The notes beneath the pieces were generated by a model. The model did not search any database, was not told where the DNA came from, and worked only from the letters and a program-made list of their open reading frames with translations. Shown here piece by piece: positions 1-64,000 of a stretch of 64,000 nt of DNA. The position numbers were made by a program, and so were the translations under genes. Within the stretch, counting starts at the first letter, position 1. Each line of letters begins with the position of its first letter. This DNA is from an uncultured Planctomycetales bacterium (GTDB lineage Bacteria > 4484-113). The DNA is taken from positions 3,699 through 67,698 of the forward strand of contig CAZKNJ010000004.1 of the NCBI GenBank assembly GCA_964554185.1. The letters are read 5' to 3'.

Positions 1-873
1 GAGGAAGCCTACGCCAAGGGATACCTGGGCCAGAACATCCTGGGCAGCGGGTTCAGCACCGAGCTCACCGTGCATACCGGCGCGGGCTCGTACGAGTGCG
101 GCGAGGAGACGGCGCTGCTGACCTCGCTGGAGGGCGGGCGCGGTCATCCGAAGATGAAGCCGCCGTTCCCCGCGAGCGAGGGCGCCTGGCGCAAGCCGAC
201 GGTCATTAATAATGTGGAAACGCTGGCGACGGTGCCGGAGATTATCAACCGCGGCGCGGCCTGGCACGCCGGCCTCGGCACCGAAAAGAGCAAGGGCATC
301 AAGATGGTGTGCATCTCCGGCCACGTGGAGAAGCCCGGCAACTACGAAGTGGAGCTGGGCGTGCCCACGCTGGCGATAATCAACGACCTTGCCGGCGGAA
401 TGAAGGGCGGGCGCGCGCTGAAGGGGTTTTTCCCCGGAGGCAGCAGCACGCCAGTGCTGCCCGCAGCGAAAGCCGATGTGGGCTACGACTACGAGAGCGT
501 CGCGGCGGCGGGCTCCATGCTCGGCTCCGGCGCACTCATCGTGTTTGACGATAAGACCGACGTGGTGCGGATGGCCGAGGTTATCACGCGCTTCTACACG
601 TGGGAGTCCTGCGGGAAGTGCACACCTTGCCGCGAGGGGACGCGGTGGATGCTGCAAATCTATGAGCGCATTCTCAAAGGCGGAGGGCGGCTGGAGGACG
701 TGGACCTGCTGCTCTCCATCTGCGACCACCTGGAGTTCAAATCCTTCTGCCCGTTCGGGGACGCAGCGGTAGGCGTGGTGCGCTCGACCATCAACCTGTA
801 CCGGGATGAATACGAGGATTACATCCGCAACCACAAGGTTTACAAGCGGAAGTTCATGCCGGTGAAACACTGA
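1..873 (+). CDS. nuoF: NADH-quinone oxidoreductase subunit F (C-terminal part; 5' end lies upstream of window)
   Basis: Frame 1 is open from base 1; translation contains SYECGEETALL (FMN/NADH site region) and ESCGKCTPCREG (4Fe-4S motif) typical of the 51 kDa subunit; followed 4 nt later by nuoG. Confidence 0.9.
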   Translation, partial: EEAYAKGYLGQNILGSGFSTELTVHTGAGSYECGEETALLTSLEGGRGHPKMKPPFPASEGAWRKPTVINNVETLATVPEIINRGAAWHAGLGTEKSKGIKMVCISGHVEKPGNYEVELGVPTLAIINDLAGGMKGGRALKGFFPGGSSTPVLPAAKADVGYDYESVAAAGSMLGSGALIVFDDKTDVVRMAEVITRFYTWESCGKCTPCREGTRWMLQIYERILKGGGRLEDVDLLLSICDHLEFKSFCPFGDAAVGVVRSTINLYRDEYEDYIRNHKVYKRKFMPVKH

Positions 874-876
874 CGA

Positions 877-3363
877 ATGGACGGTAACGGCAACAACATG
901 GTGACGCTGACTATCAACGGGATGGAGGTCACTGTGCGCGCGGGCACGCTGCTGACGGACGCGGCGGAACAGGCGGGGTTCAAGATCCCGCAGTTCTGCG
1001 CGCACCGCTGGCTGGAGCCGCTGGGCGCCTGCCGCATGTGCCTGGTGCGCATTGAGAAGATGCCCAAGCTCCAGACCGCCTGCTCCACCGTGGCGCAAAA
1101 CGGTATGGTCGTCACCACCGAAAGCGACGAGATCAAGGCCGCGCGGGAGGCCATGCTGGAGTTCCACCTATTGAACCACCCGCTGGAATGTCCCGTGTGC
1201 GACCGCGGCGGCGAATGCGACTTGCAGGACCTCACGGAGCTGCACGGCTGCACCACCAGCCGGTACGTGGAAGACAAAATGGTGCGCCCGGACGCGATGC
1301 TGACGCCGTACCTGCACATGAACTATAAGCGCTGCATCCTGTGCAAGCGCTGCGTGCGCTACTGCGAGGAGATCACCGGCAGCAACCTGCTGAAAGTCAA
1401 CGAGCGCGGCGCGTGGTCGCACATCTCCAACTTTGGAGGCGGCGCAAAGGACTATTTCTCGGGCAACACGATTGAAATCTGCCCGGTAGGCGCGATTACC
1501 AGCGAGGTGTTCCGCTTCCGCGGGCGCGCGTGGGAACTTACGAAGACGCGCACGGTATGCAACCAGTGCTCGGTGGGCTGCGCGGTGGAGATGCACACGC
1601 GGCTGGGCGAACTGATGCGGGTGGTGCCGGCGCCTCATTCCGAGGTGAACGACGGGCACATCTGCGACCGGGGGAGATTTGCCTACGGGTACGCCAACAA
1701 TCTGCCCTTCAAGCAGCCGTTGAAGGGCAAAAGCGGCGAACGCCGCGAGGTCTCGTGGGAAGAAGCCGAGAGGACGGCGGCGGAGATGATTCACCAGGTC
1801 AGCGAGAAACACGGCGCGAACGCGCTCGGCCTCATCGCGGGAAGCGGTCTCACCAATGAGGACTACGTGGCGTTCCGTCTTATCGCGCATTCTCATCTGG
1901 GCACCGAGAACTTCTTCATCGGCGAAGGGCTGATCGACGTTAGCGCCAATCCGCTGGTGCTGCTCCATTCGCTGTTCTTCGACAGCGCCTCAATTAGCGA
2001 GATACTCCAGTCAGACCTCATCCTTGCAGTCGGCTGCGACCTGGTCGAAGAAGTGCCGGTCCTGGCTCTGCGCATCAAGCAGGCTCTCAAGAATACGAGC
2101 CAGAAGCTGATCGGGCTGTGCGCGCACGAGCCCCGCGGATACTGGGACCCCCAGGAACATTACTGCTACGAGGCTGGCAACTTCCTGGCCGCCGCGGACG
2201 AGATCATCCGGGCCATCGATTCCGGAGAGACCGGCGGGCAGTGGGGCGGACTGGTGGAGAGCTTGCAGAAAGCTCGCACGGTAGCGATCGTTTACGGGCA
2301 AGACCTGCTGCGGCACCGCTATGCTGACAGGTGTCTGCTGGCGCTGCTCAAGATCAAACAGGCAATGTACCGGTGGCGCGAGGCCGGCGGTATCGAGCGG
2401 GGGCACATCTCGCTCAATCCGTCACTTCGCAGCGCGAACGCCACGGGCGCGCTCGTCATGAATAATCTAGAATTCCTGGTGAACGATGAGGCGAAGCTCC
2501 CAGCCCGACCTCATGCCACGATGCGCGGGCTGCTTGAGAAGGCCGTCGCAGGTGAGATCAAGCTGCTCTACCTAAACGGCATCAATCCGCTGATGACGTT
2601 TGTGGATCGCTCGCTGGTGGAGCGGGCGCTGGAGGCGGTGGACTTTCTCATCGTGCAGGATGTGCTGCCGAACGAGACAACCGAACGCGCCGACCTTGTA
2701 CTTCCGGTATCGCCGTGGCCGTGCCGTGAGGGCACGTACATCAATTTCGGCTGGCGACTGCAGAAACTCCACGCATCCGACCTGGTGAGCAACCTGCCCA
2801 CCGACCTTGAGGTCTGGAACCGTCTGCTGATAAAGCTGGGCAAGGGATCGCATTCCATCAGTCCAGCGAGGATATTCGATGAGATTGCGCGGCTGGTACC
2901 GGCGATTTCGCACCTGACCTTTGACACCATCCCTGAAGCCGGCTCAGTTCTGGGTTTCCAGCTGGATGATGAAGGGGCGCGGAGAGTCGCCGAGGAGGTT
3001 GCGAAGGTACAGCTCGATTTAACGCGCTATAAGCGACCGGAAGACTATCCCCTGGTGCTGGTGCAGAAGCTCTACCTCTTCCGCAACTCGCCGCGCATGC
3101 GCTATTCGCCCAAGATGGACGCGGCAACACCCGAAGCGGTGGCGCTGATGAACCCCGAAGACCTTTCGGCCCTGGGGCTGGCGGACGGGGCGAAGGCCGT
3201 GATCGAATCGCGCCACGGCTCCATTGAGCTTGCGCTGGAGGGCGCGGCGTGGGTGCAGCGCGGCAGCGTGATAATCAACAACTACTTGCCGGAAGCGCCC
3301 ACCAACTGGCTGGTTTCGGTGGACGATGAGATAACCTTTGTGCGGGTGAGGGCGGCGCAATGA
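877..3363 (+). CDS. nuoG: NADH-quinone oxidoreductase subunit G (75 kDa, 2Fe-2S/4Fe-4S + molybdopterin-like domain)
   Basis: 828 aa; N-terminus LTINGMEVTV...CRMCLV (2Fe-2S ferredoxin fold), HPLECPVCDRGGEC (4Fe-4S), gene order F-G-H. Confidence 0.9.
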   Translation: MDGNGNNMVTLTINGMEVTVRAGTLLTDAAEQAGFKIPQFCAHRWLEPLGACRMCLVRIEKMPKLQTACSTVAQNGMVVTTESDEIKAAREAMLEFHLLNHPLECPVCDRGGECDLQDLTELHGCTTSRYVEDKMVRPDAMLTPYLHMNYKRCILCKRCVRYCEEITGSNLLKVNERGAWSHISNFGGGAKDYFSGNTIEICPVGAITSEVFRFRGRAWELTKTRTVCNQCSVGCAVEMHTRLGELMRVVPAPHSEVNDGHICDRGRFAYGYANNLPFKQPLKGKSGERREVSWEEAERTAAEMIHQVSEKHGANALGLIAGSGLTNEDYVAFRLIAHSHLGTENFFIGEGLIDVSANPLVLLHSLFFDSASISEILQSDLILAVGCDLVEEVPVLALRIKQALKNTSQKLIGLCAHEPRGYWDPQEHYCYEAGNFLAAADEIIRAIDSGETGGQWGGLVESLQKARTVAIVYGQDLLRHRYADRCLLALLKIKQAMYRWREAGGIERGHISLNPSLRSANATGALVMNNLEFLVNDEAKLPARPHATMRGLLEKAVAGEIKLLYLNGINPLMTFVDRSLVERALEAVDFLIVQDVLPNETTERADLVLPVSPWPCREGTYINFGWRLQKLHASDLVSNLPTDLEVWNRLLIKLGKGSHSISPARIFDEIARLVPAISHLTFDTIPEAGSVLGFQLDDEGARRVAEEVAKVQLDLTRYKRPEDYPLVLVQKLYLFRNSPRMRYSPKMDAATPEAVALMNPEDLSALGLADGAKAVIESRHGSIELALEGAAWVQRGSVIINNYLPEAPTNWLVSVDDEITFVRVRAAQ

Positions 3364-4340
3364 CCCTGATGGAAATCATCTGGATGGTCGCGAAGATACT
3401 GATTGTCTTCGTCGTGCTGCTGCTCGCGATGGCGTACCTCACGCTGATTGAGCGCCGCTTCCTCGCATGGTTCCAGTGGCGGCTGGGGCCCAACCGTGCC
3501 GGCCCGCTGGGGCTGATTCAGCCCATCTGCGACGGCGTGAAGTTGCTCTTCAAGCAGGAGATTATCCCCGCGCGAGCCGACAAGATTGTGTACATGCTGG
3601 CGCCGGCCATCTCGCTAATCGCCGCCTTCGCCATCGTCTCGGTCGTGCCCTTCACCGAGCACTTCTTCATCTCCGACATCAACGTCGCCGTGCTGTTTGT
3701 GCTGGCCATTTCGTCGGTGGGCACTTTCGGCATCATCCTCGCCGGCTGGAGCAGCGGCAGCAAGTACCCCTTCCTCGGCGGGCTGCGCTCCTGCGCCCAG
3801 ATGATTAGCTACGAGCTGGCACTGGGCTTCGCCGTGGTGGGCGTAGTCCTGATGGCGGGGTCATTCTCGCTACGCGACATCGTAATGGGGCAGGCGGGCG
3901 TATGGTACATCCTCCCGCAGATAATCGGGTTCGCCGTGTTCCTGGTCGCGGGGCTGGCGGAGACCAACCGCTCGCCCTTTGACATGCCGGAGTGCGAAAG
4001 CGAACTGGTGGCGGGCTACCATACCGAGTACTCGTCAATGAAATTCGCGATGTTCTTCCTCGGCGAATACGTGGCGATAATCAACATCGGCTTGATGACC
4101 ACCGTGCTGTTCCTCGGCGGATGGCACGGGTATCCGATATTCGGGCCGCAGCTCATCGGGCTGTCCGGCCTGTTCTGGTTCATGCTGAAGACTTTTGTGG
4201 TGATATTCGTGTTCATCTGGGTGCGGGCGACGCTGCCGCGCTTCCGCTACGACCAGGTAATGCGGTTCGGGTGGACGGTGCTGCTGCCGCTGGCGCTGCT
4301 GAACATCATCGTCACCGCGGCGGTGAGGGCGTTCGTGTAA
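3360..4340 (+). CDS. nuoH: NADH-quinone oxidoreductase subunit H (membrane)
   Basis: 326 aa polytopic membrane protein, ATGA overlap with nuoG stop; conserved [21 protein letters not shown] motif region. Confidence 0.9.
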
Positions 4341-4342
4341 TC

Positions 4343-4846
4343 ATGAAACCGACACTGGGACAGAAGCTGAACCTGCTGGCGGTGATCCAGGGGATGTACA
4401 TCACCTCGGTGCAGTTCATCACGAACCGCCTGCTGGGGCGTGTGGCCACAATCAGCTACCCGGAGAAGAAGGTCAAGCTCAAGGAGCGTTTCCGCGGGCT
4501 GCACCGGCTGGAGCGCTACGAGTCCGGCCCCCACAAGGGGCTGGAGAAATGCATCGGCTGCGCGCTGTGCGCCGCGGCCTGCCCAGCGGACGTGATAACC
4601 GTGGTGGCGGGCGAAAACGACCCGGCCAATCCCCGCAGCCCCGGCGAGAGGCACGCGGTGGTTTACGATATGGACATCCTGCGGTGCATCTTCTGCGGAA
4701 TGTGTGTGGAGGCGTGCCCCACGGGCGCCATTGTAATGAAACACGACTACGAGCTGGTGGAGGACGAGCGCGGCGGGCCGCAGGGCGGCCGCAACAAATT
4801 CCTCTACCGGCAGGAAGACCTGCTGGATCGGGAGTTTTACTGGTGA
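4343..4846 (+). CDS. nuoI: NADH-quinone oxidoreductase subunit I (2x 4Fe-4S ferredoxin)
   Basis: ATG at 4343 (MKPTLGQ..); two CxxCxxCxxxCP motifs ([24 protein letters not shown]); the 3992 upstream extension in the ORF track is rejected. Confidence 0.88.
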
Positions 4847-5397
4847 GCGTGATCGAACTCATTGTGTTCTGGGCGGCGGTGGCTCTCGCGCTGATCGGCG
4901 CGGTGGGTATGGTCAGCGCGCGCAATCCCGTGCACTCCGCCTTGTTCCTGATACTCAACTTCTTCGCGCTCGCCGTCATCTACCTGCTGCTTTCGGCGCC
5001 GGTAATCGCCGCGCTGGAAATCCTGGTTTACGCTGGCGCCATAATGGTGCTGTTCGTATTCGTCATCTTCTTCTTCGTCAGCCCGGGGCAGCGCTTCACG
5101 CTTTCGTATTCGCTGCCGCTGCAAAACACGCTGGCGGGGCTTCTGGTGATGGTGCTCATCGCAATCATCCTCGCCGGGCTGTTCTTCGGCGGAGTGTTCT
5201 CGCCGGCGGAGCATCCGCAGTCCGCCGCCGTGATGGAAACCACGCTCACCAGCCCCCAGGAACTGGGGCGCGCGTTGTTCTCGCGCTATTTGCTACCCTT
5301 TGAGCTGACCTCGCTCTTGCTGCTCGCAGCGATGCTGGGCGCAGTGGTATTGGCGCGGCGCGGCGGCAACGGCAACGGGCCGGGAGGTGGCGAATAG
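4843..5397 (+). CDS. nuoJ: NADH-quinone oxidoreductase subunit J (membrane)
   Basis: GTG at 4843 overlapping nuoI stop (GTGA); hydrophobic ~185 aa protein in the J position; alternative GTG at 4849. Confidence 0.8.
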
Positions 5398-5702
5398 TGG
5401 AGCAGATCGTCGCCTACAGCCTGGTCTTATCCGGCATGCTGTTCACCTTCGGGGTGCTGGCGGTATTGGTGCGCCGCAACCCGCTGGTGATGTTCATGGG
5501 TATTGAGCTGATGCTCAACGCGGCGAACCTGGCGTTTGTCGCATTCTCGCGCCATCTCAACCAGCTTGACGGCCAAGTGGTGGCGTTGGTGGTAATGGCG
5601 GTGGCCGCGGCGGAAGTCGCGGTCGGGCTGGCGATAATCGTGGCGGTGTACCGCCGGCGGCGCGATGTTGACGTGGACGAGGTGAACCGACTCAGGGGTT
5701 AG
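5397..5702 (+). CDS. nuoK: NADH-quinone oxidoreductase subunit K
   Basis: 101 aa, three TM helices, [18 protein letters not shown] signature region of NuoK/ND4L; GTG start overlapping nuoJ stop. Confidence 0.88.
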
Positions 5703-5708
5703 CGCAAC

Positions 5709-7658
5709 ATGAACCTGATCTACCTGGCAATTGTGTTCCCGCTGCTCGGAGTGCTGATTAACGGCTTCTTCGGGCGCAGGATGCCGCGCAAAGCCGTGGG
5801 CACGATTGCCAGCCTAGCCATCTTCGGCTCCTTCCTCGTCAGCCTGACGGCGTTCATTCAGTACATGGGAGCCTCCGCCGGCGCGTACGGCGCGGTGGAG
5901 GTCAAGGTCCTGCCCTGGCTCAAGCTGGGCGCGCTGGAGATTAACTACGGCTTCCTGGTCGACTCGGTATCGCTGGTTATGGCGCTGGCGGTCTCCCTTG
6001 TCTCGTTCCTAATTCACGTTTATTCCACCGGCTACATGGCCGAGGACGACGGCTACCCGCGCTACTTCACCTACCTGAACCTGTTCGTCGCGATGATGAT
6101 GACGCTGGTGTTGGCCGACAACCTGGTGCTGCTGTTCATCGGCTGGGAAGGCGTCGGCCTGTGCTCGTACCTGCTCATCGGTTTCTGGTACAAGAACCGT
6201 GCGCCCTACGAAGCGGGCTTCAAGGCCTTTGTGGTCAACCGCATCGGCGACTTCGGATTCCTCATTGCCACGTTCCTCACGTTCTGGGCGTTCCATTCGG
6301 TCAATTTCGTGCGGCTGCGCGATGAGATTCCCGGAACGCTGGCGGGCGGCGCAGTGCCACCAATGCTGGTGACCATCATCGCGCTGTTCTTCTTTATGGG
6401 AGCGGTGGGGAAGAGCGCGCAATTCCCGCTGTACGTGTGGCTGCCCGACGCGATGGAAGGCCCCACGCCGGTCAGCGCGTTGATTCACGCGGCGACGATG
6501 GTTACCGCCGGCGTGTATTTGGTCACACGGCTCAACTTCCTCTTCGTCAACACCGCGACCGCGATGCTGGTGGTGGCGTTCATCGGCGCGTTCACCGCGA
6601 TATTCGCCGCCAGCATCGGCCTGGTGCAAAACGACATCAAGCGCGTGCTGGCTTATTCCACGGTTTCGCAGCTGGGCTACATGTTCCTCGCAGCGGGGCT
6701 GGGCGCGTACTGGATTGCGATATTCCACCTGTTCACCCACGCGTTCTTCAAGGCGCTGCTGTTCCTCGCCAGCGGCTCGGTTATTCACGGGATGCACGGC
6801 GAGCAGGACATGCGCAAGATGGGCGGCCTGGCGAAATACCTGCCGCACACCTACTGGCACTTCCTCATCGGCGCGATGGCCATCTCCGGCATTCCGCTGC
6901 TGGCCGGATTCTTCAGCAAGGACCAGATTCTGTTCGCCGCTTTCACCGCGCGGCCGGAGCTAATGCCGCAGGCGGGGATGATTCTGTGGGTGGTGGGCGT
7001 CATCACCGCGCTGTTCACCTCCTTCTACATGTTCCGGCAGATCTACCTGGTGTTTCTCACGGCGCCGCGCTTTGATGAGCACAAGTTGCATCCGCACGAA
7101 GCCCCGCCTTCAATGCTCATCCCCAACTGGATACTGGCGGGCGGCGCTGTCCTCGCGGGGTATCTGGGGCTGCCGGCGCTCATGCGCCTGCCCAACCTGA
7201 TGCAGCCCTTCCTCAACCGCGCGATACTGGGGACGGAGCATCTGGCGCACGCGGCGGAGCACGCGCACGAGCTGGGGCTGGAGGCAATCGGCACCAGCGT
7301 TTCGGTAGTGGTGGCGTTCGCCGGGCTGGGATTGGCGTTCTACCTGTACCGCTCGCACTTCGGCCTTACCGAGCAGCTTAAGAAGACCTTCGCCGCGCCC
7401 TACCGGGTGCTGCTCAACAAATACTATGTGGACGAGTTATACGAGGCCGCCGTCATCGCGCCCGGTCGGGCGCTGAGCCGCCAGTTCTCCCAGGTGGTTG
7501 ACCTTGGGCTGATTGACGGGACGGTGAACCTCGTCGCGTTTGTCATCGGCGCGCTGGGGCAGCTCGCGCGGCCGATGCAGACGGGTTTCATCCGCAACTA
7601 CGCCTGGTACATGGGCGTGGGGGCGATTCTGGTGATCATTCTCTTGTGGCTGAAGTAA
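5709..7658 (+). CDS. nuoL: NADH-quinone oxidoreductase subunit L (antiporter-like)
   Basis: 649 aa polytopic membrane protein, Mrp-antiporter-like, in L position of operon. Confidence 0.9.
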   Translation: MNLIYLAIVFPLLGVLINGFFGRRMPRKAVGTIASLAIFGSFLVSLTAFIQYMGASAGAYGAVEVKVLPWLKLGALEINYGFLVDSVSLVMALAVSLVSFLIHVYSTGYMAEDDGYPRYFTYLNLFVAMMMTLVLADNLVLLFIGWEGVGLCSYLLIGFWYKNRAPYEAGFKAFVVNRIGDFGFLIATFLTFWAFHSVNFVRLRDEIPGTLAGGAVPPMLVTIIALFFFMGAVGKSAQFPLYVWLPDAMEGPTPVSALIHAATMVTAGVYLVTRLNFLFVNTATAMLVVAFIGAFTAIFAASIGLVQNDIKRVLAYSTVSQLGYMFLAAGLGAYWIAIFHLFTHAFFKALLFLASGSVIHGMHGEQDMRKMGGLAKYLPHTYWHFLIGAMAISGIPLLAGFFSKDQILFAAFTARPELMPQAGMILWVVGVITALFTSFYMFRQIYLVFLTAPRFDEHKLHPHEAPPSMLIPNWILAGGAVLAGYLGLPALMRLPNLMQPFLNRAILGTEHLAHAAEHAHELGLEAIGTSVSVVVAFAGLGLAFYLYRSHFGLTEQLKKTFAAPYRVLLNKYYVDELYEAAVIAPGRALSRQFSQVVDLGLIDGTVNLVAFVIGALGQLARPMQTGFIRNYAWYMGVGAILVIILLWLK

Positions 7659-7668
7659 CGGAGACATA

Positions 7669-9261
7669 ATGGAGGAACTCGCGAACGCGCCGCTTCTGAG
7701 CATCATCATCCTGCTGCCGCTCGCGGGCGCGCTGCTGCTGATGCTCGTGCCGCCGGACCGCACGCGGTACATCAAGTGGTTCGCGTTTTGGACCTCCATC
7801 GCGGCGTTCGCCATTTCGCTGCTGCTGCTGGTGGGCAACCGCGACTTCTCGGAGTTCTCGCACGAGGAGTTCTACGGCTGGCTGCCGCAGATCGGCGTCA
7901 ACTACCATCTCGGGGTTGACGGCCTGTCGATGTGGCTCATTCTGCTCACAGCCCTGCTGGTGCCCGTCTCCATCCTCTCGTCCTTTAGCGCCATCAAGAA
8001 CCGCGAGAAGGAATACTACATTCTCCTGCTGATAATGGGCACGGCGCTGACGGGCACCTTCGCCGCGCTGGATCTCATCCTGTTCTTCTTCTTCTGGGAA
8101 GGCGTGCTCATCCCGATGTACCTGCTCATCGGCATCTGGGGCAGCGGCCGGCGGGTTTACGCGGCGACCAAGTTCGTCCTGTATACCGTCGTCGGCAGCT
8201 TCTTCATGCTGCTGGCCATCATCGGGCTGTATGTGTACTCCGGCGAGGTGGGGCGGGCGAGCTTCGACTTCCTGCAACTGCGCAATGCCGTCCTGCCGCC
8301 GGAGATGCAAACCTGGCTGTTCCTGGCGTTTGCGCTGGCGTTCGCCATCAAGGTTCCGCTGTTCCCGTTCCACACCTGGCTGGCGGACGCTCACACGGAA
8401 GCTCCGACGGCGGGCTCCGTGCTGCTGGCCGGCGTGCTGCTGAAGATGGGGGGCTACGGCTTCATCCGCTTCTGCCTGACGCTGTTCCCGGACGCGGCGG
8501 TGAACTTCGCACCACTCATGATGGGGCTGGCGGTGGTCAGCATCATCTACGGCGCGATCGTCTGCGCCGCCCAGACCGACCTGAAACGTCTAATCGCCAT
8601 CTCTTCAGTGGCGCATATGGGCTTTGTGGTGCTGGGCATCTTTGCTCTGTCAGGCAATCCCATCGGCCAGGTGGGCGCGACCATCCAGATGATCAGCCAC
8701 GGCTTGTCCACCGGCGCGCTGTTCCTCCTGGTCGGCGTCATCTACGAGCGGCGGCACACCCGCGAGCTGGCCGAATACGGCGGGCTGGCGGCGGTGATGC
8801 CGCGGTACTACAACGTATTCATGATAGTGATGCTCGCGAGCGTCGGCCTGCCGGCGCTGAACGGCTTCGTGGGCGAGTTCCTCATATTGATGGGCGCGAT
8901 GGCGGTGGACTGGCTCTTCGCTGGGCTCGGCACCTTCGGCGTCGTTTTGGCGGCAATCTACTTGCTGCTGATGATGAAGAAGATGTTCCACGGCGAGTGC
9001 ACCAACCCCAAGAACCTGGGGCTGCCGGACTTGAACCTGCGGGAGTATGTGTATCTCATCCCGCTGGTAGTGCTGATGTTCGCCATCGGGCTGTATCCGA
9101 AGCCGTACCTTGACGTCATCACGCCGGCAGCCGACCGCGTGGTGCGCGGCATCCGGGAGTTTCTGCCGGAGCAACTGCGGGCCGACCGCTCGGGCGAGAA
9201 GGCCGCAGCCATTCTGGCTGAACTGGGCGTGGCGGCGAAGCCGGAGGGAGGTGAGCGCTGA
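7669..9261 (+). CDS. nuoM: NADH-quinone oxidoreductase subunit M (antiporter-like)
   Basis: 530 aa membrane protein; RBS GGAGGAA 6 nt upstream; M position of operon. Confidence 0.9.
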   Translation: MEELANAPLLSIIILLPLAGALLLMLVPPDRTRYIKWFAFWTSIAAFAISLLLLVGNRDFSEFSHEEFYGWLPQIGVNYHLGVDGLSMWLILLTALLVPVSILSSFSAIKNREKEYYILLLIMGTALTGTFAALDLILFFFFWEGVLIPMYLLIGIWGSGRRVYAATKFVLYTVVGSFFMLLAIIGLYVYSGEVGRASFDFLQLRNAVLPPEMQTWLFLAFALAFAIKVPLFPFHTWLADAHTEAPTAGSVLLAGVLLKMGGYGFIRFCLTLFPDAAVNFAPLMMGLAVVSIIYGAIVCAAQTDLKRLIAISSVAHMGFVVLGIFALSGNPIGQVGATIQMISHGLSTGALFLLVGVIYERRHTRELAEYGGLAAVMPRYYNVFMIVMLASVGLPALNGFVGEFLILMGAMAVDWLFAGLGTFGVVLAAIYLLLMMKKMFHGECTNPKNLGLPDLNLREYVYLIPLVVLMFAIGLYPKPYLDVITPAADRVVRGIREFLPEQLRADRSGEKAAAILAELGVAAKPEGGER

Positions 9262-10724
9262 TGCAGCCCTTTACGGTGAATCTGGGCAACCTGCTGGCGC
9301 TGCTTCCCATCTGGATTCTCATCATCGCCGCCCTGCTGCTCATACTGCTGGACGTAGTCGCGCCGCGGGCGAACCGGCTGCAGGCCGGTTTCGGGCTGGC
9401 ATCGGTGGCCGCAGCCGCGCTCGCACTCATCCTGCTCTTCCCGTTCAAGCCGGTGCGGCTGGTCAGCGGCGCGCTGCTCTATGACGGCTTCGGGGCCACG
9501 GTGGGCGTGGCTGTGCTGCTAGTGCTCGCACTCACGCTGGTGTTCTCACCCCATTACATGCAGAAGATGGGGCTACGCGGCCTGGAATACTACCCGCTGC
9601 TGTTCATCTCATCCGTGGGGATGATGCTGCTGCCGCTCTGCCGGGACCTGCTGAGCATCATCGTCAGCATTGAGCTTCTCTCTATCCCGCTGTATGTGCT
9701 GGCGGGCTACAACCGGCGGCTGGAAACCAGCAAGGAAGCCGGGTTCAAGTACTTCATTCTCGGCGCCTTCGCCAGCGCGTTCATGATCTACGGCGCGGCG
9801 TTCATCTACGGGACCACGGGTACGCTCTGGCTGAGCTCCATCTCCGAAGCCCTGCCGTTCCCCGAGAATAGGCTGCTGCTGCTGCTGGGCCTGGGCCTGC
9901 TGCTGGTGGGCTTTGCCTTCAAGGCGGCTATCGCGCCCTTCCAATGGTGGGTGCCCGATGTGTATGAGGGCAGCCCCAGCCCGGTGACCGGCTTTATGGC
10001 GGCCGGAGTAAAGCTGGCCATCTTCGCGGTTTTCCTGCGGCTGCTGATTGACGGGTTCATGCCGCTAGCCAACGACTGGCGGATTGCGCTTTCAGTGCTG
10101 GCGGTCACCGGGATGATTCTGGGCAACTTGCTGGCGTTGCACCAGATGAGCCTTAAGCGCCTGCTGGCGTACTCGTCCATCACCCACGCGGGCTACCTGG
10201 TGCTTGGCCTGGTTGCGGCCAACCGCGAGGCAGTCTCGGCGACGCTTTTCTACCTCATTGCTTATGCCGCGACCATCGTGGGCGTGATGGCGCTCATCTC
10301 CGGTTGGGCGCGGGAGGACCAGGACGACGTTTACATGTCCGACCTGCGGGGGATGGCTGCCAGCCAGCCGCTGGCGGCGCTGCTGGTGACCATCTTCATG
10401 CTCTCGCTCATCGGCTTCCCGCTGACCGCCGGCTTCATCGGCAAGCTGATGCTCTTCTACGCGGTGTACAAGGCGGGCTTCATCGCGCTGCTGGTAATCG
10501 CGGTGATCAACACGATGGTCTCGGTGTACTACTACCTGCGCGTTATCCAGGCCATGTATTTGGTGGCAGACGAGGAAAGGGCGGCGGACGGCGCACGCCA
10601 GCCGGTGGCGCTCGCTCCGGTCTATGCTCTGGTAGGCGGAGTATCGGTTTTGATCGTCCTTTTCCTCGGTATTGTGCCCCGGTGGCTGCTGACCTTGTTG
10701 AACTTCTACCGTTTTGGCGGCTAG
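9261..10724 (+). CDS. nuoN: NADH-quinone oxidoreductase subunit N (antiporter-like)
   Basis: 487 aa membrane protein, ATGA overlap with nuoM stop; last gene of the operon. Confidence 0.88.
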   Translation: MQPFTVNLGNLLALLPIWILIIAALLLILLDVVAPRANRLQAGFGLASVAAAALALILLFPFKPVRLVSGALLYDGFGATVGVAVLLVLALTLVFSPHYMQKMGLRGLEYYPLLFISSVGMMLLPLCRDLLSIIVSIELLSIPLYVLAGYNRRLETSKEAGFKYFILGAFASAFMIYGAAFIYGTTGTLWLSSISEALPFPENRLLLLLGLGLLLVGFAFKAAIAPFQWWVPDVYEGSPSPVTGFMAAGVKLAIFAVFLRLLIDGFMPLANDWRIALSVLAVTGMILGNLLALHQMSLKRLLAYSSITHAGYLVLGLVAANREAVSATLFYLIAYAATIVGVMALISGWAREDQDDVYMSDLRGMAASQPLAALLVTIFMLSLIGFPLTAGFIGKLMLFYAVYKAGFIALLVIAVINTMVSVYYYLRVIQAMYLVADEERAADGARQPVALAPVYALVGGVSVLIVLFLGIVPRWLLTLLNFYRFGG

Positions 10725-10764
10725 GCGGGATTCGGGGCTGGGAAATATGACAGCCGCTTGATGC

Positions 10765-10793
10765 TTGACATGCGAATCCCTGTTTGCTAGACT
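10765..10793 (+). promoter_or_regulatory. sigma-70-like promoter (TTGACA-17-TAGACT) for the downstream lipoprotein gene
   Basis: cTTGACAtgcgaatccctgtttgcTAGACTc read directly; followed by RBS GAAGGAG and ATG at 10918. Confidence 0.5.
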
Positions 10794-10917
10794 CTTTACC
10801 TGAGTCCTGGCGTGGCGGGGGATAAACGATGGGCCGGGACGAAATCTGGTGTGGAAGAGGCAACGTCCTAATTCACGAAATCCTCACCATCTAATTCATT
10901 TAGAAGGAGTAGGTATT

Positions 10918-11631
10918 ATGAGAAAGTACTCTGGACTGCTGGCATTTGCGGCGCTGCTTCTTGCAGTGTTGCTACTTGCTAGCTGCCATGGCAGTGGCAG
11001 CCGTGCGCTTATCGGTATTGCTACGCCGGGCAACACCTACCTCCCGTTGATGGGCTCCGCTGACATCGGCCCCGTCTATCTGTCGTACAACGACGTGACC
11101 AAGCGCTGGGCGTGGTACAACTCCGTTGACGCCATTGGTTGCTGGGAAGAGATCGCCGGCGGCGGCATCGCCATTCCCGGGGGCGCCTATGTAACTAGCT
11201 GTCCCGCCTGGTTTGACGACAACGAGGACGGTTGGGCGGATTTCTTCAATGTCGGCGTACGCCCGCTGAGCCAGCTTGCTGCCGGCAGCGACGTGTACCA
11301 GGGCGGCTTTATGGCCAACCCGACCAAGATCGGTGGCGCATTGTTCCTCTACGATGCGTTCGTATTTGAGCCCTATGCCGTGCTGTACATCCCGATCTCG
11401 GCCAACCTGGCGAACGGCACCAGTGTGGCGGTTTACCGCTGGGTCACTTCGGGCGCGTTTGCTGCTGACCAGAGCGCGGGCTACTGGTCGTTATGCCCCG
11501 GCTACGGCCAGGTGGATGACGACGTTCTCGGGCTCGGCCGGAAGGTTGTTGTGTTCAACTGGAACGGCAATCTCGGCGAGTTCGCCGCGGTGATTTCTCA
11601 GCACTACAGCGGCGGCGGCAGCGGCGGGTAG
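10918..11631 (+). CDS. putative lipoprotein, function unknown
   Basis: Start at ATG 10918 (MRKYSGLLAFAALLLAVLLLASC) gives a lipoprotein signal with lipobox L-A-S-C; C-terminal GGGSGG tail; no recognisable family. Confidence 0.6.
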   Translation: MRKYSGLLAFAALLLAVLLLASCHGSGSRALIGIATPGNTYLPLMGSADIGPVYLSYNDVTKRWAWYNSVDAIGCWEEIAGGGIAIPGGAYVTSCPAWFDDNEDGWADFFNVGVRPLSQLAAGSDVYQGGFMANPTKIGGALFLYDAFVFEPYAVLYIPISANLANGTSVAVYRWVTSGAFAADQSAGYWSLCPGYGQVDDDVLGLGRKVVVFNWNGNLGEFAAVISQHYSGGGSGG

Positions 11632-11670
11632 GTAGTACCACCCGGTACAACTGTATATCGATAGCCTATG

Positions 11671-11711
11671 CAAATGGGCGGGGCTAGCCCCGCCCATTTG
11701 CCGTTTGATTG
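11671..11711 (+). terminator. rho-independent terminator-like hairpin (13-bp perfect stem)
   Basis: caaatgggcgggg-cta-gccccgcccatttg followed by ccgTTTgaTTg; sits 40 nt after the lipoprotein stop. Confidence 0.5.
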
Positions 11712-11729
11712 CTGCCAGATACGGGCCCC

Positions 11730-11742
11730 GGCATGTGTTATA
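11730..11742 (+). promoter_or_regulatory. extended -10 promoter element (TGTGtTATAAT) upstream of the NIL-ferredoxin gene
   Basis: catgtgTTATAATcac; ~120-nt structured leader follows before RBS AGGAGG/GTG 11868. Confidence 0.4.
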
Positions 11743-11867
11743 ATCACGCTGGTGGCACCGGTAATCCGCTATATGCTTTCCGTTTTGCTTGGCGCAGTTG
11801 TGGGGCTTGGCTTCGCGGGTGCCGCTTTTCTCTACCTGAGATTACTTCCCAAGTAGGAGGCTCCATC

Positions 11868-12278
11868 GTGAACACCTCGCGTGTTGTTCTGTCATTCAGC
11901 CCGGACGCGATCCGCAAGCCGGTGACCTACTTGCTTGTCAGCAACTACAAGCTGCGCCTCAACATCCTGCGCGCCAAGGTGATGCCTGGCGAGGAAGGCA
12001 GGCTGCTGCTGGAGCTTTCAGGGGATGGGGACCGCATAGTTGAGGGCCTTGACTACCTGAAGTCGCTTAACGTGAAGGTTGACCCCGTAGAGGCCTTCTA
12101 CAGGCTCGATTACGACAAGTGCCAGCAGTCCAAGAAGTGCTTCCATGTATGCCCCGCGGAGGCGATAGTGCTCTTGCCCGAGGACGGGAAACTGGTGGAC
12201 ATCATTCCAGAGAACTGCATTCTCTGTGAGAAGTGCGCCCACATCTGCCCCAACGGCGTGTTTGCCTTCACCTTTTAG
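11868..12278 (+). CDS. NIL-domain / 4Fe-4S ferredoxin fusion protein (MA1822-like)
   Basis: GTG start 7 nt after AGGAGG; N-terminal NIL domain (VLSFSPDAIRKPVTYLLVSNYKLRLNILRA..GRLLLEL) and C-terminal 2x Cys clusters (CQQSKKCFHVCP, CILCEKCAHICP). Confidence 0.7.
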   Translation: MNTSRVVLSFSPDAIRKPVTYLLVSNYKLRLNILRAKVMPGEEGRLLLELSGDGDRIVEGLDYLKSLNVKVDPVEAFYRLDYDKCQQSKKCFHVCPAEAIVLLPEDGKLVDIIPENCILCEKCAHICPNGVFAFTF

Positions 12279-12323
12279 CCGCCGGCACTGGAAACGCTAT
12301 TCAGGACCCGGTGGCTTGCGTGC

Positions 12324-14015
<1,692 letters not shown>

Positions 14016-14098
14016 TTTCAGACTCCTGGAACAAAGCAGTGCGCGGGAAGTCTAACATAACGGACACTGTTTAATGGTAGAATCCAAGGCGAAACCAC

Positions 14099-14434
14099 TT
14101 GGAACACAAACGTAAAAACGACCGCAATGTGAGCTTCAGGCTTGACGTCACCGAGGACTATGAGTTCCTGCCGCAAGTGCCTGAGCAGTTTTTCGTGCGC
14201 GCGATGAACTCCGGCGTGCCCGTTTACCTCACCGAGGACTTGCTGGCGCGGGTAGGCCGGGTGAATCCCGACGAGCTGGTGGACCGCATTATTGACGACC
14301 TGCACAAGAGCAATGAAGAGACTGACCCGCTGCTGCGCTGGTTCTACCTGATGATGGACTTCCAGGACGATTTTCCGCGCCTGATGCAGATGCTGGCGCA
14401 GCGCGACGACAAGAAGCCCTACAGCGAGTCCTAG
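14099..14434 (+). CDS. small acidic hypothetical protein
   Basis: 111-aa ORF (TTG start) with preceding extended -10 TGgTAGAAT at 14074-14082; no family recognised. Confidence 0.35.
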   Translation: MEHKRKNDRNVSFRLDVTEDYEFLPQVPEQFFVRAMNSGVPVYLTEDLLARVGRVNPDELVDRIIDDLHKSNEETDPLLRWFYLMMDFQDDFPRLMQMLAQRDDKKPYSES

Positions 14435-14455
14435 CCTGGACTCGGCTTTCTATTT

Positions 14456-15115
14456 CTACCCTTCTTTCAGCCCGTAGCTGTCCATGAACTGCGTGAGCAG
14501 GCGGCGCGCCTCCGGCTCGCACTGGCCGCAGCCGGTGGATATCTTCGTGCGGTGCTGAAGCTGCTCGAAGTTGCGCGCGCCGTGCAGCACCGCTTCCTCA
14601 ATATCGGCCTCGGTGACCTGCAGGCAGTGGCACACCGTGCGCTCCGGCTCTGCGGGAATGCGTTCCTCCTGGCCGGTCTTCACCAGGTAGTCGCGTAGCG
14701 CCTCCCGCAGCGCCTTGTCGCCCAGCACGGAGCAGTGGATCTTGCGCTCCGGCAGCCCCCCCAGCTTCGCCAGAATGTCCTGGGGACGTAACTTGAACGC
14801 TTCTTCTACGGTGATGCCGCCGTCCGTGAGCACCATTTCCGACAGCATTGAGGTGGAGGCGATGGCGCTGGCGCAGCCGAAGGTCTTCCACTTGAAACCC
14901 ACTATCCGGTCGGCTTTGGCGTCAACCACGATGTATACCTTCATCATATCGCCGCAAACCGGGCTGCCCACCACCCCGACGCCGTTCGCCTCCTTCAGCA
15001 CCTCGGCGTCGTCACCGAAAACAACATTGCGGGGGTTGGTGAAGTGGTCCTTCACTATGTCCGAGTAGAGCCACTCGGTAAAGGCGTCAGTTTCGCTTTT
15101 CTGCTGGTTGTCCAT
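14456..15115 (-). CDS. nifU: NifU/IscU-like Fe-S cluster scaffold with BFD-like [2Fe-2S] domain
   Basis: Start at ATG 15115 (MDNQQKSETD..); IscU-like motifs GSPVCGDMMKVYI..FKTFGCASAIASTS..; BFD-like CHCLQVTEADIEEAV...GCGQC; the 56-codon upstream extension is rejected. Confidence 0.75.
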   Translation of the reverse strand: MDNQQKSETDAFTEWLYSDIVKDHFTNPRNVVFGDDAEVLKEANGVGVVGSPVCGDMMKVYIVVDAKADRIVGFKWKTFGCASAIASTSMLSEMVLTDGGITVEEAFKLRPQDILAKLGGLPERKIHCSVLGDKALREALRDYLVKTGQEERIPAEPERTVCHCLQVTEADIEEAVLHGARNFEQLQHRTKISTGCGQCEPEARRLLTQFMDSYGLKEG

Positions 15116-15218
15116 AGTCGGGTTCCTCGCACGCAGCGCAAGGGCGCGATGCTCCGCGCCCAACAGATTATACACGAGCAAGGCGCGGATTATCGTCTGC
15201 GCGCGCCTGCAACGCCTC

Positions 15219-15247
15219 CTTGACTTAGCCCAACGCACAGTGTAATG
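15219..15247 (+). promoter_or_regulatory. sigma-70-like promoter (TTGACT-17-TAATGT) for the polysaccharide export genes
   Basis: cTTGACTtagcccaacgcacagtgTAATGTatc, then RBS GAGGGAGG and ATG 15269. Confidence 0.45.
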
Positions 15248-15268
15248 TATCCGAACCTCGAGGGAGGT

Positions 15269-17326
15269 ATGGGTAGAAACCACTTTTCCCTTCTTGACGA
15301 TAACTTGCGCGAATTCGCCCTGCTGCTGAGGCGGAATCTGCGCTTTCTTCTGCTATACGCGCTGGTGGTGGGCGTCCTTGCAGGCGTCATTACCGTCTGC
15401 CTGCCCCGGGAGTGGCGGATGATCGCCACGGTGCAGGTGAAGGGCGGCTACGACTCCTCGCTGGGCGCCATGCTGAGCACGATGAGCAACTTCCAGATGA
15501 CCTCGCCCGCGACCAACACCGAGATGCAGATTTTGCGGGCACGGTTTCTGCGCGAGCAGGCCATCGCCACCACGGCGATGCAGCTGCAGGACTCCAACCT
15601 GGCGTGGGACACCGTTTGGGGAAGAATCCTCTACTTCGTCCGCGACAAGCTGCCGCTGGTGCGCGATGTACCGACGGAGTACCTGCTACTCTCCGATGCG
15701 TCCATCGATTCGTCGTGGAACGGCAAGGTGCTGCAAGCGCAGGTTCGGGACGGCGGCAAGCTGTCCGTGCGGCTGCCCGACGGGAATGAGATGGTGGCGG
15801 GCCCGGGAGAGTACGTGCGGGCGGATGGCCTGTCCTTCCGCGTTGACGAAGTGCACGCCCCGGCAGGCAGGAAGTTCAAGCTGACGGTGTACCCCCTGCG
15901 GGAAACGCTACGCCTAGTGGCGGAGCACTCCGGCGTGTTTGAGGCCGGCGTCAATTCCGGTGTGGTGGCAGCGGCATTCATCTGGCACGACCCGCACCGG
16001 GGCGCGGAATACCTGAATGCGCTCATCACCGCCTATCTGGAGGATAACGAGAACTACGCCCGTACTGTCGGTGGTAGCCGCCTGGATTATCTGAAGGAGC
16101 AGATTTCCCGCGTGGAGAAGGCGCTGCGCGCGTCGGAAGTATCGCTGGCGGAGTTCAAGAAGGCTGAATCCACCATCGCGCTTTCGGAGGAGAGCAAGGC
16201 GCTGATTCAGAACTACTCCACGCGCAAGCTGGACCTGGAAAAGGCCAGGATGGACCTCGGCGAAGCGAAATCGCTGTTAGCGGTACTGCGTAAGGGCAAG
16301 ACCGATGATTTCCTGCTGCACAGCACCGCGCTCACACAAGATCCGGTGCAGGTGTCGCTGGTGCAGCAGTTGGCCGACCGGGAGTACCGCCGCTCGGTGA
16401 TGCTGGAGGAGATGACGGAGCAGCATCCGGACGTTCAGAAGGTGAATGCGTCGATTGCGGAGCTGAAAGGCTCCATAATAGCCAACCTGGAAAGCAAGGT
16501 GCATACGCTAGAGCAACGCGATTCGTCGTTGAGCCAGTCGCTTGTTGAGTATGAGGGGGAGATTCTTGCCGTGCCCGGCAAGGAGCGTGACCTGGCCGTT
16601 CTCATGCGGGACAACAAGGTGAACGAGAACCTGTACTACTTCCTGGTGAGCAAGCTCCAGGAAACGCAGGTGTTCGTGGAGGCCCAGGGGACGACCATCC
16701 GCAAGCTTGATGCTGCGGTAGTCCCCGACTTCCCGCAACGGCCATCGGTGAAGGTGAACGGCGTGCTGGGGCTCATTATGGGCTTCATCGCCGCGCTTCT
16801 GCTCGTCACCTGGCGCGCATACGGCTCCGGGAGTGTGCGGAATCTGCGCCATGCGCGGATGCTGGTGGCAGGCCGGTGCATCGCCTTGGCGACGACACGG
16901 GCAGGCGAGGCGGATAGAGCCTGCGGGTTGATTGCTGCGGAACTGCCAGTGTTGGCACCGGACGGCGGGACGGTGGCGTTCGTCGACCTTACCGCGGGAC
17001 GCGGCGCCGAGCTGGTTGAGAAAGTGGCTGCGCGGGCATCGGCGCAGGGCAAGCCGGTGCGCACCGGCCAGCCCGGAGCGTCGGCGCAAAGCGGATGGAC
17101 GCTCGTGCGGACGCCCGATCTGGTTGCCGCGCCGGAAATGCGCGAGCATGCAGCGGCCGCCGCCGCCCGCATTCTGCTCGTGGAAGGTGGAATGACTTCG
17201 ATAGAAGCCTTGCAGGCAAATGCGGCGCTGGTGGGGACGGAAGGACTGCTCTACGCGTTTGTCGCGGGCGAGCTGGAAACCGAGAGCCTTTACAGCGCGC
17301 TGGCGCTTGAGGGGGTGAGGCAGTGA
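15269..17326 (+). CDS. polysaccharide co-polymerase (Wzz/GumC-like, PCP family) with C-terminal kinase-like domain lacking Walker A
   Basis: N-terminal TM, ~450-aa periplasmic region with coiled-coil segments, second TM (GVLGLIMGFIAALLLVTW), ~175-aa cytoplasmic tail without GxxxxGK[ST]. Confidence 0.6.
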   Translation: MGRNHFSLLDDNLREFALLLRRNLRFLLLYALVVGVLAGVITVCLPREWRMIATVQVKGGYDSSLGAMLSTMSNFQMTSPATNTEMQILRARFLREQAIATTAMQLQDSNLAWDTVWGRILYFVRDKLPLVRDVPTEYLLLSDASIDSSWNGKVLQAQVRDGGKLSVRLPDGNEMVAGPGEYVRADGLSFRVDEVHAPAGRKFKLTVYPLRETLRLVAEHSGVFEAGVNSGVVAAAFIWHDPHRGAEYLNALITAYLEDNENYARTVGGSRLDYLKEQISRVEKALRASEVSLAEFKKAESTIALSEESKALIQNYSTRKLDLEKARMDLGEAKSLLAVLRKGKTDDFLLHSTALTQDPVQVSLVQQLADREYRRSVMLEEMTEQHPDVQKVNASIAELKGSIIANLESKVHTLEQRDSSLSQSLVEYEGEILAVPGKERDLAVLMRDNKVNENLYYFLVSKLQETQVFVEAQGTTIRKLDAAVVPDFPQRPSVKVNGVLGLIMGFIAALLLVTWRAYGSGSVRNLRHARMLVAGRCIALATTRAGEADRACGLIAAELPVLAPDGGTVAFVDLTAGRGAELVEKVAARASAQGKPVRTGQPGASAQSGWTLVRTPDLVAAPEMREHAAAAAARILLVEGGMTSIEALQANAALVGTEGLLYAFVAGELETESLYSALALEGVRQ

Positions 17327-18708
17327 GAGTGAGCTTGCTCAACTTGCGGCTGGCGGTTTTGCTGCTGGTACTGCTGATGTCTGGCTTCGGCGCTGCTGCG
17401 CAGACTACGGGCGGCGGTGCGGAAACGGGCGCTGATGGCGCGGGACTGGCGGCGGGGCTGGAGGACTTTCTCCCAGCGTACCCTCTGTCTGTCGGCGATG
17501 TTGTTTTTGTGAAGGAGTACACGCCCACCTACCAGGGCATCCGCGCGACCATAGACGGGAACGGCGACATTGTGGTGCCTCCCCTGGGGCGGGTGCAGGT
17601 GCTGGGCCTGACGCTGGAGGAGGCCGCGGAGCGAATAGAACGCGAGCTTGCTCCCTACTACAAGAGCATCACGGTTACGCTGGAGCTGGTCAGGCTGTCG
17701 GCGGTGAGGGTGTTTGTTTTCGGCACGACGGACAAAGCCGGCGTGTTCACGTTGAAGGGCGGCACAACTGCGCTGGAGTTTCTCCAGCAACTCAAGCTGC
17801 CGAGCTGGGGGCAGAACCGGCGCATCCACCACTTCCGCTTCACCTCGTTCTTCCTCGGGCGCGAGGGTGAACTCGGCGGGAAGAACAGCGGTTTCCGGCT
17901 CAACTCGCAGCCGGAGGCCGAGGAGGAAATCTCCCACGAGATCGCATCGTCGCTGGGCAGCAGCGTCAAGCTGCTGAAGCTGGTGGAACAGACCGGGGCG
18001 GAGACAACCGTGATTGACCCCACGGATTTCGTCGCGGAGGGAGAGCTCAAGAGCAAGAATTTCCTGCTGCGCGACGGCGACGTTATCTACTTCCCGCCGC
18101 CCGGCAAGTCGGTGGAAGTGTTCGGGACGATGCGCCCGGGAGTCTACGAAGTCCTGCCCGACGAAGGATTGCTGGAAGTGATGCACCGGGCGGGTGACGT
18201 GGCGCCGGAAAAGAACCTCGCGCGCACGGTGATTGAGCGCCTGGGAGAAGAAGGCGGCCTGGCCTTCGTCATCGTGGACCTGGACAAGTACTACTTCTCC
18301 ACCGAGGAGGGGAAAAAGATACCGCTGGAAAACGGCGACCGCATCAAGCTCTTCCCGCGCGAGCAGTTCGTCACGATTATCGGCGCGGTTAACGCCGCAG
18401 GCCGCTATCCGTTTGAGCCGGACCTCTCAGTCTCTGAATATCTGGCGCTCGCGGGAGGCATCCAGCCAGAAGCGCACACGGGCAAGGTGTTCCTCGCCCG
18501 CGGGCGGTGGAACGCCGCCGGGTCCTTTGAGACTACGGCGACCTTCGAGATTAACCTGGACGATTTCATCGCCGGGCGCGGCGGCACCATTCCGCCCATC
18601 ATGCCGGGGGACGTGCTGTTTGTACCGCAGCGCGACCAGCTGAGGAAGCGCGATATCGTTGGCGCGATTACCAGCCTCACCATCAGCGCGCTGGCGCTGT
18701 TCAAGTAG
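17323..18708 (+). CDS. polysaccharide export protein (Wza/GumB-like, Poly_export + SLBB domains)
   Basis: GTG start overlapping upstream stop; signal peptide; YPLSVGDVVFVKEY...DGNGDIVVPPLGRVQVLGLTLEEAAERIE typical of the Poly_export domain. Confidence 0.7.
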   Translation: MRVSLLNLRLAVLLLVLLMSGFGAAAQTTGGGAETGADGAGLAAGLEDFLPAYPLSVGDVVFVKEYTPTYQGIRATIDGNGDIVVPPLGRVQVLGLTLEEAAERIERELAPYYKSITVTLELVRLSAVRVFVFGTTDKAGVFTLKGGTTALEFLQQLKLPSWGQNRRIHHFRFTSFFLGREGELGGKNSGFRLNSQPEAEEEISHEIASSLGSSVKLLKLVEQTGAETTVIDPTDFVAEGELKSKNFLLRDGDVIYFPPPGKSVEVFGTMRPGVYEVLPDEGLLEVMHRAGDVAPEKNLARTVIERLGEEGGLAFVIVDLDKYYFSTEEGKKIPLENGDRIKLFPREQFVTIIGAVNAAGRYPFEPDLSVSEYLALAGGIQPEAHTGKVFLARGRWNAAGSFETTATFEINLDDFIAGRGGTIPPIMPGDVLFVPQRDQLRKRDIVGAITSLTISALALFK

Positions 18709-18776
18709 GCTTGCGCCCGGTCATTTCGCCCGCAGCCGCAGATGCGGTAGAATATGCGCCGTCAGGAGGTGTACTG

Positions 18777-19397
18777 ATGAAACTGCGAATACTCGTATCC
18801 GCCGGGATACTTGCGCTGATATTGCTGGGCGTGTGTGTGCTGTCGGTGGCCGGGCGCGCCGCAGACGATGAGAAAGAAAGCAAAGCGCCCAACACCTACT
18901 TCAAGACCGTGGGCGTCTACGTCTTTGACAACGCCACCCGGCGCCGGAACGCCGGCGAGGAGTTCTCCAAGGTTTTGTTTGAGCGCTTCGAGCGCAAGTT
19001 CCCCGACGTGAAGTTCGTCTACATCACGCCGGAGGATTCGGGCTTTCCCGAAGGGCCGGTGTTACTGAAGCACGCCATCCGCCTGGGCGAGAAGTACGAA
19101 GTGGAAGCTATCATCGACGGCACCTTCCTGGGTTACGTGATTACCGGCGGAACCTGGCCCAACCGCGCCACCCCCAGCCCCGAGGCCAACACCCACGCCA
19201 AGCTGCGGGTGGTGGAAACCGAGACGGGCACCATAGTCAAGGCTTACGTGGAAACGCCCAAGCGGCCCAAGGTGTACCCGTCGCGCATCCGCACCGAGCG
19301 GGAGCTGTGGAATCAGGCCATCCGCGATGTAATCGACAAGTGGGCGGACGAGATGCGCGACGACGGCATCTTCTACGAGGAAAAGAAAGAGGGCTAG
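18777..19397 (+). CDS. secreted hypothetical protein
   Basis: ATG 18777 preceded by AGGAGG; signal peptide MKLRILVSAGILALILLGVCVLSVAG; ends 2 nt before tmk. Confidence 0.5.
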   Translation: MKLRILVSAGILALILLGVCVLSVAGRAADDEKESKAPNTYFKTVGVYVFDNATRRRNAGEEFSKVLFERFERKFPDVKFVYITPEDSGFPEGPVLLKHAIRLGEKYEVEAIIDGTFLGYVITGGTWPNRATPSPEANTHAKLRVVETETGTIVKAYVETPKRPKVYPSRIRTERELWNQAIRDVIDKWADEMRDDGIFYEEKKEG

Positions 19398-19399
19398 AA

Positions 19400-20053
19400 C
19401 CGCAGATGCCCCCACGCGGCGCCTTCATCTGCTTTGAAGGGGGCGAAGGCTCCGGCAAATCCACCCATGCGCGCAAGCTGGCCTCCGAGCTTGAAAGGAG
19501 AGGGCTGCCAATCGTGCGCTCGCGTGAGCCCGGCGGCACGCCGCTGGGCGAGGAACTGCGCGAGCTTCTGCTGCATCACCAGCACGAATTGCTGCCGCTG
19601 GAAGAATTTCTCCTGTTCTCCACCGCGCGGGCCGAGTTGGCGAACTCCATTGTCCGTCCCGCGCTGGACGCAGGCAGAACCGTCATCCTGGACCGCTACT
19701 ACTACTCCAGCCTGGCGTACCAGGGCGCGGGCGGCCTGTCGCTGGAGCTGATGCGCCAGGTCACCACCACGGTGGTGAAGGACTGCGTGCCCGACCTGGT
19801 CCTGCTGCTGGAGGTGCCACCGGAGGTGGGAATGGAGCGTTCCGCCCGCATCAAGGGCGGAGGCAGCGACCGGTTTGAGCGCCGGGAGGCGGCGTTCCAC
19901 CAGGAGGTGCGCCGGTTGTACCTTCAGTTTGCGCAAGAAGAGCCGGAGCGCTTCCGCGTGATTGAGACTACGCCGCCCCACGAGGAAGTCTTCGCGCGCA
20001 TCCTGGAAGCAGTGCTGGACCTGCTCATGCGCCGAGGGCTCCTCACCGTCTGA
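19400..20053 (+). CDS. tmk: thymidylate kinase
   Basis: P-loop FICFEGGEGSGKST, LID and DRY motifs of dTMP kinase; 217 aa. Confidence 0.85.
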   Translation, partial: PQMPPRGAFICFEGGEGSGKSTHARKLASELERRGLPIVRSREPGGTPLGEELRELLLHHQHELLPLEEFLLFSTARAELANSIVRPALDAGRTVILDRYYYSSLAYQGAGGLSLELMRQVTTTVVKDCVPDLVLLLEVPPEVGMERSARIKGGGSDRFERREAAFHQEVRRLYLQFAQEEPERFRVIETTPPHEEVFARILEAVLDLLMRRGLLTV

Positions 20054-20104
20054 CCGGCCGCCCGCGCAGCCGTCGGCAAATCCTCAGGTATAATAACCAC
20101 CCGC

Positions 20105-20192
20105 GGAGAGGTGGCCGAGTGGTTGAAGGCGGCAGTCTCGAAAACTGTTATGCAGTTTCCCTGCATCGGGGGTTCGAATCCCCCCCTCTCCG
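20105..20192 (+). tRNA. tRNA-Ser (anticodon CGA), long variable arm
   Basis: Cloverleaf read by hand: acceptor GGAGAGG/CCTCTCC, D-arm GCC-GAGTGGTTGAA-GGC, anticodon loop CTCGAAA, 17-nt variable arm, T-arm GGGGG-TTCGAAT-CCCCC; TATAAT at 20089-20094 upstream. Confidence 0.85.
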
Positions 20193-20219
20193 CACTGTGG
20201 ACGATTGGCCGGGCTGATT

Positions 20220-21122
20220 ATGAGTGCGAGAGGCCTGTGTTTGTGCGCGCTGTTTCTGCTGCTAGCGGCAGCCGTCTCGTGCGCGCGGCCGGAGCCTGCG
20301 GACAGAACTCTCGTCGCCACCATTCCGCCGCTGGGGGCCATCCTCCGGGAGCTGGCCCAAGGACGCGCGGAGGTCAAGACATTGCTGAAGCCCGGGGCCT
20401 CGCCTCACACCTACGAACCCAGCCCGTCGGACGCGAAAGCGGCGGAAACCGCGCTGGGGCTGTTCTTCGTTGATTCGTCGGTGGACGGTTGGGCAACGCG
20501 CCTGGCGCAAGATGAACGCATAGGCGTTTTCGTGCTGCTGCCCGAGGAGTTGAAGTTGCGTGTGGTTGCCGGACGCCATCCGGAGGGAATCCAGGAGCAC
20601 GACTTGAACCAAGCCGCCCAGGACGCGCATTTCTGGACTTCGCCGCGGGCGGTGAAAGCGCTGCTGCCGGCGCTGACGCAAGAACTCAGCCGGCTGGATC
20701 CCGGCGGCGCCAGCATTTACCGGGAGAATGCCGACAAGTTCGCCGCCAAGCTGGACGCGCTGGACGCGGAGGTTGGCGCGCTGCTGGCGCCGGTCAAGGG
20801 CGAGAGCGTGCTGCTGTTCCATCCGTCCTTTCAGTACTTGCTCATGGACTACGGGCTGAACGTCGCGGCGGTGGTAGAGCCTTCTCCCGGCAAGGAGCCG
20901 ACACCCCGGTTGATCGCCGACCTGGCGGAACTGGCGCGGGAGCAGCACTTGAAGGCGGTGTTCACCGAGCCGCAGCTGCCGGAAGCGCCGGTGCGGGTGA
21001 TCAGCGAGGAGGCACATCTACCGGTGTTCGCCCTGGATCCGCTGGGCGGCCAGCCCGGGCGCGACACCTACGAGGCGATGGTCAGATACAACGCGCAGAC
21101 GCTGGCGGAGGCGCTGCAATGA
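20220..21122 (+). CDS. znuA: metal (Zn/Mn) ABC transporter substrate-binding lipoprotein, TroA/ZnuA family
   Basis: Lipoprotein signal (..LAAAVSC), family gestalt of cluster-9 SBPs, followed by ABC ATPase and permease. Confidence 0.7.
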   Translation: MSARGLCLCALFLLLAAAVSCARPEPADRTLVATIPPLGAILRELAQGRAEVKTLLKPGASPHTYEPSPSDAKAAETALGLFFVDSSVDGWATRLAQDERIGVFVLLPEELKLRVVAGRHPEGIQEHDLNQAAQDAHFWTSPRAVKALLPALTQELSRLDPGGASIYRENADKFAAKLDALDAEVGALLAPVKGESVLLFHPSFQYLLMDYGLNVAAVVEPSPGKEPTPRLIADLAELAREQHLKAVFTEPQLPEAPVRVISEEAHLPVFALDPLGGQPGRDTYEAMVRYNAQTLAEALQ

Positions 21123-21874
21123 GCACGGCTGCCGTGATTGAGGTCTCCAACCTGACGGTGCGCCTGGGCGCGTTCACTGCGCTGGAGGGCGTGAGCTTCA
21201 GCGTGCAGCCGGGCGAGACCGTCGCGGTGCTGGGTCCCAACGGGGCGGGCAAGACCACGCTCATTCACGCGCTGCTGGGGCTGGTACAGCCAGCGGCAGG
21301 TAGCGTTGAAATACTGGGGCATCCGCCGTTGGAAGCTCCCGCGGAGCAGATAGGATACGTTCCCCAGCTCAAGACAGTTGACCGCGGCTTTCCGGCGCTA
21401 ACCTGCGAGCTGGTGGCGAGCGGCCACCGGCGCAGCTGGCCCGGCCGCCTGAGCCGGGCGGAGCACCGCGAAACCACCCACGCGCTGAGCCTGGTGGGCG
21501 CGGCGCACCTGTGCCATAAGCCGCTGCGCTGGCTTTCCGGCGGGGAATTGCAGCGGGTGTATCTGGCGCGCGCGCTGATACGCCAGCCCAAGCTACTGCT
21601 GCTGGACGAGCCCGCCACCGGCATTGACCTGGTGGGCGAAGACGATATGTATACGCACCTTGAGCAGTACCAGCGCGAGAGCGGCTGCGCGGTGCTGATG
21701 GTGACCCACGACTGGCTGGCGGCGCAACACCATGCCACCAAGGCGCTGCTGCTCAACCGCAAGCTCATGGGCTTCGGCCCGCCCGCGGAAGCGCTATCGG
21801 ACGAGAACATGCGCCAGGCCTTCGGCCACACCGGGCACGTCCATCCGCAGAACCGGGAGGGGCGCGATGACTGA
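21119..21874 (+). CDS. znuC: metal ABC transporter ATP-binding protein
   Basis: Walker A GPNGAGKTT, signature LSGGELQRV, Walker B LLLLDEP. Confidence 0.8.
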   Translation: MSTAAVIEVSNLTVRLGAFTALEGVSFSVQPGETVAVLGPNGAGKTTLIHALLGLVQPAAGSVEILGHPPLEAPAEQIGYVPQLKTVDRGFPALTCELVASGHRRSWPGRLSRAEHRETTHALSLVGAAHLCHKPLRWLSGGELQRVYLARALIRQPKLLLLDEPATGIDLVGEDDMYTHLEQYQRESGCAVLMVTHDWLAAQHHATKALLLNRKLMGFGPPAEALSDENMRQAFGHTGHVHPQNREGRDD

Positions 21875-22682
21875 GATGCTCGCGCTGGAGTTTATGCAGC
21901 GGGCGCTGCTGGCGGGAGTGCTGACCGCGCTGGTGGCGGGCTACCTGGGCGTGTTTGTGGTTCAGCGCGGAATGTCCTTCATCGGGAGCGGCCTGGCGCA
22001 CGCGGCCTTCGGCGGGGTGGCGCTGGGATTGCTGCTGGGGCGCGAGCCGCTGTGGGTGGCGGTGCCGTTCACCGTGGCGGTGGCGCTGCTCATCACCTGG
22101 GTGCGCGACCGCACCTCGCTATCGGCCGACACGGTCATAGGCATCTTCTTCGCCACCTCCATGGCCCTGGGCATCCTCTTCATCTCGCGGTTGCCCACCT
22201 ACGCGGCGGACGCGTTCACCTACCTGTTCGGCTCCATCCTCAGCGTGAGCTGGGTGGACACGGCCGCAGTGGGCGCGCTGGCGCTGGTGATGCTGGCGCT
22301 GCTGCCGCTGTGGGGGCGCTGGGCCTACGCCACGGTGGACCGCGAAGCGGCGCGGGCCGACCGCGTGCCGGTGCGGCTGGACGACTACATCCTGTCGGTG
22401 CTGGTGGCGGTGACGGTGGTGGTGGCGGCGAAAGTGGTGGGCATTGTGCTCATCAGCGCGTTTCTGGTGATACCGCCGGCGGCGGCGCGGCTGCTCTCGC
22501 GCCGGTTCTTGCAGATGACGGTGCTATCGGTGGCGCTGGGGGCGCTGACGGCGGCGGCGGGCCTGTTCGCATCGTATGCGCTGGATGCGCCCAGCGGCGC
22601 CACCATCATCCTGGTGCAGGCGCTGGTGTTCCTCGCCTGCGCGGGATACTACATCGCCTTCCGCAAAGCCGCGTCGGTGTGA
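21867..22682 (+). CDS. znuB: metal ABC transporter permease
   Basis: ATG 21867 overlapping znuC stop; 271-aa polytopic membrane protein of the ZnuB/MntB type; upstream extension from 21732 is rejected. Confidence 0.75.
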   Translation: MTEMLALEFMQRALLAGVLTALVAGYLGVFVVQRGMSFIGSGLAHAAFGGVALGLLLGREPLWVAVPFTVAVALLITWVRDRTSLSADTVIGIFFATSMALGILFISRLPTYAADAFTYLFGSILSVSWVDTAAVGALALVMLALLPLWGRWAYATVDREAARADRVPVRLDDYILSVLVAVTVVVAAKVVGIVLISAFLVIPPAAARLLSRRFLQMTVLSVALGALTAAAGLFASYALDAPSGATIILVQALVFLACAGYYIAFRKAASV

Positions 22683-22711
22683 GCCCGCACCGCTTGCGGT
22701 AGAATTGCGGC

Positions 22712-23047
22712 ATGGACGCGGAATACGTGGTGGTGAGCACGACGCTGGAGGCGCGGGAGCCGGCGGAGGCGATGGCGCAGGAGATGGTGCAGCGGCGGCT
22801 GGCGGCCTGCGTGCAGCTTACGCCCATCACCAGCTTCTACCGCTGGGAGGGCGAGATTGAGCGGGCCGAGGAAGTTCTGCTGATCGCCAAGACCACGGCG
22901 GAGCGCGCTGAGGAGATACTCAGCTTCATCGCGCAGCATCATCCCTACGAATTACCCGAGATACTGGTGACGCCGGTACTCTCGGGCCACGCGCCGTACT
23001 TGCGGTGGTTGGAGCAGGAAACGGGGACCGGCGCGCGGTGCGAATGA
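22712..23047 (+). CDS. cutA: divalent-cation tolerance protein CutA
   Basis: 111 aa, CutA1 fold gestalt (VVVSTTLEAREPAEAMAQEMVQRRLAACVQL..SFYRWEGEI). Confidence 0.7.
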   Translation: MDAEYVVVSTTLEAREPAEAMAQEMVQRRLAACVQLTPITSFYRWEGEIERAEEVLLIAKTTAERAEEILSFIAQHHPYELPEILVTPVLSGHAPYLRWLEQETGTGARCE

Positions 23048-23119
23048 GCTTCCGGCAGCCGTTATAGAGAAGCGCATGGTGCAGGCTTGGAGGATGTAGA
23101 GCGTCGCTGAACCCATTGT

Positions 23120-23150
23120 TTGACGATTGATGGCGGTGTTGAGGTATAAT
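23120..23150 (+). promoter_or_regulatory. sigma-70-like promoter (TTGACG-19-TATAAT)
   Basis: tTTGACGattgatggcggtgttgaggTATAATac upstream of the large secreted protein gene. Confidence 0.4.
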
Positions 23151-23208
23151 ACTCCTAATCTGCCAGTGCCAAGTGGCACGGCCTCCATGCCAGCAGGAGG
23201 GAAGCGAC

Positions 23209-26200
23209 ATGGGAACCAGGGGCATTCTTCACGGCGTGAGCTGCACGCTAGTTGTCTTCGTAACGACCCTTGCGCTGTGTACGTGCGAGGGCGGTCATCA
23301 CCGAAGCCATCCCGGCTTGCCGGGAGTAGTTGCACTGGATGCCGCAAGGCAGGCACCGGTGGTTCTTGCTCTGGATGAGGTCTTGGCTGAAATCGAAAGC
23401 CACGAGGCCCCGGAAGGCGTCGAGTCAACGCTTTACGAGCGGCTGAGGGATGAACTGGCCCGGCAGCTCCGGCTAAGGGCGGTCGGCAAGATAGTCTGCG
23501 CGCCACCCACCAGCGAGGCGAACCGGGTGAATGACCTTAGCGTAACTGACAACGGTGATGGCCATTACACGCTGATCTGGCACTACCGAAATCAGGGCGA
23601 CTATGATCAAAACGGCACAGTCGCCATTGCGGATATCACCCCGATTGCGATGCACTTCAGCGAGGAGGTGCCGGAGGGCGATACTCAGGGCAACTCGCTG
23701 CAGGCGGTCATTGATAGCAGCGGCAATGGCAAAGTGGATATTGCCGACGTCACCGCCATTGCGATGAGCTTCGGCCGGGAGTGCACGGCCTATGCGATTG
23801 AACGAAGCCTGGAGGAAGATGGCACTTACGTGGAAGTGGCCACCGTGCCGCTCAGCCAGGCCTCAGGGGAAGGACGCTTGGCGTTCAGCTACGGGCTCTA
23901 TCTCACTCCGGGCTGGGTGCGCGTAATCCCGTGTGACGGAGCGGCGGCCCACGGTATCGCCAGTGATCCAGTACGAATTCCCATCGCGGCGAACCAACCT
24001 CCCGTAGCGCAATTGGCCGCGGACCCCGAGGAAGGCGATATGCCCTTATCGGTGAACTTTGATGCCAGCGGGAGTTATGATCCGGATGGAAGCATAGAGA
24101 CCTACGACTACGACTGGGAGGGAGATGGAAGCTACGAACTGCTCGACGGCGGAGCCACGCCGACGCACCTGTACGAGAGCGCAGGCGAGTACAATCCGAC
24201 GGTGAGGGTCAAGGATGATGATAGCGCGGAGAGTACTGCTAGCGTGGCAGTCGCAGTGTGGCTGGGCCGCGGTGACTGGTGGATGTTCGGCCGGGAGCCG
24301 ACTCACAACCATCGAAGCCCTTACGTGGGTCCGCAGACGAACAACGTGAAGTGGGCCTACAACACCGGTGCGGGTATCATCTCAAGCCCGGTAATCGGGG
24401 TAGACGGCACGGTCTACGTGGGAAGCGGGAACGCACTCTACGCTATTACGTCTGAAGGCAATCTCGCCTGGACCTATCCTACCGGTGGGCTCGTGAACGC
24501 GGGCCCTGCGATCGGAAGGGACGGTACGGTATACGCTCCCTGTTTTGACGCCTATCTGTATGCCATCGCGCCTGACGGCAATCTGGATTGGCGCTATCAG
24601 ATGGACATGATGGCATTCTCCAGCCCCGCTATCGCGGAAGACGGGACCATTTACGTGGGGAACCTTGACGGCAACCTCTACGCGATAAATCCTGATGGTT
24701 CATTGAAGTGGCGCTATGAAACGGGCGGTGAGGTTGACTCTTGCCCGGCCATCGGCCCAGACGGAACCGTCTATGTGGGGAGCACGGACAACTACGTGTA
24801 TGCCATACACGCAGATGGGTCACTGTCGTGGCGATACAAGACCGGTTACCTCGTGTACTCAAGCCCGGCAGTGTACGGGGGAGACACTATCCTTGTTGGA
24901 AGCATGGACAACAAGGTTTATTCTCTCGGCACCGACGGGTCGTTCAACTGGGACTACGCGACCGGGGATCCGGTTAACTCGGGACCCGCGGTAGGGGAAG
25001 ACGGCACTGTCTATGTGGGCTCGACCGATAACAAGTTGCATGCGCTGACTCCACAGGGCGGCTTCCTCTGGGCCTTTGAGGCGGCGGACCGCGTGGACTC
25101 GAGCCCCGCTGTCGGCGGGGACGGCACGATCTATTTCGGCAGCTACGACGGCAAAGCCTATGCCGTGAATCCCGACGGCTCGCTGTTGTGGGAGTACCCA
25201 ACCGGAAACAAGGTTAGCTCCAGTCCAGCCATCGCCGAAGACGGCACGCTTTACATCGGTAGTTGGGACGGTTTCCTTTATGCCTTCCGCGATGATGGGA
25301 TTACTCCGCCGTCGGCGAGCATCTCTGCGGATCCAACAGAGGGCATAGCACCATTGCAGGTGCACTTCGACGGAAGCGGCAGCACGGACGACGGCACCAT
25401 CGTCCAGTACGAGTGGGATTGGGACGGCGAGGCTAATGGCTGGACCTGGTACGACTCCGGCACCGATCCCTTGGCGGACCACGTCTACGGCGAGGCGGGA
25501 GCATACGAGGCCGTCTTACGTGTGACGGACGACGATGGCGCCACTGATACCGACTCGGTGCTCATCGAGGTCAGCCCAAATGGCTGGATTGTCAGCGTGG
25601 TTGACGATACTGTGGGGAATGATCCTCTGTCAAGCGAAGTGTACAACTCCTTGGTGGAAGTGGACGGGCGCCCCGGCATCGCTTACTACCATGTGGAGGA
25701 CAAGCAGCTGAAGTTCGCCCTCTGCTCCACTGCCGACGGCACCGGTGACTGGGATATCCAACTGGTGGACGGGGACGCGGATGTGGGCGAATACTGCTCG
25801 CTGGCCATAATCAACGACTTGCCCGCCATCTCGTACTACGATGCATACCCTAACTGCGATCTCAAGTTCGCCATCAACTCCGAGCCCGACGCCTCCGGCA
25901 TCTGGGCGGTTCAAACGGTGGAGACGGAGGGGTATCCCGGCACGCCAAGCTCGTTGGCTGAAGTCGTCGGAAAACCGGCAATGGGCTATCTGGACATGCC
26001 CGCCGACGAGGTCTCATTCGCCAGGAATTCGGTTTCGGACGGGAGCGGGACTTGGTCTTTCTCGGTGGTTGATTCTTTCTGGTCCTGTCAAATGCGGCGG
26101 TGCCAGATGGCCGTGATTGCCGGCAAGCCGGGCGTGGTCTATTTTCACGGCTTCGATATGCAGCTCAAGTACGCGTACAGCAGCCTCGCTGACGGCAGCG

Positions 26201-26667
26201 GCACCTGGGCTATTCACGTGGTGCACGACGTAGGCACACAAATCGGCTACAGGCTAACCCTGGCGGAGATTGACGGCAGGCCGGCCGTGGCCTATCGCTA
26301 TGTGTACGGTGATCCGCAGCAGCTTTGCTTCGCCATCTGCTCGACTGCCGACGGCTCCGGCGCCTGGACGATCTCGGTTGTTGATAGTTCACCTTCGTCC
26401 TTTGACTACCCTTCGCTCAAAGTCGTGGATGGTTATCCGACGATAGCCTACAGTGGGCAGGACGGGTTCTTGCTGTATGCAGTCAACACCATGGCGGACG
26501 CCAGCGGGGGGTGGGTGATCACTCCCATTGCGCATTCCGAGGGCGCAGTTTCGGTAACCAATCTAGCTGTCATTGACGGGTCGCCCGCGGTCAGTTACCA
26601 CGACAGCGGTCCCAGTATACTAGGACCTGAAGACGATTCCTTGAGATACGTCTATAAGGCTAGCTAG
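23209..26667 (+). CDS. large secreted/lipoprotein multidomain protein: dockerin-like repeats, 2x PKD, PQQ-type beta-propeller, BNR/Asp-box repeat propeller
   Basis: Signal/lipobox (LALCTC); dockerin-like Ca loops DYDQNGTVAIADITPIAMHF and DSSGNGKVDIADVTAIAMSF; two PKD-like segments (PLSVNFDASGSYDPDGSIETYDYDWEGDG; PLQVHFDGSGSTDDGTIVQYEWDWDGE); ~7 repeats G(T/S)VYVGS..LYA(I/V)..DGSL.W; C-terminal 6-8 Asp-box motifs S.ADGSG.W. Confidence 0.65.
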   Translation: MGTRGILHGVSCTLVVFVTTLALCTCEGGHHRSHPGLPGVVALDAARQAPVVLALDEVLAEIESHEAPEGVESTLYERLRDELARQLRLRAVGKIVCAPPTSEANRVNDLSVTDNGDGHYTLIWHYRNQGDYDQNGTVAIADITPIAMHFSEEVPEGDTQGNSLQAVIDSSGNGKVDIADVTAIAMSFGRECTAYAIERSLEEDGTYVEVATVPLSQASGEGRLAFSYGLYLTPGWVRVIPCDGAAAHGIASDPVRIPIAANQPPVAQLAADPEEGDMPLSVNFDASGSYDPDGSIETYDYDWEGDGSYELLDGGATPTHLYESAGEYNPTVRVKDDDSAESTASVAVAVWLGRGDWWMFGREPTHNHRSPYVGPQTNNVKWAYNTGAGIISSPVIGVDGTVYVGSGNALYAITSEGNLAWTYPTGGLVNAGPAIGRDGTVYAPCFDAYLYAIAPDGNLDWRYQMDMMAFSSPAIAEDGTIYVGNLDGNLYAINPDGSLKWRYETGGEVDSCPAIGPDGTVYVGSTDNYVYAIHADGSLSWRYKTGYLVYSSPAVYGGDTILVGSMDNKVYSLGTDGSFNWDYATGDPVNSGPAVGEDGTVYVGSTDNKLHALTPQGGFLWAFEAADRVDSSPAVGGDGTIYFGSYDGKAYAVNPDGSLLWEYPTGNKVSSSPAIAEDGTLYIGSWDGFLYAFRDDGITPPSASISADPTEGIAPLQVHFDGSGSTDDGTIVQYEWDWDGEANGWTWYDSGTDPLADHVYGEAGAYEAVLRVTDDDGATDTDSVLIEVSPNGWIVSVVDDTVGNDPLSSEVYNSLVEVDGRPGIAYYHVEDKQLKFALCSTADGTGDWDIQLVDGDADVGEYCSLAIINDLPAISYYDAYPNCDLKFAINSEPDASGIWAVQTVETEGYPGTPSSLAEVVGKPAMGYLDMPADEVSFARNSVSDGSGTWSFSVVDSFWSCQMRRCQMAVIAGKPGVVYFHGFDMQLKYAYSSLADGSGTWAIHVVHDVGTQIGYRLTLAEIDGRPAVAYRYVYGDPQQLCFAICSTADGSGAWTISVVDSSPSSFDYPSLKVVDGYPTIAYSGQDGFLLYAVNTMADASGGWVITPIAHSEGAVSVTNLAVIDGSPAVSYHDSGPSILGPEDDSLRYVYKAS

Positions 26668-26768
26668 CTGCCAGCCGACGAGTGTCTTTCCAGCCTGAAT
26701 GGAGCGGTAGACCGCAGCCGTTGCGCCCGGCGAATAGCCGTGGCCGCTTTCGCGTCTAAACAGGTGAT

Positions 26769-27638
26769 ATGATTGGGCCTATGAGCCGGATGATGCTAAC
26801 AGTGGTTGCAACCCTCTTCGTAGTGGCGCTCCTACCCGCGCCGCCGGCGGAGGCGGGGCTATTCAAGGTATCCAAGAATGATGAGCTGCGGCTGGGCAAG
26901 GGCTTCCACGAGGATTACGCCAAGGAACACAAGTACCTGGACAACACGCCCGAAGGCGCGAACGTCAAGCGCGTGGGCCAGCGGCTGGTGCAACGCAACT
27001 CGGTGACAGACTACACGTTTACCTTCACCCTGGTGGACGACGAGGAAGTCAACGCCTTTGCCGTGCCCGGCGGGTATGTGTACCTCAACAAGGGGCTGTA
27101 CGATTACCTGGCGTACGACGAGTCGATGCTGGCGGCGGTGATGGCGCACGAGATGGGGCATGTGCTTGACCGCCACTACAAGAAGATGTACGAGGACTAC
27201 CTGAAGGCGCAGCTGGGGATAGTCGCGCTGGGGATAGCCGTGGGCGGCCGGGAGGGCCAGGACGTGATGAACGCGCTGAGCCTGGGTGGCTCGCTGGTCT
27301 TTCTGAAGTATTCGCGGGACGACGAGGAGCATGCCGACCGCTGGGGGGTGGAGCTGTCCTACGGCGCGGGCTACGACCCTTACGGGATGGAGCGCGATAT
27401 GCGCCTGTTCTCCAAGCTGGAGAACAAGCTGACGCAAACGGAGCTGTTTGACCTCTGGCGCACCCACCCGCAGCCCAAGGAGCGGATGGACCGCTGCCGG
27501 CGCATCGCCAAGGGCCTGAGCGGGAAGGAAGAGTGGGAGTTCCATCCGCCGATACCGCCGGAGGACCACCCGCTGCGCGAAAAGGAGATCAAGATAATCA
27601 AGCAGGAAAGCGACCGCCCGGAAGCGGGCACGGCCTGA
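26769..27638 (+). CDS. M48-family zinc metallopeptidase (BepA/YcaL-like), secreted
   Basis: Signal peptide; HEMGH zinc motif in AVMAHEMGHVLDRH, downstream EEHADRWG (third ligand region). Confidence 0.7.
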   Translation: MIGPMSRMMLTVVATLFVVALLPAPPAEAGLFKVSKNDELRLGKGFHEDYAKEHKYLDNTPEGANVKRVGQRLVQRNSVTDYTFTFTLVDDEEVNAFAVPGGYVYLNKGLYDYLAYDESMLAAVMAHEMGHVLDRHYKKMYEDYLKAQLGIVALGIAVGGREGQDVMNALSLGGSLVFLKYSRDDEEHADRWGVELSYGAGYDPYGMERDMRLFSKLENKLTQTELFDLWRTHPQPKERMDRCRRIAKGLSGKEEWEFHPPIPPEDHPLREKEIKIIKQESDRPEAGTA

Positions 27639-27644
27639 AGCCGC

Positions 27645-28286
27645 CTATCTAACCTCTCCTTTGTGAGGCACTTTCACGCTCAGCGCGCGCAGCTCGCCGC
27701 CCGCCTTGCTGAAGCGCGCAGTGACCTGCATCGTGCCGCCAAGGTCAAGCTTGTACCCCTCCGTGGTTTTCACCGGAGGCAGCAAGTACCAGGCGAACAC
27801 CTTGTTGCCCAGGATTACGAACCGGGCGGCCGGCTTGCCGAACCGGTCGGTCAGGTCATCCGGCTCCAGGTCTTCCAGCAGAGCTCCCGCAAACTGCAGG
27901 TCAACCGGCTCGTTATCGCCTGCGCCAAACAGCCTTATGGTCACGCCGGTGATGGCGTTGTTGTATGCAACCAGCGTCATCTCTCCGTCGGCGCTCGCTG
28001 CATTAGTAATCCGCGAACCCAGAGGGAGGTAGTAGGATGCGGAGGTTGTGAGGCCGTACTCGGTGATGGAGCTGGGCTTTCCCAGGTACACCACCGTCTC
28101 CTCAAAGTCATCTCCCAGATAAACGCCCACTCCGAAGTCCTCTTCCAGCAGCATCTGCCGGGCTTCCATGAACTGCTGGTTGGTATTGGTGAAAGCGGAC
28201 TTGAGGTTCATCGTGCCCGTCAAGACGAGCACCACCGGTACGCCAATTATCAACAGGACGATTATCGCCCTTAGGGCTACCTTCAT
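27645..28286 (-). CDS. membrane-anchored hypothetical protein
   Basis: 213 aa, N-terminal TM helix (IIVLLIIGVPVVLVL), no family recognised. Confidence 0.45.
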   Translation of the reverse strand: MKVALRAIIVLLIIGVPVVLVLTGTMNLKSAFTNTNQQFMEARQMLLEEDFGVGVYLGDDFEETVVYLGKPSSITEYGLTTSASYYLPLGSRITNAASADGEMTLVAYNNAITGVTIRLFGAGDNEPVDLQFAGALLEDLEPDDLTDRFGKPAARFVILGNKVFAWYLLPPVKTTEGYKLDLGGTMQVTARFSKAGGELRALSVKVPHKGEVR

Positions 28287-28403
28287 CTCGAATCGCCTCC
28301 GCTTGTAGCTTCACTGTTAGACTGCGCTAACGCGAAAATGTTCGCGGCCGGAAGCGGGATTCCAGCTCGAAGTGGTCTAACGGGTTTGAGTTTCGCCCTC
28401 AAC

Positions 28404-28949
28404 TCAGGACGTGAAAGTCCAGTTGACGGGCCGGCAGGTTTCAGGATAGACCTTGCTTGAGAGGCGCACATAGATGTTCTTGAAGTGTTGCCAATCATCT
28501 TTGTACGCCGGAGAGACCGTCATGTCAAGCAACTTAGCAGGGACGCCTACAGCTATCATTTCCTCGGGAACTTCAAAGCCGTTGCGCACCATAGCCCCTT
28601 CGGCCACCACCGCCCACTTATTCACGACCGCCCAGTCGCTGACGATGGCGCCCATGCCGATAACGGCATAGTCCTTGATCGTGCAGTTGTGCAGGATGCA
28701 GCCGTGCCCCAGGGTAACGTGGCTGCCCACACGGGTTATCTCCCCCGGGCGGGCGTGGACTACGCAGTTGTCCTCAACGGAAGTGCTGTCCCCGATTTCG
28801 ATACGCCCGTAGTCCCCCCGAATGCGCGCGCCGGGCCCTACGAAGCAGTTCTCGCCGAGGGCCACATTGCCCATAACCGAGGCCGAATCGCAGATATAAG
28901 TGCCTTTTCCGATGACCGGTGTGTGACCGTCAACTTCGTAAACAGCCAT
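28404..28949 (-). CDS. gamma-carbonic-anhydrase-like / hexapeptide-repeat protein (PaaY/YrdA family)
   Basis: Start MAVYEVDGHTPVIGKGTYICDSASVMGNVALG.., left-handed beta-helix hexapeptide repeats, conserved His residues. Confidence 0.7.
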   Translation of the reverse strand: MAVYEVDGHTPVIGKGTYICDSASVMGNVALGENCFVGPGARIRGDYGRIEIGDSTSVEDNCVVHARPGEITRVGSHVTLGHGCILHNCTIKDYAVIGMGAIVSDWAVVNKWAVVAEGAMVRNGFEVPEEMIAVGVPAKLLDMTVSPAYKDDWQHFKNIYVRLSSKVYPETCRPVNWTFTS

Positions 28950-29038
28950 AGGGTACTCCATACTGTTATACCCACATTGGAGGCTTAACTGGCTTAGTCC
29001 GATTGCTTTAGCTCCCGAATCTCCCTTACAATGGAATA

Positions 29039-30103
29039 ATGCAGATACCGGTCAGCGGATTCCGGATTGTAGGCACCGAGCTCGAAGAGATCACGCCCAA
29101 GACCATGGACGAGGTCGTCGAGCACGTGCGCTCCCAGGAGTTCGTCTGGCTGGATCTGGACTTGCAGAATGCCTCCGTGACCCAGGTGGTAGAGCTTTTG
29201 GAGCAGCGGCTGGACTTCCACCCCCTGGTGGTGGAGGAGTGCATCACACCGGATGTGTATCAGCCGAAGTTTGATGAGGAAAGCGGCTATAAGTTCTTCA
29301 TCCTGCACTACTTCCGGGAAGGGCGCAAGGACTACCTGAAAGCCAGCGAGATCAACGTCTATCTGGGCGACAACTTCGTGATGACCCTGCACCGCAGCCC
29401 CATTCCCACGTATTTGCGGCTGTTTGCGCAAGACCTGCCGGAGGACATCTACAAGTTCAAGGACAAGCCCATCATCTTCTTCTACCACGTGCTGGACATG
29501 CTCATTGACGATTACCTCCGCACGATGGTTACAATCCAAACCCGGGGCGACGAGATAGAGTTTTCCATCTTGGCGCCGTCCGAGGTGCCGGTGCCGGTGG
29601 CGCGGGAGAAGCGGAAGAAGCGCAAGAGCCAGCTAGACGTGATGCGCGAGATTATCGCCCAGCGCCACAATCTCACCCTGATGCGCAAGTCGCTCTCTAT
29701 GGAGCTGACGATTGTGAACGAGCAAGTATCCTCCTACGAGGAGCCGGAAGAGCCGCTGGGCCTGCCCGAAGAAGAGCGCGAGGAAGTTGTGGTTTACCTG
29801 GGCGGCCTGGTGAACCACCTGGAGAAAGCCCTCCAGATTATCGAACATGAGAAAGAAATCCTCGACCAGATACTTGAGGTCCATTCACTGGTGCTCAACA
29901 GCCGCGCCAACGAGGTGATGCGGCTGCTCACCGTATACGCGGCGATATTCATCCCGCTCACTTTCATTGCGAGCTTCTACGGGATGAACCTGGACAACCT
30001 GCACGGCCAGCACTGGAGCTGGTTCATCTGGGTGCTGGATGCGCTGATGCTGGCGGTGGCTGCCGGGATGATCATCTACTTCAAACGCAAGGAGTGGATA
30101 TAG
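29039..30103 (+). CDS. corA: CorA-family Mg2+/Co2+ transporter
   Basis: 354 aa, cytoplasmic N-domain, two C-terminal TM helices with YGMN motif (FYGMNLDNL). Confidence 0.8.
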   Translation: MQIPVSGFRIVGTELEEITPKTMDEVVEHVRSQEFVWLDLDLQNASVTQVVELLEQRLDFHPLVVEECITPDVYQPKFDEESGYKFFILHYFREGRKDYLKASEINVYLGDNFVMTLHRSPIPTYLRLFAQDLPEDIYKFKDKPIIFFYHVLDMLIDDYLRTMVTIQTRGDEIEFSILAPSEVPVPVAREKRKKRKSQLDVMREIIAQRHNLTLMRKSLSMELTIVNEQVSSYEEPEEPLGLPEEEREEVVVYLGGLVNHLEKALQIIEHEKEILDQILEVHSLVLNSRANEVMRLLTVYAAIFIPLTFIASFYGMNLDNLHGQHWSWFIWVLDALMLAVAAGMIIYFKRKEWI

Positions 30104-30106
30104 CCC

Positions 30107-31579
30107 GTGTGCTGCTCCGCACCATTCAACCGCGACACCGACCGCACTGATCCGTTCCTGGCGGCTCACATAGATGCTAACGGCGAAGAAGTGCTGGAGG
30201 AGGGCGAAGGCGCGAAACTGACTCGGCTGGTACGGGAAGGCCGCAGCGTCCTGCGCTGGGTATGGACGAAGGACGAGAAGCCGGAGCATCTGGCGAAGCT
30301 GATACCCGCACTGCCGTCGTTCCTGCCGGGGTTTGAGGACCTGCTGCTGGACGGCAGCGGATTCACCGCCGACGGCTATGAGAGGAGCTTGGAAGATGCC
30401 GGTGAATGGTTGGGAGTATCCGCCGCGCTGCCTCTGCTGGCGCAGGCCTACGACTTGGACGCCGAGCTAGACCGCAACGCGGGGGCAAGGCTCGGGCAGT
30501 TCGATCCGGCACGGGTGTATCTGCGCAATGCGAATCCAACGAGACTATCAGGGCTGGACGACTTCCGGTTGCGTTTCTACCATCTTGAAGACCTGTCCTC
30601 CGACGCTGAGCCGCTGGGGCTGACGGGGGGAACGGCGAAGTTGCTGGCTGGCCGCCTGAAAGAGCTGAAGCCGGCGAAGGCCTTTGCGCAGAACCACCGC
30701 GTGATGCTGGAGCTGGCGCGGCGCACGGCGGAAGCGCCAGAGCGGCTGGGCAGAGAAGTGGCGGCGTTGAAGCTCTCGCTGCAGATAGCCACGCGAACGG
30801 ACATGGGCAAGAAGCGCGAGAACAACGAGGATGCGAACCTTACGCTTACGAGCGGCATTGAGGGCATTGGTGAATCTTCAGCGCTGTTCGCGGTGGCGGA
30901 CGGGATGGGCGGCCATAACGCGGGCGAGTTCGCCTCGGCACTCAGCCTTGAGCTGCTGCGCTTCTACTCCGGGCTGTGGCCCTTGGGGCGCGGCACCCGC
31001 ACGCACGGCATTCCCGACCTCATCGCCGAACACTTGCAGAGCATTCACTCCGAGATTGCTTCCGTCGCTGCGAGCGAGGAAGGGCTTGAAGGGATGGGCA
31101 CAACCATTACCGGCCTCTTCTGTACTTCGCAGGCGGACATCACGTGCGAAACCGCGCTGGCGACGGTGCGCAGCTTCGTGTTCAATGTGGGCGACTCACG
31201 CGCATTTGCGGTAAACGCTGGAGGCCTGCGGCCGCTTACCCGCGACCATTCATTGGTGCAGGAGCTGTTGGATGCGGGCAACATCACCGAGGAAGAAGCC
31301 CAGGAACACCCGCAGCGCAACGTCATATCCCAGGGGCTGGGCGCGGCGGTGGAGCTGAAGCCCGACGTGTGGCCGTTCAGGCTGCCGCTGGACGCCTATC
31401 TCGTCATCTGCTCTGACGGGCTTACGGATCTGGTGCGCAAGGACGAGCTGGTTGCGCTGGCCGCGAAAGTGGAAAGCCCGGCTGCGCTCGCTGACGAGTA
31501 CATTGACGCCGCACTGGACGCAGGCGGCCGCGACAACATAACCGTAATCGTGTTGAAGCCGATTCTTTCGGCGAACTGA
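30107..31579 (+). CDS. PP2C-family Ser/Thr protein phosphatase with ~230-aa N-terminal domain of unknown function
   Basis: GTG 4 nt after corA stop; C-terminal PP2C motifs (ENNEDA.., FAVADGMGGH.., ICSDGLTD, GGRDNITVIV). Confidence 0.7.
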   Translation: MCCSAPFNRDTDRTDPFLAAHIDANGEEVLEEGEGAKLTRLVREGRSVLRWVWTKDEKPEHLAKLIPALPSFLPGFEDLLLDGSGFTADGYERSLEDAGEWLGVSAALPLLAQAYDLDAELDRNAGARLGQFDPARVYLRNANPTRLSGLDDFRLRFYHLEDLSSDAEPLGLTGGTAKLLAGRLKELKPAKAFAQNHRVMLELARRTAEAPERLGREVAALKLSLQIATRTDMGKKRENNEDANLTLTSGIEGIGESSALFAVADGMGGHNAGEFASALSLELLRFYSGLWPLGRGTRTHGIPDLIAEHLQSIHSEIASVAASEEGLEGMGTTITGLFCTSQADITCETALATVRSFVFNVGDSRAFAVNAGGLRPLTRDHSLVQELLDAGNITEEEAQEHPQRNVISQGLGAAVELKPDVWPFRLPLDAYLVICSDGLTDLVRKDELVALAAKVESPAALADEYIDAALDAGGRDNITVIVLKPILSAN

Positions 31580-31612
31580 GGTTCACCCGGCTGGCCAATA
31601 CAGGAGGATTCT

Positions 31613-32335
31613 ATGCTGTGGAAGAAGTACGCCACTGCGCTTACGGAGGCGCTGAAACTCAAAGACCATATCGTCGGTATAACCTACACCAATGACCACG
31701 TGGAAGGAGCGGATGGTGAGGGGAGCCGTGCCTGCACCGCGTTGATGAAAGCGCACCAGGGCAAGAGCGTTCTGCTGGGCAAGGAGAACTCGCTGTGCGG
31801 CGGGGGCACCTGGCACCTGGGGCTGGGTGATCGTCCCTCCGGCGAGGGTGGCAAGGCGCTGATGGATTTCCTGGTGCACGGCGAGAAGCTCGCCTGCAGC
31901 TACGCCGCCTTTCACCGGATGACCGCGCGGACCAGTCCGCCGCCGAAGAATGTGGCGGACTACATTCTGTTCGCCCCGATGGACGAGATGGAGTTGGAGC
32001 CCGATATCGCGGTGTTGGTGGTGAATGCCGAACAGGCCTGCCGTTTGCTCACACTCTACACCTACTTCACCGGCAAGGCGCCGGTAACCGAGATGATGGG
32101 CTCCGGCTGCCACATGGCGATTGCATACTCCATTAGCACCGGTGAGATGAACGTCAGTTTCTCCGACTGGACGGCGCGCCCCATCATGCAGATGGCAAAG
32201 GACGAGCTGCTGGTCACCGTGCCCTACTACATGCTGCACAACATGGTGGAGGCGATTCCGCGCTGCACTGCTGGCACCGCCGAGGGCAGGCCCTACACCG
32301 AGTTCATGCAGGAGCACCCGGCTGGCTCGGAGTAG
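31613..32335 (+). CDS. DUF169-family protein
   Basis: 240 aa; gestalt of DUF169/COG2043 proteins; RBS GGAGGA upstream. Confidence 0.45.
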   Translation: MLWKKYATALTEALKLKDHIVGITYTNDHVEGADGEGSRACTALMKAHQGKSVLLGKENSLCGGGTWHLGLGDRPSGEGGKALMDFLVHGEKLACSYAAFHRMTARTSPPPKNVADYILFAPMDEMELEPDIAVLVVNAEQACRLLTLYTYFTGKAPVTEMMGSGCHMAIAYSISTGEMNVSFSDWTARPIMQMAKDELLVTVPYYMLHNMVEAIPRCTAGTAEGRPYTEFMQEHPAGSE

Positions 32336-32368
32336 CTAGAACGGGCGGCAGGACGGAGGGCTTACGGG

Positions 32369-32989
32369 CTAGAGTTCTACGCGGATGCCGCCGAGAACTT
32401 CTAGCGTGTCCTTCTTAACATCCACGCGAATGTCCTTGGCGGCGGCCCGGAAAGAGGGATCCACCAGCGTCGCGCCCAGGAGCGTCAGCGTCGCGCTGGA
32501 CTTGTCCCAGGTGACGCCTTCCGCCGAGAAGCGCATGCCCAGTGAATCTATCTGGCCGGTGAGCGTGCCCTTCACCTCAGCGGTGTTCTCCTTAATGGTA
32601 TATTGCAGGTCTTTGGCGAGGATGTAGAGCTTGCGCGTATCCTCCAGGAAGAACTCAATCTCCGCTTCCGGTAGGCTGATGACGCCTTCCTTGCCCACCG
32701 CCTTGCTGCTGGACAGGCGCATCTTCACCTGGCCGTCATCGCTGGAGAGGACGATTTCAGTTTCCTTGACTTCAATGTCGGGCGGGTTAGCCAGCAGCGG
32801 ATTCTTCTCGGCCTGCTGGCGCTCCTGCTCCAGGCGCGCTTCGGCCGGAGTGTAGCTCTCCGGATTAAGCGGGCGTAGATGTGAGCGGGGGGAAACCTTC
32901 GCCACGATGAACGCGATAAGCGCTAGCACGATGAGCGCGAAAAGCGTCCAGGCAATGCCGTACGACGCGCCTTTCCAGATGCCCTTCAT
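32369..32989 (-). CDS. LptC-like periplasmic protein (membrane-anchored OstA-like beta-jellyroll)
   Basis: 206 aa, N-terminal TM anchor then beta-rich domain with LptC-like pattern; weak family assignment. Confidence 0.35.
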   Translation of the reverse strand: MKGIWKGASYGIAWTLFALIVLALIAFIVAKVSPRSHLRPLNPESYTPAEARLEQERQQAEKNPLLANPPDIEVKETEIVLSSDDGQVKMRLSSSKAVGKEGVISLPEAEIEFFLEDTRKLYILAKDLQYTIKENTAEVKGTLTGQIDSLGMRFSAEGVTWDKSSATLTLLGATLVDPSFRAAAKDIRVDVKKDTLEVLGGIRVEL

Positions 32990-33026
32990 ATCGCGCTCAG
33001 TTGGACTCCGGCTTGCCGCTGCGGGT

Positions 33027-34805
<1,779 letters not shown>

Positions 34806-34860
34806 GTAAGAAGCCTGATATTACCACAGGGAAAGCCGCCATGCGCGCGATGGGTTATGA

Positions 34861-35517
34861 TTGCCGGCAGGCGCTATGCCCAAGACAAAAGCATTTGACG
34901 ATTTCGCCGGTGAATACGACCACTGGTTCGTGGCGCACGCCGCCGCCTACGAATCGGAGCTGGAGGCAGTGCGTGTCGCACTGGGTGAGCCCGGGCGCTG
35001 CGTGGAGATTGGTGTCGGTACCGGCCGCTTCGCCGCGCCTCTGGGGATTGAGTTGGGCGTGGAGCCGTCGGCCGCAGCGGCGGAGCTTGCCCGGGCACGC
35101 GGGATCGAGGTAGTTGAGGGCGTGGCCGAGAAGCTTCCCTATGAGGAGGCTACGCTGGACAGCGTGCTGATGGTGACAACCATCTGCTTCGTGGATGACC
35201 CGCAGCTAGCACTAAGCGAGATGCACCGGGTGCTGAAGCCTGGGGGCAAGGCGGTGGTGGGCCTCATTGACGCCGACAGCGCGCTGGGGCACGAGTACCG
35301 CAGCCGGGCGGCACAGAGCCGGTTTTACGCTGTAGCCACGTTCTTCACCGCCGCGCAGGTCGGCGAGCTGCTCACACGCGCGGGTTTCGTCCAGCTTGAG
35401 TGCTGGCAGACGCTGTTTAGCCCGCCGGCGGCGATGGCGCAGCCGGACCCGGTGAAGCCGGGATGCGGCGAAGGCAGCTTTGTCGTAATGCGGGCGTCGA
35501 AGCCGCAAACAGAATGA
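34861..35517 (+). CDS. class I SAM-dependent methyltransferase
   Basis: Motif I VEIGVGTGRF, motif post-I, LKPGGKAVV; 218 aa (alternative start 34876). Confidence 0.65.
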   Translation: MPAGAMPKTKAFDDFAGEYDHWFVAHAAAYESELEAVRVALGEPGRCVEIGVGTGRFAAPLGIELGVEPSAAAAELARARGIEVVEGVAEKLPYEEATLDSVLMVTTICFVDDPQLALSEMHRVLKPGGKAVVGLIDADSALGHEYRSRAAQSRFYAVATFFTAAQVGELLTRAGFVQLECWQTLFSPPAAMAQPDPVKPGCGEGSFVVMRASKPQTE

Positions 35518-35526
35518 GGCTGGCCT

Positions 35527-37047
35527 TTGCCCGCTTGCTGGCGGTGTTCTATAATCCACTGCGTGATTGAGCTTCCCGCTAATCCCCGCGTGCGCTTTGC
35601 GCCCAGCCCCACCGGCGCGCTGCACGTCGGCAACCTCCGCACGGCGCTGTTCAACTTCCTCATCGCCCGCAAATACGGCGGCACCTTCATCCTGCGCCTG
35701 GAGGACACCGACCGCACCCGCAGCCGCCGCATGTTTGAGGAGGAGATTGAGGCCGGGCTGGCTATGCTGGATATGATCTGGGATGAAGGCCCCGGAGTCG
35801 GCGGCGTGCATGCGCCATACTACCAGTCCCGCCGCACGGAGTTCTACACTGAAGCGGTGGAAAGGCTGCTGACCGAAGGCCACGCCTACCGTTGCTTTTG
35901 CAGCATGCAGCGCGTAGGCGAGGTGAAACTGGAACAGCGCAAGGGCGGCAAACCGCCGCGTTACGATCGCGCCTGCTTGTCAATCCCGCCGGAAGAAGCC
36001 GAACGCCGGGCGCTGGCGGGCGAGACCCATGTGGTGCGCTTCCGGCTACCGGACGAGCGCGAAGTGGTCGTGGACGACCTGCTGCACGGGCGCATAACCA
36101 TTGCTCTTTCCGCCCTCGAGGACTTCATCATCCGCAAGAGCAACGGCGATTTCACCTTTGATTTGCCGAACGTGGTGGATGATGCGGATATGCAGATATC
36201 GCTGGTTGTCCGAGGAGAGGAGCATATCACCAACACCGCACGGCATATGCTGCTTCGGCGCGCGCTGGGAGTGGGCGAGATTCCATGCCTGCACCTTCCG
36301 CTCATCCTTGACCGCAACCGGCGTAAGCTCAGCAAGCGCGCCGGCGCGGTGACGCTGCGCGAGTTTGTGCAGTTGGGCGTGCTCCCGCGCGCGATCATCA
36401 ACAGCATCGCCCTGCTGGGCTGGCACCCGAAGGGCGAGCGCGAGATCTACAGCATGCCGGATCTGGTGAAGGCCTTCTCGGTGGAACGGCTTTCCCGCAG
36501 CCCCGCGGTCTTTGACCCCGACCGGCTGGAGTACTTCCACCGCGAGCACCTGAAGCTCACTACCTTCGAGAAAGCGGAAGGCCGTTTTCGCCAGCATCTC
36601 TCCGGCCTGAATCCGGAGGGTGCTGTCGCGGTCGACCGCGAGGCGCTCACCCGACTCATCTTTCAGGAGGTGGTTGACGGCGGGTTGTTCTACTCCAAGG
36701 CCGCCGACCTGTTTTCTTTCATCGATAGCGACTTCGCGCCACCGGCGAGTGGAGAGCTGGCGGAAAGGCGAGAAACGCTTGAGGAGTTCGCCAGATTCTG
36801 GACGCCCATTTTGGCTGAGCAAATCGCCGGCAAGCCGGAAGAAACGCGCGTGCTCCTTAGTGCATTTGTGGAGGAGCACGGTGTCGGCCGCAGGGAACTG
36901 CTGCACCCGCTGCGGCTCGCGCTGACCGGACGCAGCGAAGGCGTGAGCATCTACCTGGTGCTGGCGCTGCTATTCCCCGAGGTAGTGGCGCAGCGCATCA
37001 GGCAAGGACTAGAGGCAAGCGCGACCGCTGCTGCAGGCGCCATTTAG
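35527..37047 (+). CDS. gltX: glutamyl-tRNA synthetase
   Basis: RFAPSPTGALHVGN (HIGH region), KLSKR (KMSKS variant); likely true start GTG 35563. Confidence 0.88.
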   Translation: MPACWRCSIIHCVIELPANPRVRFAPSPTGALHVGNLRTALFNFLIARKYGGTFILRLEDTDRTRSRRMFEEEIEAGLAMLDMIWDEGPGVGGVHAPYYQSRRTEFYTEAVERLLTEGHAYRCFCSMQRVGEVKLEQRKGGKPPRYDRACLSIPPEEAERRALAGETHVVRFRLPDEREVVVDDLLHGRITIALSALEDFIIRKSNGDFTFDLPNVVDDADMQISLVVRGEEHITNTARHMLLRRALGVGEIPCLHLPLILDRNRRKLSKRAGAVTLREFVQLGVLPRAIINSIALLGWHPKGEREIYSMPDLVKAFSVERLSRSPAVFDPDRLEYFHREHLKLTTFEKAEGRFRQHLSGLNPEGAVAVDREALTRLIFQEVVDGGLFYSKAADLFSFIDSDFAPPASGELAERRETLEEFARFWTPILAEQIAGKPEETRVLLSAFVEEHGVGRRELLHPLRLALTGRSEGVSIYLVLALLFPEVVAQRIRQGLEASATAAAGAI

Positions 37048-37148
37048 TGAACTGGTTCACATAATGATGCAGCCCGCGTGGCAATGCGTCCGAAGGCCGC
37101 GAGATACCTCCAGGCTGCTTGGAAACAAGGAATACCATGCACGAGCGG

Positions 37149-37178
37149 TTGGACTTCGTGGTGCCGTTGTGGTATAAT
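37149..37178 (+). promoter_or_regulatory. strong sigma-70 promoter (TTGGAC-18-TGgTATAAT) for gdh
   Basis: gTTGGACttcgtggtgccgttgTGgTATAATgc read directly; ~110-nt leader to RBS GGAGGA/ATG 37290. Confidence 0.55.
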
Positions 37179-37289
37179 GCGGTCGGTTGGTTGTGTTTAG
37201 AGACTACCGGGGCGCTGAGAAGTGGCCTGCGTGGTTGTGAAAGAGATTACTAGCCAACTGCAACATCGATTATTCCGGAGGACGTGAAA

Positions 37290-38540
37290 ATGGCTGAAGA
37301 ACTAAACCCGCGCCTGATGGCGCAGAAGCAGCTTGACGTTGCGGCCGAGCTGCTGGAATTGGACCGCGCCCAGCACAAGCGGCTGCGAGAGCCGCAGGTC
37401 GTCCTGGAAGTGTCGGTGCCGGTGAAGCTCGACGACGGACGGGTGGAGGTGTTCAAGGGCTGGCGCTCGCAGCACAACAACTTCCGCGGCCCCACCAAGG
37501 GCGGCGTGCGCTTTCACCCCGACACCTGCTACGACGAGGTGGTAGCGCTGTCTATGTGGATGACCTGGAAGTGCGCGCTGCTCAACCTGCCGTTCGGCGG
37601 CGGCAAAGGCGGCGTGCGCTGTAATCCTGCGGAGATGAGCATCGGGGAGATGGAGCGGCTTACGCGGCGTTACACTTTCATGATCAGCCCGATAATCGGG
37701 CCCGAGCGCGACATCCCCGCACCTGACGTCTACACCAATTCCCAGACAATGGCGTGGATGATGGACACCTACAGCATTCTGAAGGGCTACACCATTCCCA
37801 GCGTCGTGACCGGCAAGCCGCTGGACCTCGGCGGAAGCCAGGGACGCGTGGAAGCCACCGGACGCGGCTGCGTCATCTGCGTCCGCGAGGCGCTGAAGCA
37901 CCTGGGCATTGATCCGGCGACGACCACCGCAGCGGTTCAGGGCTATGGCAACGTCGGCTCCAACGCAGCGGTTCTGCTGGAGGAAATGGGCGTGAAGGTG
38001 GTGGCCGCGTCGGATGTGTTCGGTGCGATTCACTCCCCCGACGGGTTGGACACTCGCAAGCTCTGCGACCACGTGACCAAAACCGGCTCAGTAGTGAATT
38101 TCCCCGGCTCCTCTCCCATTTCGGCGGATGAGCTAATCGAAATGGAGGTGGATATCCTCGTTCCCGCTGCGTTGGAGAACGTCATCACCTCTAAGAACGT
38201 GGGCAAAATCAAAGCTAAGATTGTGTCCGAGGGCGCCAACGGCCCAACGACGCCAATGGCTGACAAGGTGCTGCACGAGAACGGCGTGTTCGTCGTCCCC
38301 GACATTCTGGCGAATGCGGGCGGCGTCACTGTCTCGTACTTCGAGTGGGTGCAGGACCTGTACCACTTCCAGTGGGATGAGGACCGCGTGAACAAGGAGC
38401 TGGAGAAGATGATGGTGAAGGCGTTCGCCGAAGTGCTGGCCGTCGCCCAGGAGAAGCGGGTGTGCAACCGCACCGCGGCTTACCTGCTGTCGGTTGCCCG
38501 GGTGGCACGTGCCGGCGCCGAACGCGGCATCTTCCCGTAA
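37290..38540 (+). CDS. gdh: glutamate dehydrogenase (small hexameric Glu/Leu/Phe/Val dehydrogenase family)
   Basis: KGGVRFHP..LSMWMTWKCALLNLPFGGGKGG catalytic Lys region; Rossmann GYGNVG; 416 aa. Confidence 0.85.
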   Translation: MAEELNPRLMAQKQLDVAAELLELDRAQHKRLREPQVVLEVSVPVKLDDGRVEVFKGWRSQHNNFRGPTKGGVRFHPDTCYDEVVALSMWMTWKCALLNLPFGGGKGGVRCNPAEMSIGEMERLTRRYTFMISPIIGPERDIPAPDVYTNSQTMAWMMDTYSILKGYTIPSVVTGKPLDLGGSQGRVEATGRGCVICVREALKHLGIDPATTTAAVQGYGNVGSNAAVLLEEMGVKVVAASDVFGAIHSPDGLDTRKLCDHVTKTGSVVNFPGSSPISADELIEMEVDILVPAALENVITSKNVGKIKAKIVSEGANGPTTPMADKVLHENGVFVVPDILANAGGVTVSYFEWVQDLYHFQWDEDRVNKELEKMMVKAFAEVLAVAQEKRVCNRTAAYLLSVARVARAGAERGIFP

Positions 38541-38569
38541 GCTGCTGGACACTGAGGATTACACGCTTT

Positions 38570-38612
38570 GCGCCGCCGGAACGGGATTACCCTCCGGCGG
38601 CGCCTTGCCTTA
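38570..38612 (+). terminator. rho-independent terminator after gdh
   Basis: 10-bp stem gcgccgccgg/ccggcggcgc with 14-nt loop, followed by cTTgccTTa. Confidence 0.45.
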
Positions 38613-38773
38613 AGGACGCTTGACGGAGTTGCACTTACACGATAGACCTGAGACCGTGTCCTATGCTAGACTCACTCGGCACTGGCTGGTTGTGATATTG
38701 TTCACAGGCAGCCAGATTCGCTGGTAAGTTCCCCCTGGGCGCGGCAGTCTCGGCTGCGGCCTGGATATGGCAA

Positions 38774-40996
38774 ATGTCTGAAGGGCGCAAGAACAAAAGG
38801 AAGCCGAATGGCGCTCCCGAAAAGGAACTGGAGAAGATCCACCGGGAGTATGCCGCCGTGTCGTCCATCTTCGAGATGGCGGGCGCGCTCATCATCGTGC
38901 TGGATACGCTGGGGCGGATAGTGCTGTTCAACCGCGCCTGCGAAGAGGTTACGGGATACCCGGCTGAGGAAGTTGAGGGGAAGGCGTTCTTTGACCTATT
39001 CATCCTGCCTGACGAGCTGAAGGGCGTCAAGGCTGTCTTCAAAGACCTGAAGTCGGACAAGTTCCCCAGCAAGTACGAGAACCACTGGCGCACAAAGAAT
39101 GGAGACCGTCGGCTGATCTCCTGGTCCAACACTGTGATGCACAGTGAATCCGGCGAGGTGGAGTTCATCGTCAGCATCGGCCTGGACATCACCGAGCGGA
39201 TGCAGGTGGAAGAGGAGCTTCAGCGCAAGTCCCACGACTTGGGCGAGCGGGTGAAGGAGCTTAACTGCCTGTATGGCATTTCGCGCCTGCGGGAAGACCC
39301 TAAGCTGTCGGTGGCCGAAATGCTGCAGAGGATTGTGGAACTGATACCGCCCGCATGGCACTATCCCGGGATTACCTGCGCCCGCATAAGTGTGAGCGGG
39401 AGCATTTTCACCACTGGTAATTTTGCAGAGACAAGCTGGCGGCAGCACAGCAAGGTTCAGGTTTACGGCGAGGACATCGGCACCGTTGAGGTTTTCTACC
39501 TGGAGGGAATGCCTGAACTGGACGAAGGGCCCTTCCTTGCTGAGGAGAGGAAGCTCATTGATGCCATCGCCGAGCGCATCGGACGCATTATTGAGCACCG
39601 CCAAACTGAAGCGCGTGCGAGGGAATACCAGGACGAGCTGCGCAGCCTGGCCTCGGAAATGGCGCTGGTGGAGGAGCGCGAGCGCCGGCGCATTGCGGTG
39701 GAGCTGCACGACCATGTGGGGCACGCGCTCGCCATCTCCAAGTTCAAGCTAGAGGATCTCCGTTCCACTACGGACGCGGAGGAGCTTGAACAGGCGATTG
39801 AGCTGATTGACGAGACCATCAAAAGCACACGGTCGCTCACATTTGAGCTGAGCCCGCCGGTGCTGCACGAGTTGGGGTTCATTGCCGCGTTGGATTGGCT
39901 CTGCAAGCAGATGCGCGACAAGCACGGGCTGAACGTTGAGTTCCGCGACGACGAAGTTCCCAAGCGGCTGGCCGAAGATACGCGCATGCTGGTTTTTCAG
40001 GCGATGCGCGAGCTGTTGGTGAACGCGGTCAAGCATTCGCGCGCGTCCCAAGTCCTGGTTCAGACCAAGAAGCTGAATGGCGATATCCAGGTTACGGTGG
40101 AGGATAACGGCGTTGGGTTTGACCCGTCGGCGGTGGCGGCAAGACGCGGAAAAGAAGGCGGCTTCGGGTTGTTCAACATGAGCGAGCGCCTGGGCTACTT
40201 GGGCGGACGGCTGGAAGTAGACTCCGCACCCGGCCGGGGCACGATTATTACGCTGATAGCTCCCCTCAAGGCTGACGGCGAATCACAGGCTCCACCTGCG
40301 CCAGCCATCGACCGGACGCGCGGCCTGAGGATCAAAGCCGACCGGCGCATCAAGATTCTACTGGCGGAGGACCACCAGATAACCCGCGAGGGCCTGCGCG
40401 CACTGCTGGAGAGGGAGCCGGACCTCAGTGTGGTCGCTGAGGCGGACAACGGTGCCAAGGCGGTCGAACTGGCGCTGGAGCATGCGCCGGATATAGTGAT
40501 AATGGACATCGCGATGCCAGAGATGAACGGGATCGAGGCCACGAAGCGCATAGTTGCGGAGCTACCTCAGACGAAGGTGGTCGCGCTGTCCATGCACGCG
40601 GACAAACACTACGTACTGGAGATGCTGCGGGCGGGCGCGTCAGGCTATTTGCTTAAGGACTGCGCGCAGGTGGACCTTGCCCGGGCGGTGCGAACGGTGG
40701 ACGCGAACCTGACCTTCCTCAGCCCGGAGATTGCCGACACGGTGGTGGAGGAGTATGCGCGCTACCAGTCGCATCAAGAACAGGCTGTGGCGTCGGTGCT
40801 CACTCCGCGCGAGCGTGAAGTGCTGGCGCTGCTGGCGGAAGGCAGCAACACCAAAGAAATCGGCCTGAAACTGGGCGTGAGCGTCAAGACGGTGGAAACC
40901 CATCGCCAGCACGTAATGGACAAACTCAACTTGCACAGCGTTGCAGAGCTTACGAAGTACGCTATTAAGGAAGGATTGATAGGCATAGAGGACTGA
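38774..40996 (+). CDS. hybrid sensor histidine kinase fused to a complete NarL/FixJ-type response regulator (PAS - GAF-like - HisKA_3 - HATPase_c - REC - LuxR HTH)
   Basis: PAS (LFNRACEEVTGYPAEEVEGKAFFDL), H-box LHDHVGHAL (HisKA_3), G-box GGFGLFNMSERL..GRGTI, REC (KILLAEDHQ...DIVIMDIAMPEMNG), LuxR HTH (LTPREREVLALLAEGSNTKEIG). Confidence 0.8.
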   Translation: MSEGRKNKRKPNGAPEKELEKIHREYAAVSSIFEMAGALIIVLDTLGRIVLFNRACEEVTGYPAEEVEGKAFFDLFILPDELKGVKAVFKDLKSDKFPSKYENHWRTKNGDRRLISWSNTVMHSESGEVEFIVSIGLDITERMQVEEELQRKSHDLGERVKELNCLYGISRLREDPKLSVAEMLQRIVELIPPAWHYPGITCARISVSGSIFTTGNFAETSWRQHSKVQVYGEDIGTVEVFYLEGMPELDEGPFLAEERKLIDAIAERIGRIIEHRQTEARAREYQDELRSLASEMALVEERERRRIAVELHDHVGHALAISKFKLEDLRSTTDAEELEQAIELIDETIKSTRSLTFELSPPVLHELGFIAALDWLCKQMRDKHGLNVEFRDDEVPKRLAEDTRMLVFQAMRELLVNAVKHSRASQVLVQTKKLNGDIQVTVEDNGVGFDPSAVAARRGKEGGFGLFNMSERLGYLGGRLEVDSAPGRGTIITLIAPLKADGESQAPPAPAIDRTRGLRIKADRRIKILLAEDHQITREGLRALLEREPDLSVVAEADNGAKAVELALEHAPDIVIMDIAMPEMNGIEATKRIVAELPQTKVVALSMHADKHYVLEMLRAGASGYLLKDCAQVDLARAVRTVDANLTFLSPEIADTVVEEYARYQSHQEQAVASVLTPREREVLALLAEGSNTKEIGLKLGVSVKTVETHRQHVMDKLNLHSVAELTKYAIKEGLIGIED

Positions 40997-41107
40997 TTGT
41001 CCTCGCGCCGCTGACCACTTCACTACATCTCCATTACAGATGCTTATCAGTCGAATTACTGACAGGTAATCTCCGATTGCTTCTCGGCAGATTGTGAGGA
41101 TAATCAC

Positions 41108-41800
41108 ATGCGGACGGGCGGTGTTGGCCGCCGAATCCCCTGTGTGATGTGTATCGGCATACTTCTGGTTGACGACCACCGGATCTTCCGTGAGGGCTTG
41201 CGCGTCCTGCTGGAGAAGCAGCCGGGAATCCGCGTACTAGCAGAGGCCGAGGACGGCCGGCAGGCGGTGCAGCTTGCGCGTGAACACCATCCGGACGTCG
41301 TCATCATGGACGTTTCCATGCCGCAATGCAACGGCATCGAGGCGACCAAGCTGATAATGGCTGAAGCTCCGGGCACCAAGGTACTGGCGCTTTCCATCCA
41401 CAGCGATGGCAACTTCGTTATCGAGATGCTGCGGGCGGGCGCCGCCGGCTACCTGCTCAAGGACTGCTGCCACCAGGACCTCGCACGTGCCATCCGCACG
41501 GTGGACGCGAACGTCGTCTTTCTTAGCCCGTGTATCGCCCTGACCGCTGCCAAGGAGTACATCCGGCACAACTCCGGACCCAACGGCGACCGCAAGGTCA
41601 ACCTCACCGGCCGCGAAAAAGAGGTTCTACTGCGGCTGGCGGGGGGAAAGACAACCAAGGAAATCGCCCAGGAGTTTGGCGTCAGCGCGAAGACGATTGA
41701 AACCTACCGCTGGCGGCTGCGCCAGAAGCTCAACATGCGCAGCATGGCCGAGCTCACAAAATACGCCATTCGGCAAGGGCTGGTGAGCGTTGATTCGTAG
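41108..41800 (+). CDS. NarL/FixJ-family response regulator (REC + LuxR HTH), paralog of the kinase C-terminus
   Basis: RBS GAGGA 7 nt upstream; REC (ILLVDDHRIF..DVVIMDVSMPQCNG) and HTH (LTGREKEVLLRLAGGKTTKEIA); ~55% identical to residues ~525-740 of the upstream kinase. Confidence 0.8.
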   Translation: MRTGGVGRRIPCVMCIGILLVDDHRIFREGLRVLLEKQPGIRVLAEAEDGRQAVQLAREHHPDVVIMDVSMPQCNGIEATKLIMAEAPGTKVLALSIHSDGNFVIEMLRAGAAGYLLKDCCHQDLARAIRTVDANVVFLSPCIALTAAKEYIRHNSGPNGDRKVNLTGREKEVLLRLAGGKTTKEIAQEFGVSAKTIETYRWRLRQKLNMRSMAELTKYAIRQGLVSVDS

Positions 41801-42075
41801 CGCTGACAACCAGAATTCTGCCCGTGGCTGGAGCAAGTGCTTACGGCCTTCCGGCTCAGGCTATCAGGGATTCCCTGTCGGGAATTATCCAATTGTAAAT
41901 AGGTTGCATCTGCCTTATTCTCCGCTTGTGATGAATTGCACAAACCAAGACGGCAGCGGAGAGCCCAGTACCGGCGCAAGCTGGCGGGCCGAGGATGCTG
42001 TTTTCATGCTTGCGGAGCATGTGTTCTCCGCGACCACGCCGGAGTTTTCCGGCGGATATTAATGGAGGATTCAAC

Positions 42076-42393
42076 ATGTCAACTGTAAGGCCAATCAGCA
42101 CGAAAGAAGTGGTTGTCTCCGCTGAGGAGATTAAAGGTCTTTGCGCGACCTGCAACGCTGCAAGCGATTGCGCCATCCGCAAGGACTGCAACAAACCCAT
42201 CTGGTTCTGCGAGGAGTTTGACGACTACGTGGTCGTCGCCGACCGGACCCCCAAACAGGCTCCTCCGCGCCGTGAAGCGTCGGCGAAGCCCAACGGCGGC
42301 TCGCAGGGCATCTGCAGCAACTGCTCGACCCGCCAGAACTGCAGCTACCGGACGCCGGGCTCGGAAATCTGGTTCTGTGAGGACTACAGCTAG
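42076..42393 (+). CDS. small Cys-rich protein with two tandem C-x2-C-x5-C...WFCE(E/D) motifs
   Basis: ATG 42076 after RBS GGAGGA; 105 aa; repeats GLCATCNAASDCAIRKDCNKPIWFCEEFDDY and GICSNCSTRQNCSYRTPGSEIWFCEDYS. Confidence 0.55.
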   Translation: MSTVRPISTKEVVVSAEEIKGLCATCNAASDCAIRKDCNKPIWFCEEFDDYVVVADRTPKQAPPRREASAKPNGGSQGICSNCSTRQNCSYRTPGSEIWFCEDYS

Positions 42394-42457
42394 GCTTTGC
42401 CCAAAAGGGCAGCCGCGGCTGCTTTGATTCTGCAACCCATCCACTGGTGACAGCGAT

Positions 42458-43288
42458 ATGGATCCTGAACAGGCACTGACTCCGCAAACCCGCAATGGCG
42501 AGATGGACGGACTCATCTCGCTGCTGGAGCGCATCCAGGCCAGGTACAACTACCTGCCGGAGGAGGCTCTGCGCGAAGTATCCGAGACCACCGGCCGCTC
42601 CCTCGTGGACATCTACGGCGTGGCAACCTTCTATAGGGCGTTCAGCCTGAAGCCGCGCGGCAAACACCTCGTGTCCGTCTGTCTGGGCACGGCGTGCCAT
42701 GTGCGCGGCGGCCCGGCGATTGCCGAGGAATTTGAGCGCCGGCTGGGGATACGGGCTGGCGAAACCACCGACGACCGCGAATTCACGCTGGAAACGGTGA
42801 ACTGCCTGGGAGCCTGCGCACTCGGGCCGGTTGCGGTGGTCAACGGCAAGTACTTCTCGAAGGTGCGCAGGTCGGAAGTCAAGGAGATCATCCGGCAAGT
42901 CCTATCGGGCGCGGAAGAGATTGATCTTGCCACCGACCAGCGTGTCATTCCAGTGGAAGTTAACTGCCCCCGCTGCAACCACAGCCTAATGGACTCCAGC
43001 CACCTCGTTGACGGCCTGCCGTCCATCCGGGTCAGCATCACTTTCGGGCGGGTTCACGGGTGGATGTGTTTGTCCGCGCTCTATGGAAGCTACAACGTCG
43101 TGTCGGAGTACCCGTTGCCGGCGAATGCGGTTATTCACTTCTTCTGCCCCCATTGCCACGAGGAGCTGTCGGGGCCGGTCGAATGCCCGGAGTGCGGCGC
43201 GCCGATGGTGCGGATGATTGTCCGCGGGGGCGGCGTCTTACAGGTATGTTCGCGTAAGGACTGCAAGGCCCACACGCTCGACATTTGA
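42458..43288 (+). CDS. NuoE/HoxE-like thioredoxin-fold [2Fe-2S] protein with C-terminal zinc-ribbon-like extension
   Basis: CLGTACHVRG...CLGACALGP (2Fe-2S ligands of the 24 kDa subunit family); extra ~120 aa with CPRC..x..FFCPHCHEEL..CPECGAPM. Confidence 0.75.
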   Translation: MDPEQALTPQTRNGEMDGLISLLERIQARYNYLPEEALREVSETTGRSLVDIYGVATFYRAFSLKPRGKHLVSVCLGTACHVRGGPAIAEEFERRLGIRAGETTDDREFTLETVNCLGACALGPVAVVNGKYFSKVRRSEVKEIIRQVLSGAEEIDLATDQRVIPVEVNCPRCNHSLMDSSHLVDGLPSIRVSITFGRVHGWMCLSALYGSYNVVSEYPLPANAVIHFFCPHCHEELSGPVECPECGAPMVRMIVRGGGVLQVCSRKDCKAHTLDI

Positions 43289-43338
43289 CCGTGAACGATG
43301 CTGACCGGATGCTTGACTAACTACTGAGGGAACACTGG

Positions 43339-46300
43339 ATGCAACGAGTCTCAACACTTGCTGATTTCTCGAACCTCCGGCGGATGATTCTCGGAGAACC
43401 ACAGAAGGATATGCCATGTCTCGTCGTATGCGCGGGCACTGGTGGCCAGGCCAGCGGCTCCAACGACATCATCCGTATCATCAAGCGCCAGATCATTGAG
43501 AAGAGCTACCAGGAGCGCATGTCGCTGCGCATCACCGGCTGCCAGGGCTTCTGCGAGATGGACCCGTTCATTCTCGTGGAGCCGGCGCTCAACCTCTACC
43601 CGCTCTTGAAAATGGAGGATGTGCCGCGCGTGATTGACGCAGTGGCGCAGGGGCGCGTGCTGGAGGATCTGCTTTACAAGGGGACTGGCGAGCGGAAATG
43701 CTACCACTGCCAGAACGACATTCCCTTCTTTAAGAAGCAGACGCGCACCATCCTGGGGAAGAACGAGCAAATCGATCCTATCCGCCTGTACGACTACATC
43801 CGGTGCAATGGCTACGCTGCGCTGGAGAAAGTGCTGGAAGACCCCAAGCCGGGGTGGGTCATTGAGGAAGTGAAGCGCTCCGGCCTGCGCGGCCGCGGTG
43901 GCGCCGGATTCCCTACTGGAAAGAAGTGGGAGTTGGCGCGGGCTTCCGGCAACGGCGCGGGCCAGAAATACGTGGTCTGCAACGCGGACGAAGGTGACCC
44001 CGGCGCCTATATGGACCGCAGCCTGCTTGAAGGCAATCCGCACGCCATCATTGAGGGAATGCTCATCGCCGGCATCGCCATCGGCGCGACCAAGGGTTTC
44101 ATCTACGTGCGCAGCGAGTATCCATTAGCCATTAAGCACACGCTCATTGCGTTGCAGCAGGCCGGCGAGATGGGGCTGCTGGGCAAGAACATACTGGGCA
44201 CTGGCATCGATTTCGACATTGAGATCGTGCGCGGCGCCGGCGCGTTTGTCTGCGGAGAGGAAACCGCGCTCATAAGGTCAATTGAAGGACTCATGGGTGA
44301 GCCGCGCCAGCGCCCGCCTTACCCAATAGTGAAGGGCATCTGGGGCCATCCCACCTGCATCAATAACGTTGAGACCCTGGCGAATGTGCCGGTAATAATC
44401 CGTGACGGCGCGGACGAGTACGCCAAAGTCGGCGTGCCGGGCAACACCGGAACCAAGATATTCAGCCTGGTCGGCAAGATACGCAACACCGGCCTGGTGG
44501 AAGTCCCGATGGGAATCACCATCGGCGAAATCGTCTACGACATCGGCGGCGGCCCCGTGGGCGAGGCCAAGATCAAGGCGGTGCAGACCGGCGGGCCCTC
44601 CGGCGGCTGCATCCCCGCGAGCATGTTTGACCTGCCCATTGACTACGACAGCCTGACCAAAGCGGGCTCCATTATGGGCAGCGGCGGCATGATCGTGATG
44701 GACGAGAACACCTGCATGGTGGATGTCGCCAAGTACTTCATGGGCTTCCTGAAAGACGAGTCCTGCGGCAAGTGCTTCACCTGCCGCAAGGGCACGCAGC
44801 GGATGTGGGAGCTGCTGGACGACATCACCAAGGGGCGCGGCACGCTCGCCCACCTAGACTTGCTGGAGGAACTGGCGCTGGTGGTGAAGGACACCACCAT
44901 GTGCGGCCTGGGGCAGTCGGCGCCCAATCCCGTGCTCAGCACTCTCAAGTATTTCCGCGAGGAGTACGAAGAACATATTCTGGAGAAGCGCTGCCGCGCC
45001 TTCGTCTGCAAGGAGCTGGTGGGTGCGCCCTGCCAGACCGCCTGCCCGCTGGGCACCGAGGCCTGGCGCTATGTGGCGCACATCGCCCGGGGCGAATACG
45101 AGGACGCGTACACGGTTATCCGCGAAGCCAACCCCTTCCCCTCGGTGTGCGCCCGCGTGTGCAGCCACCCGTGCGAGAGCCACTGCCGCAGCGGCGTCGT
45201 GGGCACGCGCCCAATCGCCATCCGCGCGCTGAAGCGCTTCATCACCGACCGCATTGACCCGTCGGTGTACACGCCGAAGCGTGACCAGGCCAAGCGCCCG
45301 GAGCGTGTGGCCGTGGTCGGCTCCGGCCCGGCCGGAATGGCAGCCGCGCATTACCTTTCGCTCAAGGGCTATCCGGTGACCGTGTTTGAGGCGCTGCCGG
45401 AGCCGGGCGGGATGCTCATCAGCGGTATCCCCTCCTACCGGCTGCCGCGCGAAACTCTGCGCAAAGAAATCGCCTCGCTAGTGGACGAAAATGTGGCGGT
45501 TGAATGCGGCAAGGCGCTGGGCAAGGACTTCACAGTGGATGGCTTGTTCGGCGACGGCTATAAGGCGGTATTCCTGGCGATGGGCGCCCACAAGAGCCGC
45601 AAGCTCAATGTCGCGGGCGAAGACCTCAAGGGCGTCCATCCGGCGATTGAGTTCCTGAAAGCGTGGAACCTCCGCAGCGAGCAGCTTGCCACCGGCCACG
45701 TGGGCGTCATCGGCGGCGGGGACTCGGCGGTGGATGCTGCGCGCGTCGCGCTGCGCCAGCCCGGCGTGAAGAGCGTGACCATCTTCTACCGGCGCACGCG
45801 CAACGAGATGCCTGCGCTGGCGGAGGAAGTTGATGCGGCGCTGGACGAGGGCATTAAGCTGGAGGCGCTGGTCTCGCCGCTGAAGATACATGCGGAGATT
45901 GAAGAAGGCGTGCCCGGCGAGGAGCTGGAGACGCCGCTGAAGATGACCTCCAAGGAGGCCCGCGTCACCGGTGTGGACTTCATCCGCAACGAGCTGGGCG
46001 CGGTGGACGCCAGCGGCCGGCGCAATCCAGTGCCGCTCAAGGGCAGCGAGTTCACCGCCAAACTGGACACTCTTATCGTCACCATCGGCGACGTTCCCGA
46101 TATTGATTACGTGGCGGACATGGGCCTGGCCGTCAGCAAATGGGGCACTCTCGTCTGCGACGAAGACACTCTGCTGACTAGCCGCGAAGGCGTTTTCGCT
46201 GGCGGCGATGTCGTCACCGGTCCAAACACTGTGGTGGAAGCGATTGCAGCCGGCAAGAAAGCCGCCGTGATGATCCACCGCTTCCTGCGCAGCGAGCCGC

Positions 46301-46575
46301 TGAAGCAGCCCGCACAGGTGAAGCTGCCTGAGGTGCTGGTGGAGCCCGTGATGCTGGACGAGGAGGAGCTGGAGACCGCCGAGCGGGTGGAACCGCCGCG
46401 CATCGCGCCGGAACGCCGCGCGGCCGGCTTTGACGAGGTTGAGCTCACGCTCACGGTGGAGGACGCAACGCGCGAAGCCCGTCGCTGCTTGCGCTGCGAC
46501 CTGGAGTTCACCCAGCGGCGGTACGACGATGATGAGCTGGAAGCTCCCATCCCCGTGGAGAAGGTGGCCCGCTGA
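43339..46575 (+). CDS. NuoF-like NAD(P)H-binding FMN/4Fe-4S flavoprotein with N-terminal NuoE-like domain and C-terminal GltD-like FAD/NAD(P)-binding domain (triple fusion)
   Basis: N-term Cys pairs (PCLVVCAG, GCQGFCEM); NuoF core (GRGGAGFPTGKKW, VCGEETALIRSIEG, ESCGKCFTCRKGT); 2x Cys clusters (CQTACPLG.., CARVCSHPCESHC); Rossmann VAVVGSGPAGMAAAHYL and second GVIGGGDSAVD. Confidence 0.8.
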   Translation: MQRVSTLADFSNLRRMILGEPQKDMPCLVVCAGTGGQASGSNDIIRIIKRQIIEKSYQERMSLRITGCQGFCEMDPFILVEPALNLYPLLKMEDVPRVIDAVAQGRVLEDLLYKGTGERKCYHCQNDIPFFKKQTRTILGKNEQIDPIRLYDYIRCNGYAALEKVLEDPKPGWVIEEVKRSGLRGRGGAGFPTGKKWELARASGNGAGQKYVVCNADEGDPGAYMDRSLLEGNPHAIIEGMLIAGIAIGATKGFIYVRSEYPLAIKHTLIALQQAGEMGLLGKNILGTGIDFDIEIVRGAGAFVCGEETALIRSIEGLMGEPRQRPPYPIVKGIWGHPTCINNVETLANVPVIIRDGADEYAKVGVPGNTGTKIFSLVGKIRNTGLVEVPMGITIGEIVYDIGGGPVGEAKIKAVQTGGPSGGCIPASMFDLPIDYDSLTKAGSIMGSGGMIVMDENTCMVDVAKYFMGFLKDESCGKCFTCRKGTQRMWELLDDITKGRGTLAHLDLLEELALVVKDTTMCGLGQSAPNPVLSTLKYFREEYEEHILEKRCRAFVCKELVGAPCQTACPLGTEAWRYVAHIARGEYEDAYTVIREANPFPSVCARVCSHPCESHCRSGVVGTRPIAIRALKRFITDRIDPSVYTPKRDQAKRPERVAVVGSGPAGMAAAHYLSLKGYPVTVFEALPEPGGMLISGIPSYRLPRETLRKEIASLVDENVAVECGKALGKDFTVDGLFGDGYKAVFLAMGAHKSRKLNVAGEDLKGVHPAIEFLKAWNLRSEQLATGHVGVIGGGDSAVDAARVALRQPGVKSVTIFYRRTRNEMPALAEEVDAALDEGIKLEALVSPLKIHAEIEEGVPGEELETPLKMTSKEARVTGVDFIRNELGAVDASGRRNPVPLKGSEFTAKLDTLIVTIGDVPDIDYVADMGLAVSKWGTLVCDEDTLLTSREGVFAGGDVVTGPNTVVEAIAAGKKAAVMIHRFLRSEPLKQPAQVKLPEVLVEPVMLDEEELETAERVEPPRIAPERRAAGFDEVELTLTVEDATREARRCLRCDLEFTQRRYDDDELEAPIPVEKVAR

Positions 46576-47252
46576 TGATCACACTCACGATAAACGGACT
46601 GGAAGTGCAGGTGGAAGAGGGCACCACGCTCCTGGAGGCGGCGCAGTTCCTTGGCTTCCCCATTCCGACGCTGTGCCACATGGAAGGGCTGTCGCCCTAC
46701 GGGGCCTGCCGCCTGTGCGTGGTGGAAATCGGCCGGGAGCCAAACACCAGGCTCGTTTCCTCATGCACTTACCCCGCCGAAGAAGGCTTGAATGTGCGAA
46801 CCGCCACGAGCCGCGTAGTGCGTGCGCGCAAGATGGTGCTGGAGCTGTTGCTCGCCACCTGCCCGCAGTCCAAGGTAATCCAGGACCTCGCCGCGGCGCA
46901 CGAGATTCGCCAGCAGCGGTTCCGCCAGGAGCACGAGGACTGCATTATGTGCGGGCTGTGCGTGCGGATGTGCGAGGAGCAGATGATGGCCAAGGCCATC
47001 GGCTTCCGCGGGCGCGGCGAGAAACGCACGCTGGGCACGCCCTTTGATATCCGCAGCGAGGAATGCCGGCTCTGCGGCGGCTGCATGTATGTCTGCCCCG
47101 CCTGCCAGCTGCGCTGCACCTACAACGAGCCGGAGAAGGCCATCTGCGGCGGCTGCGCCAACCTCAGCCCGCCGTGCCTGGAGAAAGACGAATTCGACGA
47201 CATGATGTGCTACATGCAACCCTGTGTCGCCTGTGAAATAAAGAAGGAATGA
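46575..47252 (+). CDS. NuoG-N-terminal-like ferredoxin (2Fe-2S + 4Fe-4S clusters), no catalytic domain
   Basis: LTINGLEVQVEEGTTLLEAA...CRLCVVEI (2Fe-2S fold as in HydA/NuoG N-termini); CIMCGLCVRMCEE and CRLCGGCMYVCPAC. Confidence 0.7.
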   Translation: MITLTINGLEVQVEEGTTLLEAAQFLGFPIPTLCHMEGLSPYGACRLCVVEIGREPNTRLVSSCTYPAEEGLNVRTATSRVVRARKMVLELLLATCPQSKVIQDLAAAHEIRQQRFRQEHEDCIMCGLCVRMCEEQMMAKAIGFRGRGEKRTLGTPFDIRSEECRLCGGCMYVCPACQLRCTYNEPEKAICGGCANLSPPCLEKDEFDDMMCYMQPCVACEIKKE

Positions 47253-47270
47253 GAAACCTACAAGGAGACC

Positions 47271-48959
47271 ATGATGTGGACGACCTTTTCCAGAGTTAAC
47301 TCTTCGGCTGCAACCCTGACCAAGAACCGCACCGAGGGCTCGGTCACGCCGAGTTCCGGCATGTGCGTAACTTGCGTGGATGGCTGCATCGGTATGTGCG
47401 AAATCGGCAAGTCCGCCTACCGAGGGCACGAGGTCATCTACCCGCAGCCGTTCGGCGTGATAACGACCGCCGCGGAAAAAACCTACCCGGTGGACTACTC
47501 CCATTTCAACATCATGGGCACCGCCGTCGGGGCGCACGGCATTGAGGCCGATTCGGACAAGGCCGTGTTCCCGGCGGTGGACCTCACCGTAACCTTCGGC
47601 CACGACAACGGGCTGAAGTTCAAGCTGCCCATAATGATCCCCGGCATCGGCTCCACCAACATCGCCAAGAACAACTGGGAGGGCCTGGCCATCGGCACCG
47701 CGCTGGCGGGCACCGGCCTGACCATCGGCGAGAACGTGGTGGGCATGGATCCCGAATCGACCATCAAGAACGGCCGGGTGGTGGATACGGTGGACCTCAA
47801 GCGCCGGGTGAAGCTGTTTACCGACCACCAGCGCGACGGCTGGGGCGCCATCATCGTCCAGTCCAACATCGAGGACACGCGGCTGGGGGTGCAGGAGTAC
47901 GCCATCGGCGAGCTGGGCGTGGAATGTGTGGAGCTTAAGTGGGGGCAGGGCGCCAAGGACATCGGCGGCGAGGTCAAGATCCGCGAGCTGAAGAAGGCCC
48001 AGCTGCTCTACGAGCGCGGCTATGTAGTGCTGCCAAACCCGACCGACCCCAATGTGATAAAGGCCTTTGAGCGCGGCGCGTTCAAGGAGTTTGAGCGCCA
48101 CTCGCGCGTGGGCATGGTCACGGAAGAGGGCTTCGCCCAGCGGGTGGACGAGCTGCGCAAAGCCGGCGCCAAGTACATCTTCCTCAAGACCGGCGCCTAC
48201 CGGCCGGCCGACCTCGCGCGCGCGGTGAAGTACGCGTCCAAGTACCGCCTTGACCTGCTCACCGTGGACGGCGCGGGCGGCGGCACCGGCATGAGCCCCT
48301 GGCGCATGATGAACGAGTGGGGCGTCCCGCCGGTGGAACTGCACTCGCTGCTCTACGAATACTGCAAGGAGCTGCACGACCGCGGCGAGCACGTTCCCGC
48401 CGTCACCGTCGCCGGCGGCTTCACCTTTGAGGACCAGATGTTCAAAGGCCTGGCGCTGTGCGCGCCGTTCGCCAAGCTAATCGGCATGGCGCGCAGCCCC
48501 ATCGCCGCCGCGATGGTAGGCAAGACCATCGGCCGCACGATTGACCAGAACCAGGTGCCGGTGTACGTTGAGCGGTTCGGCAACACGAAGGACGAGATAT
48601 TCGTCACCGCGGCCGACCTGCGCCACGAGCTGGGCGACGACGAGTTTGAGCGCATCCCGACCGGCGCGCTGGGCCTCTACACCTACTACGAGCGGCTCGC
48701 GCAGGGCCTGCGCCAGTTGATGGCGGGCAACCGCAAGTTCGCCCTGAAGTACATTGAGCGCGACGACATCGCGGCGCTGACGCACGAGGCGGCCGACATC
48801 AGCGGTATCACCTACATCATGGACGTGGACAAGGCCGAGGCAGCGAAGATACTCGGCGCCAACGGCAAGGGCTCAAAGAAGGCTGCGGCGTCGGCGAAGC
48901 CCGCCGCCAAGAACGACGGCAAGCGCACACCGGCTTCCAAGTCCGGCGCGAAGAAGTAA
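47271..48959 (+). CDS. archaeal-type GltB: glutamate synthase FMN-binding (domain 2) family protein with N-terminal Cys cluster
   Basis: CVTCVDGCIGMCEIG N-terminal cluster; TIM-barrel FMN domain signatures incl. DGAGGGTGMSPW (cf. GGTGASP of GltS); C-terminal Lys/Ala-rich tail. Confidence 0.65.
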   Translation: MMWTTFSRVNSSAATLTKNRTEGSVTPSSGMCVTCVDGCIGMCEIGKSAYRGHEVIYPQPFGVITTAAEKTYPVDYSHFNIMGTAVGAHGIEADSDKAVFPAVDLTVTFGHDNGLKFKLPIMIPGIGSTNIAKNNWEGLAIGTALAGTGLTIGENVVGMDPESTIKNGRVVDTVDLKRRVKLFTDHQRDGWGAIIVQSNIEDTRLGVQEYAIGELGVECVELKWGQGAKDIGGEVKIRELKKAQLLYERGYVVLPNPTDPNVIKAFERGAFKEFERHSRVGMVTEEGFAQRVDELRKAGAKYIFLKTGAYRPADLARAVKYASKYRLDLLTVDGAGGGTGMSPWRMMNEWGVPPVELHSLLYEYCKELHDRGEHVPAVTVAGGFTFEDQMFKGLALCAPFAKLIGMARSPIAAAMVGKTIGRTIDQNQVPVYVERFGNTKDEIFVTAADLRHELGDDEFERIPTGALGLYTYYERLAQGLRQLMAGNRKFALKYIERDDIAALTHEAADISGITYIMDVDKAEAAKILGANGKGSKKAAASAKPAAKNDGKRTPASKSGAKK

Positions 48960-48975
48960 CGATCAACCCTCTCGC

Positions 48976-49066
48976 TGCGCCCGCCGGGGCACCAGGCTTC
49001 GGTGGGCGCTGCGGGCGTTTTCCCTTATTCCCTGCAATCACGGGCTCCTGCGAAGGAGCCCGTTTG
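48976..49066 (+). terminator. tandem rho-independent terminator hairpins after the GltB-like gene
   Basis: cgcccgc...gcgggcgTTTTccc (48976-49024) and gggctcct-gcga-aggagccc-gTTTg (49042-49066). Confidence 0.45.
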
Positions 49067-49100
49067 CCCGACCGGGCGAGCAAGGGTCTGGCGACTCCGC

Positions 49101-49475
49101 CTATCCCAGCGCTTTTTTCAGCGCATCCAGCATCTTGGCGGGGTCGACAAGCTTCACCTTTTTCGCGGCGGTCCCAAGCAGCTTCTTGGCGTCCTCGTGC
49201 AGCTCTTTGGGAACCGCCAACAGTACCGGTACGTTGTAGTTGAAGCAGCTCTGCAGGATGTCCTCGGTGCTGGCCTCCCAGCGCGGCGGCGCCACTACTT
49301 TGTGCAGGTAGCCGATAACCGCATGCACTTTGTCCTTGCCGCTGAAGAGGCGCACGTTCTTGCCGTGGCCGTCGTAGCCGTTGCTCACCGGCAGCGTGTC
49401 ATGCCCCCGGGCTACGAGGCTGGTGAGCCACACCGGGTCTGTCCCTTCGAAGTAACCGACTACTTTACGATTCAT
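49101..49475 (-). CDS. hypothetical protein
   Basis: Start at ATG 49475 (MNRKVVGYFEG..), 124 aa; no family recognised. Confidence 0.4.
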   Translation of the reverse strand: MNRKVVGYFEGTDPVWLTSLVARGHDTLPVSNGYDGHGKNVRLFSGKDKVHAVIGYLHKVVAPPRWEASTEDILQSCFNYNVPVLLAVPKELHEDAKKLLGTAAKKVKLVDPAKMLDALKKALG

Positions 49476-49692
49476 CTTGTCCTCCTCTTTCTGCCGCGCC
49501 GGGCGCGTCATTTCCGCCGGGCGCTAGGCGTTTGCCTGCTATTCTAGCATATGGGGCGGCCGCGCTGTAAGGAAAACACTTACAGGGCAGGCTTACACAC
49601 TGAAGCAATCGGGCTTCCTGGCGAGACGGGCGGGCTAGGCAGCGCTGGCGGGAAAGGCTCCCTCGGGTATAATAGCGTAGAGGTGAAATACG

Positions 49693-49905
49693 GTGCCCAA
49701 ACAGCGCAAAGTTGAAATCGTGCTCCGGGACGGCAAGCCCTCCGCCGTCATCCTGGACATCGCGGAATACGAGAGGCTGCTGGAGAGAGCCGAGGATTTG
49801 TACGACCTCAAGATGCTGGCGGAAATGAGAAAGAGCGCGCTGAGATTCCGCACACTGGAGGACTTCCTGCAGGAGCACGAATCCGGTGTATCAAGTTCTG
49901 CTTGA
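49693..49905 (+). CDS. Phd/YefM-family antitoxin
   Basis: GTG start after RBS AGGTGA and TATAAT (49666-49671); KVEIVLRDGKPSAVILDIAEYERLLERAEDLYDLK typical of Phd/YefM. Confidence 0.65.
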   Translation: MPKQRKVEIVLRDGKPSAVILDIAEYERLLERAEDLYDLKMLAEMRKSALRFRTLEDFLQEHESGVSSSA

Positions 49906-50140
49906 ACGGGCTGCCGAAAAGGACCTGAAACGGCTGCCGCCAGCCGACTTCAACCGCGTCATCACCGCAATCAAGGCTCTCGCAAGCGTTCCCCGCCCAA
50001 CCGGTACTCGCAAACTGAAGGGCTCCAAAGGTGATTATCGCTTGCGTGTTGGGGACCTGCGGGTGATATACGAGGTTGACGATCGCGAGCGCGCCGTCCG
50101 TGTGATGCGCGTACGTCCTCGGGACGAAGCCTACAAGTAA
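49886..50140 (+). CDS. RelE/ParE-family toxin
   Basis: 84 aa, overlaps antitoxin by 20 nt; LKGSKGDYRLRVGDLRVIYEVDDRERAVRVMRVRPR matches RelE/ParE C-terminal pattern. Confidence 0.65.
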   Translation: MYQVLLERAAEKDLKRLPPADFNRVITAIKALASVPRPTGTRKLKGSKGDYRLRVGDLRVIYEVDDRERAVRVMRVRPRDEAYK

Positions 50141-50257
50141 TCCAGCTGGCTCGTAATAAAAGAGCCTCCGGGCGGGAAAGGCGCTGCACACCGGCGGATG
50201 CCGGAAACCCCCTCGGCCGCGCCTCCCGCCCGGAAGCGGAGGACGTGAAAAAGCGAT

Positions 50258-51616
50258 TTAGACGACGCCCTGATCCATCATCGCGTTGGCGACCTTTAGG
50301 AAGCCGGCGATGTTGGCGCCGTTGACATAGTTGCCCGGCGTGCCATAGGCCTCGGCGGTCTCAAAGCACGCCTTGTGGATTGAAATCATGATGTTGTGGA
50401 GCTTCTCGTCCACTTCGTTGCGCGTCCAGGAAGTGTGCCCCGCGTTCTGCGCCATCTCCAGGCCGCTGGTGGCCACGCCGCCGGCGTTGGCCGCCTTGCC
50501 CGGGCCGTAGAGGATCTTCTTCGCGACGAAGTGCTCAACGCCTTCCGGCACCGTGGGCATATTGGCGCCCTCGCTGACGACAAACACGCCGTTCTTGACC
50601 AGCGCTTTGGCGTCGTCCACCGAAACCTCGTTCTGGGTGGCGCTGGGGAAGGCGCACTGCGCACCCTCAACCTGCCACACGCCGGTGCCTTCGTGGAACT
50701 CGCACTTGTACTTCGCGGCATACTCCTTGATGCGGCCGCGCTTGACGTTCTTCAGCTCCATCACGTACGCGAGCTTCTCCTCGTTGATACCATCGCGGTC
50801 AACAATGAAGCCAGCGGAGTCGGAGAGGGTGATGCATTTCCCGCCGAGGTGGCTGACCTTCTCCACGGTGTACTGCGCGACGTTGCCGGAGCCGGAGACC
50901 AGGCAGGTCTTGCCTTTGACGCTGTCGCCGCGGGTGCGCAGCATTTCCTCCGCGAAGTACACCGCGCCGTAGCCGGTGGCCTCCGGGCGGATGAGGCTGC
51001 CGCCCCACGCCAGGCCCTTGCCGGTCAACACGCCCTCAAAGCGGTTGACGATGCGCTTGTACTGGCCGAACAGGAAGCCGATCTCGCGCCCGCCCACGCC
51101 GATATCGCCGGCGGGGATGTCGGTGCGGCCGCCGATGTGGCGGAAGAGCTCCGTCATGAAGCTCTGGCAGAAGCGCATAACCTCTCTATCGGACTTGCCC
51201 TTGGGGTCGAAGTCGGAGCCGCCCTTGCCGCCGCCGATGGGGATGGTGGTCAAAGCGTTCTTGAAAACCTGCTCAAATCCCAGGAACTTGAGAATGCCCA
51301 GATTTACTGTAGGGTGGAAACGCAATCCGCCCTTGTACGGGCCGATCGCGCTGTTGAATTCCACGCGGAAACCGCGGTTAACCTGAACACGCCCCTCATC
51401 GTCCGTCCAGGGCACACGGAACAGAATCACGCGCTCCGGCTCCACGATGCGCTCGAGAATCCGCGCTTCTTTGTATTCCGGGTGCCGTTCCAGCGCCAAC
51501 TCCAGCGATTCCACGACCTCGCGTACGGCCTGGTGGAACTCCTTTTCGCCGGGATTCTTGGCGATTAAGCCCTCCATGAAGGAGTCAACCCACTGTGACA
51601 TTCGGAAGACCTCCAA
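50258..51616 (-). CDS. gdhA: NADP-specific glutamate dehydrogenase (large ~450-aa GdhA type)
   Basis: IPIGGGKGGSDFDPKGKSD catalytic region, Rossmann GSGNVAQY; 452 aa (alt start at MSQW, 51601). Confidence 0.85.
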   Translation of the reverse strand: MEVFRMSQWVDSFMEGLIAKNPGEKEFHQAVREVVESLELALERHPEYKEARILERIVEPERVILFRVPWTDDEGRVQVNRGFRVEFNSAIGPYKGGLRFHPTVNLGILKFLGFEQVFKNALTTIPIGGGKGGSDFDPKGKSDREVMRFCQSFMTELFRHIGGRTDIPAGDIGVGGREIGFLFGQYKRIVNRFEGVLTGKGLAWGGSLIRPEATGYGAVYFAEEMLRTRGDSVKGKTCLVSGSGNVAQYTVEKVSHLGGKCITLSDSAGFIVDRDGINEEKLAYVMELKNVKRGRIKEYAAKYKCEFHEGTGVWQVEGAQCAFPSATQNEVSVDDAKALVKNGVFVVSEGANMPTVPEGVEHFVAKKILYGPGKAANAGGVATSGLEMAQNAGHTSWTRNEVDEKLHNIMISIHKACFETAEAYGTPGNYVNGANIAGFLKVANAMMDQGVV

Positions 51617-51974
51617 ATAGATGATGTAGTGTTTTCCCTTACTCCTGCACCCGACCGCTGCGCGGACCGGGCGGGAACTGAGTTTAGCACAGGACGGCGG
51701 GATTGGCTAGTAAGTGAAGCAGGTAATTTGTGAATAATCTCACATCCTCGCCACTCCCACCTTACAGGGAAGTATTACAGATGCAGCGGCAGCTGGGCCA
51801 AGCCGCTGCTTACCTGGAAAACACCATAATCACGCTGCTGGTGAAGCGGTTCACTCTTGGGGTCTGGCTATGGCCTGCGCCGCGCCTTTCTGCACTCCCT
51901 GCTGCAGGCTGGCTCGCGAGTTGGCTGCCCAGCGGCACCTGCTCCGTCCCTTCTGTGATAAAATCCTACAGGGC

Positions 51975-52401
51975 GATGAAGCAGTTCATACCCTGCGCAA
52001 AATGCGGCAAGCTGTTTTCGGCGGAGACGCCGGAGCAGACGCTGTGCACGACGTGCCGCTCCAGCGCCGCCGGGGCCGTCACCGAAACCGTGGCGCTGGA
52101 ACGCTGCCGCTCCTACATCCGCAGCCTGGACGCCGAGGGCAAGCTGGTGACCGTACTGGAGGTGGCCGAGGCCGTCGGCGTCCCCGATGATGTGGTGATG
52201 CGGTTTATCAAGGATGGCCTTATCAGCACGCTTTCGTTCAACGACCCGCGGGTACGGGCGTTTCTGCTCAAGCGTGAGCAGGAGAGGGCGCGCGAGAAGG
52301 CCAAGGAGCTGGCGCAGGCGACAGAGGAAAAGGAGCCCCCGAGGGAGGAGCCCCGGGGCCGCGGTTTCCACATTTACGACGAAGAAGAAGAAGAGCAGTA
52401 G
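51975..52401 (+). CDS. flagellar-operon zinc-ribbon protein (YvyF/TIGR03826-like)
   Basis: Start ATG 51975: MKQFIPCAKCGKLFSAETPEQTLCTTCRS... matches the C.KCG..F...LC..C + winged-helix pattern of YvyF; acidic tail. Confidence 0.5.
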
Positions 52402-52440
52402 GCCGCGCCGCTGCCATCGCCCGGGTTAAGGAGTAACCGG

Positions 52441-52992
52441 ATGATTGACGCGCCCCAATGTGCGCGACCCGCCGCGATCCACGCGAGTTCGCGCGGCCGG
52501 CGGCGCAGCGACCCCTACGGAGATACACGCGCGCTTCGCGCCGCCCGGGCACAGCGCGCATCCGAGGCCCGGCGGGGCTGGGAGCGGATGTTACTGGACA
52601 TGGCGTCCACCAGCGGGCGTGAACGGATGAGCGAGCGGTGGCGCGAGATGCAGGAATCGCTGAGGCCGCTGGAAGACGAGCTAGTGCGGCTGCAGCTTCT
52701 TCCTCCGCGGGAGCTTCCCGCAGACGAGCCGGGCAAGCCAGCCGAGCAACCGCAGGACGCACCACGGCCTCCATCCCTTGCCCCGGCTGAAGCCTTCGCC
52801 GCTCTGGAGTTTGGTGCAGCGCTGTATAGGATTGCCGGCGAGCAGGCAGACGGCGTGCTCGCTCTGCGGGCTGTGCTGCAGCGGCAACGGCAACAACAGC
52901 TCCTGGCGCTGCTACAGGCAGCGGCGGCTGCTTCACGCGGCGCTTATACCAGTCCGTCAGCATCCTCCGCCGCCATCTCCTTGTTGGCCTGA
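52441..52992 (+). CDS. hypothetical protein (low-complexity, possibly flagellar-associated)
   Basis: ORF only; Arg/Ala/Gln-rich, opposite-strand ORF also open; real start may be internal (MLLDMAS, 52588). Confidence 0.2.
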   Translation: MIDAPQCARPAAIHASSRGRRRSDPYGDTRALRAARAQRASEARRGWERMLLDMASTSGRERMSERWREMQESLRPLEDELVRLQLLPPRELPADEPGKPAEQPQDAPRPPSLAPAEAFAALEFGAALYRIAGEQADGVLALRAVLQRQRQQQLLALLQAAAAASRGAYTSPSASSAAISLLA

Positions 52993-53032
52993 CCGGCGGC
53001 GGCCCAGTGCCCTGCTATAATCCCAGCTCGAC

Positions 53033-53959
53033 ATGAAGGACGAGGGCTCAAGCGCGTCGTTGCGGGTTTCGCAGGGGAAGCTCTCCTTTGCCAATCCGGT
53101 GCTGCTGGCATCGGGCTGCGCGTCCTTCGGTGAGCCGTTTGAAGGGCTAACTCAATTGGCGCGTGTGGGGGCGCTCGTGACCAAAGCGGTGACCGCCAAT
53201 CCACGTGCCGGCAATGCGCCGGTGCGCATCCTCGAGACGCCCGGCGGAATGATGAACTGCATCGGCCTGCAAAACCCCGGCGTGGACGCCTTTGCCTCCG
53301 ACATTCTGCCCCGTCTGCGGCAGTCCGGCGTTACCATCATCGTGAATGTAGCCGGCCACAGCGAAGAGGAGTATGAGAGCGTCGTGCAGCAGCTGGAAGC
53401 CGAGGAAGGCATCTACGCCTATGAGATCAACCTTTCTTGCCCCAACGTGGATGGCGGAACGGTTTTTGCCACTGACCCGGTGCTGTTCGGGCGGGTATGC
53501 GAACGCCTGCGACGCGTCACCGAGCGCAGGCTGATGCCGAAGCTGTCACCCGAAGCCGGCGACCTCGCGCCCTACGGGCTGATTGCGCTCGGCGCGGGAA
53601 TGGATGGCGTGACGGTCTGCAATACCCATCCGGCAATGGCGCTGGATTGGCGCACGGGCAGGAGCAAGCTAGCACGTCCGGTGGCGGGACTGTCGGGCCC
53701 GGCGCTGAAGCCCATTACGCTGCATAAGGTCCGGCAGGTGGCGGCGGCGGTGCCAGAGCTGCCCATCATCGCTTCCGGCGGGGCAACTTGCGCCACCGAT
53801 GTGGTTGAGTTCATTCGCGCGGGCGCGCTGGCGGTGGAGTTCGGCACCGCGCTGTTCCACGATCCGGCTCTGCCTGAGAAGATCGTCGGCGAACTGCCGA
53901 AGCTGCTGGCGGAGTGTAGAGTGGAATCACCCGACGACCTGCGCGGAAGGCTGGGATAG
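53033..53959 (+). CDS. pyrD: dihydroorotate dehydrogenase, class 1 catalytic subunit
   Basis: L.V..GKLSFANPVLLASG, NCIGLQNPG, NLSCPN, GGATCATDVVEFIRAGALAVEFGTA (FMN-binding TIM barrel). Confidence 0.85.
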   Translation: MKDEGSSASLRVSQGKLSFANPVLLASGCASFGEPFEGLTQLARVGALVTKAVTANPRAGNAPVRILETPGGMMNCIGLQNPGVDAFASDILPRLRQSGVTIIVNVAGHSEEEYESVVQQLEAEEGIYAYEINLSCPNVDGGTVFATDPVLFGRVCERLRRVTERRLMPKLSPEAGDLAPYGLIALGAGMDGVTVCNTHPAMALDWRTGRSKLARPVAGLSGPALKPITLHKVRQVAAAVPELPIIASGGATCATDVVEFIRAGALAVEFGTALFHDPALPEKIVGELPKLLAECRVESPDDLRGRLG

Positions 53960-53970
53960 CAAGCTACAAG

Positions 53971-53996
53971 AAAGCGGAGCCTCCCTGCTCCGCTTT
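53971..53996. terminator. bidirectional terminator hairpin between convergent pyrD and fliD
   Basis: aaagcggag-cctccctg-ctccgcttt; T-run on the minus side (TTCTTGT). Confidence 0.4.
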
Positions 53997-54047
53997 CCGC
54001 CCGGTTAAGGGCGTATCCTCATCCCGCCGAAGCAGGTGGGGAGTCTG

Positions 54048-57000
54048 CTAGCCGCTTGAAGTACTGCTTTGATTGCCTGCGGCCGCGATTGTCGCCGCGA
54101 GGTATGCTTCCACGTATTGGGAAATGTTACTTATCTTCGCCAGTTGCGTTTCCAGCGAGACAAACTGGTTGCGCAGCCGGGTCTCGTAGGTTGACAGGCT
54201 CTCCTCGGCGCGGCTGATGGAGTCCTGATAGTTTAGTATCTGCTTATCAAACGCGCCGCCGGTGCGCAGCCGCTCAAATATGGCGCCTTGAATGCCCGTC
54301 TGGTTCTGCACATACTTGCGCGTCCGCGCGGCGGTGCCCCCGTACACAAACGGGTCAATGCCCAGGTAGGAGCCCGGCTGGACGCCCAGCCGGGTGAGCA
54401 GCGAATCACCGCCGTAGGATAGGTCGGAGAAAGAAATTTCCGCCGAGCGGTCAGTGCGGGTGGAGGTGAAGTTCAGCAAGTAGTTGGCGTCGTAGTACGG
54501 CAGGATGCTGTTACCCAGACCGGCTTCCGCCAGCGCCGAGCTGATGCGGTTGAGCACAGTAGATGCGTTGTAGGCTCCAGGAGTGAAGCGCACTTCCGCA
54601 GTAGTGCCGCTGCCGTCGCCGACGGTGAAGCGCAGGCTGGTGCCCACGGAGATGCCGCCCGAGAGGTCGGCGCTGCCGGTGGCGGTGACGCGGCTCTGCA
54701 CCGCGGTGGCGAAGAGCTTGTACACATCGTCGGCATTGTCGCTCAGAGCGCTCAGCAACACCTGATTGCCGCGCAGGCTCGCTTCCAGTATTCCGCGGTC
54801 GGTGGTCGTCGACAGCAACATGCCTCTGTTCTCGCGGGCCTCGTCCGCACTCGCGCCAACGCTGGAGGTGGTCATTCCAAGCTGGGCGATTGAGCGGTAG
54901 GCCCCCTCGTTGCTCACGAGGCCGAGTATCATCTCGCGGATCTTCCGCGCGATAGCGCGCATGCCGGAGTCGCGCGAGACGAAGTCGCGCTGGCGGAGCT
55001 CGTTGCGCCGCGTGTTGTACGCGTCTATCTCGTCCAGCGACATCGTCGCCAGCGCGTCGTCGTCCAGCGGCACCAGCTCTTCGCGCTCGCTTTTCGTCAG
55101 CGGCGGCTGGTTCACCAGGTCTATCGCCGTGTTGTACTCCACTATGAAGTCCAGCAGCGCGGTAATGGCCTTCTCGGTGTCCGCCGCCACGTCAACCGTG
55201 ACGGGGCTGGAGGTGGCTCCCTGGAGGTTGAAGGTCACACCACCTACGATGTCGCTTACCGTGTTGGTCGCGCGGGTGTATTCCACGTCGTCAACTGTGA
55301 ACACCGCGTCCTGGCGCTCGCTGCCGACATCCCATGAATACGCGGTGTAGGGCAGCAGGCGCATCGCGGCGAGGAAGCTGCTCGTGTCGGTCGCAGAGCC
55401 AACCTTGATCTGTGTGGCCGTCGGGTTCTTGCTGAGATCCTGGCGCAAGACGAACTTGTCGGCAGCCTCGTCGTATGACGCAATGACGCCGGCCTGCGAG
55501 CGGTTGATGCGGTCAATAACATTGTTGAGGCTGTCCACTCCGGCGTCCACATAGATGGCAACCCCGTTGATGGTGAAGACGCCGGAAGTGGGGGTGACGG
55601 TCAGGCCGCCTTCGGAGAGGGGCACGGTGGGGCTGGCTTTGCGGTCGGACTGCCCGGCGATGGCGTATCCGCCCGCGTCGTCCGTCACCCCGAGTATGGT
55701 CCACAGATTGCTGGTGTTGCCCGCGCCGCCGAAAGTGAAGCCGGAGGAGCTGTTGTCGTTGCGCTCCATGACGAAGCGGTTCAGCGCGCCGTCGTAGCGG
55801 ATAGTCACACCCGCGCCGCTGGAGTTAATCTGCGCCATCACCTCGTGCACCGTGGTGGCAGTGACATCACCCACGGTGATGGACACGCCGTTAATCACCA
55901 GAGTGCCGTCGGTATGATTGCCGGGGCTGGCGGAGGAGTTCTGCGGAGTGAGGGCGAAGCCCGCAGTGGCTAGCGATGCGTATATGTCTATCGGGGGAAC
56001 CTTGGTGGTTGGCGAGGATGCGATGTTAGCGGCACCGAAGCGCACGGAACTCATCGCAGGGCTGGTGTTGAGCACGTCGTACTTGCCCGTGATGGCGACA
56101 GCGACGCCGTTCCCCGGTGACAGCGCGTTGACCGTAGCGCCGATAATGAGGCGCGTAGTGTTTGTATTGTCCACACCGGTCGCCGCCGTCCTGACGGTTG
56201 CGCCACCAGTAGTCTGCTGGGTCGCCGTCATCGTGTAGTGGGCGTTACTGGAAGACGCCGCAAACGTGTTGGTGCCGTCGTCCGTTGAGCTCTGGAGGTC
56301 CGTCGCGCCGATGGAAAACAGCGTATCCAGTATTCCGCCCAGGCCGTCAATCGCGCGGACGTCGCGGCCGCCGGCGTTCGCCTGTATCTCCAGCCGGTAG
56401 CTGCCAGACACGGAGACCAGCTGCGCCGTGACCGTCGGCACCTGCGCATTTATTGCGTCCACGAGGTCCTGCACCGACGAATCCGCGCTCAGCCCCTGGA
56501 TGAGGATGAACTCCTGCGAGCCGGCGCCGTCGGGGTCTATCGCCAACTGGTTAAACACGGTGATGCCGTAGGAGCCCAGAGTGTTGCTGGGGTCAAGGAC
56601 AGTGGTTGAGCCGTAGAGCCGCCCAGCCTTGCCCTGGGTGCCCGAAATGAAGTACTTGCCGGTGACCTCCACCGCGAAGGGGCCGGTGGTAATCACCTGG
56701 GCGGTCTGGGCCGCGCCTGCGCGCGTGGTGATGAAGCTCCCGGCGGCGAAGCTGGTGGTGTTGGGCCCACCGTCCACGAAGCTCAGGCTGATGGCGGTCT
56801 GCGAAGCTCCGCCAGCGCTGTCGGTGAGCACCAGCCGTCCGCTGTCCAGCGTCAGCGTGGCGTTGGTGTACGCGCCGTTGACGCCCGCGAGGAACTGCGC
56901 CAGCGTGGTGCCGGTGACGCCGTAGGTGAAATCGTAGGTGCCGGTGCCGCCGTTGATCAGCGAGCCGTCCGGGTTGGTGCCGGTGATGCGGATGATGTCG

Positions 57001-57923
57001 CCGCTGTCCAGCGTGCCGGTTATCTGGTCAAGGGTGGCGATATCGGTGGCGCCGGTGGCGGGTGCGCCGCCTACCGTGTATGTCTTTGTATTGGTTAGCT
57101 GCTGCGCCACCGCGCCGGCGCCCGCGCGCGCATTGCCTGCGCCGATGGTAAGCGTGCTACCGGAGTAGTCGTTGTCGTGGAACTGGATGCCGTAAGGCAA
57201 GACGGTGGTGTTGAAGGTGATGTCGCCCGCCACGGTGGGATCGGCCTCGGTGAGGACAATCTCGCCACGCTGGCCGATGGAAGCGGTAACTTCCCCCTGG
57301 AAAACCGACGTAATCGTCTGCGCCAGCCGCCCCAGAGTGTCGGTGGTGTCGCCCGCAAAGGTGAACGTGCCCGAAACCGCGGTGCTGTCTTTGAGGTTGC
57401 CGGAGATGGTAATGGTGTCGCCGGCGGTGATGGTGGCGGAGCCGATGCCCGCCTGCACCGTGTCCTTGATGAGCGTGCTCGTGGTGGCGCCGCGCGTCTG
57501 GTAGGTGCCGTTCACCGTAATGGAGTTGATGCCTGCCGTATTGGTGGGCGGCAGGTACACGCTGCGCGTGATCAGATTCCCGCTCACGCCCGAGGATACC
57601 CGTGAAGCGCGGGCTAGCTGGGAAACGGTAATGCTGTGCGACCCGATGGAAGCGCCGACTCCGCCGGTGGCGGACACCAGATTGTCCGCAGACGAAGTGA
57701 CCAGGCGGCTGTTGAAAGTGGCCTCCAGCGTGAGGTTGAACAGCATGTTGTTGAACCGCAGAAGCTGCGAGTTCACCGACTGGACGACCGACCGGTTGAA
57801 CACCAGGTTGTCGCGCGCCTGCTCCATCGCCTGGATGGGGCCGCGCCGCAGCTGCACGAGCTCTGAAATGATCGCGTTTGCGTCAATCCCTGATTGCAGT
57901 CCAAGGAACTGAATGGTTCCCAT
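54048..57923 (-). CDS. fliD: giant flagellar filament cap protein FliD (HAP2) with ~900-aa Thr/Gly/Ser-rich central insertion
   Basis: ATG 57923 8 nt after AGGAGG (GTG 57932 would overlap the SD); N-term GLQSGIDANAIISELVQLRRGPI and C-term YETRLRNQFVSLETQLAKISNISQYVEAYL match FliD termini; internal repeats of FTINGV.I.V....DSL..VI..IN.SQAGV.ASYD. Confidence 0.75.
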   Translation of the reverse strand: MGTIQFLGLQSGIDANAIISELVQLRRGPIQAMEQARDNLVFNRSVVQSVNSQLLRFNNMLFNLTLEATFNSRLVTSSADNLVSATGGVGASIGSHSITVSQLARASRVSSGVSGNLITRSVYLPPTNTAGINSITVNGTYQTRGATTSTLIKDTVQAGIGSATITAGDTITISGNLKDSTAVSGTFTFAGDTTDTLGRLAQTITSVFQGEVTASIGQRGEIVLTEADPTVAGDITFNTTVLPYGIQFHDNDYSGSTLTIGAGNARAGAGAVAQQLTNTKTYTVGGAPATGATDIATLDQITGTLDSGDIIRITGTNPDGSLINGGTGTYDFTYGVTGTTLAQFLAGVNGAYTNATLTLDSGRLVLTDSAGGASQTAISLSFVDGGPNTTSFAAGSFITTRAGAAQTAQVITTGPFAVEVTGKYFISGTQGKAGRLYGSTTVLDPSNTLGSYGITVFNQLAIDPDGAGSQEFILIQGLSADSSVQDLVDAINAQVPTVTAQLVSVSGSYRLEIQANAGGRDVRAIDGLGGILDTLFSIGATDLQSSTDDGTNTFAASSSNAHYTMTATQQTTGGATVRTAATGVDNTNTTRLIIGATVNALSPGNGVAVAITGKYDVLNTSPAMSSVRFGAANIASSPTTKVPPIDIYASLATAGFALTPQNSSASPGNHTDGTLVINGVSITVGDVTATTVHEVMAQINSSGAGVTIRYDGALNRFVMERNDNSSSGFTFGGAGNTSNLWTILGVTDDAGGYAIAGQSDRKASPTVPLSEGGLTVTPTSGVFTINGVAIYVDAGVDSLNNVIDRINRSQAGVIASYDEAADKFVLRQDLSKNPTATQIKVGSATDTSSFLAAMRLLPYTAYSWDVGSERQDAVFTVDDVEYTRATNTVSDIVGGVTFNLQGATSSPVTVDVAADTEKAITALLDFIVEYNTAIDLVNQPPLTKSEREELVPLDDDALATMSLDEIDAYNTRRNELRQRDFVSRDSGMRAIARKIREMILGLVSNEGAYRSIAQLGMTTSSVGASADEARENRGMLLSTTTDRGILEASLRGNQVLLSALSDNADDVYKLFATAVQSRVTATGSADLSGGISVGTSLRFTVGDGSGTTAEVRFTPGAYNASTVLNRISSALAEAGLGNSILPYYDANYLLNFTSTRTDRSAEISFSDLSYGGDSLLTRLGVQPGSYLGIDPFVYGGTAARTRKYVQNQTGIQGAIFERLRTGGAFDKQILNYQDSISRAEESLSTYETRLRNQFVSLETQLAKISNISQYVEAYLAATIAAAGNQSSTSSG

Positions 57924-57943
57924 AGGAGCCACCTCCTAGATAT

Positions 57944-57951
57944 TTATCGGC
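57944..57951 (-). promoter_or_regulatory. sigma-28-type -10 element (GCCGATAA) in front of fliD
   Basis: minus strand reads gttGCCGATAAatatctAGGAGGtggctcctATG; no good TAAA -35. Confidence 0.3.
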
Positions 57952-57972
57952 AACGCGCGCGTTAAGGGCAGC

Positions 57973-58002
57973 GCCGGCAGGCCGTGGGCTCGGCCTGCCG
58001 GC
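57973..58002 (-). terminator. hairpin (11-bp stem) between fliC and fliD; partial terminator/attenuator
   Basis: gccggcaggccg-tgggct-cggcctgccggc; weak U-tract downstream on minus strand. Confidence 0.35.
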
Positions 58003-58032
58003 ATATCCCTGAAGCGCCTCGGTCGAGGCTGC

Positions 58033-60753
58033 TTATCTGAGTAGTTGCAGCACCGCTTGCGGCAGCTGGTTCGCCTGCGCCAGTGCGGCGGTGCCCGCCT
58101 GCAGGAGTATCTGCAGCCGGGTGGCGGTCAGCGTCTCAAGCGCGATGTCAGCGTCGCGGATGCGTGACTCGGACGCGGTGAGGTTCTCCGATGCGACGTC
58201 CAGGTTGCGGATGGTAGCTTCCAGCCGGTTCTGAATGGCGCCGAGAGCCGAGCGTTGCCCGTTCACCCGGGCGATGGCCTCGTCAACCGCCGTGATGGCC
58301 TCCTGTGCGAGGTCTTCGCTGACCAGCAGAATACCCCTCACGCCCATCGCTTCCGCCGACAGGTCGGCGATGAAGGTGCGCATCTGCTGCCCCTGGTTGG
58401 GGCCGATCTGCAGGATGAAGTCGCGCGGGGCGACATGGATGAACTGGGTCTGGGTTTGGGTGCTGTAAGACAGCTCGGGCCGCTCAGTCGGCAGGACATA
58501 GGGGAAGGTTGCGAAGGAGTTCACCCCTCCCAGCGGCGGCTGCGGATCCAGCACTACGCCCTGGCTGTTGTCAAAGAACAGCCGCAGCCCCGGCAGCAGG
58601 CCAACAATCTCGTTGCTGTCCGTGCGCACGGTGGCGGTGGACTTGCCTGTCTCAATGTTAACTGCGGACACGGAATACACTGGCGACAGCGGTGACTGAA
58701 TCTCGGTCAGGCCGAGCGCCTTGAGTAGCTTCTCGTCGCCGCTGAAGACGACCTGTGCGCCGGGCAGCGGCGTGGTGATGGATATCGTGCCGCGTGCCAG
58801 CCCCAGCACGTTCACATGCGCGATGTCTGGCGGCTGATTCAGGTTGACTGCACTCTCCAGGTTCAAGTCGCTGGTCAAGCTCGGGTTGTACATCGCCAGC
58901 GAGATCTTGCCGGTGACGTCCTCCAGCGTGTCGTTGGGCGTGATGTTCACGTGCACGTAACGGCCGGAGCCGCGGAGGTAGATCTTGAAGTCCACGCTGC
59001 TGCGTCCATCAAACACCCCCATATCCTGGAAACGGCTGATGGAGCCCAGCGTGGTGAGCTGGTCCGCCGGCACAACCGCGTTCGGGCTGACGTTGAACAC
59101 GGCGGTCTCGCCCGCCTGGAAGATGGCGTCAAACGAGATCTTGATGCCCGTCAGCTCCACAATGTCGTTGCGGCGGTTGGCCGTCTCGGAAAGCGAGAAG
59201 AGCTGAATGCCGGCGGCAACCGGGTCGGCGTCAATCTGGCTGCCCTTGGACGCTTCAATCGCCATCTGCTTGTCGTAACCCGAGCGAATCAGGCTGGTGT
59301 ACGCCGAGTTGTTGAAAGAGTAGAGCGCATAAGTGCGGTTGGACGCCGTGGAGATGAGGAAGGAACCTGACCGCGCCACCGGTGCGGTCTGCCAGACGCG
59401 GCCGAACTTCTGGAGGTGGTTCACCCCCTCCTTCTCGTGCATCGTCAGCACATCCGACTGGCCGACGTTGCTGGCCGCCGCGCGAGTGGACAGCCGCACA
59501 TGCAGCGCGCCCACGGTGGGATCGCCAATGCTGAACGGCGTGCCGCCGATCAGCGCATTGGCCGTGCCCACCGAGCCGATGTAGGTGCCGCCGGTGTTCG
59601 TGATCTCGTAGTTCGCGGATGAGTGGAACTGATTGGTCACGAAGTCCGCGCCGGACGCACCCACGCTGACGTAAAACTTGCTTCCGCTCTCGTCCACATC
59701 ATTGAAGGAGATGCGCGTGAGTGAAGCCCCCAGGCCGGCGGTGGTTACCGACAAGGCGCCGGAGGCCGTCACCAATACGGCGGAGCCGCTGCCTACGCTG
59801 AACGTGTCGTACAGGACGGTGATGGCGCTGGAGACCCGCGCCGCCAGCAGTGCGAGCGTGTCTCCGCCCGCGTCAAGCAAGACGTTTGCCGTGCTCCCAT
59901 CGCTGAACATGAACGTAAGGGTGTCCACGCCAGTAGTGAGTTCCTGCGCCTGAATCAGGGTGGAGACAGCAGCACCTCCCGCTGCGTTGTTAAGGGCCAG
60001 CAAAGCGAAGCTGGTGGAGCCGTTTTGCAGGATGGTCTGGCCATCCGCCGTGGGCGGGACAACCAGCTCTGCCAGTCCGCTGTTGCCGATACCGCTGTTG
60101 TTAGCGGTGGTGAGTGAGACGTGGGCCGTGTAAGTGGTCAGATAGTTGATCTGGCCGACGGCGTCGGTCGTCTGGAGGGTGTTGAAGACGTTGGTCTTCT
60201 GCACCTGCAGTTGCCCGGAACCAACTACCGGGCGCAACTCCAGCATGAAGTTGCCGCCTTCGCCCACGTTTCCCACAACGGCTGCCCTCAATAGCAGCGG
60301 ATTGTCGGTGGACACAAGCGCTCCCAGCGTGCCATCCAGGAGTTTCCTTGTGTTGAACTCGGTGGTCTGCGCGATACGGTCAATCTCCAGAATCAACTGG
60401 TCCACCTCATCCTGAATAGCAATCCGGTCGTTACTCGTGTAGATACCGTTGGCCGCCTGCACTGCCAGCTCGCGAATGCGCTGCAGGATTGCTCCGGTCT
60501 CGTTTAGCGCGCCTTCCGCCGACTGAATCAGCGAGATGCCGTCCAGGGCGTTGGCGGACGCGCGGTCCAGCCCGCGAATCTGCGAGCGCAGCTTCTCCGA
60601 GATGGAGAGGCCGGCCGCATCATCCGCCGCGCGGTTGATGCGCAAACCCGATGAGAGCCTCTCCAGCGAACGCGCAAGCAACGAGCCAGTAGCCGAGAGG
60701 TTGCGGGCAGCGTTGAGGGCAACCACATTGTGGTTGATGCGAAGAATACTCAT
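58033..60753 (-). CDS. fliC: giant flagellin (906 aa) with ~630-aa hypervariable central region
   Basis: N-term SILRINHNVVALNAARNLS..LERLSSGLRINRAADDAAGLSISEKLRSQIRGL and C-term SALGAIQNRLEATIRNLDVASENLTASESRIRDADIA..LTATRLQILLQAGTAALAQANQ are canonical flagellin D0/D1; RBS AGGAGG 7 nt upstream. Confidence 0.88.
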   Translation of the reverse strand: MSILRINHNVVALNAARNLSATGSLLARSLERLSSGLRINRAADDAAGLSISEKLRSQIRGLDRASANALDGISLIQSAEGALNETGAILQRIRELAVQAANGIYTSNDRIAIQDEVDQLILEIDRIAQTTEFNTRKLLDGTLGALVSTDNPLLLRAAVVGNVGEGGNFMLELRPVVGSGQLQVQKTNVFNTLQTTDAVGQINYLTTYTAHVSLTTANNSGIGNSGLAELVVPPTADGQTILQNGSTSFALLALNNAAGGAAVSTLIQAQELTTGVDTLTFMFSDGSTANVLLDAGGDTLALLAARVSSAITVLYDTFSVGSGSAVLVTASGALSVTTAGLGASLTRISFNDVDESGSKFYVSVGASGADFVTNQFHSSANYEITNTGGTYIGSVGTANALIGGTPFSIGDPTVGALHVRLSTRAAASNVGQSDVLTMHEKEGVNHLQKFGRVWQTAPVARSGSFLISTASNRTYALYSFNNSAYTSLIRSGYDKQMAIEASKGSQIDADPVAAGIQLFSLSETANRRNDIVELTGIKISFDAIFQAGETAVFNVSPNAVVPADQLTTLGSISRFQDMGVFDGRSSVDFKIYLRGSGRYVHVNITPNDTLEDVTGKISLAMYNPSLTSDLNLESAVNLNQPPDIAHVNVLGLARGTISITTPLPGAQVVFSGDEKLLKALGLTEIQSPLSPVYSVSAVNIETGKSTATVRTDSNEIVGLLPGLRLFFDNSQGVVLDPQPPLGGVNSFATFPYVLPTERPELSYSTQTQTQFIHVAPRDFILQIGPNQGQQMRTFIADLSAEAMGVRGILLVSEDLAQEAITAVDEAIARVNGQRSALGAIQNRLEATIRNLDVASENLTASESRIRDADIALETLTATRLQILLQAGTAALAQANQLPQAVLQLLR

Positions 60754-60858
60754 GCGCTTATCCTCCTTGATAAGACTTCATATTTCCTGAGTCGAGCGTC
60801 CCTGCTCGTGTCAGGAGCCCCTTCTTTCGGCGCAGGAAAGATGGGTAGCCAACTAGGT

Positions 60859-60885
60859 TTATCGGCGGCCGCGGCGGCGGCTTTA
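60859..60885 (-). promoter_or_regulatory. sigma-28 (FliA) promoter, perfect TAAA-N15-GCCGATAA, for fliC
   Basis: minus strand: TAAAgccgccgccgcggccGCCGATAA; ~100-nt leader to fliC ATG. Confidence 0.7.
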
Positions 60886-60916
60886 GGGGAAAAGCGCCGT
60901 CCGGTATACTGAATCC

Positions 60917-61717
60917 GTGCGGAATCGGCAGAACATCACGGTGGTAATTCTCGGCATGGCGCTGCTCATCGCGCTGCTGGCGGTGTCGTGCAAGCAAAAG
61001 CCCACGGAAGAGAAGGGCGCGCCGGCGGCGAAGAAGCAAGCCCCGGCTGGCATCGGTGCAAACGAGACGCTGGGCTTCCCCCTCAAGCTGGGCGAGCGCT
61101 TCCAGCTGCAGGAACTCACGAAGAAGCTCGCGCGCGCGGACTTCCCGGTGCAGGTGGCGGCGGAGGATGCAACCGACCGGCTCGTGCCCGGCACGCTGGG
61201 CGACGGCACGCTGTACTTCTTCCTCACGCCCGACCCGCGCACGCCCGAGCTGGTCGGTGGGCTGAAGGTCAGCGTGGATCTGGACACGGCCAAGGCGGTC
61301 GGCCTTATCACCGAGGAGCGGCGCAATGATCTGGTGCAGGAAGCGCGGGCGAAGGCTGATTCTATGTCGGCCGACGACACGTTCCTGGCGCGCTACACCG
61401 CGGCGGAGGCGCAGCTGGCAGCCGCACGCAATCCCGAGGTGGCGCGGACGGCCGAAGGCCTGGGCATTGGCTCAGCCAAGGCTGATCTCATCGCCGCCTA
61501 CGGCGAGACCAAGGACATGGCGTTCGAGTCGGGCGACACCACGCTCATTTACCGCGGCAAGGACGCCGCCGTGGCCTTCCGGCTGACGCTGGGCGTGGTG
61601 CGCTCCGTAACCGTCTTCCCGCCGGATTACGACTACTTGCAGTTCCTGGAAGACACTGCCGCCGTGCTGAGCGGCAAGCCCATTGAGCCGCGGGAGGGGG
61701 AAGGCGCAGGGGAATAA
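60917..61717 (+). CDS. putative lipoprotein, function unknown
   Basis: GTG start; signal MRNRQNITVVILGMALLIALLAVSC (lipobox L-A-V-S-C); 266 aa. Confidence 0.5.
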   Translation: MRNRQNITVVILGMALLIALLAVSCKQKPTEEKGAPAAKKQAPAGIGANETLGFPLKLGERFQLQELTKKLARADFPVQVAAEDATDRLVPGTLGDGTLYFFLTPDPRTPELVGGLKVSVDLDTAKAVGLITEERRNDLVQEARAKADSMSADDTFLARYTAAEAQLAAARNPEVARTAEGLGIGSAKADLIAAYGETKDMAFESGDTTLIYRGKDAAVAFRLTLGVVRSVTVFPPDYDYLQFLEDTAAVLSGKPIEPREGEGAGE

Positions 61718-61794
61718 GAATGGACTCGCGACCTCCAGGTCGCGAGACCTCTAAAGGTGTGGCGAACTGGAGTTCACCACTCCGGTTACTGTGG

Positions 61795-62874
61795 CTAGTC
61801 CAGCACGTACACCACGACGTCGCGGCGGCCGAACTCGTAGCATTCCTCCACGGTCTCAAAGCCCAGGTCTATGATGTTGCCCTTGATGGCGCCGCCGGTG
61901 TCGCCGGCGATGGCGTAGCCGTAGCCCTCAATGTACAGCCGCGTGTTCAGCGGTATCACGCCCGGGTCCACCGCCACCACGCCGTACCCCGCCTCATAGC
62001 CGCAGGCGGTGTAGCCGCTGGCCCAGCGCCCGTTGCTGGTGGGGCCGGGCTCGTACGCGGTCGCCTCCATCGTCAGCTTTTTCGCGTACCGCGTCGGCGG
62101 CTTCCATTCGCGCGAGGTCAGCTTGCGCGCGCGCATTATCTCTTCAAACGTCGGGATGTAGCCCTCGGGCGCAGTCTCGTAAATCGCGATGACGCGCGGC
62201 GTGCCGCTCTGCAGCGGCTCCACGCGGATGCGTTCGCCCACCAGCTCGCCCGCGAGGTAGAAGTAGGTGGCGAACACCTCGCGTTCGCCCGGCGTCCCCG
62301 GCTTGAGCACTTCCACCCGCGCCTCGCCCTGCGTGGGGATGGTGCGGTACTCCACCTCCGGTAGCAGCGACTGGCGCTCCGAGATGCGCGCCACCGCCAC
62401 GCGCGGCAGCCGCAGCTTCGCCGGCGGCGGGGCAGTGAGGTCCAGCTTCTGCTCCTGCATGTACTCGTAGGGTAGGTAGAGGCTCAGCTCATCGAAGAAC
62501 TCCGCGAGGTTCGCCGCTTCGGTCGGGTGGATGAAGGTGTCGTTTTCCAGCTCCACCGTCACTTCGCCGGTGGACGCCTGCGCCGACACGGGCTGCATCA
62601 CGCGGTTCAGCCGCGTAAGCCCTGCGAGCTTCGACGGGTGCTCGTCGGGGGTGAACGCGAGCAGCGCAAGCGTCGCGAGCGCCATTAGCGCCAGCATCAC
62701 CGCGAGTGGGCGCAGCCGGTGCAGCGCCGCGCGCGCGTGGAGTTCCGCCAGCGGCAGCCTCCGCGCCAGCGGCGCCTGCGGCCGCCGAAGCGTCCGCAGC
62801 AGTGGCCTGCGTGTAATGCGCATAATCCTCCTGGTCCGGCGCCCCCGAGGGGGACGCCTCAAGCCCCGTTCCAC
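61795..62874 (-). CDS. cell-wall-binding protein with G5-like and C-terminal 3D (MltA/RlpA-like) domain (YabE/YocH-like)
   Basis: N-terminal TM/signal; C-terminal EATAYEPGPTSNGRWASGYTA..GVVAVDPGVIPLNTRLYIEGYGYAIAGDTGGAIKGNIIDL (3D domain with the three Asp). Confidence 0.65.
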   Translation of the reverse strand: MERGLRRPPRGRRTRRIMRITRRPLLRTLRRPQAPLARRLPLAELHARAALHRLRPLAVMLALMALATLALLAFTPDEHPSKLAGLTRLNRVMQPVSAQASTGEVTVELENDTFIHPTEAANLAEFFDELSLYLPYEYMQEQKLDLTAPPPAKLRLPRVAVARISERQSLLPEVEYRTIPTQGEARVEVLKPGTPGEREVFATYFYLAGELVGERIRVEPLQSGTPRVIAIYETAPEGYIPTFEEIMRARKLTSREWKPPTRYAKKLTMEATAYEPGPTSNGRWASGYTACGYEAGYGVVAVDPGVIPLNTRLYIEGYGYAIAGDTGGAIKGNIIDLGFETVEECYEFGRRDVVVYVLD

Positions 62875-63015
62875 TCCCCTGAGTGGCGGCTATTATACCA
62901 GATGGGGGGATAATCGCGCAGCAAATGCAAGCGGCCCGCGGCCTATCCCATATGGGAATGCCACCATACGGTGACAGTGCGGCCGACGGGCCTATCCGGG
63001 AGGGATTGTACAGCG

Positions 63016-63115
63016 TTTGCAGTTCGCGTGGTATAATACTAGTGTCCTCTGCCTATGGCAGGGGATCGGAATTGGCTTCAGCCGCTGAGCCATATCAGCG
63101 GCTGTTTCTATTTCC
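63016..63115 (+). ncRNA. candidate small transcript: extended -10 promoter (TGgTATAAT) followed within ~45 nt by a strong rho-independent terminator
   Basis: -10 at 63029-63037; hairpin cagccgctg-agccatat-cagcggctg (9-bp perfect stem) + TTTcTaTTTcc; no ORF between. Confidence 0.35.
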
Positions 63116-63577
63116 ACCGATCGCTGCTGATTATCCTCTGATACGCGCTCGCATATCCTGGCTTGGTGGTCTTGTCCACGCACATTACTGTGATTAGACA
63201 CAGTTCGCTTGCGGAGACCGGCTTAAGTATCACGCAGAAGGGCGTTGAGTGCTCGATGACCTGACATCTTGCCCCGCGACCGCGAGCATCCACATGTCTG
63301 TCGTCCGTGAACCTATCGCACAGTGGGTCTTGGAGCATTGGGAGAATCCAGTCCATCCTCTTGAGCCTACATGGATCCCATGTCCTTTGTGAACTACTAG
63401 AACCTCTTGACCTTGAGAAGAGGTGTTCGAACGCGCCTGCGTGAAAGCGTATTGCCGAGCCGTCCCAGATGGTGTGAGGGCTGGGTTGGACGAGGGTACT
63501 GACGTAATGCCGCCTATAAGCACTAATGTCCAGACGGCTGTCAGTGTCCAGTAACTCCAGCAGTGGGGGCAGGACCA

Positions 63578-64000
63578 TTACCAACGACTCCCCGGATGCC
63601 AGCGAAACACATTGAACTTCAGATAATCGCGGCTTGTTGGGCGATTCATTGGACGCTGCAATCGCACTTCCGCCAGTGTCAGAAGCTCGCGCTTAGCGGG
63701 ACTCTTAGTTTGGTCGTTGAAGCGTGCTCCCACTGCACCAATCAGCAAGTCTGCGAGCTGGAGAAAGTCAACCTGCGAAGAGGGCAGAGCCTGCACGAAC
63801 TCAATGCGGGCAGCCAGATTGGAGTACTTGAGGCAATCGCGGAGTACGTTCAAGCGGTCGCGCTTGCGGCTAGTCTTCAGGTCCACAAACACCCGGTAGG
63901 AGTTTCCATCTTCCAGCCAGTGCTTAATGAGCTGATAGTAGAACTTGTAGAACATGAGTTCGTGGTCGCCCTCATGGAACTTGATGGCATCGAGCTCGTC
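63578..64000 (-). CDS. DUF3800-family protein (N-terminus beyond window end)
   Basis: Frame open to window edge; C-terminal ...SSQVDFLQLADLLIGAVGARF.. resembles the QLAD motif region of DUF3800; lower-GC context. Confidence 0.4.
   Translation of the reverse strand, partial: DELDAIKFHEGDHELMFYKFYYQLIKHWLEDGNSYRVFVDLKTSRKRDRLNVLRDCLKYSNLAARIEFVQALPSSQVDFLQLADLLIGAVGARFNDQTKSPAKRELLTLAEVRLQRPMNRPTSRDYLKFNVFRWHPGSRW

Follow-up and report, generated by a model that had tools for sequence, protein, structure and literature searches.

What reaction is carried out by the product of an operon that combines NuoE-, NuoF- and NuoG-like proteins with a GltD-like module and a protein resembling the FMN domain of glutamate synthase (GltS)? 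The operon lies in a stretch of 64,000 nucleotides, called the window here, and had been predicted to encode an undescribed complex of the glutamate synthase type. No description of the five-gene module was found in the open-access literature, in agreement with this original prediction. Our best reading, to which we give about even chances, is that of one enzyme of the Bfu type (type 2), in which a GltS-like subunit would handle the third substrate, likeliest 2-oxoglutarate + NH3 / glutamate.

Layout of the operon

The list of open reading frames (ORFs) of the window contains five genes on the same strand, between 42076 and 48959, with gaps of 64, 50, −1 and 18 nt. ORF coordinates and Pfam confirmed these genes, their gaps and the domains originally proposed for them. 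The features of the region are as follows.

37284..38540, + strand: glutamate dehydrogenase (GDH), archaeal/Gdh type (Pfam, NCBIfam)
38774..40996, + strand: hybrid sensor kinase/regulator with PAS, an unnamed sensor domain, HisKA_3, HATPase, REC and LuxR-type HTH (GerE) (Pfam)
41108..41800, + strand: REC + LuxR-type (GerE) response regulator (Pfam, NCBIfam)
42076..42393, + strand: Cys-rich mini-protein, 105 aa (ribosome-binding site; within ORF 41995-42393)
42458..43288, + strand: BfuC/HydC-like [2Fe-2S] subunit, 276 aa (Pfam, PDB match)
43339..46575, + strand: BfuB/HydB-like NADH/FMN subunit fused to a GltD/NfnL-like module, 1078 aa (Pfam, PDB)
46575..47252, + strand: short BfuA-like subunit, 225 aa (Pfam, PDB match)
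47271..48959, + strand: putative catalytic subunit, GltS-like FMN TIM barrel, 562 aa
48971..49063, + strand: two GC-rich hairpins 3′ of the stop codon, probable terminators
50258..51616, − strand: NADP-specific glutamate dehydrogenase, GdhA type, convergent, 1.3 kb downstream (NCBIfam)

The two terminators proposed to close the unit correspond to two strong hairpins beyond the stop codon. The U-rich tract UUUUCCCUUAUU comes after the first (48971-49015, −38.9 kcal/mol, z −4.6), and the second covers 49040-49063 (z −4.7); a simple terminator scan called neither of them. The Pfam scan, which covered ~45 proteins of the window (40 different ORFs), gave no hydrogenase, formate dehydrogenase (FDH), amidotransferase or GXGXG domain, whether in the operon or elsewhere among them; for the operon, this had been noted of the H-cluster, FDH catalytic and amidotransferase domains.

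Conservation of the operon

The five-gene operon is found nearly unchanged in hundreds of anaerobic bacterial species. Gene order was BfuC-BfuB-BfuA-GltS-like in all 78 informative loci, i.e. those with enough upstream sequence, from more than 15 phyla; the hosts are Planctomycetota, Zixibacteria, Acidobacteriota, Ignavibacteria, Bacteroidota, Syntrophales, Scalindua, Latescibacterota and others. The NuoG-N-like gene stands directly upstream of the GltS-like gene in 78/78 loci, 18 to 150 nt away, and is preceded by NuoE-like and NuoF-like genes wherever the contig reaches. The neighbourhood comparison called for by the original prediction thus showed genes co-conserved as a unit, and no hydrogenase or FDH catalytic subunit, the other adjacent gene to be looked for, recurs near the related loci.

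Median identity of the GltS-like subunit is 81% across loci and phyla, with synonymous sites saturated (14-59% identity at four-fold sites, gene GC of 39 to 67% across loci), which strongly suggests that this putative catalytic subunit is under strong functional constraint. BfuA has the same median identity across loci (81%), these being the two most conserved proteins of the set.

Affinities of the electron-input subunits

The NuoE-, NuoF- and NuoG-like parts had been read as an electron input of the HydABC type, and this part of the prediction stands: by sequence, they are closest to BfuC, BfuB and BfuA of the electron-bifurcating Bfu family, namely to HydC, HydB and WorA. They do not belong to complex I, for which the window has a canonical nuo operon at 1-10724.

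The BfuC-like protein (276 aa) matches 2Fe-2S_thioredx (3e-46), with [2Fe-2S] Cys 75, 80, 116 and 120, and has an extra conserved C-terminal region of ~125 aa with zinc-ribbon matches (DZR, Pfam); tblastn matches extend to residue 276 in most loci. Its best PDB matches are HydC/NfnC of bifurcating enzymes (e.g. 8a6t_C, 5e-42). The BfuA-like protein (225 aa) contains Fer2_4 (4e-18) and a 4Fe-4S dicluster domain (Pfam), with [2Fe-2S] Cys 34, 45, 48 and 64, two CxxCxxCxxxC [4Fe-4S] motifs and an 8-Cys C-terminal tail; the His-ligated cluster motif is absent from its sequence. WorA of WorABCSL is its best PDB match (9mqx_A, 247 aa; 8.5e-35 over residues 2-190).

In the 1078-aa BfuB-like protein, Pfam finds a weak N-terminal 2Fe-2S_thioredx, Complex1_51K (3e-45), NADH_4Fe-4S (7e-33), Fer4_20 (3e-23) and Pyr_redox_2 (9e-29), with the following parts.

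nt 43417-43644, + strand: N-terminal thioredoxin-like Cys domain
nt 43870-44391, + strand: FMN/NADH domain
nt 44722-44976, + strand: [4Fe-4S] B1
nt 44977-45255, + strand: GltD-type 2x[4Fe-4S]
nt 45304-46254, + strand: FAD/NAD(P)H domain

PDB scores are 650 bits against bifurcating HydB/NfnB and ~365 bits against NuoF of complex I, and the N-terminal thioredoxin-like domain and RC-x4-CKEL motif align with bifurcating HydB/NfnB. For the GltD part, the nearest relatives are the NfnL-like domains of NfnA and of the Stn homologue; dihydropyrimidine dehydrogenase (DPD) was also matched. In 13 of 64 loci, BfuB is a 616-aa protein without GltD module, ending in a canonical 2x[4Fe-4S] ferredoxin domain (B3/B4); 51 of the 64 loci, and the window itself, lack this domain. 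The ferredoxin-facing C-terminal domain of the window BfuB is swapped for an NADPH-type GltD/NfnL module. As GltD is not constant, its pairing with GltB is not the core logic of the system. Coupling to ferredoxin is least likely in the window, because the ferredoxin-binding domain of BfuB is the replaced part.

The GltS-like subunit

The 562-aa protein matches Glu_synthase (PF01645) with 49 bits, above the cut-off, its residues 282-400 aligning on profile positions 185-300 of 369, so that its proposed membership in this family holds, with remote similarity. No NCBIfam model matched, and phmmer against the PDB gave no match at E≤0.01, the best being an unrelated decarboxylase (0.013). The family profile reached GltS in the PDB at E = 0.13 only, local hhalign gave 77% probability, and Foldseek placed glycolate oxidase level with GltS. 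Several motifs are collinear with E. coli GltB (562-aa protein / GltB): IGENVVGMDPE / IGGNSNSGEGGEDP, VQSNIEDTRLGV / KQVASGRFGV, ELKWGQGAK-x-x-GGE / QIKVAQGAKPGEGGQ and DGAGGGTGMSP / GYDGGTGASP. Glu occupies the position of the GGQ Gln of GltS, and an Arg that we take to bind the substrate in GltS is not obviously kept. The GltS [3Fe-4S] motif is absent. The protein has a new N-terminal four-Cys motif (C32-x2-C35-x3-C39-x3-C43, nt 47364-47399) and, after residue 530, a low-complexity Lys/Ala tail.

Among 1.84 billion representatives, no more than 1062 clusters at 50% identity match the protein by phmmer. Relatives with 31-54% identity are stand-alone genes, without Nuo-like neighbours, and give no functional hint. 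The protein is a distant homologue of the GltS FMN domain, in a compact family that is separate from GltS. The label "archaeal-type GltB", given originally, is not borne out by the number of clusters and the profile score.

Comparison with known systems

WorABCSL, the tungsten aldehyde oxidoreductase-Bfu of Acetomicrobium mobile (PDB 9MQX), is a type 2 Bfu enzyme with a BfuB-BfuC core, both subunits of which also match strongly, and a short BfuA (~230-250 aa). WorA is without the His-ligated A3 cluster, and its Cys-rich C-terminus recruits/docks a separate catalytic module. In the window, a GltS-type FMN TIM barrel takes the place of the tungstopterin WorSL as partner, BfuB has a GltD/NfnL module instead of the ferredoxin domain, and a BfuC zinc-ribbon domain and a Cys-rich mini-protein come in addition. 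The Nfn-Bfu transhydrogenase NfnABC/Stn (PDB 9BOV, 9N5U, 8OH5) joins a Bfu core and a GltD/NfnL-like module with FAD, NADP(H) and two [4Fe-4S], the nearest relative of the window GltD part. In NfnABC/Stn, BfuA carries the module, which supplies the mid-potential path, and BfuB has a ferredoxin domain. In the window, the module occupies the place of this domain at the BfuB C-terminus, and a further catalytic subunit is present.

GltBD (PDB 1EA0, 6S6S, 7MFM) and Fd-GltS (1OFD) have the FMN TIM barrel with QGAK, GG and DG-x-GGTG-x-SP. GltBD also shares with the window a GltD-type NADPH/FAD/2x[4Fe-4S] partner and a functional link to GDH, for which the GltAB-GudB complex (7MFM) may be compared. 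In contrast, the operon has no amidotransferase domain, GXGXG domain or [3Fe-4S] motif and has the new four-Cys motif; sequence similarity is marginal, GltD is missing in 13 loci, and electrons would come via HydABC-type subunits. The predicted F420-dependent glutamate synthases of methanogens and ANME are FrhB-GltS fusions, named FGltS in the literature and not purified there. One of them, P0264 (37% identity, Cys motif region included), belongs to the same divergent GltS-like family; its barrel is fused to 2x[4Fe-4S] and an FrhB F420-binding module. Such a fusion is a further case of the barrel being fed by a swapped input module, with F420 as input, a single polypeptide, archaeal hosts and a predicted activity, as against NADH/NADPH/ferredoxin here. 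In DPD (PreTA/DPD), Fe-S clusters conduct electrons from a GltD-like NADPH/FAD/2x[4Fe-4S] module, which matches the window GltD part, to the FMN TIM barrel, where a small substrate is reduced (PMC8097209). Unlike the window system, DPD has a barrel of the DHODH family, no NuoE/F/G-type module, and two subunits or a single chain.

Glutamate dehydrogenase genes around the operon

The operon had been described as flanked by two GDH genes. Both are there. Of the 82 related loci, 11 also have GDH genes within 10 kb, either next to the operon or inserted in it, on top of the two of the window; a rough estimate for a random gene is <1%. GDH is the sole recurrent metabolic neighbour, which favours a link to glutamate. 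It lies inside the operon in L052 and L064, between the mini gene and BfuC, while L004, L014, L034, L037, L045, L054 and L071 have a GdhA-type GDH (58-73% identity) on a flank of the operon. The downstream GDH of the window (50258-51616) scores 755 bits with NF006929 (NADP-specific GdhA; equivalog cut-off 536), and is not adjacent as had been implied, since three ORFs intervene. The upstream GDH (37284..38540) is associated with the operon rather than a component of it. A 136-aa minus-strand ORF and a Phd/ParE toxin-antitoxin pair are located between operon and downstream GDH.

Proposed reaction and alternatives

The operon product would be a single soluble flavoenzyme with several subunits and iron-sulfur clusters, a member of the Bfu (HydABC-like) family, with Bfu parts in the roles described for them (PMC9304861, PMC11829005, PMC12318220). 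Its BfuB-BfuC core would bind NAD(H) at FMN, and the short WorA-like BfuA would connect this core to the extra catalytic subunit, hence a "type 2" architecture. The catalytic subunit would probably accept single electrons via a cluster on the N-terminal four-Cys motif, its FMN then exchanging two electrons with a substrate that is a small carboxylate. The likeliest chemistry would be reduction to glutamate of the imine of 2-oxoglutarate and free ammonia, or the reverse. We infer an ammonia-dependent amination of 2-oxoglutarate; if true, the enzyme is an amidotransferase-less glutamate synthase. The 13 short-form loci keep the ferredoxin-reducing C-terminal clusters of BfuB, so that NADH, ferredoxin and substrate would be coupled there in the manner of other Bfu enzymes. 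The window and most relatives have the GltD/NfnL module (two [4Fe-4S], FAD, NAD(P)H site) in place of the ferredoxin domain, and the window version would have NADH, NADPH and the substrate as its three two-electron stations. From the GDH equilibrium, we calculate a standard potential of ~−130 mV for 2-oxoglutarate + NH4+ / glutamate, far above the usual third substrates of Bfu enzymes (near −400 mV, PMC9304861), so that bifurcation is not obviously needed. A neighbouring GDH, with the same net reaction, also looks redundant, which speaks against our best reading.

The same Bfu and GltS-like architecture might use another third substrate, which we regard as possible but unlikely: 2-oxoglutarate/2-hydroxyglutarate, another 2-oxo or imino acid, a compound of the N-alkyl-glutamate type or an unrelated low-potential acceptor. 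Glycolate oxidase equalling GltS in Foldseek, the Glu in GGQ, the presumed substrate-binding Arg not being obviously kept, a compact family apart from GltS and the low potential of typical third substrates would all fit, and GDH might merely supply 2-oxoglutarate or NAD(P)H. Yet the motifs are GltS-specific and not of the alpha-hydroxy-acid oxidase type, GDH is alone among recurrent metabolic neighbours, and no hydroxyglutarate-pathway or other pathway genes recur around the loci. We likewise regard it as possible but unlikely that the fused variant of the window is a non-bifurcating, linear reductase, dependent on NADH and/or NADPH, like NADPH-GltS or DPD, running from pyridine nucleotide through flavin, Fe-S chain and FMN to the substrate with Bfu-like features as inherited baggage. 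BfuB retains the bifurcation-type N-terminal domain and RC-x4-CKEL site, which are not in non-bifurcating NuoF homologues (PMC9304861), the window already has a canonical NuoF that is not of the Bfu type, two separate pyridine-nucleotide sites are hard to account for in such an enzyme, and sibling loci hold a ferredoxin domain at the same position. What suggests such a reductase is the absence of B3/B4 in most loci, deletion of this domain abolishing bifurcation in HydABC (PMC11829005), together with the usual role of GltD-like modules, which is simply to let in electrons from NAD(P)H (PMC8097209), and the high potential of the glutamate couple.

It is very unlikely, in our opinion, that two independent enzymes share the operon, namely an Nfn/Stn-like transhydrogenase made up of BfuC, BfuB-NfnL and the short BfuA, and a ferredoxin-dependent GltS-like enzyme, even if relatives of the 562-aa protein stand alone and the three large subunits encoded ahead of it in the window variant already hold an NADH and an NADPH site. 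BfuA and GltS-like genes are invariably adjacent and encode the best conserved proteins, a WorA-type short BfuA exists to dock a separate catalytic partner, the short form without the GltS-like subunit would have no third substrate, and the window variant is without the ferredoxin site required for the Nfn reaction.

Mini-protein and sensor kinase

For the mini gene the most likely start is 42076, with GGAGGA 7 nt upstream, the ORF itself opening at 41995. The mini-protein, without match in Pfam or NCBIfam, contains two repeats of GLC-x2-C-x5-C-x(7-12)-[WYF]-x-CE-[EQ]-[YF], with C23, C26, C32, C45, C80, C83, C89 and C101 invariant. Homologues were found directly upstream of the NuoE-like gene (36 loci), the exception being L019, where the copy is downstream of the operon. 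The mini-protein would be an accessory metal-binding partner.

Of 55 loci, 17 have a sigma-54 promoter upstream of the mini gene (background 0.06 per kb), and the position of the response regulator is occupied in most other loci by a sigma-54-dependent regulator. These regulators are generic AtoC/NtrC-like proteins, scoring below the equivalog cut-offs (NCBIfam). The PAS histidine kinase reported ahead of the locus can be tied to the operon by its 135-aa sensor domain (nt 39239-39646, motif ER-x-KEL-x-CLY), which has no Pfam match. Outside the window, tblastn detects the domain in 36 related loci, ~30 of them with a copy in a kinase upstream of the operon and ~7 with one in downstream PPDK_N proteins. 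The domain is thus common to the kinases of other loci, and expression of the operon would be controlled by a kinase whose sensor domain is dedicated to it.

Organisation of the operon

The operon at 42076-48959 (forward strand) encodes, in this order, a 105-aa Cys-rich mini-protein, a 276-aa NuoE-like protein, a 1078-aa NuoF-GltD fusion, a 225-aa protein resembling the N-terminal part of NuoG, and a 562-aa protein related to the FMN domain of glutamate synthase (GltS-like). The middle three are named here BfuC, BfuB and BfuA, after the subunits of the HydABC-like electron-bifurcating (Bfu) family, whose cluster sites are B1-B5, C1 and A1-A4. All five genes were found where the original prediction had placed them, with the same gaps (64, 50, -1 and 18 nt), and every domain that it had claimed for them was recovered by Pfam. 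For the mini gene, 42076 is the most likely start, as a GGAGGA ribosome-binding site precedes it; the AF2 model of its product (pLDDT 43) was of too low quality for use. The predicted terminators were found as two stable hairpins 3′ of the stop codon (z about -4.6 each), the first with a U-rich tail. Pfam searches of the operon and of the other scanned window ORFs returned no hydrogenase, formate dehydrogenase (FDH) or amidotransferase domain, as had been stated, and no GXGXG domain.

Both glutamate dehydrogenase (GDH) genes and the kinase/regulator pair said to surround the operon are real, as judged with Pfam and NCBIfam, but the downstream GDH gene is not adjacent to it, as the following elements lie in between:
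49101-49511, reverse strand, 136-aa ORF without family match
49693-50140, forward strand, Phd/YefM antitoxin and ParE toxin pair

Conservation and distribution

The window proteins were compared by tblastn with 82 related loci, taken from metagenomes and from species-representative genomes. In all 78 loci with enough sequence, the GltS-like gene directly follows the BfuA-like gene, as expected if the gene order is co-conserved, and where the contig extends far enough, NuoE-like and NuoF-like genes lie upstream of the BfuA-like gene. Homologues of the mini gene were detected in 36 loci. They precede the NuoE-like gene in each of these except one planctomycetotal locus (L019), where the homologue (12252-12560) lies downstream of the GltS-like gene. 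Locus L065 carries at 14363-14920, about 3 kb downstream of a full operon, a partial second GltS-like gene with 78% identity to window residues 345-530.

Median protein identity of the related loci to the window
GltS-like: 81% (range 76-85)
BfuA-like: 81%
BfuB: 64%
BfuC: 61%
Mini-protein: 33%

The family comprises at least 8000 clusters at 90% identity and occurs in at least 597 species-representative genomes. Hosts are mostly uncultured anaerobes of sediments and bioreactors, from Planctomycetota, Zixibacteria, Acidobacteriota, Ignavibacteria/Bacteroidota, Latescibacterota, KSB1, Marinimicrobia, Verrucomicrobiota, Syntrophales, Syntrophorhabdus, Scalindua and others. For the putative catalytic subunit of a metabolic enzyme, an identity of about 81% across phyla seems unusually high. 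Four-fold degenerate sites are 14-59% identical, in step with GC3, and the GC content of the genes ranges from 39 to 67%. Since synonymous sites have reached saturation and the GC content has adjusted to that of each host, the high protein identity reflects an old divergence under very strong purifying selection, and recent horizontal spread was rejected as its cause on the same grounds. The evidence for a conserved unit is strong, and the degree of conservation is surprising.

Electron-input subunits of the Bfu type

In BfuB, Pfam found Complex1_51K (3e-45), NADH_4Fe-4S (7e-33, site B1) and SLBB (2e-4, under its own cut-off). Compared with PDB sequences, its first 600 residues score 650 bits to the B subunits of bifurcating enzymes with solved structures (NiFe-HydB 7t2r_B, HydB 7q4v, NfnB 9n5u, WorB 9mqx); for NuoF of complex I the score is about 365 bits. 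The N-terminal thioredoxin-like domain of HydB (B5) aligns with residues 28-102, with Cys 27, 31, 68 and 72 present and the second Cys of the GTGC motif replaced by Gly, and RC552-x4-C557KEL aligns with HydB RCPAKIC, the B2 Cys site. The B5 domain and the B2 site are absent from non-bifurcating NuoF (PMC9304861). BfuC (2Fe-2S_thioredx 3e-46; Cys 75, 80, 116 and 120, site C1) is closest in the PDB to HydC and NfnC, with HydC 8a6t_C as best match. Its residues 150-276 (window 42905-43285) form an added Cys-rich double zinc-ribbon of about 125 aa that is kept across the related loci, whereas solved HydC and NfnC subunits (154-189 aa) are without it. BfuA contains Fer2_4 (4e-18) and Fer4_7 (6e-8), and its best PDB match is WorA (9mqx_A, 247 aa), the short “type 2” BfuA of WorABCSL, which lacks the His-ligated A3 and whose Cys-rich C-terminus docks a separate catalytic module.

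Thus the features by which Bfu enzymes are recognised, i.e. the Nuo51/B1 domains and B5/B2 features of BfuB, the [2Fe-2S] site of BfuC and the [2Fe-2S] and 4Fe-4S sites of BfuA, are all found here; the exception in the window is the C-terminal ferredoxin-type 2x[4Fe-4S] domain of BfuB (B3/B4). As predicted from sequence, the operon proteins would belong to the Bfu family with this one exception, and coupling of three substrates, NAD(H) and ferredoxin among them, is putative.

The operon could also have been the N-module (NuoEFG) of complex I. A canonical complex I set is nevertheless present at window 1-10724, with a partial nuoF (3′ part), full-length nuoG, and nuoH, J, L, M and N, and its NuoF stops directly after the [4Fe-4S] domain, with none of the added domains of the Bfu type. 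Because of this separate nuo operon, the Bfu-type genes are paralogues; together with their far higher scores to HydABC-type subunits, which agree with the electron-input type originally proposed, this led us to reject the N-module reading. A standard N-module and Bfu-type paralogues therefore coexist in this organism. A role as accessory to a hydrogenase or FDH was rejected too, as no such catalytic neighbour recurs across the 82 loci.

Two versions of BfuB

The 5′ part of the operon is complete in 64 loci, and two forms of BfuB were found among them. In 13, BfuB is a short form of 616 aa that ends with the canonical ferredoxin-type 2x[4Fe-4S] domain (two CxxCxxCxxxCP motifs); hosts are mostly Planctomycetota, Verrucomicrobiota and Scalindua, with single loci in Zixibacteria, Riflebacteria and Terriglobia. 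In the other 51, as in the window, a GltD/NfnL module stands in place of the ferredoxin domain. Past residue 546, window BfuB continues with a GltD-type Fer4_20 and then an FAD domain; residues 547-1010 most resemble the NfnL-like NADPH/FAD/2x[4Fe-4S] domain found in NfnA and in its Stn homologue, followed by GltD and DPD. Since the module replaces the ferredoxin domain in the fused loci and is missing from the 13 others, it does not constantly accompany the GltS-like subunit, and the pairing of GltD with a GltB-like protein that had been proposed is not what the system is built around. In Bfu enzymes, BfuB's C-terminal domain holds clusters B3/B4, the low-potential electron route to ferredoxin, and its deletion abolishes bifurcation (PMC11829005). 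The GltD module stands in for this ferredoxin arm. The two versions thereby form a natural experiment, ferredoxin arm versus NADPH-flavin module, that bears on the low-potential branch of Bfu enzymes.

In the known Nfn-Bfu/Stn enzymes, the NfnL/GltD-like module is carried by BfuA, BfuB has a ferredoxin domain, and there is no further catalytic subunit. In the operon, by contrast, the module is fused to BfuB, BfuA is just 225 aa long, and the GltS-like subunit is always present. By these features, the operon falls outside Nfn-Bfu/Stn.

A divergent glutamate synthase-like subunit

The 562-aa protein matches PF01645 (Glu_synthase) with 49 bits for a cut-off of 20.4, over residues 282-400, which cover only 116 of the 369 profile positions. 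No NCBIfam model matched. Searched exhaustively with phmmer, a set of 1.84 billion representatives gave no more than 1062 matching clusters (50% identity) for the protein, and its nearest full-length relatives share 30-54% identity with it. Five distant relatives (P0121, P0122, P0125, P0130 and P0154) are stand-alone genes, whose context is uninformative on function, and one relative is fused to an FrhB F420-binding module. Conserved in the family are an N-terminal C-x2-C-x3-C-x3-C (C32-x2-C35-x3-C39-x3-C43) and the motifs KWGQGAK-x-x-GGE, FERHSR and DGAGGGTGMSP.

The AF2 model (pLDDT 83, pTM 0.84) consists of a TIM barrel and a C-terminal helical domain. Foldseek ranked ferredoxin-dependent GltS first (1ofd_A, E 3.7e-10), level with glycolate oxidase and IDI-2. 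At the sequence level, phmmer against PDB sequences gave nothing useful, and a 21-sequence family profile retrieved mostly de novo TIM barrels from the PDB, with GltS only at E = 0.13. Local hhalign against the E. coli GltB FMN domain gave 77% probability, restricted to the FMN-phosphate region; at low mact, and at this setting only, the whole barrel was collinear with the GltS signature motifs in register, which is suggestive. Lys972, Arg992 and Gln978, to which we presume roles in GltS, served only as a lead. The region that aligns with the GltS [3Fe-4S] motif C-x5-C-x4-C (CKYLRICHLNNC in E. coli) contains no Cys, and the N-terminal four-Cys motif is conserved instead. Pfam detected no GXGXG beta-helix domain (PF01493) in the protein, whose model ends helical, and the Ntn glutamine amidotransferase domain of GltS, absent from the operon and the scanned window ORFs, is not a recurrent neighbour in the 82 loci either. 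We conclude that the protein is probably a divergent relative of the FMN domain of GltS whose Fe-S site would have moved, and not GltB in the usual sense. Of the designation “archaeal-type GltB”, the homology to the GltS FMN domain is suggested by PF01645 and the motifs; “archaeal-type” was not demonstrated, and the lack of the [3Fe-4S], GXGXG and amidotransferase elements speaks against a usual GltB.

Recurrent neighbours and regulation

Clustering of all flank ORFs of the loci defined three recurrent neighbours: a kinase with a sigma-54 regulator, GDH, and PPDK_N-domain proteins. GDH is found near the operon in 11 loci; it lies directly before or after it on the same strand in L004, L014 and L037, and between the mini gene and BfuC in L052 and L064 (Scalindua). 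A sigma-54 promoter (TGGCAY-N5-TTGCW) precedes the mini gene in 17 of 55 loci, for a background of 0.06 per kb. In the window, LuxR-type regulators take the place of the sigma-54 regulator, a pattern scan found no sigma-54 promoter, and the sigma-70 scan gave a single weak match, within the last operon gene. Around the operon of the window and those of four other loci, no riboswitch or other Rfam element was found. The regulators are generic AtoC/NtrC-like proteins; they score under the equivalog cut-offs, and their assignment as NtrBC was rejected for this reason.

The window kinase carries a sensor domain of about 135 aa with the motifs ER-x-KEL-x-CLY, PPGWxYP and EGPFL-x-EE, for which we found neither a Pfam match nor an existing name. 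Examples, with coordinates within each locus, are:
Window, 38774-40996, kinase, with the sensor domain at 39239-39646
L001, 2079-2456, sensor domain
L008, 6632-7051, sensor domain
L044, 10512-10931, sensor domain

It is common to the kinases of about 30 other loci, which ties the window regulators to the operon. Three kinds of output go with it: sigma-54 two-component kinases, the window's LuxR-type hybrid kinase, and PPDK_N proteins, at whose N-termini it occurs; it is also found as stand-alone hypothetical proteins of 190-214 aa. The PPDK_N proteins (large; ATP-grasp, of the PEP-utilising-enzyme type) are present in 12 loci, mostly downstream of the operon, and not in the window; examples are:
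L002, 11630-13882
L008, 6554-9802
L036, 11675-13972
L044, 10482-13241
L046, 11734-14901
L081, 3630-6464
L054, 11659-14658, reverse strand
L071, 2736-5738, reverse strand

In some, the N-terminus bears the same sensor domain or a REC domain, and the C-terminus a nucleotidyltransferase domain. A second regulatory layer is a possible role for these proteins.

Proposed mechanism and substrate

The subunits of the operon would form one complex, in which NAD(H) would bind at the FMN of BfuB. Electrons would pass through B1/C1, then through A1, A2 and A4 of BfuA and its Cys-rich tail, and so reach the GltS-like subunit at its four-Cys site and FMN. A second arm would lead to ferredoxin in the short form, and to FAD and NADP(H) in the window.

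For the substrate of the GltS-like subunit, we favour 2-oxoglutarate and NH3/glutamate, to which the GltS motifs and the GDH linkage point. Two objections weigh on this choice: the standard potential, which we calculate from the GDH equilibrium at about -130 mV, is higher than is usual among Bfu third substrates, and GDH performs the same net reaction as the one proposed. At micromolar NH4+, the potential of the same 2-oxoglutarate + NH4+/glutamate couple becomes about -340 to -370 mV (own calculation), in the range of other Bfu third substrates, so that confurcating, ATP-free, high-affinity assimilation would be thermodynamically sensible. A different 2-oxo or 2-hydroxy acid as third substrate is a serious alternative; so is a window complex that works as a non-bifurcating linear reductase, a reading to be set beside the B5 and B2 features of BfuB on one side and its missing B3/B4 domain on the other.

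The most novel proposal is that the operon encodes an ATP-independent, high-affinity, ammonium-assimilating and ammonia-dependent glutamate synthase, pooling electrons of NADH with those of a lower-potential donor; this donor would be reduced ferredoxin for the short form and, for the fused one, NADPH. We consider this proposal unlikely as it stands. If it were true, confurcation would spare energy-limited anaerobes the ATP that GS-GOGAT consumes in making glutamate; the neighbouring GDH would be used when ammonium is high, with the dedicated sensor kinase as the switch between both enzymes.

Relation to known Bfu enzymes

Third substrates described for the Bfu family are H2, formate, NADPH, F420, aldehydes, pyruvate, CO, aryl-CoA, quinone and H2O2, and 17 clades were left unassigned in its classification, whose text and supplement do not mention glutamate synthase (PMC9304861). 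Among open-access papers and preprints, we found no description of the BfuC-BfuB-BfuA-GltS-like module, and an earlier account may exist elsewhere. The product of the operon is probably an enzyme of the Bfu type whose catalytic module is new; the window version has a new BfuB-NfnL fusion as well. The five-gene observation of the original prediction is confirmed by these analyses, its interpretation only in part. Such an enzyme would add a functional class to the Bfu family and tie bifurcation machinery to the central metabolism of nitrogen and carbon. Its entries in databases bear generic names (“FMN-binding glutamate synthase family protein”, “glutamate synthase domain-containing protein 2”); as the GltS-like subunit is annotated solely under the first of these, metabolic reconstructions ignore the operon or may count it as GOGAT.

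Other features of the window

The following were observed away from the operon:
11709-12278, forward strand, NIL-domain and 4Fe-4S dicluster protein, beside the next
12324-14015, reverse strand, methylmalonyl-CoA mutase large subunit
62929-62992, reverse strand, Rfam DUF3800-IX sRNA match (53.6 bits, gathering score 36.8)
54048-60753, reverse strand, unusually long flagellar genes, with FliD of 1294 aa and flagellin of 906 aa

Follow-up and report, generated by a model that had tools for sequence, protein, structure and literature searches.

A HydB/BfuB-type NuoF subunit fused to a permuted NfnL/GltD module as the predicted core of a conserved iron-sulfur flavoenzyme complex in uncultured anaerobic bacteria

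The closest known systems to the enzyme described here include Nfn-Bfu/StnABC of Sporomusa ovata (8oh5), Caldicellulosiruptor saccharolyticus (9bov), and Thermococcus sibiricus (9n5u). The roles of the B1-FMN-C1 centre, the Zn/B2 site, the B3/B4 clusters, and the Lys ligand were taken from the literature (PMC9304861, PMC11829005, PMC12018979, PMC10482914). In A. mobile HydB, the B2/Zn residues are C438, C476/T, H525, C531, and C536 (PMC9304861). The C-terminal B3/B4 domain of HydABC, with two [4Fe-4S] clusters, is essential for ferredoxin-linked bifurcation, which is abolished by its deletion (PMC11829005); in the Bfu definition of Schut et al. (2022), the C-terminal ferredoxin-type domain of BfuB is IPR017896. 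Two Nfn-Bfu enzymes of solved structure have Zn at the B5 site (PMC11829005, PMC12018979). The FAD of StnC/NfnA, with its Lys ligand, is non-bifurcating (PMC10482914), whereas bifurcating NfnL/NfnB has Glu at this position, the fourth ligand of the FAD-proximal cluster (PMC10482914, PMC12018979). HydB with fused GltA/GltD has also been modelled, and never purified, for archaeal group F hybrid [FeFe]/[NiFe] hydrogenase clusters (Greening et al., Cell 2024, PMC11216029).

One gene in the window, that is, the whole 64,000-nucleotide stretch of DNA analysed here, had been described preliminarily as encoding a triple fusion of NuoE-like, NuoF, and GltD-like parts (Table 1). Its frame was confirmed to be open over the claimed 1078 residues from an ATG, and homologues align from Met1. 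A database search yielded more than 120 proteins of about 1060 aa with the entire architecture (66-82% identity) as well as one identical copy, indicating that the fusion is neither a chance ORF nor a mis-assembly. The ORF encodes a genuine 1078-residue iron-sulfur flavoprotein.

Table 1. Features of the locus and its surroundings (positions are those of the window).
Feature	Position	Strand	Basis
Complex-I NuoF paralog	70-873		
Glutamate dehydrogenase genes	37284-38540, 50258-51616		
Two-component regulators: hybrid kinase (38774-40996), response regulator (41108-41800)	38774..41800	+	Pfam
Small 105-aa protein, two C-x2-C-x5-C-x11/12-C motifs	42076..42393	+	GGAGGA ribosome-binding site before ATG
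Long NuoE/HoxE/BfuC-like subunit, 276 aa	42458..43288	+	Pfam 2Fe-2S_thioredx E 3e-46, 157 bits
Fusion protein gene	43339-46575	+	1078 codons open, ATG start
Fusion residues 1-145: HydB-type thioredoxin-like domain, B5 site (C27, C31, C68, C72)	43339..43773	+	Aligned to solved HydB/NfnB N-termini
Fusion residues 146-557: NuoF core, FMN/NAD(H) site, SLBB, B1, Zn/B2	43774..45009	+	Pfam, NCBIfam nuoF_fam E 4e-143
Fusion residues 558-1078: permuted NfnL/GltD-like module, two [4Fe-4S], FAD, NADP(H)	45010..46575	+	Solved-structure matches, Pfam
Short NuoG/HoxU/BfuA-like subunit, 225 aa	46575..47252	+	Pfam Fer2_4, Fer4_7
GltB-like FMN protein, 562 aa, presumed catalytic subunit	47271..48959	+	Pfam Glu_synthase PF01645
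Terminator-like hairpin then U-run, operon end	48971..49021	+	RNA fold -38.6 kcal/mol, z = -3.7 vs shuffles, GUUUU

Pfam assigned Complex1_51K to residues 178-351 of the fusion (E 3e-45), SLBB to 375-423, NADH_4Fe-4S to 462-546 (E 7e-33), Fer4_20 to 547-639 (E 3e-23), and Pyr_redox_2 to 656-972 (E 9e-29). The motifs PCLVVCAG (26-33), GCQGFCEM (67-74), GRGGAGFPTG (185), NADEGDPGA (215), ESCGKCFTCR (474-483), VAVVGSGPAGMAAAHYL (657-673), GVIGGGDSAVD (789-799), and YRR (817) lay along the chain, and every string quoted in the preliminary description was located in the translation. Domain annotation with Pfam and NCBIfam found both of the claimed dinucleotide modules, a NuoF-type FMN/NADH module and a GltD-type FAD/NADPH module, and their presence together with Fe-S motifs in a single polypeptide was borne out. 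The claimed GltD-like part is likewise present, but it begins at about residue 558 and not at about 620. The term triple fusion was overstated, as HydB itself includes the N-terminal thioredoxin-like domain and the NuoE homologue is a separate gene. On its sequence, the protein is better described in two parts, a HydB/BfuB-type NuoF (residues 1-557) and a permuted NfnL/GltD module (558-1078). The predicted structure of the fusion was mediocre (pLDDT 67, pTM 0.42), with residues 553-646 unmodelled.

The N-terminal domain aligned with HydB from HydB residue 8 on, suggesting that it is a normal HydB part. It does not qualify as the NuoE-like domain that had been proposed: the 2Fe-2S_thioredx match was weak (19.0 bits vs a cut-off of 24.8, E 1e-3), and the first Cys pair is spaced C-x3-C, compared with C-x4-C in HydB. 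Gly36 stands where HydB has its second Cys, for which C27 is a possible substitute. C68 and C72 were invariant among 17 relatives, C31 was kept in 15, and C27 in 8, the position being Thr or Ile in the other 9.

The best solved matches of the NuoF half were 7t2r_B, 7q4v_B, and 9n5u_B (E 1e-184 to 1e-193). Bifurcating HydB/NfnB scored 537-649 bits, and complex-I NuoF matched the fusion at about 1e-108 with about 365 bits or less. The ligands of the B1 [4Fe-4S] cluster (C476, C479, C482, and C522) were invariant in relatives. The Zn/B2 residues, mapped from the list in PMC9304861 via alignment to 7t2r_B, are C459, T497, H546, C552, and C557; C459, H546, C552, and C557 were invariant in 17/17 relatives, and position 497 was T or S. 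These residues were nearly always kept in distant NuoF-GltD fusions, and residue comparison found them absent from the complex-I NuoF paralog in the window. By sequence, residues 1-557 are therefore a BfuB/HydB-type subunit, the kind used by bifurcating enzymes. After residue 557, neither a Fer4-type Pfam match nor a CxxCxxCxxxCP motif was found, and the position of the C-terminal 2x[4Fe-4S] domain (B3/B4) is occupied by Fer4_20/Pyr_redox_2. The ferredoxin-binding tail of BfuB has thus been swapped for an NADPH-binding flavin module. Because B3/B4 is missing, canonical bifurcation should not be assumed.

The C-terminal module has the Fer4_20 domain, the FAD GxGxxG motif (GSGPAG, 661), and the NADPH GxGxxA motif (GGGDSA, 792) with YRR of a GltD/NfnL module (Pfam, motif positions); from GltD/NfnB, we take YRR to be part of the NADPH motif. 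Its best solved match was NfnA 9n5u_A (E 7e-101), followed by Csac NfnA 9bov_A and StnC 8oh5_C and then, in order, by Tma NfnB, Pfu NfnL, GltD, and DPD. Bit scores were 288-342 for NfnA/StnC, 271 for Tma NfnB (4ylf_B), 239 for 5jca_L, and 208 for GltD. The eight cluster ligands (C565, C569, C608, C612, C616, K632, and, at the extreme C-terminus, C1050 and C1053) were conserved in alignments of close and distant fusions. K632 aligned with K170, the Lys cluster ligand of Csac NfnA and StnC; it was invariant in the close family, and K, E, or H occurred in distant fusions. The module is thus nearest to the NADPH module of NfnA/StnC, with the Lys-ligated cluster kept. The C-terminal EARRCLRC of the fusion corresponds to the N-terminal QADRCLSC of E. 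coli GltD, and the alignment showed the module to be circularly permuted, with RCLxC after the FAD domain. The bifurcating or confurcating architecture envisaged in the preliminary description is hence supported only in part, by the HydB/BfuB-type NuoF half with its conserved Zn/B2 site, and not by the missing B3/B4 or by the cluster ligand of the FAD module, which is Lys and not Glu.

The fusion gene lies in a compact operon, with a 50-nt gap after the NuoE-like gene, a 1-nt overlap between its stop codon and the BfuA start, and an 18-nt gap before the GltB-like gene, which the terminator follows. The adjoining BfuC (C1 [2Fe-2S]) and BfuA ([2Fe-2S] + [4Fe-4S]) are those of a Bfu complex. The NuoE-like subunit consists of a [2Fe-2S] domain, with invariant C75, C80, C116, and C120, and a Cys/His-rich C-terminal extension of about 125 aa, in which C170, C173, C230, C233, C243, C246, C264, and C269 were invariant in 9/9 sequences. 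The short BfuA is predicted to hold a [2Fe-2S] cluster and two [4Fe-4S] clusters of the ferredoxin type, and it has an additional tail rich in Cys. Its best solved match was the 247-aa BfuA-like 9mqx_A (E 9e-35), and in this comparison the His-ligated cluster motif was absent; 18 of its 19 key cluster and tail Cys were kept in 10/10 orthologues, and C217 in 9/10.

The GltB-like protein matched PF01645 over residues 282-400 only (E 5e-13, 49 bits vs a 20.4 cut-off), and the operon lacks the full glutamate-synthase set of amidotransferase, FMN/[3Fe-4S], and GXGXG regions. It has an invariant N-terminal C32-x2-C35-x3-C39-x3-C43, a predicted TIM barrel, and a lineage-specific Lys/Ala-rich tail. 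A PDB sequence search gave no match, the predicted structure was poor, and profile alignment to E. coli GltB was weak (17% probability); the protein is too divergent for its substrate to be inferred. Its homologues are 79-91% identical across phyla. The gene lies downstream of the fusion in 13/13 loci, starts 18-30 nt after BfuA in every one, and is the most conserved of the set. Its product is presumed, from gene order and co-occurrence only, to be a subunit of the complex.

The 105-aa protein had no Pfam or NCBIfam match. All of its 8 Cys were conserved in 5/5 orthologues, each directly upstream of the NuoE-like gene, and it is the first module gene in many loci but not in all. In L093 and L094, proteins of 96-97 aa are candidate counterparts by position. 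The upstream PAS-HisKA_3-HATPase-REC-LuxR hybrid kinase and REC-LuxR response regulator form a two-component system that, judged from position only, is a possible regulator of the operon.

In the 13 related loci compared, 2 of them on truncated contigs, the order NuoE-like, fusion, short NuoG/HoxU-like, and GltB-like was common to all, with the small protein in some. They were labelled Planctomycetota, Phycisphaerales, Zixibacteria, LCP-89, KSB1, Bacteroidetes, Aminicenantes, and Ignavibacteriaceae, suggesting that the fusion is the core of a conserved enzyme complex in many uncultured anaerobic bacteria. At least 8 of the 13 loci have a two-component regulator immediately upstream of the module; it is a HisKA kinase with a sigma-54-type response regulator in L003, L089, L091, L093, and L094, and in L006 the C-terminal end only of a sigma-54-type activator was read from raw DNA. 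Glutamate dehydrogenase genes adjoin the module in the window, L001, and L087, in three different arrangements. A gltX gene also lies near the module. Distant NuoF-GltD fusions adjoin [FeFe]-hydrogenase or formate-dehydrogenase-like genes, HydA being next to those of L012 and L013, and BfuC is only about 160 aa where the fusion sits with HydA or FdhA.

Our preferred reading, which we consider an even call, is that the operon encodes a soluble multi-subunit Fe-S flavoenzyme derived from the Bfu (HydABC / NfnABC-Stn) family, in which the fusion would be the central flavoprotein coupling NAD(H), NADP(H), and a third substrate. The FMN would be the reaction site for NAD(H), and the FAD that for NADP(H). 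As the first ligand of the NfnL clusters lies only 8 residues past the last Zn ligand, the first cluster should occupy the place of B3 in HydB, so that NADP(H) would be wired into the branch normally ending at ferredoxin; NADP(H) thus probably sits in the ferredoxin branch. The BfuA cluster chain would provide the connection between B1-FMN-C1 and the Fe-S/FMN site in the GltB-like subunit, which may carry out two-electron chemistry on the third substrate, possibly a 2-oxo- or imino-acid. NADP(H) would then replace ferredoxin. With lower probability, the module may be a ferredoxin-free Bfu class in which B1-FMN-C1 splits or merges electron pairs between NAD(H), NADP(H), and a new third substrate handled by the GltB-like subunit, with NADP(H) on the gated branch. 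If so, the fusions adjacent to HydA or FdhA would be NADH/NADPH-coupled hydrogenases or formate dehydrogenases. There is no evident energetic reason to send low-potential electrons to NADP+, which counts against the preferred reading, and the core may not bifurcate at all, since deletion of B3/B4 abolishes bifurcation in HydABC (PMC11829005).

It is possible, if doubtful, that the enzyme depends on ferredoxin, with ferredoxin or the small 2x4-Cys protein docking on the NfnL clusters or the Cys-rich BfuA tail; bi- or confurcation would then run among NAD(H), a low-potential carrier, and the third substrate, NADP(H) being an additional entry. NfnL reduces ferredoxin through two [4Fe-4S] clusters in NfnSL (PMC10482914), and "likely ferredoxin" was predicted at the GltA domain of the fused archaeal HydB (Greening et al. 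2024, PMC11216029). The fusion also keeps two features that elsewhere occur only in bifurcating BfuB, the Zn/B2 signature and the N-terminal domain. Candidate carriers or docking clusters are offered by the conserved small protein with its 8 Cys and by the seven additional Cys conserved in BfuA. However, the ferredoxin trap of NfnABC is formed by the BfuB C-terminal, BfuC C-terminal, and thioredoxin domains (PMC11829005), of which the BfuB part is absent here; the Lys-ligated cluster is of the non-bifurcating StnC/NfnA type, feeding inward; and the small protein is missing in L001, L004, L087, and L090.

A non-bifurcating glutamate-synthase-like enzyme is unlikely. In such an enzyme, the alpha-beta pair of GltS type would consist of the GltD module and the GltB-like protein and would reductively aminate 2-oxoglutarate, and the NuoE/NuoF/HoxU parts would merely be an NADH entry, making the enzyme both NADH- and NADPH-dependent. 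Membership of the 562-aa protein in PF01645 fits this, as do its degenerate motifs TIGENV, GQGAKDIGGE, and GGGTGMSP, corresponding to NSGEGG, AQGAKPGEGG, and GGTGASP of GltB. The adjoining glutamate dehydrogenase genes, the nearby gltX, and the NtrC-type sigma-54 activators upstream in the five loci with sigma-54-type response regulators point the same way. Nevertheless, in the loci with gene domain calls the module was found to contain neither a glutamine amidotransferase nor a GXGXG gene, the canonical GltB [3Fe-4S] Cys motif is absent at the aligned position, sequence searches did not match the protein to solved GltS, and the glutamate dehydrogenase linkage occurs in one lineage only. A simple diaphorase role would also not explain why the fusion has kept the B2 site and N-terminal domain seen in bifurcating BfuB, and near-identical modules across phyla with their own two-component system resemble a transferable accessory module rather than a housekeeping GOGAT.

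A three-subunit Stn/Nfn-like transhydrogenase (BfuC, BfuB-NfnL, and BfuA) using NADH and NADPH only, with the GltB-like protein as a separate co-transcribed enzyme, is highly improbable: these subunits are predicted to hold all cofactors for NADH-to-NADPH electron transfer, and the nearest solved relatives of both fusion halves are transhydrogenase subunits, but the constant proximity and conservation of the GltB-like gene, the extra Cys tail of BfuA and invariant 4-Cys motif of the GltB-like protein, which fit an inter-subunit electron path, and a BfuA chain unneeded by a plain transhydrogenase lacking ferredoxin or a third substrate all speak against it.

Compared with NfnSL (NfnAB), the module shares the NfnL fold and the FAD and NADPH motifs, but there is no NfnS subunit and the proximal cluster has Lys in place of the Glu of bifurcating NfnL. 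Like GltBD, the NADPH-glutamate synthase, the operon pairs a GltD-type FAD/NADPH/2x[4Fe-4S] module with a PF01645 FMN protein. Unlike GltBD, its GltD module is permuted and Lys-ligated, NuoE, NuoF, and NuoG-like parts are added, and the FMN protein, only remotely similar, lacks the amidotransferase, GXGXG, and the canonical [3Fe-4S] motif. The archaeal HydB-GltA fusion, likened here by its fusion layout, also joins a NuoF-like diaphorase to a glutamate-synthase small-subunit domain; it is archaeal and hydrogenase-partnered, whereas the present family is bacterial and partnered with a GltB-like FMN protein. HydB of HydABC / NiFe-HydABCSL (7q4v, 7p5h, 8a6t, 7t2r) is the best match of fusion residues 28-564 (at least about 50% identity), the likeness spanning the N-terminal domain, FMN, B1, and B2 residues of the HydB core; here, in contrast, the operon has no hydrogenase subunit and the fusion has an NADPH/FAD module and no B3/B4. 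With Nfn-Bfu/StnABC, the operon shares a NuoE-like BfuC, a HydB-type BfuB with Zn/B2, a NuoG-like BfuA, and a permuted NfnL/GltD NADPH-FAD module with a Lys-ligated [4Fe-4S] cluster and terminal RCLxC. That module is inserted in BfuA there, whereas here it replaces B3/B4 at the C-terminus of BfuB, BfuA is only 225 aa, BfuC carries the Cys/His-rich domain of about 125 aa, and a GltB-like FMN subunit is added. The fusion complex is a new variant within the Bfu family.

The open reading frame of the fusion contained every motif string quoted in the preliminary description, and the union it had claimed of a NuoF core and a GltD-like FAD/NAD(P)H module in one chain was borne out by Pfam and NCBIfam, each of which matched both families. 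NCBIfam returned nuoF_fam (E = 4e-143) and several GltD/NfnB-type models (E = 1e-75 to 1e-131); the Pfam domains are listed in the table below. Almost all of the best 120 database matches were approximately 1060 aa long (range 1025-1081 aa) and alike in architecture; one was an identical copy, and the others shared 66-82% identity with the fusion. Because these matches agree in length and architecture, the fusion protein is, as judged from its sequence, real and typical of the large family to which it belongs. The family is abundant and occurs in many uncultured anaerobic phyla, with at least 120 near-full-length relatives among the matches listed, which are named only "FAD-dependent oxidoreductase", "NADH-quinone oxidoreductase subunit F", or "hydrogenase" in the databases. 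An AlphaFold model of the fusion reached a pLDDT of 67 and a pTM of 0.42, with the Fe-S linker (residues 553-646) unmodelled.

Residues ~25-565 found their best solved-structure matches among the HydB/BfuB subunits of electron-bifurcating enzymes, including NiFe-HydB (7t2r_B, E = 1e-193), HydB (7q4v_B), 9mqx_B, NfnB (9n5u_B), 9bov_B, and the BfuB-type chain of the S. ovata Stn complex (8oh5_B), whereas complex-I NuoF was a much weaker match (~1e-108). The NuoE-like domain once proposed to be fused at the N-terminus had to be abandoned. The alignments begin at HydB residue 8, indicating that the thioredoxin-like domain is HydB's own; the gene upstream of the fusion encodes the genuine NuoE homologue. 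In A. mobile HydB, the "B2" site comprises C438, C476/Thr, H525, C531, and C536 (PMC9304861) and is now taken as a Zn site (PMC11829005). Its equivalents in the fusion by alignment are C459, T497, H546, C552, and C557; the Cys and His residues were invariant in 17 close relatives, position 497 was T or S, and the site was almost always retained in fusions of only 36-55% identity. The respiratory NuoF paralog served as a control from within the window: its C-terminal part, 41% identical to the fusion core, carries Asp and Tyr and lacks Cys at the corresponding positions. This paralog lies in a complex-I operon, so the organism has a separate conventional NuoF, and a complex-I NuoF identity for the fusion was rejected. 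In the N-terminal metal site, Gly36 replaces HydB's second Cys; C27 may stand in for it and is missing in nine of 17 relatives.

Beyond C557, no CxxCxxCxxxCP ferredoxin-type domain was found by Pfam and a motif check of the fusion. Among solved structures, residues 558-1078 matched the NADPH/FAD module that Nfn-Bfu/Stn enzymes carry as an insert in their BfuA subunits, with T. sibiricus NfnA (9n5u_A, 342 bits), C. saccharolyticus NfnA (9bov_A, 332 bits), and S. ovata StnC (8oh5_C, 288 bits) followed by T. maritima NfnB (271 bits), P. furiosus NfnL (239 bits), GltD (208 bits), and DPD (133 bits). The C-terminal "EARRCLRC" (C1050, C1053) mirrors "QADRCLSCGNPYCEWKCP" at the N-terminus of E. coli GltD, indicating that the module is circularly permuted relative to GltD; NfnA and StnC are permuted alike, and their alignments likewise end in RCLxCG. 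The A7 cluster of Csac NfnA involves C108, C147, C151, and K170 (PMC11829005), which align with C569, C608, C612, and K632 in the FAD-proximal cluster of the fusion. A second cluster would be held by C565 and C616 together with C1050 and C1053, the sole candidates for the remaining two ligands. The cluster residues were retained in close and distant fusions; at position 632, K predominates, and a few distant fusions have E or H instead. Lys at this cluster is the StnC/NfnA state, in which FAD is a non-bifurcating NADPH entry, whereas bifurcating NfnB has Glu (PMC10482914, PMC12018979). The affiliation of the GltD-like part, raised in the preliminary description, was addressed with an NJ tree of NfnL modules: the close family formed a clean clade, the deep branches were not resolved, and one origin of the fusion was not separated from several.

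Coordinates of the features (window, nucleotides of the whole stretch; fusion, residues; L numbers, related loci)
Feature	Location	Coordinates	Strand	Remark
Complex-I operon, distal part	window	70-10724	+	NuoF C-terminus, then nuoG-N
NuoF C-terminus	window	70-873	+	respiratory paralog
NuoG	window	877-3363	+	
NuoL/M/N-type antiporter subunits	window	5709-10724	+	
Glutamate dehydrogenase (ELFV) paralog	window	37284-38540	+	flanks operon
Small 2x4-Cys protein	window	42076-42393	+	first gene of operon
Long NuoE-like BfuC	window	42458-43288	+	second gene
BfuC residues ~170-276	window	42965-43288	+	invariant Cys pairs
Fusion	window	43339-46575	+	1078 codons
Complex1_51K	fusion	178-351		Pfam
SLBB	fusion	375-423		Pfam
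NADH_4Fe-4S	fusion	462-546		Pfam
Fer4_20	fusion	547-639		Pfam
Pyr_redox_2	fusion	656-972		Pfam
2Fe-2S_thioredx	fusion	28-102		Pfam, sub-threshold
Short HoxU/NuoG-like BfuA	window	46575-47252	+	overlaps fusion stop codon by 1 nt
GltB-like FMN protein	window	47271-48959	+	last gene
GltB-like residues ~530-562	window	48860-48956	+	Lys/Ala/Ser-rich tail
ORF	window	49002-49547	+	rejected as gene
136-aa ORF	window	49101-49511	-	no family match
Phd/YefM-type antitoxin, ParE-type toxin	window	49693-49905, 49886-50140	+	overlapping
Glutamate dehydrogenase (ELFV) paralog	window	50258-51616	-	flanks operon
FliD cap protein	window	54048-57932	-	1294 aa
Flagellin	window	58033-60753	-	906 aa
DUF3800-IX RNA motif	window	62929-62992	-	Rfam, 53.6 bits
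Glutamate dehydrogenase	L001	13677-14927		adjoins module
Glutamate dehydrogenase	L087	7304-8554		adjoins module
PPDK_N-domain protein	L091	12623-15808		immediately downstream of module
PPDK_N-domain protein	L094	9726-11882		immediately downstream of module
GltB-like gene in two ORFs	L003/L005 (CP070756.1)	11828-13483		439 + 112 aa
FdhA-like ORF	L008	11588-12736		beside distant fusion; ends at ~380 aa
FdhA-like ORF	L009	11632-12777		beside distant fusion; ends at ~380 aa
FdhA-like ORF	L010			beside distant fusion; 511 aa
[FeFe]-hydrogenase HydA	L012	1725-3074		beside distant fusion
[FeFe]-hydrogenase HydA	L013	11615-13411		beside distant fusion
NuoF 4Fe-4S region alone fused to GltD	L015, Pelobacter MAG	9497-13577		adjoins HydA

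The genes of the operon are tightly spaced, and a strong hairpin with a U-run lies directly 3' of the GltB-like gene. The small protein (105 aa) carries two C-x2-C-x5-C-x11/12-C-E-E/D-F/Y repeats and matched nothing in Pfam or NCBIfam; it may serve as a sensor or as a carrier dedicated to metal or Fe-S. Two subunits carry module-specific additions, a Cys/His-rich extension of ~125 aa with eight invariant Cys in BfuC and a Cys-rich tail with seven conserved Cys in the short BfuA. The BfuC extension, found solely in modules with the GltB-like gene, has CxxC/CxHC/CxxC/Cx4C pairs and the look of a double zinc ribbon. Past the operon, an Arg-rich ORF without matches was ruled out as a gene, being antisense to a plausible 136-aa ORF, and the Phd/YefM-ParE pair is positioned between the operon terminator and the second glutamate dehydrogenase gene.

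In relatives of the complex, NAD(H) binds at FMN, bifurcation takes place at the B1-FMN-C1 "flavobicluster", a mobile BfuC C-terminal domain moves C1 toward B3/B4 and ferredoxin, BfuA supplies mid-potential electrons from a third substrate, and deletion of B3/B4 abolishes bifurcation (PMC9304861, PMC11829005, PMC12018979, PMC10482914). In the fusion, the first NfnL cluster ligand (C565) lies 8 residues past the last Zn ligand (C557), compared with 12 residues from the last Zn ligand to the first B3/B4 Cys in HydB (7q4v_B). Based on these gaps, we infer that the NfnL clusters take the B3/B4 position, where they would join C1 to FAD/NADP(H). The short BfuA chain and its extra tail cluster would join the GltB-like subunit, at its 4-Cys/FMN site, to the core, and NADH, NADPH, and the third substrate may be obligatorily coupled. 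Ferredoxin or the small Cys protein may also take part in the reaction of the complex. L003, L006, L089, and L091 retain the small protein immediately 5' of the module, and its Cys motifs were checked in these loci.

Alternatively, the complex may simply be a dual-donor GltS-like enzyme. The GltB-like protein is a member of PF01645; sequence and profile searches against solved structures gave no GltS match for it, and in loci with gene domain calls the module contained neither an amidotransferase nor a GXGXG partner. Profile alignment with E. coli GltB was weak and showed degenerate substrate and FMN motifs and no canonical [3Fe-4S] Cys. The AlphaFold model, built from a shallow alignment, was poor (pLDDT 47), and Foldseek retrieved with it only generic FMN TIM barrels, Synechocystis GltS ranking 44. 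The N-terminus bears an invariant, module-specific C-x2-C-x3-C-x3-C motif, and the protein is more conserved than the fusion (79-91% identity across phyla versus ~68%); it is a highly conserved new candidate catalytic partner. Given its PF01645 membership and the glutamate dehydrogenase linkage, our guess for the substrate is a 2-oxo- or imino-acid. The protein in the window ends in a histone-H1-like tail, absent from most relatives (527-529 aa). The split gene on the Zixibacteria chromosome may reflect a frameshift, a sequencing error, or a pseudogene.

The BfuC/fusion/BfuA/GltB-like set recurred in all 13 independent loci examined, namely the window, Planctomycetales bacterium 4484_113 (L001), a Zixibacteria chromosome (L003), LCP-89 (L004), a Bacteroidetes MAG (L006), Aminicenantes (L007), Ignavibacteriaceae (L071), metagenome contigs (L087, L089, L090, and L091), a Phycisphaerales chromosome (L093), and KSB1 (L094); this sampling across taxa is incomplete and supports no frequencies. 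L007 and L071 are broken-off contigs showing part of the gene set, and two loci were reached with the GltB-like protein as query. Genes for a HisKA kinase and a sigma-54-type response regulator lie upstream of the module in L003, L089, L091, L093, and L094, together with one for a small protein (~93-119 aa) without a Pfam match; for L006, the reading of raw DNA covered just the C-terminal end of a sigma-54-type activator. The window has a PAS-kinase/LuxR pair upstream of the operon. A search for a sigma-54 promoter found none upstream of the operon in the window and one good match in L003. Glutamate dehydrogenase genes lie beside the module in three different arrangements in the window, L001, and L087. 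In addition, gltX occurs near the module in the window and L087, glycine-cleavage genes in L087 and L004, and a PPDK_N-domain protein (PEP-utilising enzyme family) in two unrelated loci.

When 50%-identity representatives were searched, full-length NuoF-GltD fusions at 35-48% identity made up about a dozen clusters. In their genome loci, BfuC of the distant fusions is of normal length (~160 aa). Because distant fusions adjoin HydA or formate-dehydrogenase-like genes, an NADPH module in place of the ferredoxin domain is a general BfuB variant used with several catalytic partners. The early stops of the FdhA-like ORFs in L008 and L009 might, by conjecture, be in-frame UGA read as selenocysteine.

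Elsewhere in the window, FliD and flagellin are both unusually large, each with a long central insert between conserved terminal domains, and the small RNA motif scored above its gathering threshold.

Literature searches found no description of a bacterial module with a GltB-like subunit; the only precedent was in archaeal hybrid hydrogenase clusters, where a HydB with a fused "GltA" domain was modelled once, with its partner surmised to be ferredoxin (PMC11216029). A ferredoxin-type domain was the criterion for BfuB in the 2022 Bfu survey, which probably missed these fusions, since they are without such a domain. An active complex could mean one of two things: either a bifurcating core can be rewired so as to serve a pyridine nucleotide, or the "bifurcation signature", which comprises the Zn/B2 site and the N-terminal domain, does not predict bifurcation linked to ferredoxin. 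In both cases, the outcome touches the debated Bfu mechanism directly. Among characterised systems, Nfn-Bfu/StnABC and HydABC come closest. Bfu (HydABC-like) enzymes are defined by an invariant BfuBC core, and their C-terminal B3/B4 domain passes low-potential electrons to ferredoxin. The fusion lacks this one defining feature and has the others, the N-terminal metal site less certainly, and its NADPH-FAD module appears to sit exactly where the ferredoxin domain of a Bfu enzyme belongs.

Follow-up and report, generated by a model that had tools for sequence, protein, structure and literature searches.

The window, that is, the whole 64-kb stretch of DNA analysed here, carries on its minus strand a flagellin gene (fliC) in a late-class context, with a sigma-28 promoter upstream and the filament cap gene fliD directly downstream. 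The features of the locus, including the domain layout of the flagellin, are as follows:

58033..60753, minus strand: fliC, flagellin of 906 aa (stop codon included in the coordinates), an ATG-initiated open reading frame with Pfam matches
60328..60753, minus strand: residues 1-142, N-terminal D0/D1 helices of the filament core (PF00669)
60154..60327, minus strand: residues 143-200, N-terminal half of the proximal outer platform (region profile)
59071..60153, minus strand: residues 201-561, lineage-specific distal block in the platform loop (profile, insertion classes and AF2)
59653..59943, minus strand: residues 271-367, FliD-repeat-like module (hhalign against the FliD family profile)
58450..59070, minus strand: residues 562-768, C-terminal half of the proximal outer platform (family-only profile against 9AU6)
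58033..58449, minus strand: residues 769-906 and the stop codon, C-terminal D1/D0 helices (PF00700)
60859..60885, minus strand: class-III flagellar promoter for sigma-28 (FliA), with the sequence TAAA-N15-GCCGATAA in full agreement with the consensus, about 105 nt 5' of the fliC start codon
60761..60766, minus strand: ribosome-binding site GGAGGA, 7 nt 5' of the fliC ATG, as read in the sequence
57965..58034, minus strand: two GC-rich hairpins directly past the fliC stop, without a U-tract (RNA fold)
57944..57951, minus strand: second exact GCCGATAA, a putative sigma-28-type -10 element with a poor -35, before fliD (sequence reading)
54048..57932, minus strand: fliD, filament cap protein, 1294 aa from a GTG at 57932, with FliD_N at residues 14-109 and FliD_C at 874-1267 (Pfam)

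The initial annotation had described this open reading frame as a 906-aa flagellin with canonical D0/D1 termini, and both its extent and its termini were confirmed: Flagellin_N (PF00669) covers residues 6-142 (E=1.4e-44, 152 bits against a cut-off of 26.6) and Flagellin_C (PF00700) covers residues 820-905 (E=2.4e-25, 89 bits against a cut-off of 23), with the conserved D1 motif LQIGxNQGQ at residues 781-789. PDB flagellins match the protein down to E=5e-74, the best match overall being the 793-aa flagellin of Geovibrio thiophilus (9AU6). Since full-length homologs (41-100% identity) exist and the flagellin-fliD order is preserved at an orthologous locus (L001), fliC is a genuine gene rather than a chance high-GC reading frame. 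Its product is a bacterial flagellin, closer to flagellin than to the junction paralog FlgL, with NCBIfam flagellin models scoring 180-278 bits and the FlgL model TIGR02550 scoring 97 bits, below its cut-off of 127. The central region, previously put at about 630 aa, spans about 625 aa by D1 structural limits (about residues 143-768), while the gap between the two Pfam domains is 677 aa. It is about three times the size of Salmonella D2/D3 and, as had been observed, rich in Thr, Ser, Gly and Ala, which together account for 38% of the insert and for 45% of residues 201-561. The insert contains no cysteine, and HExxH, the flagellinolysin-type protease motif already reported missing, is absent from the whole protein. 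The label "giant flagellin" does not hold, as the published definition requires more than 1000 aa (Thomson et al. 2018, PMC6248924); at 906 aa, the protein is therefore a large, not formally a giant, flagellin.

The sigma-28 promoter is the sole match to TAAA-N15-GCCGATAA in the window, even when one mismatch is allowed (0.09 expected), and in related genomes 15 of 29 paralog starts are preceded by sigma-28-like sites with at most two mismatches. The hairpins behind fliC are unusually stable (-50.7 kcal/mol, z=-4.3, with none of 200 shuffles equally stable) and could possibly serve as an attenuator or mRNA stabiliser, and the second GCCGATAA, ahead of fliD, may represent a sigma-28-type -10 element. 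The genes neighbouring fliC encode a dihydroorotate dehydrogenase, a glutamate dehydrogenase, a 3D-domain protein and unannotated open reading frames, and no flagellin-glycosylation genes were found within the window. Polysaccharide-export genes at 15-19 kb of the window are of the Wzz/Wza type, not of the Maf or pseudaminic-acid type. A glycosylation island beside fliC was rejected on the identities of the neighbours and of these export genes.

The genomes of this lineage are labelled by their depositors as UBP7/UBP7_A, "Planctomycetales bacterium" or "bacterium", and a literature search on UBP7 flagella returned nothing relevant. Related genomes carry about five flagellin paralogs at three loci, and the closest MAG has, over the region searched, a second paralog at 56% identity (L002). 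Subunits in these bacteria may thus be specialised, and the 906-aa protein might be a minor flagellin (tip-proximal, hook-proximal or condition-specific) or a FlgL-like junction protein instead of the main propeller subunit. Such a role is, however, highly improbable, given the far better scores of the flagellin models, the perfect class-III promoter with its strong ribosome-binding site, and the finding that the flagellins in the fetched lineage loci, picked with an outer-domain query that is blind to shorter flagellins elsewhere, are all of the same type and about 880-950 aa long.

Length and architecture are fixed across the flagellin family, and mean family identity falls from the core outwards, from 0.77 (pairwise) in D0/D1 to 0.64 in platform residues 562-768 and 0.45 in the distal block. 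The outer region carries a net charge of -18, as computed from sequence, and is negative in all family members (-13 to -47). Homology of the platform extends well beyond the family. The proteins matched by the profile of residues 143-200 are flagellins between 542 and 1134 aa long, among them Geovibrio-type proteins (P0041 and others) and the 542-aa relatives P0030 and P0033. The family-only profile of residues 562-768 matches residues 458-637 of 9AU6 at E=7.7e-9, the top and only significant PDB match of the outer platform alone, and the family profile matches the Geovibrio-type P0041 at E=2e-23. A single-sequence PDB search with residues 562-800 reached 9AU6 at only E=0.14, which indicates that the original full-length score was carried largely by D0/D1. 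The Geovibrio flagellin has outer domains D2-D5 and belongs to "cluster #41" (Fields et al. 2024, PMC11532411); the counterpart of the platform is presumably its D2/D3. At the platform loop, insertions among relatives fall into three size classes (0-10, 236-265 and 323-590 aa).

The distal block inserted in this loop is restricted to the lineage: its profile matches only the close family, about 30 proteins among 1.84e9 representatives, from UBP7/UBP7_A-type metagenome genomes. A profile search with the distal alignment in a 5.8-billion-protein collection yielded a single fragment, apparently because its word filter, limited to 8000 candidates, was saturated. The block has no PDB sequence relative, and its profile does not match 9AU6 at E<=10. 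Its AF2 model (pLDDT 78.5, pTM 0.78) is compact and beta-rich with three or four helices; a full-length AF2 model from 15 sequences reached a pLDDT of 48 and was left out of the fold searches. In Foldseek, the distal model had nothing at E<=1e-3, and the best matches were FliD D2-D3 heads (for example PDB 5XLK, 5H5W), which are weak (E about 7e-3, TM<0.3).

A relationship to FliD is detected by profile comparison. Residues 271-367, comprising a hairpin, a DTLxxLAxxI helix, strands and the motif F-x-D-x-D-x-SGS, match the FliD family profile with a probability of 88-90% and E=1.8-2.9e-6 in hhalign with two independent flagellin alignments, whereas the reversed control gave E=0.14 and 15 shuffles gave E=0.22-0.78. 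Many FliD homologs from this lineage contain the Flagellin_IN motif (PF07196), but neither the flagellin nor any of 19 distal blocks from the family matches it, even at E<=1-10. The FliD of the lineage is itself enlarged and repetitive. Its start is more likely the ATG at 57923, giving 1291 aa, because this ATG follows AGGAGG-N8; about 30 FliD homolog clusters (36-90% identity) are all 1283-1294 aa long, and the protein contains an internal tandem repeat with an offset of about 140 aa (hhalign E=1e-24). Repeats in fliC and fliD escaped self-BLAST and emerged only by profile-profile comparison. That FliD is enlarged as consistently as the flagellin hints at co-evolving cap and filament size, a subject on which the literature search likewise returned nothing relevant.

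These relationships bear on the possibility, raised in the initial annotation, that the insert consists of ordinary D2/D3 domains in tandem. Much of the insert does consist of recycled flagellar domains, as a platform of about 265 aa is common with Geovibrio and about 100 aa are FliD-like, but these are nested and do not stand in tandem, and for about 190 aa (residues 368-561) no relative could be detected. Broadened to the whole insert being ordinary outer domains (D2/D3-like and FliD-like) that were duplicated and nested without any additional fold, this explanation would also accommodate the weak similarity of residues 241-346 to 544-669 (E=0.009), the duplicated distal block of P0018, which demonstrates that the block is able to duplicate, and the FliD heads as top structural matches of the entire distal model. 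Nevertheless, we regard it as rather unlikely, since residues 368-561 are not covered by self, FliD or Geovibrio profiles, the structural matches to FliD are weak, and self-BLAST repeats are lacking.

Conservation within the distal block peaks in residues 368-561, at positions 461-480 (column identity 0.78), and the invariant columns in this part include T474, Y475, A476, F480, N482 and Y485. Conservation without a detectable relative could mean that the distal block, and this part in particular, is a display domain (an adhesin, lectin, binding module or enzyme) exposed in thousands of copies on the filament, and functional outer domains have precedents in flagellinolysin (PMC7643111) and in an aminopeptidase-like flagellin cluster (PMC11532411). 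The enzymatic or adhesive surface domain suggested earlier nevertheless found nothing in its support: the insert alone matches no Pfam family even at E<=10, the distal blocks of 19 family members match none, and neither a PDB sequence match nor a significant Foldseek match was obtained. Enzyme, adhesin and protease readings were accordingly rejected for want of motif, family or fold support. The distal conservation is, moreover, equally explicable by packing between subunits, comparable to the D4/D5 contacts of Geovibrio (PMC11532411), and a display domain, with HExxH and cysteine both absent, therefore appears improbable.

We consider it likely that the locus encodes a sigma-28-transcribed filament flagellin of three radial layers, whose outer layers would be structural and which has been enlarged by nested flagellar modules under a co-enlarged FliD cap. 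The canonical D0/D1 helices would form the filament core, surrounded by the proximal platform (residues 143-200 and 562-768), homologous to part of the Geovibrio outer region, and then by the 361-aa distal block (201-561) nested in the platform loop. At the same loop, Geovibrio-type flagellins have a distal region (probably D4/D5) that is about 250 aa long and unrelated, and the 542-aa relatives have nothing. The distal block probably grew by recruitment of pre-existing flagellar modules, with residues 271-367 sharing ancestry with the FliD repeat and joined to a family-specific, presumably beta-rich domain of about 190 aa. The resulting filament is expected to be thicker than canonical ones, at least 24 nm as in Geovibrio, with a negatively charged surface, and would assemble under a FliD of about 1291 aa in which modules of this kind recur in tandem, a cap to which it may be functionally matched. 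The most likely role of the 906-aa flagellin is that of the structural subunit of such a thick, negatively charged filament.

A more speculative proposal, to which we assign little probability, is that residues 368-561 form a new functional surface domain, either binding ligands, minerals or cells or forming a lattice that holds the outer layer together as a continuous protein sheath, and that the 1291-aa tandem-repeat FliD co-evolved as a specific chaperone of the three-layer subunit. If so, filament and cap would be a matched pair exchanging modules, and domain transfer from FliD to flagellin would become testable in one lineage.

The fliC/fliD locus leaves the concept of the flagellum unchanged. 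Flagellin outer domains constitute a large and mostly unexplored structural space, with 682 clusters, most of them without experimental structures (Fields et al. 2024, PMC11532411). Here, a single platform with one insertion hotspot carries nothing, about 250, about 360 or at least 590 aa among relatives. The relationship of the inserted module to the FliD repeat of its own lineage supports the idea that filaments have grown as flagellar genes recombined with one another. UBP7_A-type bacteria, found in activated sludge, represent a target for cryo-EM of both filament and cap.

Among known systems, flagellinolysin (NF033876) likewise combines flagellin termini with a large central region of non-canonical type, but one that contains the zinc-protease motif HExxH; identity with it was rejected, since the protein reaches 64.6 bits where the curated cut-off of the model is 205, and the best-scoring stretch (residues 770-836) lies near the C-terminal D1 boundary. 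The giant flagellins of Bermanella marisrubri and Oleibacter marinus (Thomson et al. 2018, PMC6248924) also have a much enlarged outer region, with a thick filament expected, and resemble the 906-aa flagellin in their stepwise growth through internal domain duplication and a further inserted segment. They differ in exceeding 1000 aa, in being gammaproteobacterial and in having "DE" regions and a "DX" insert, and they were not found among the 54 significant matches of the exhaustive search, which carry no organism names. Three relatives of the 906-aa flagellin do exceed 1000 aa (P0018, 1134 aa; P0048, 1104 aa; P0049, 1600 aa).

The closest comparison is the Geovibrio flagellin, whose filament has a diameter of 240 A and whose D5 is a duplicate of D4 nested within it, forming a beta-sandwich pair (Fields et al. 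2024, PMC11532411). Both proteins have a nested, multi-domain, beta-rich outer region, the same insertion point of the distal domains, a net negative outer region (for 9AU6, PMC11532411) and evidence for distal domains from FliD-type modules. The distal region, however, comprises 361 aa in the 906-aa flagellin and about 250 aa in the Geovibrio type, with no detectable relation between their profiles (hhalign E=0.33), and 9AU6 is not among the 50 Foldseek matches listed for the distal model. Furthermore, the FliD repeat of this lineage is matched by the FliD-like module but not by the Geovibrio-type distal profile (E=0.32). With two nested layers of apparently non-enzymatic outer domains and an equally oversized cap, the 906-aa flagellin thus adds an uncharacterised case to a known phenomenon and does not constitute a new type of system.

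The flagellin gene fliC and the adjoining filament cap gene fliD lie on the minus strand with the following features:

60885..60859, minus: sigma-28/FliA promoter TAAA-gccgccgccgcggcc-GCCGATAA, an exact consensus upstream of the fliC ATG
7 nt ahead of the fliC start, minus: ribosome-binding site GGAGGA (sequence read)
58033..60753, minus: fliC ORF, ATG start, 906 aa
57965-58034, minus: two GC-rich hairpins without a U-tract, directly 3' of the fliC stop
57944-57951, minus: second, perfect GCCGATAA -10 element, after the hairpins and ahead of fliD
54048-57932, minus: fliD, with FliD_N at residues 14-109 and FliD_C at 874-1267 (Pfam)

The fliC ORF agrees exactly with the initial annotation, which had described a giant flagellin with canonical termini, an enlarged Thr/Ser/Gly/Ala-rich insert lacking HExxH, and possibly an enzymatic or adhesive surface domain. 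The termini are canonical (Pfam Flagellin_N at residues 6-142, E=1.4e-44; Flagellin_C at 820-905, E=2.4e-25), and NCBIfam flagellin models score 180-278 bits versus 97 bits for FlgL. The compositional enrichment is real though moderate, with S+T+G+A making up 38% of the insert and 45% of residues 201-561. Neither HExxH nor Cys occurs anywhere in the protein, and the flagellinolysin model reaches 64.6 bits against a cut-off of 205, its best-scoring part lying near the C-terminal D1 boundary. Only the word "giant" needs correction, as Thomson et al. (PMC6248924) apply it to flagellins of >1000 aa. The interpretation is partly supported. A Pfam search with the 677-aa insert between the two terminal domains gave no match up to E<=10, and glycosylation genes of the Maf or pseudaminic-acid type are absent from the 64-kb window. 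The protein is best explained as a three-layer structural subunit, probably non-catalytic, of a thick, negatively charged filament.

The promoter is the sole match to the sigma-28 consensus in the 64-kb window, where 0.09 would be expected even with one mismatch allowed. Downstream, fliC is followed in order by the hairpins (very stable, -50.7 kcal/mol, z=-4.3), the second GCCGATAA element and fliD; the hairpins may act as a partial terminator or mRNA stabiliser setting the fliC:fliD ratio. No other flagellar genes occur within the window, the remaining genes being housekeeping ones (complex I, AspRS, GluRS, two glutamate dehydrogenases, ZnuABC, Wzz/Wza and two-component regulators). Divergent to fliC is a 266-aa ORF (60917-61717, plus) with a lipoprotein-like N-terminus (…LLAVSCKQ) and no Pfam match; the counterpart position (3107-3886) in L001, a locus of a related genome, holds a similarly sized one (259 aa). 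Elsewhere in the window are a 1078-aa protein (43339-46575, plus) in which NuoF-like domains (Complex1_51K, NADH_4Fe-4S, SLBB) are fused to a GltD-like pyridine-nucleotide-disulphide oxidoreductase half, adjoined by a Glu_synthase-domain protein (47271-48959); two glutamate/leucine-type dehydrogenase paralogs less than 13 kb apart (37284-38540, plus; 50258-51616, minus); and a 1164-aa protein (23173-26667, plus) with PKD domains and PQQ/BamB-like beta-propeller repeats, probably secreted or surface-located.

An insert-only search recovered 17 clusters, nearly all flagellins of 880-950 aa, with 41-100% identity across the whole insert, and phmmer, run exhaustively over 1.84 billion representatives, returned only 54 proteins with E<=1e-3, of which 13 reached E<=1e-30. 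All 25 related loci in one-genome-per-species contigs belong to MAGs carrying the label UBP7, UBP7_A, 'Planctomycetales bacterium' or 'bacterium'; L001 (93% identity over the region searched) keeps the arrangement of a 906-aa flagellin and a 1293-aa FliD. The complete genome CP060262.1 encodes five flagellin paralogs at three loci, three in tandem, and sigma-28-like sites precede 15 of 29 paralog starts. This recurrence among genomes and paralogs therefore marks the lineage's usual flagellin type rather than a one-off. The tandem genes of CP060262.1 (L012, 3475-12673), of ~900 aa, are mutually 74-98% identical by region; within the distal block, residues 201-561, they are only ~50% identical to the dispersed paralogs at L011 and L023.

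Region-specific profiles divide the insert in two. The proximal module, or platform (143-200 plus 562-about 768), recurs in flagellins of 542-1600 aa, and the distal block nested in its loop is confined to the close family. Mean pairwise identity falls from 0.77 in D0/D1 through 0.64 in the platform to 0.45 in the distal block, consistent with the radial order proposed for the three layers. The outer region is alignable end to end at fixed length across genomes and among paralogs and is not hypervariable in the enterobacterial sense; its net charge is negative in all family members (-13 to -47).

AF2 modelling of the 361-aa distal block from a 19-sequence alignment gave a compact, beta-rich model with a few helices (pLDDT 78.5, pTM 0.78). 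Foldseek found no PDB structure at E<=1e-3; its best matches, all weak, were to the D2-D3 heads of FliD (E about 7e-3, TM<0.3). Nothing came from BFVD, from PDB sequences searched with the distal profile, or from Pfam scans covering all 19 family members. Profile-profile comparison of a 31-member FliD family alignment with two different flagellin alignments matched flagellin 271-367 to FliD 167-268 (probability 88-90%, E=1.8-2.9e-6), with a hairpin, a 'DTLxxLAxxI' helix and an 'F-x-D-x-D-x-SGS' motif in common; a second FliD repeat matched at E=4.5e-4, and reversed and column-shuffled FliD profiles gave E=0.14-0.78. A weaker self-match links residues 241-346 with 544-669 (E=0.009). Residues 368-561 match nothing and contain the best-conserved stretch of the distal block; the main rival to a structural subunit, though a less likely one, is that this segment forms a functional display domain.

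FliD is itself far longer (1291-1294 aa) than the matched reference models (440-672 positions), owing to a tandem repeat with an offset of ~140 aa (hhalign self-comparison, E=1e-24). The ORF finder placed its start at GTG 57932; judged by an AGGAGG-N8-ATG arrangement, ATG 57923 is the more plausible start, and the resulting 1291 aa agree with homolog lengths of 1290-1291 aa. Homologs in ~30 clusters (36-90% identity) are all 1283-1294 aa long, many of the lineage's containing PF07196. Such a co-enlarged FliD would cap the thick filament. Thomson et al. (PMC6248924) do not mention FliD, and no report of matched cap enlargement was found in the literature searched.

The best PDB match of the flagellin is 9AU6, the 793-aa Geovibrio thiophilus flagellin. 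As a single sequence, the outer segment alone is insignificant against it (E=0.14); a profile of only the family's residues 562-768 retrieves 9AU6 residues 458-637 as top PDB match (E=7.7e-9). 9AU6 has outer domains D2-D5 and forms a 240 A wide filament with a negative surface, D2/D3 lying at radii of ~80 A and dimerising D4/D5 at ~120 A; D5 is a D4 duplicate nested in a loop of D4, which in turn has a relative in FliD D2 (Fields et al., PMC11532411). Judging by which 9AU6 residues align, the shared platform probably corresponds to D2/D3. Residues ~588-618 (58900-58992, minus) form a hairpin-helix motif, 'FKIYLRGSGRYVHVNITPNDTLEDVTGKISLA', with weak matches to ubiquitin; the family profile reaches E=1.3e-4 against poly-ubiquitin chains, yet without any single significant stretch. 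A beta-grasp-like supersecondary structure in the recurrent flagellar module may underlie the resemblance.

At the platform insertion point, the relatives P0030 and P0033 (542-543 aa) have nothing between the halves of the module, Geovibrio-type proteins (758-795 aa) 236-265 unrelated residues, and the family studied here 323-590 aa; in P0018 (1134 aa), the first ~220 aa of the distal block are present twice. The platform loop looks like a general insertion hotspot. Two longer relatives, P0048 (1104 aa) and P0049 (1600 aa), carry ~570 and ~1100 aa, respectively, between the halves of the same platform. The Geovibrio-type distal region matches neither the distal block here (E=0.33, profile-profile) nor the lineage's FliD (E=0.32). 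The outer layers probably arose by nesting of pre-existing flagellar modules in the platform loop, and the protein belongs to a known kind, the large multi-domain flagellins built on a Geovibrio-type platform.
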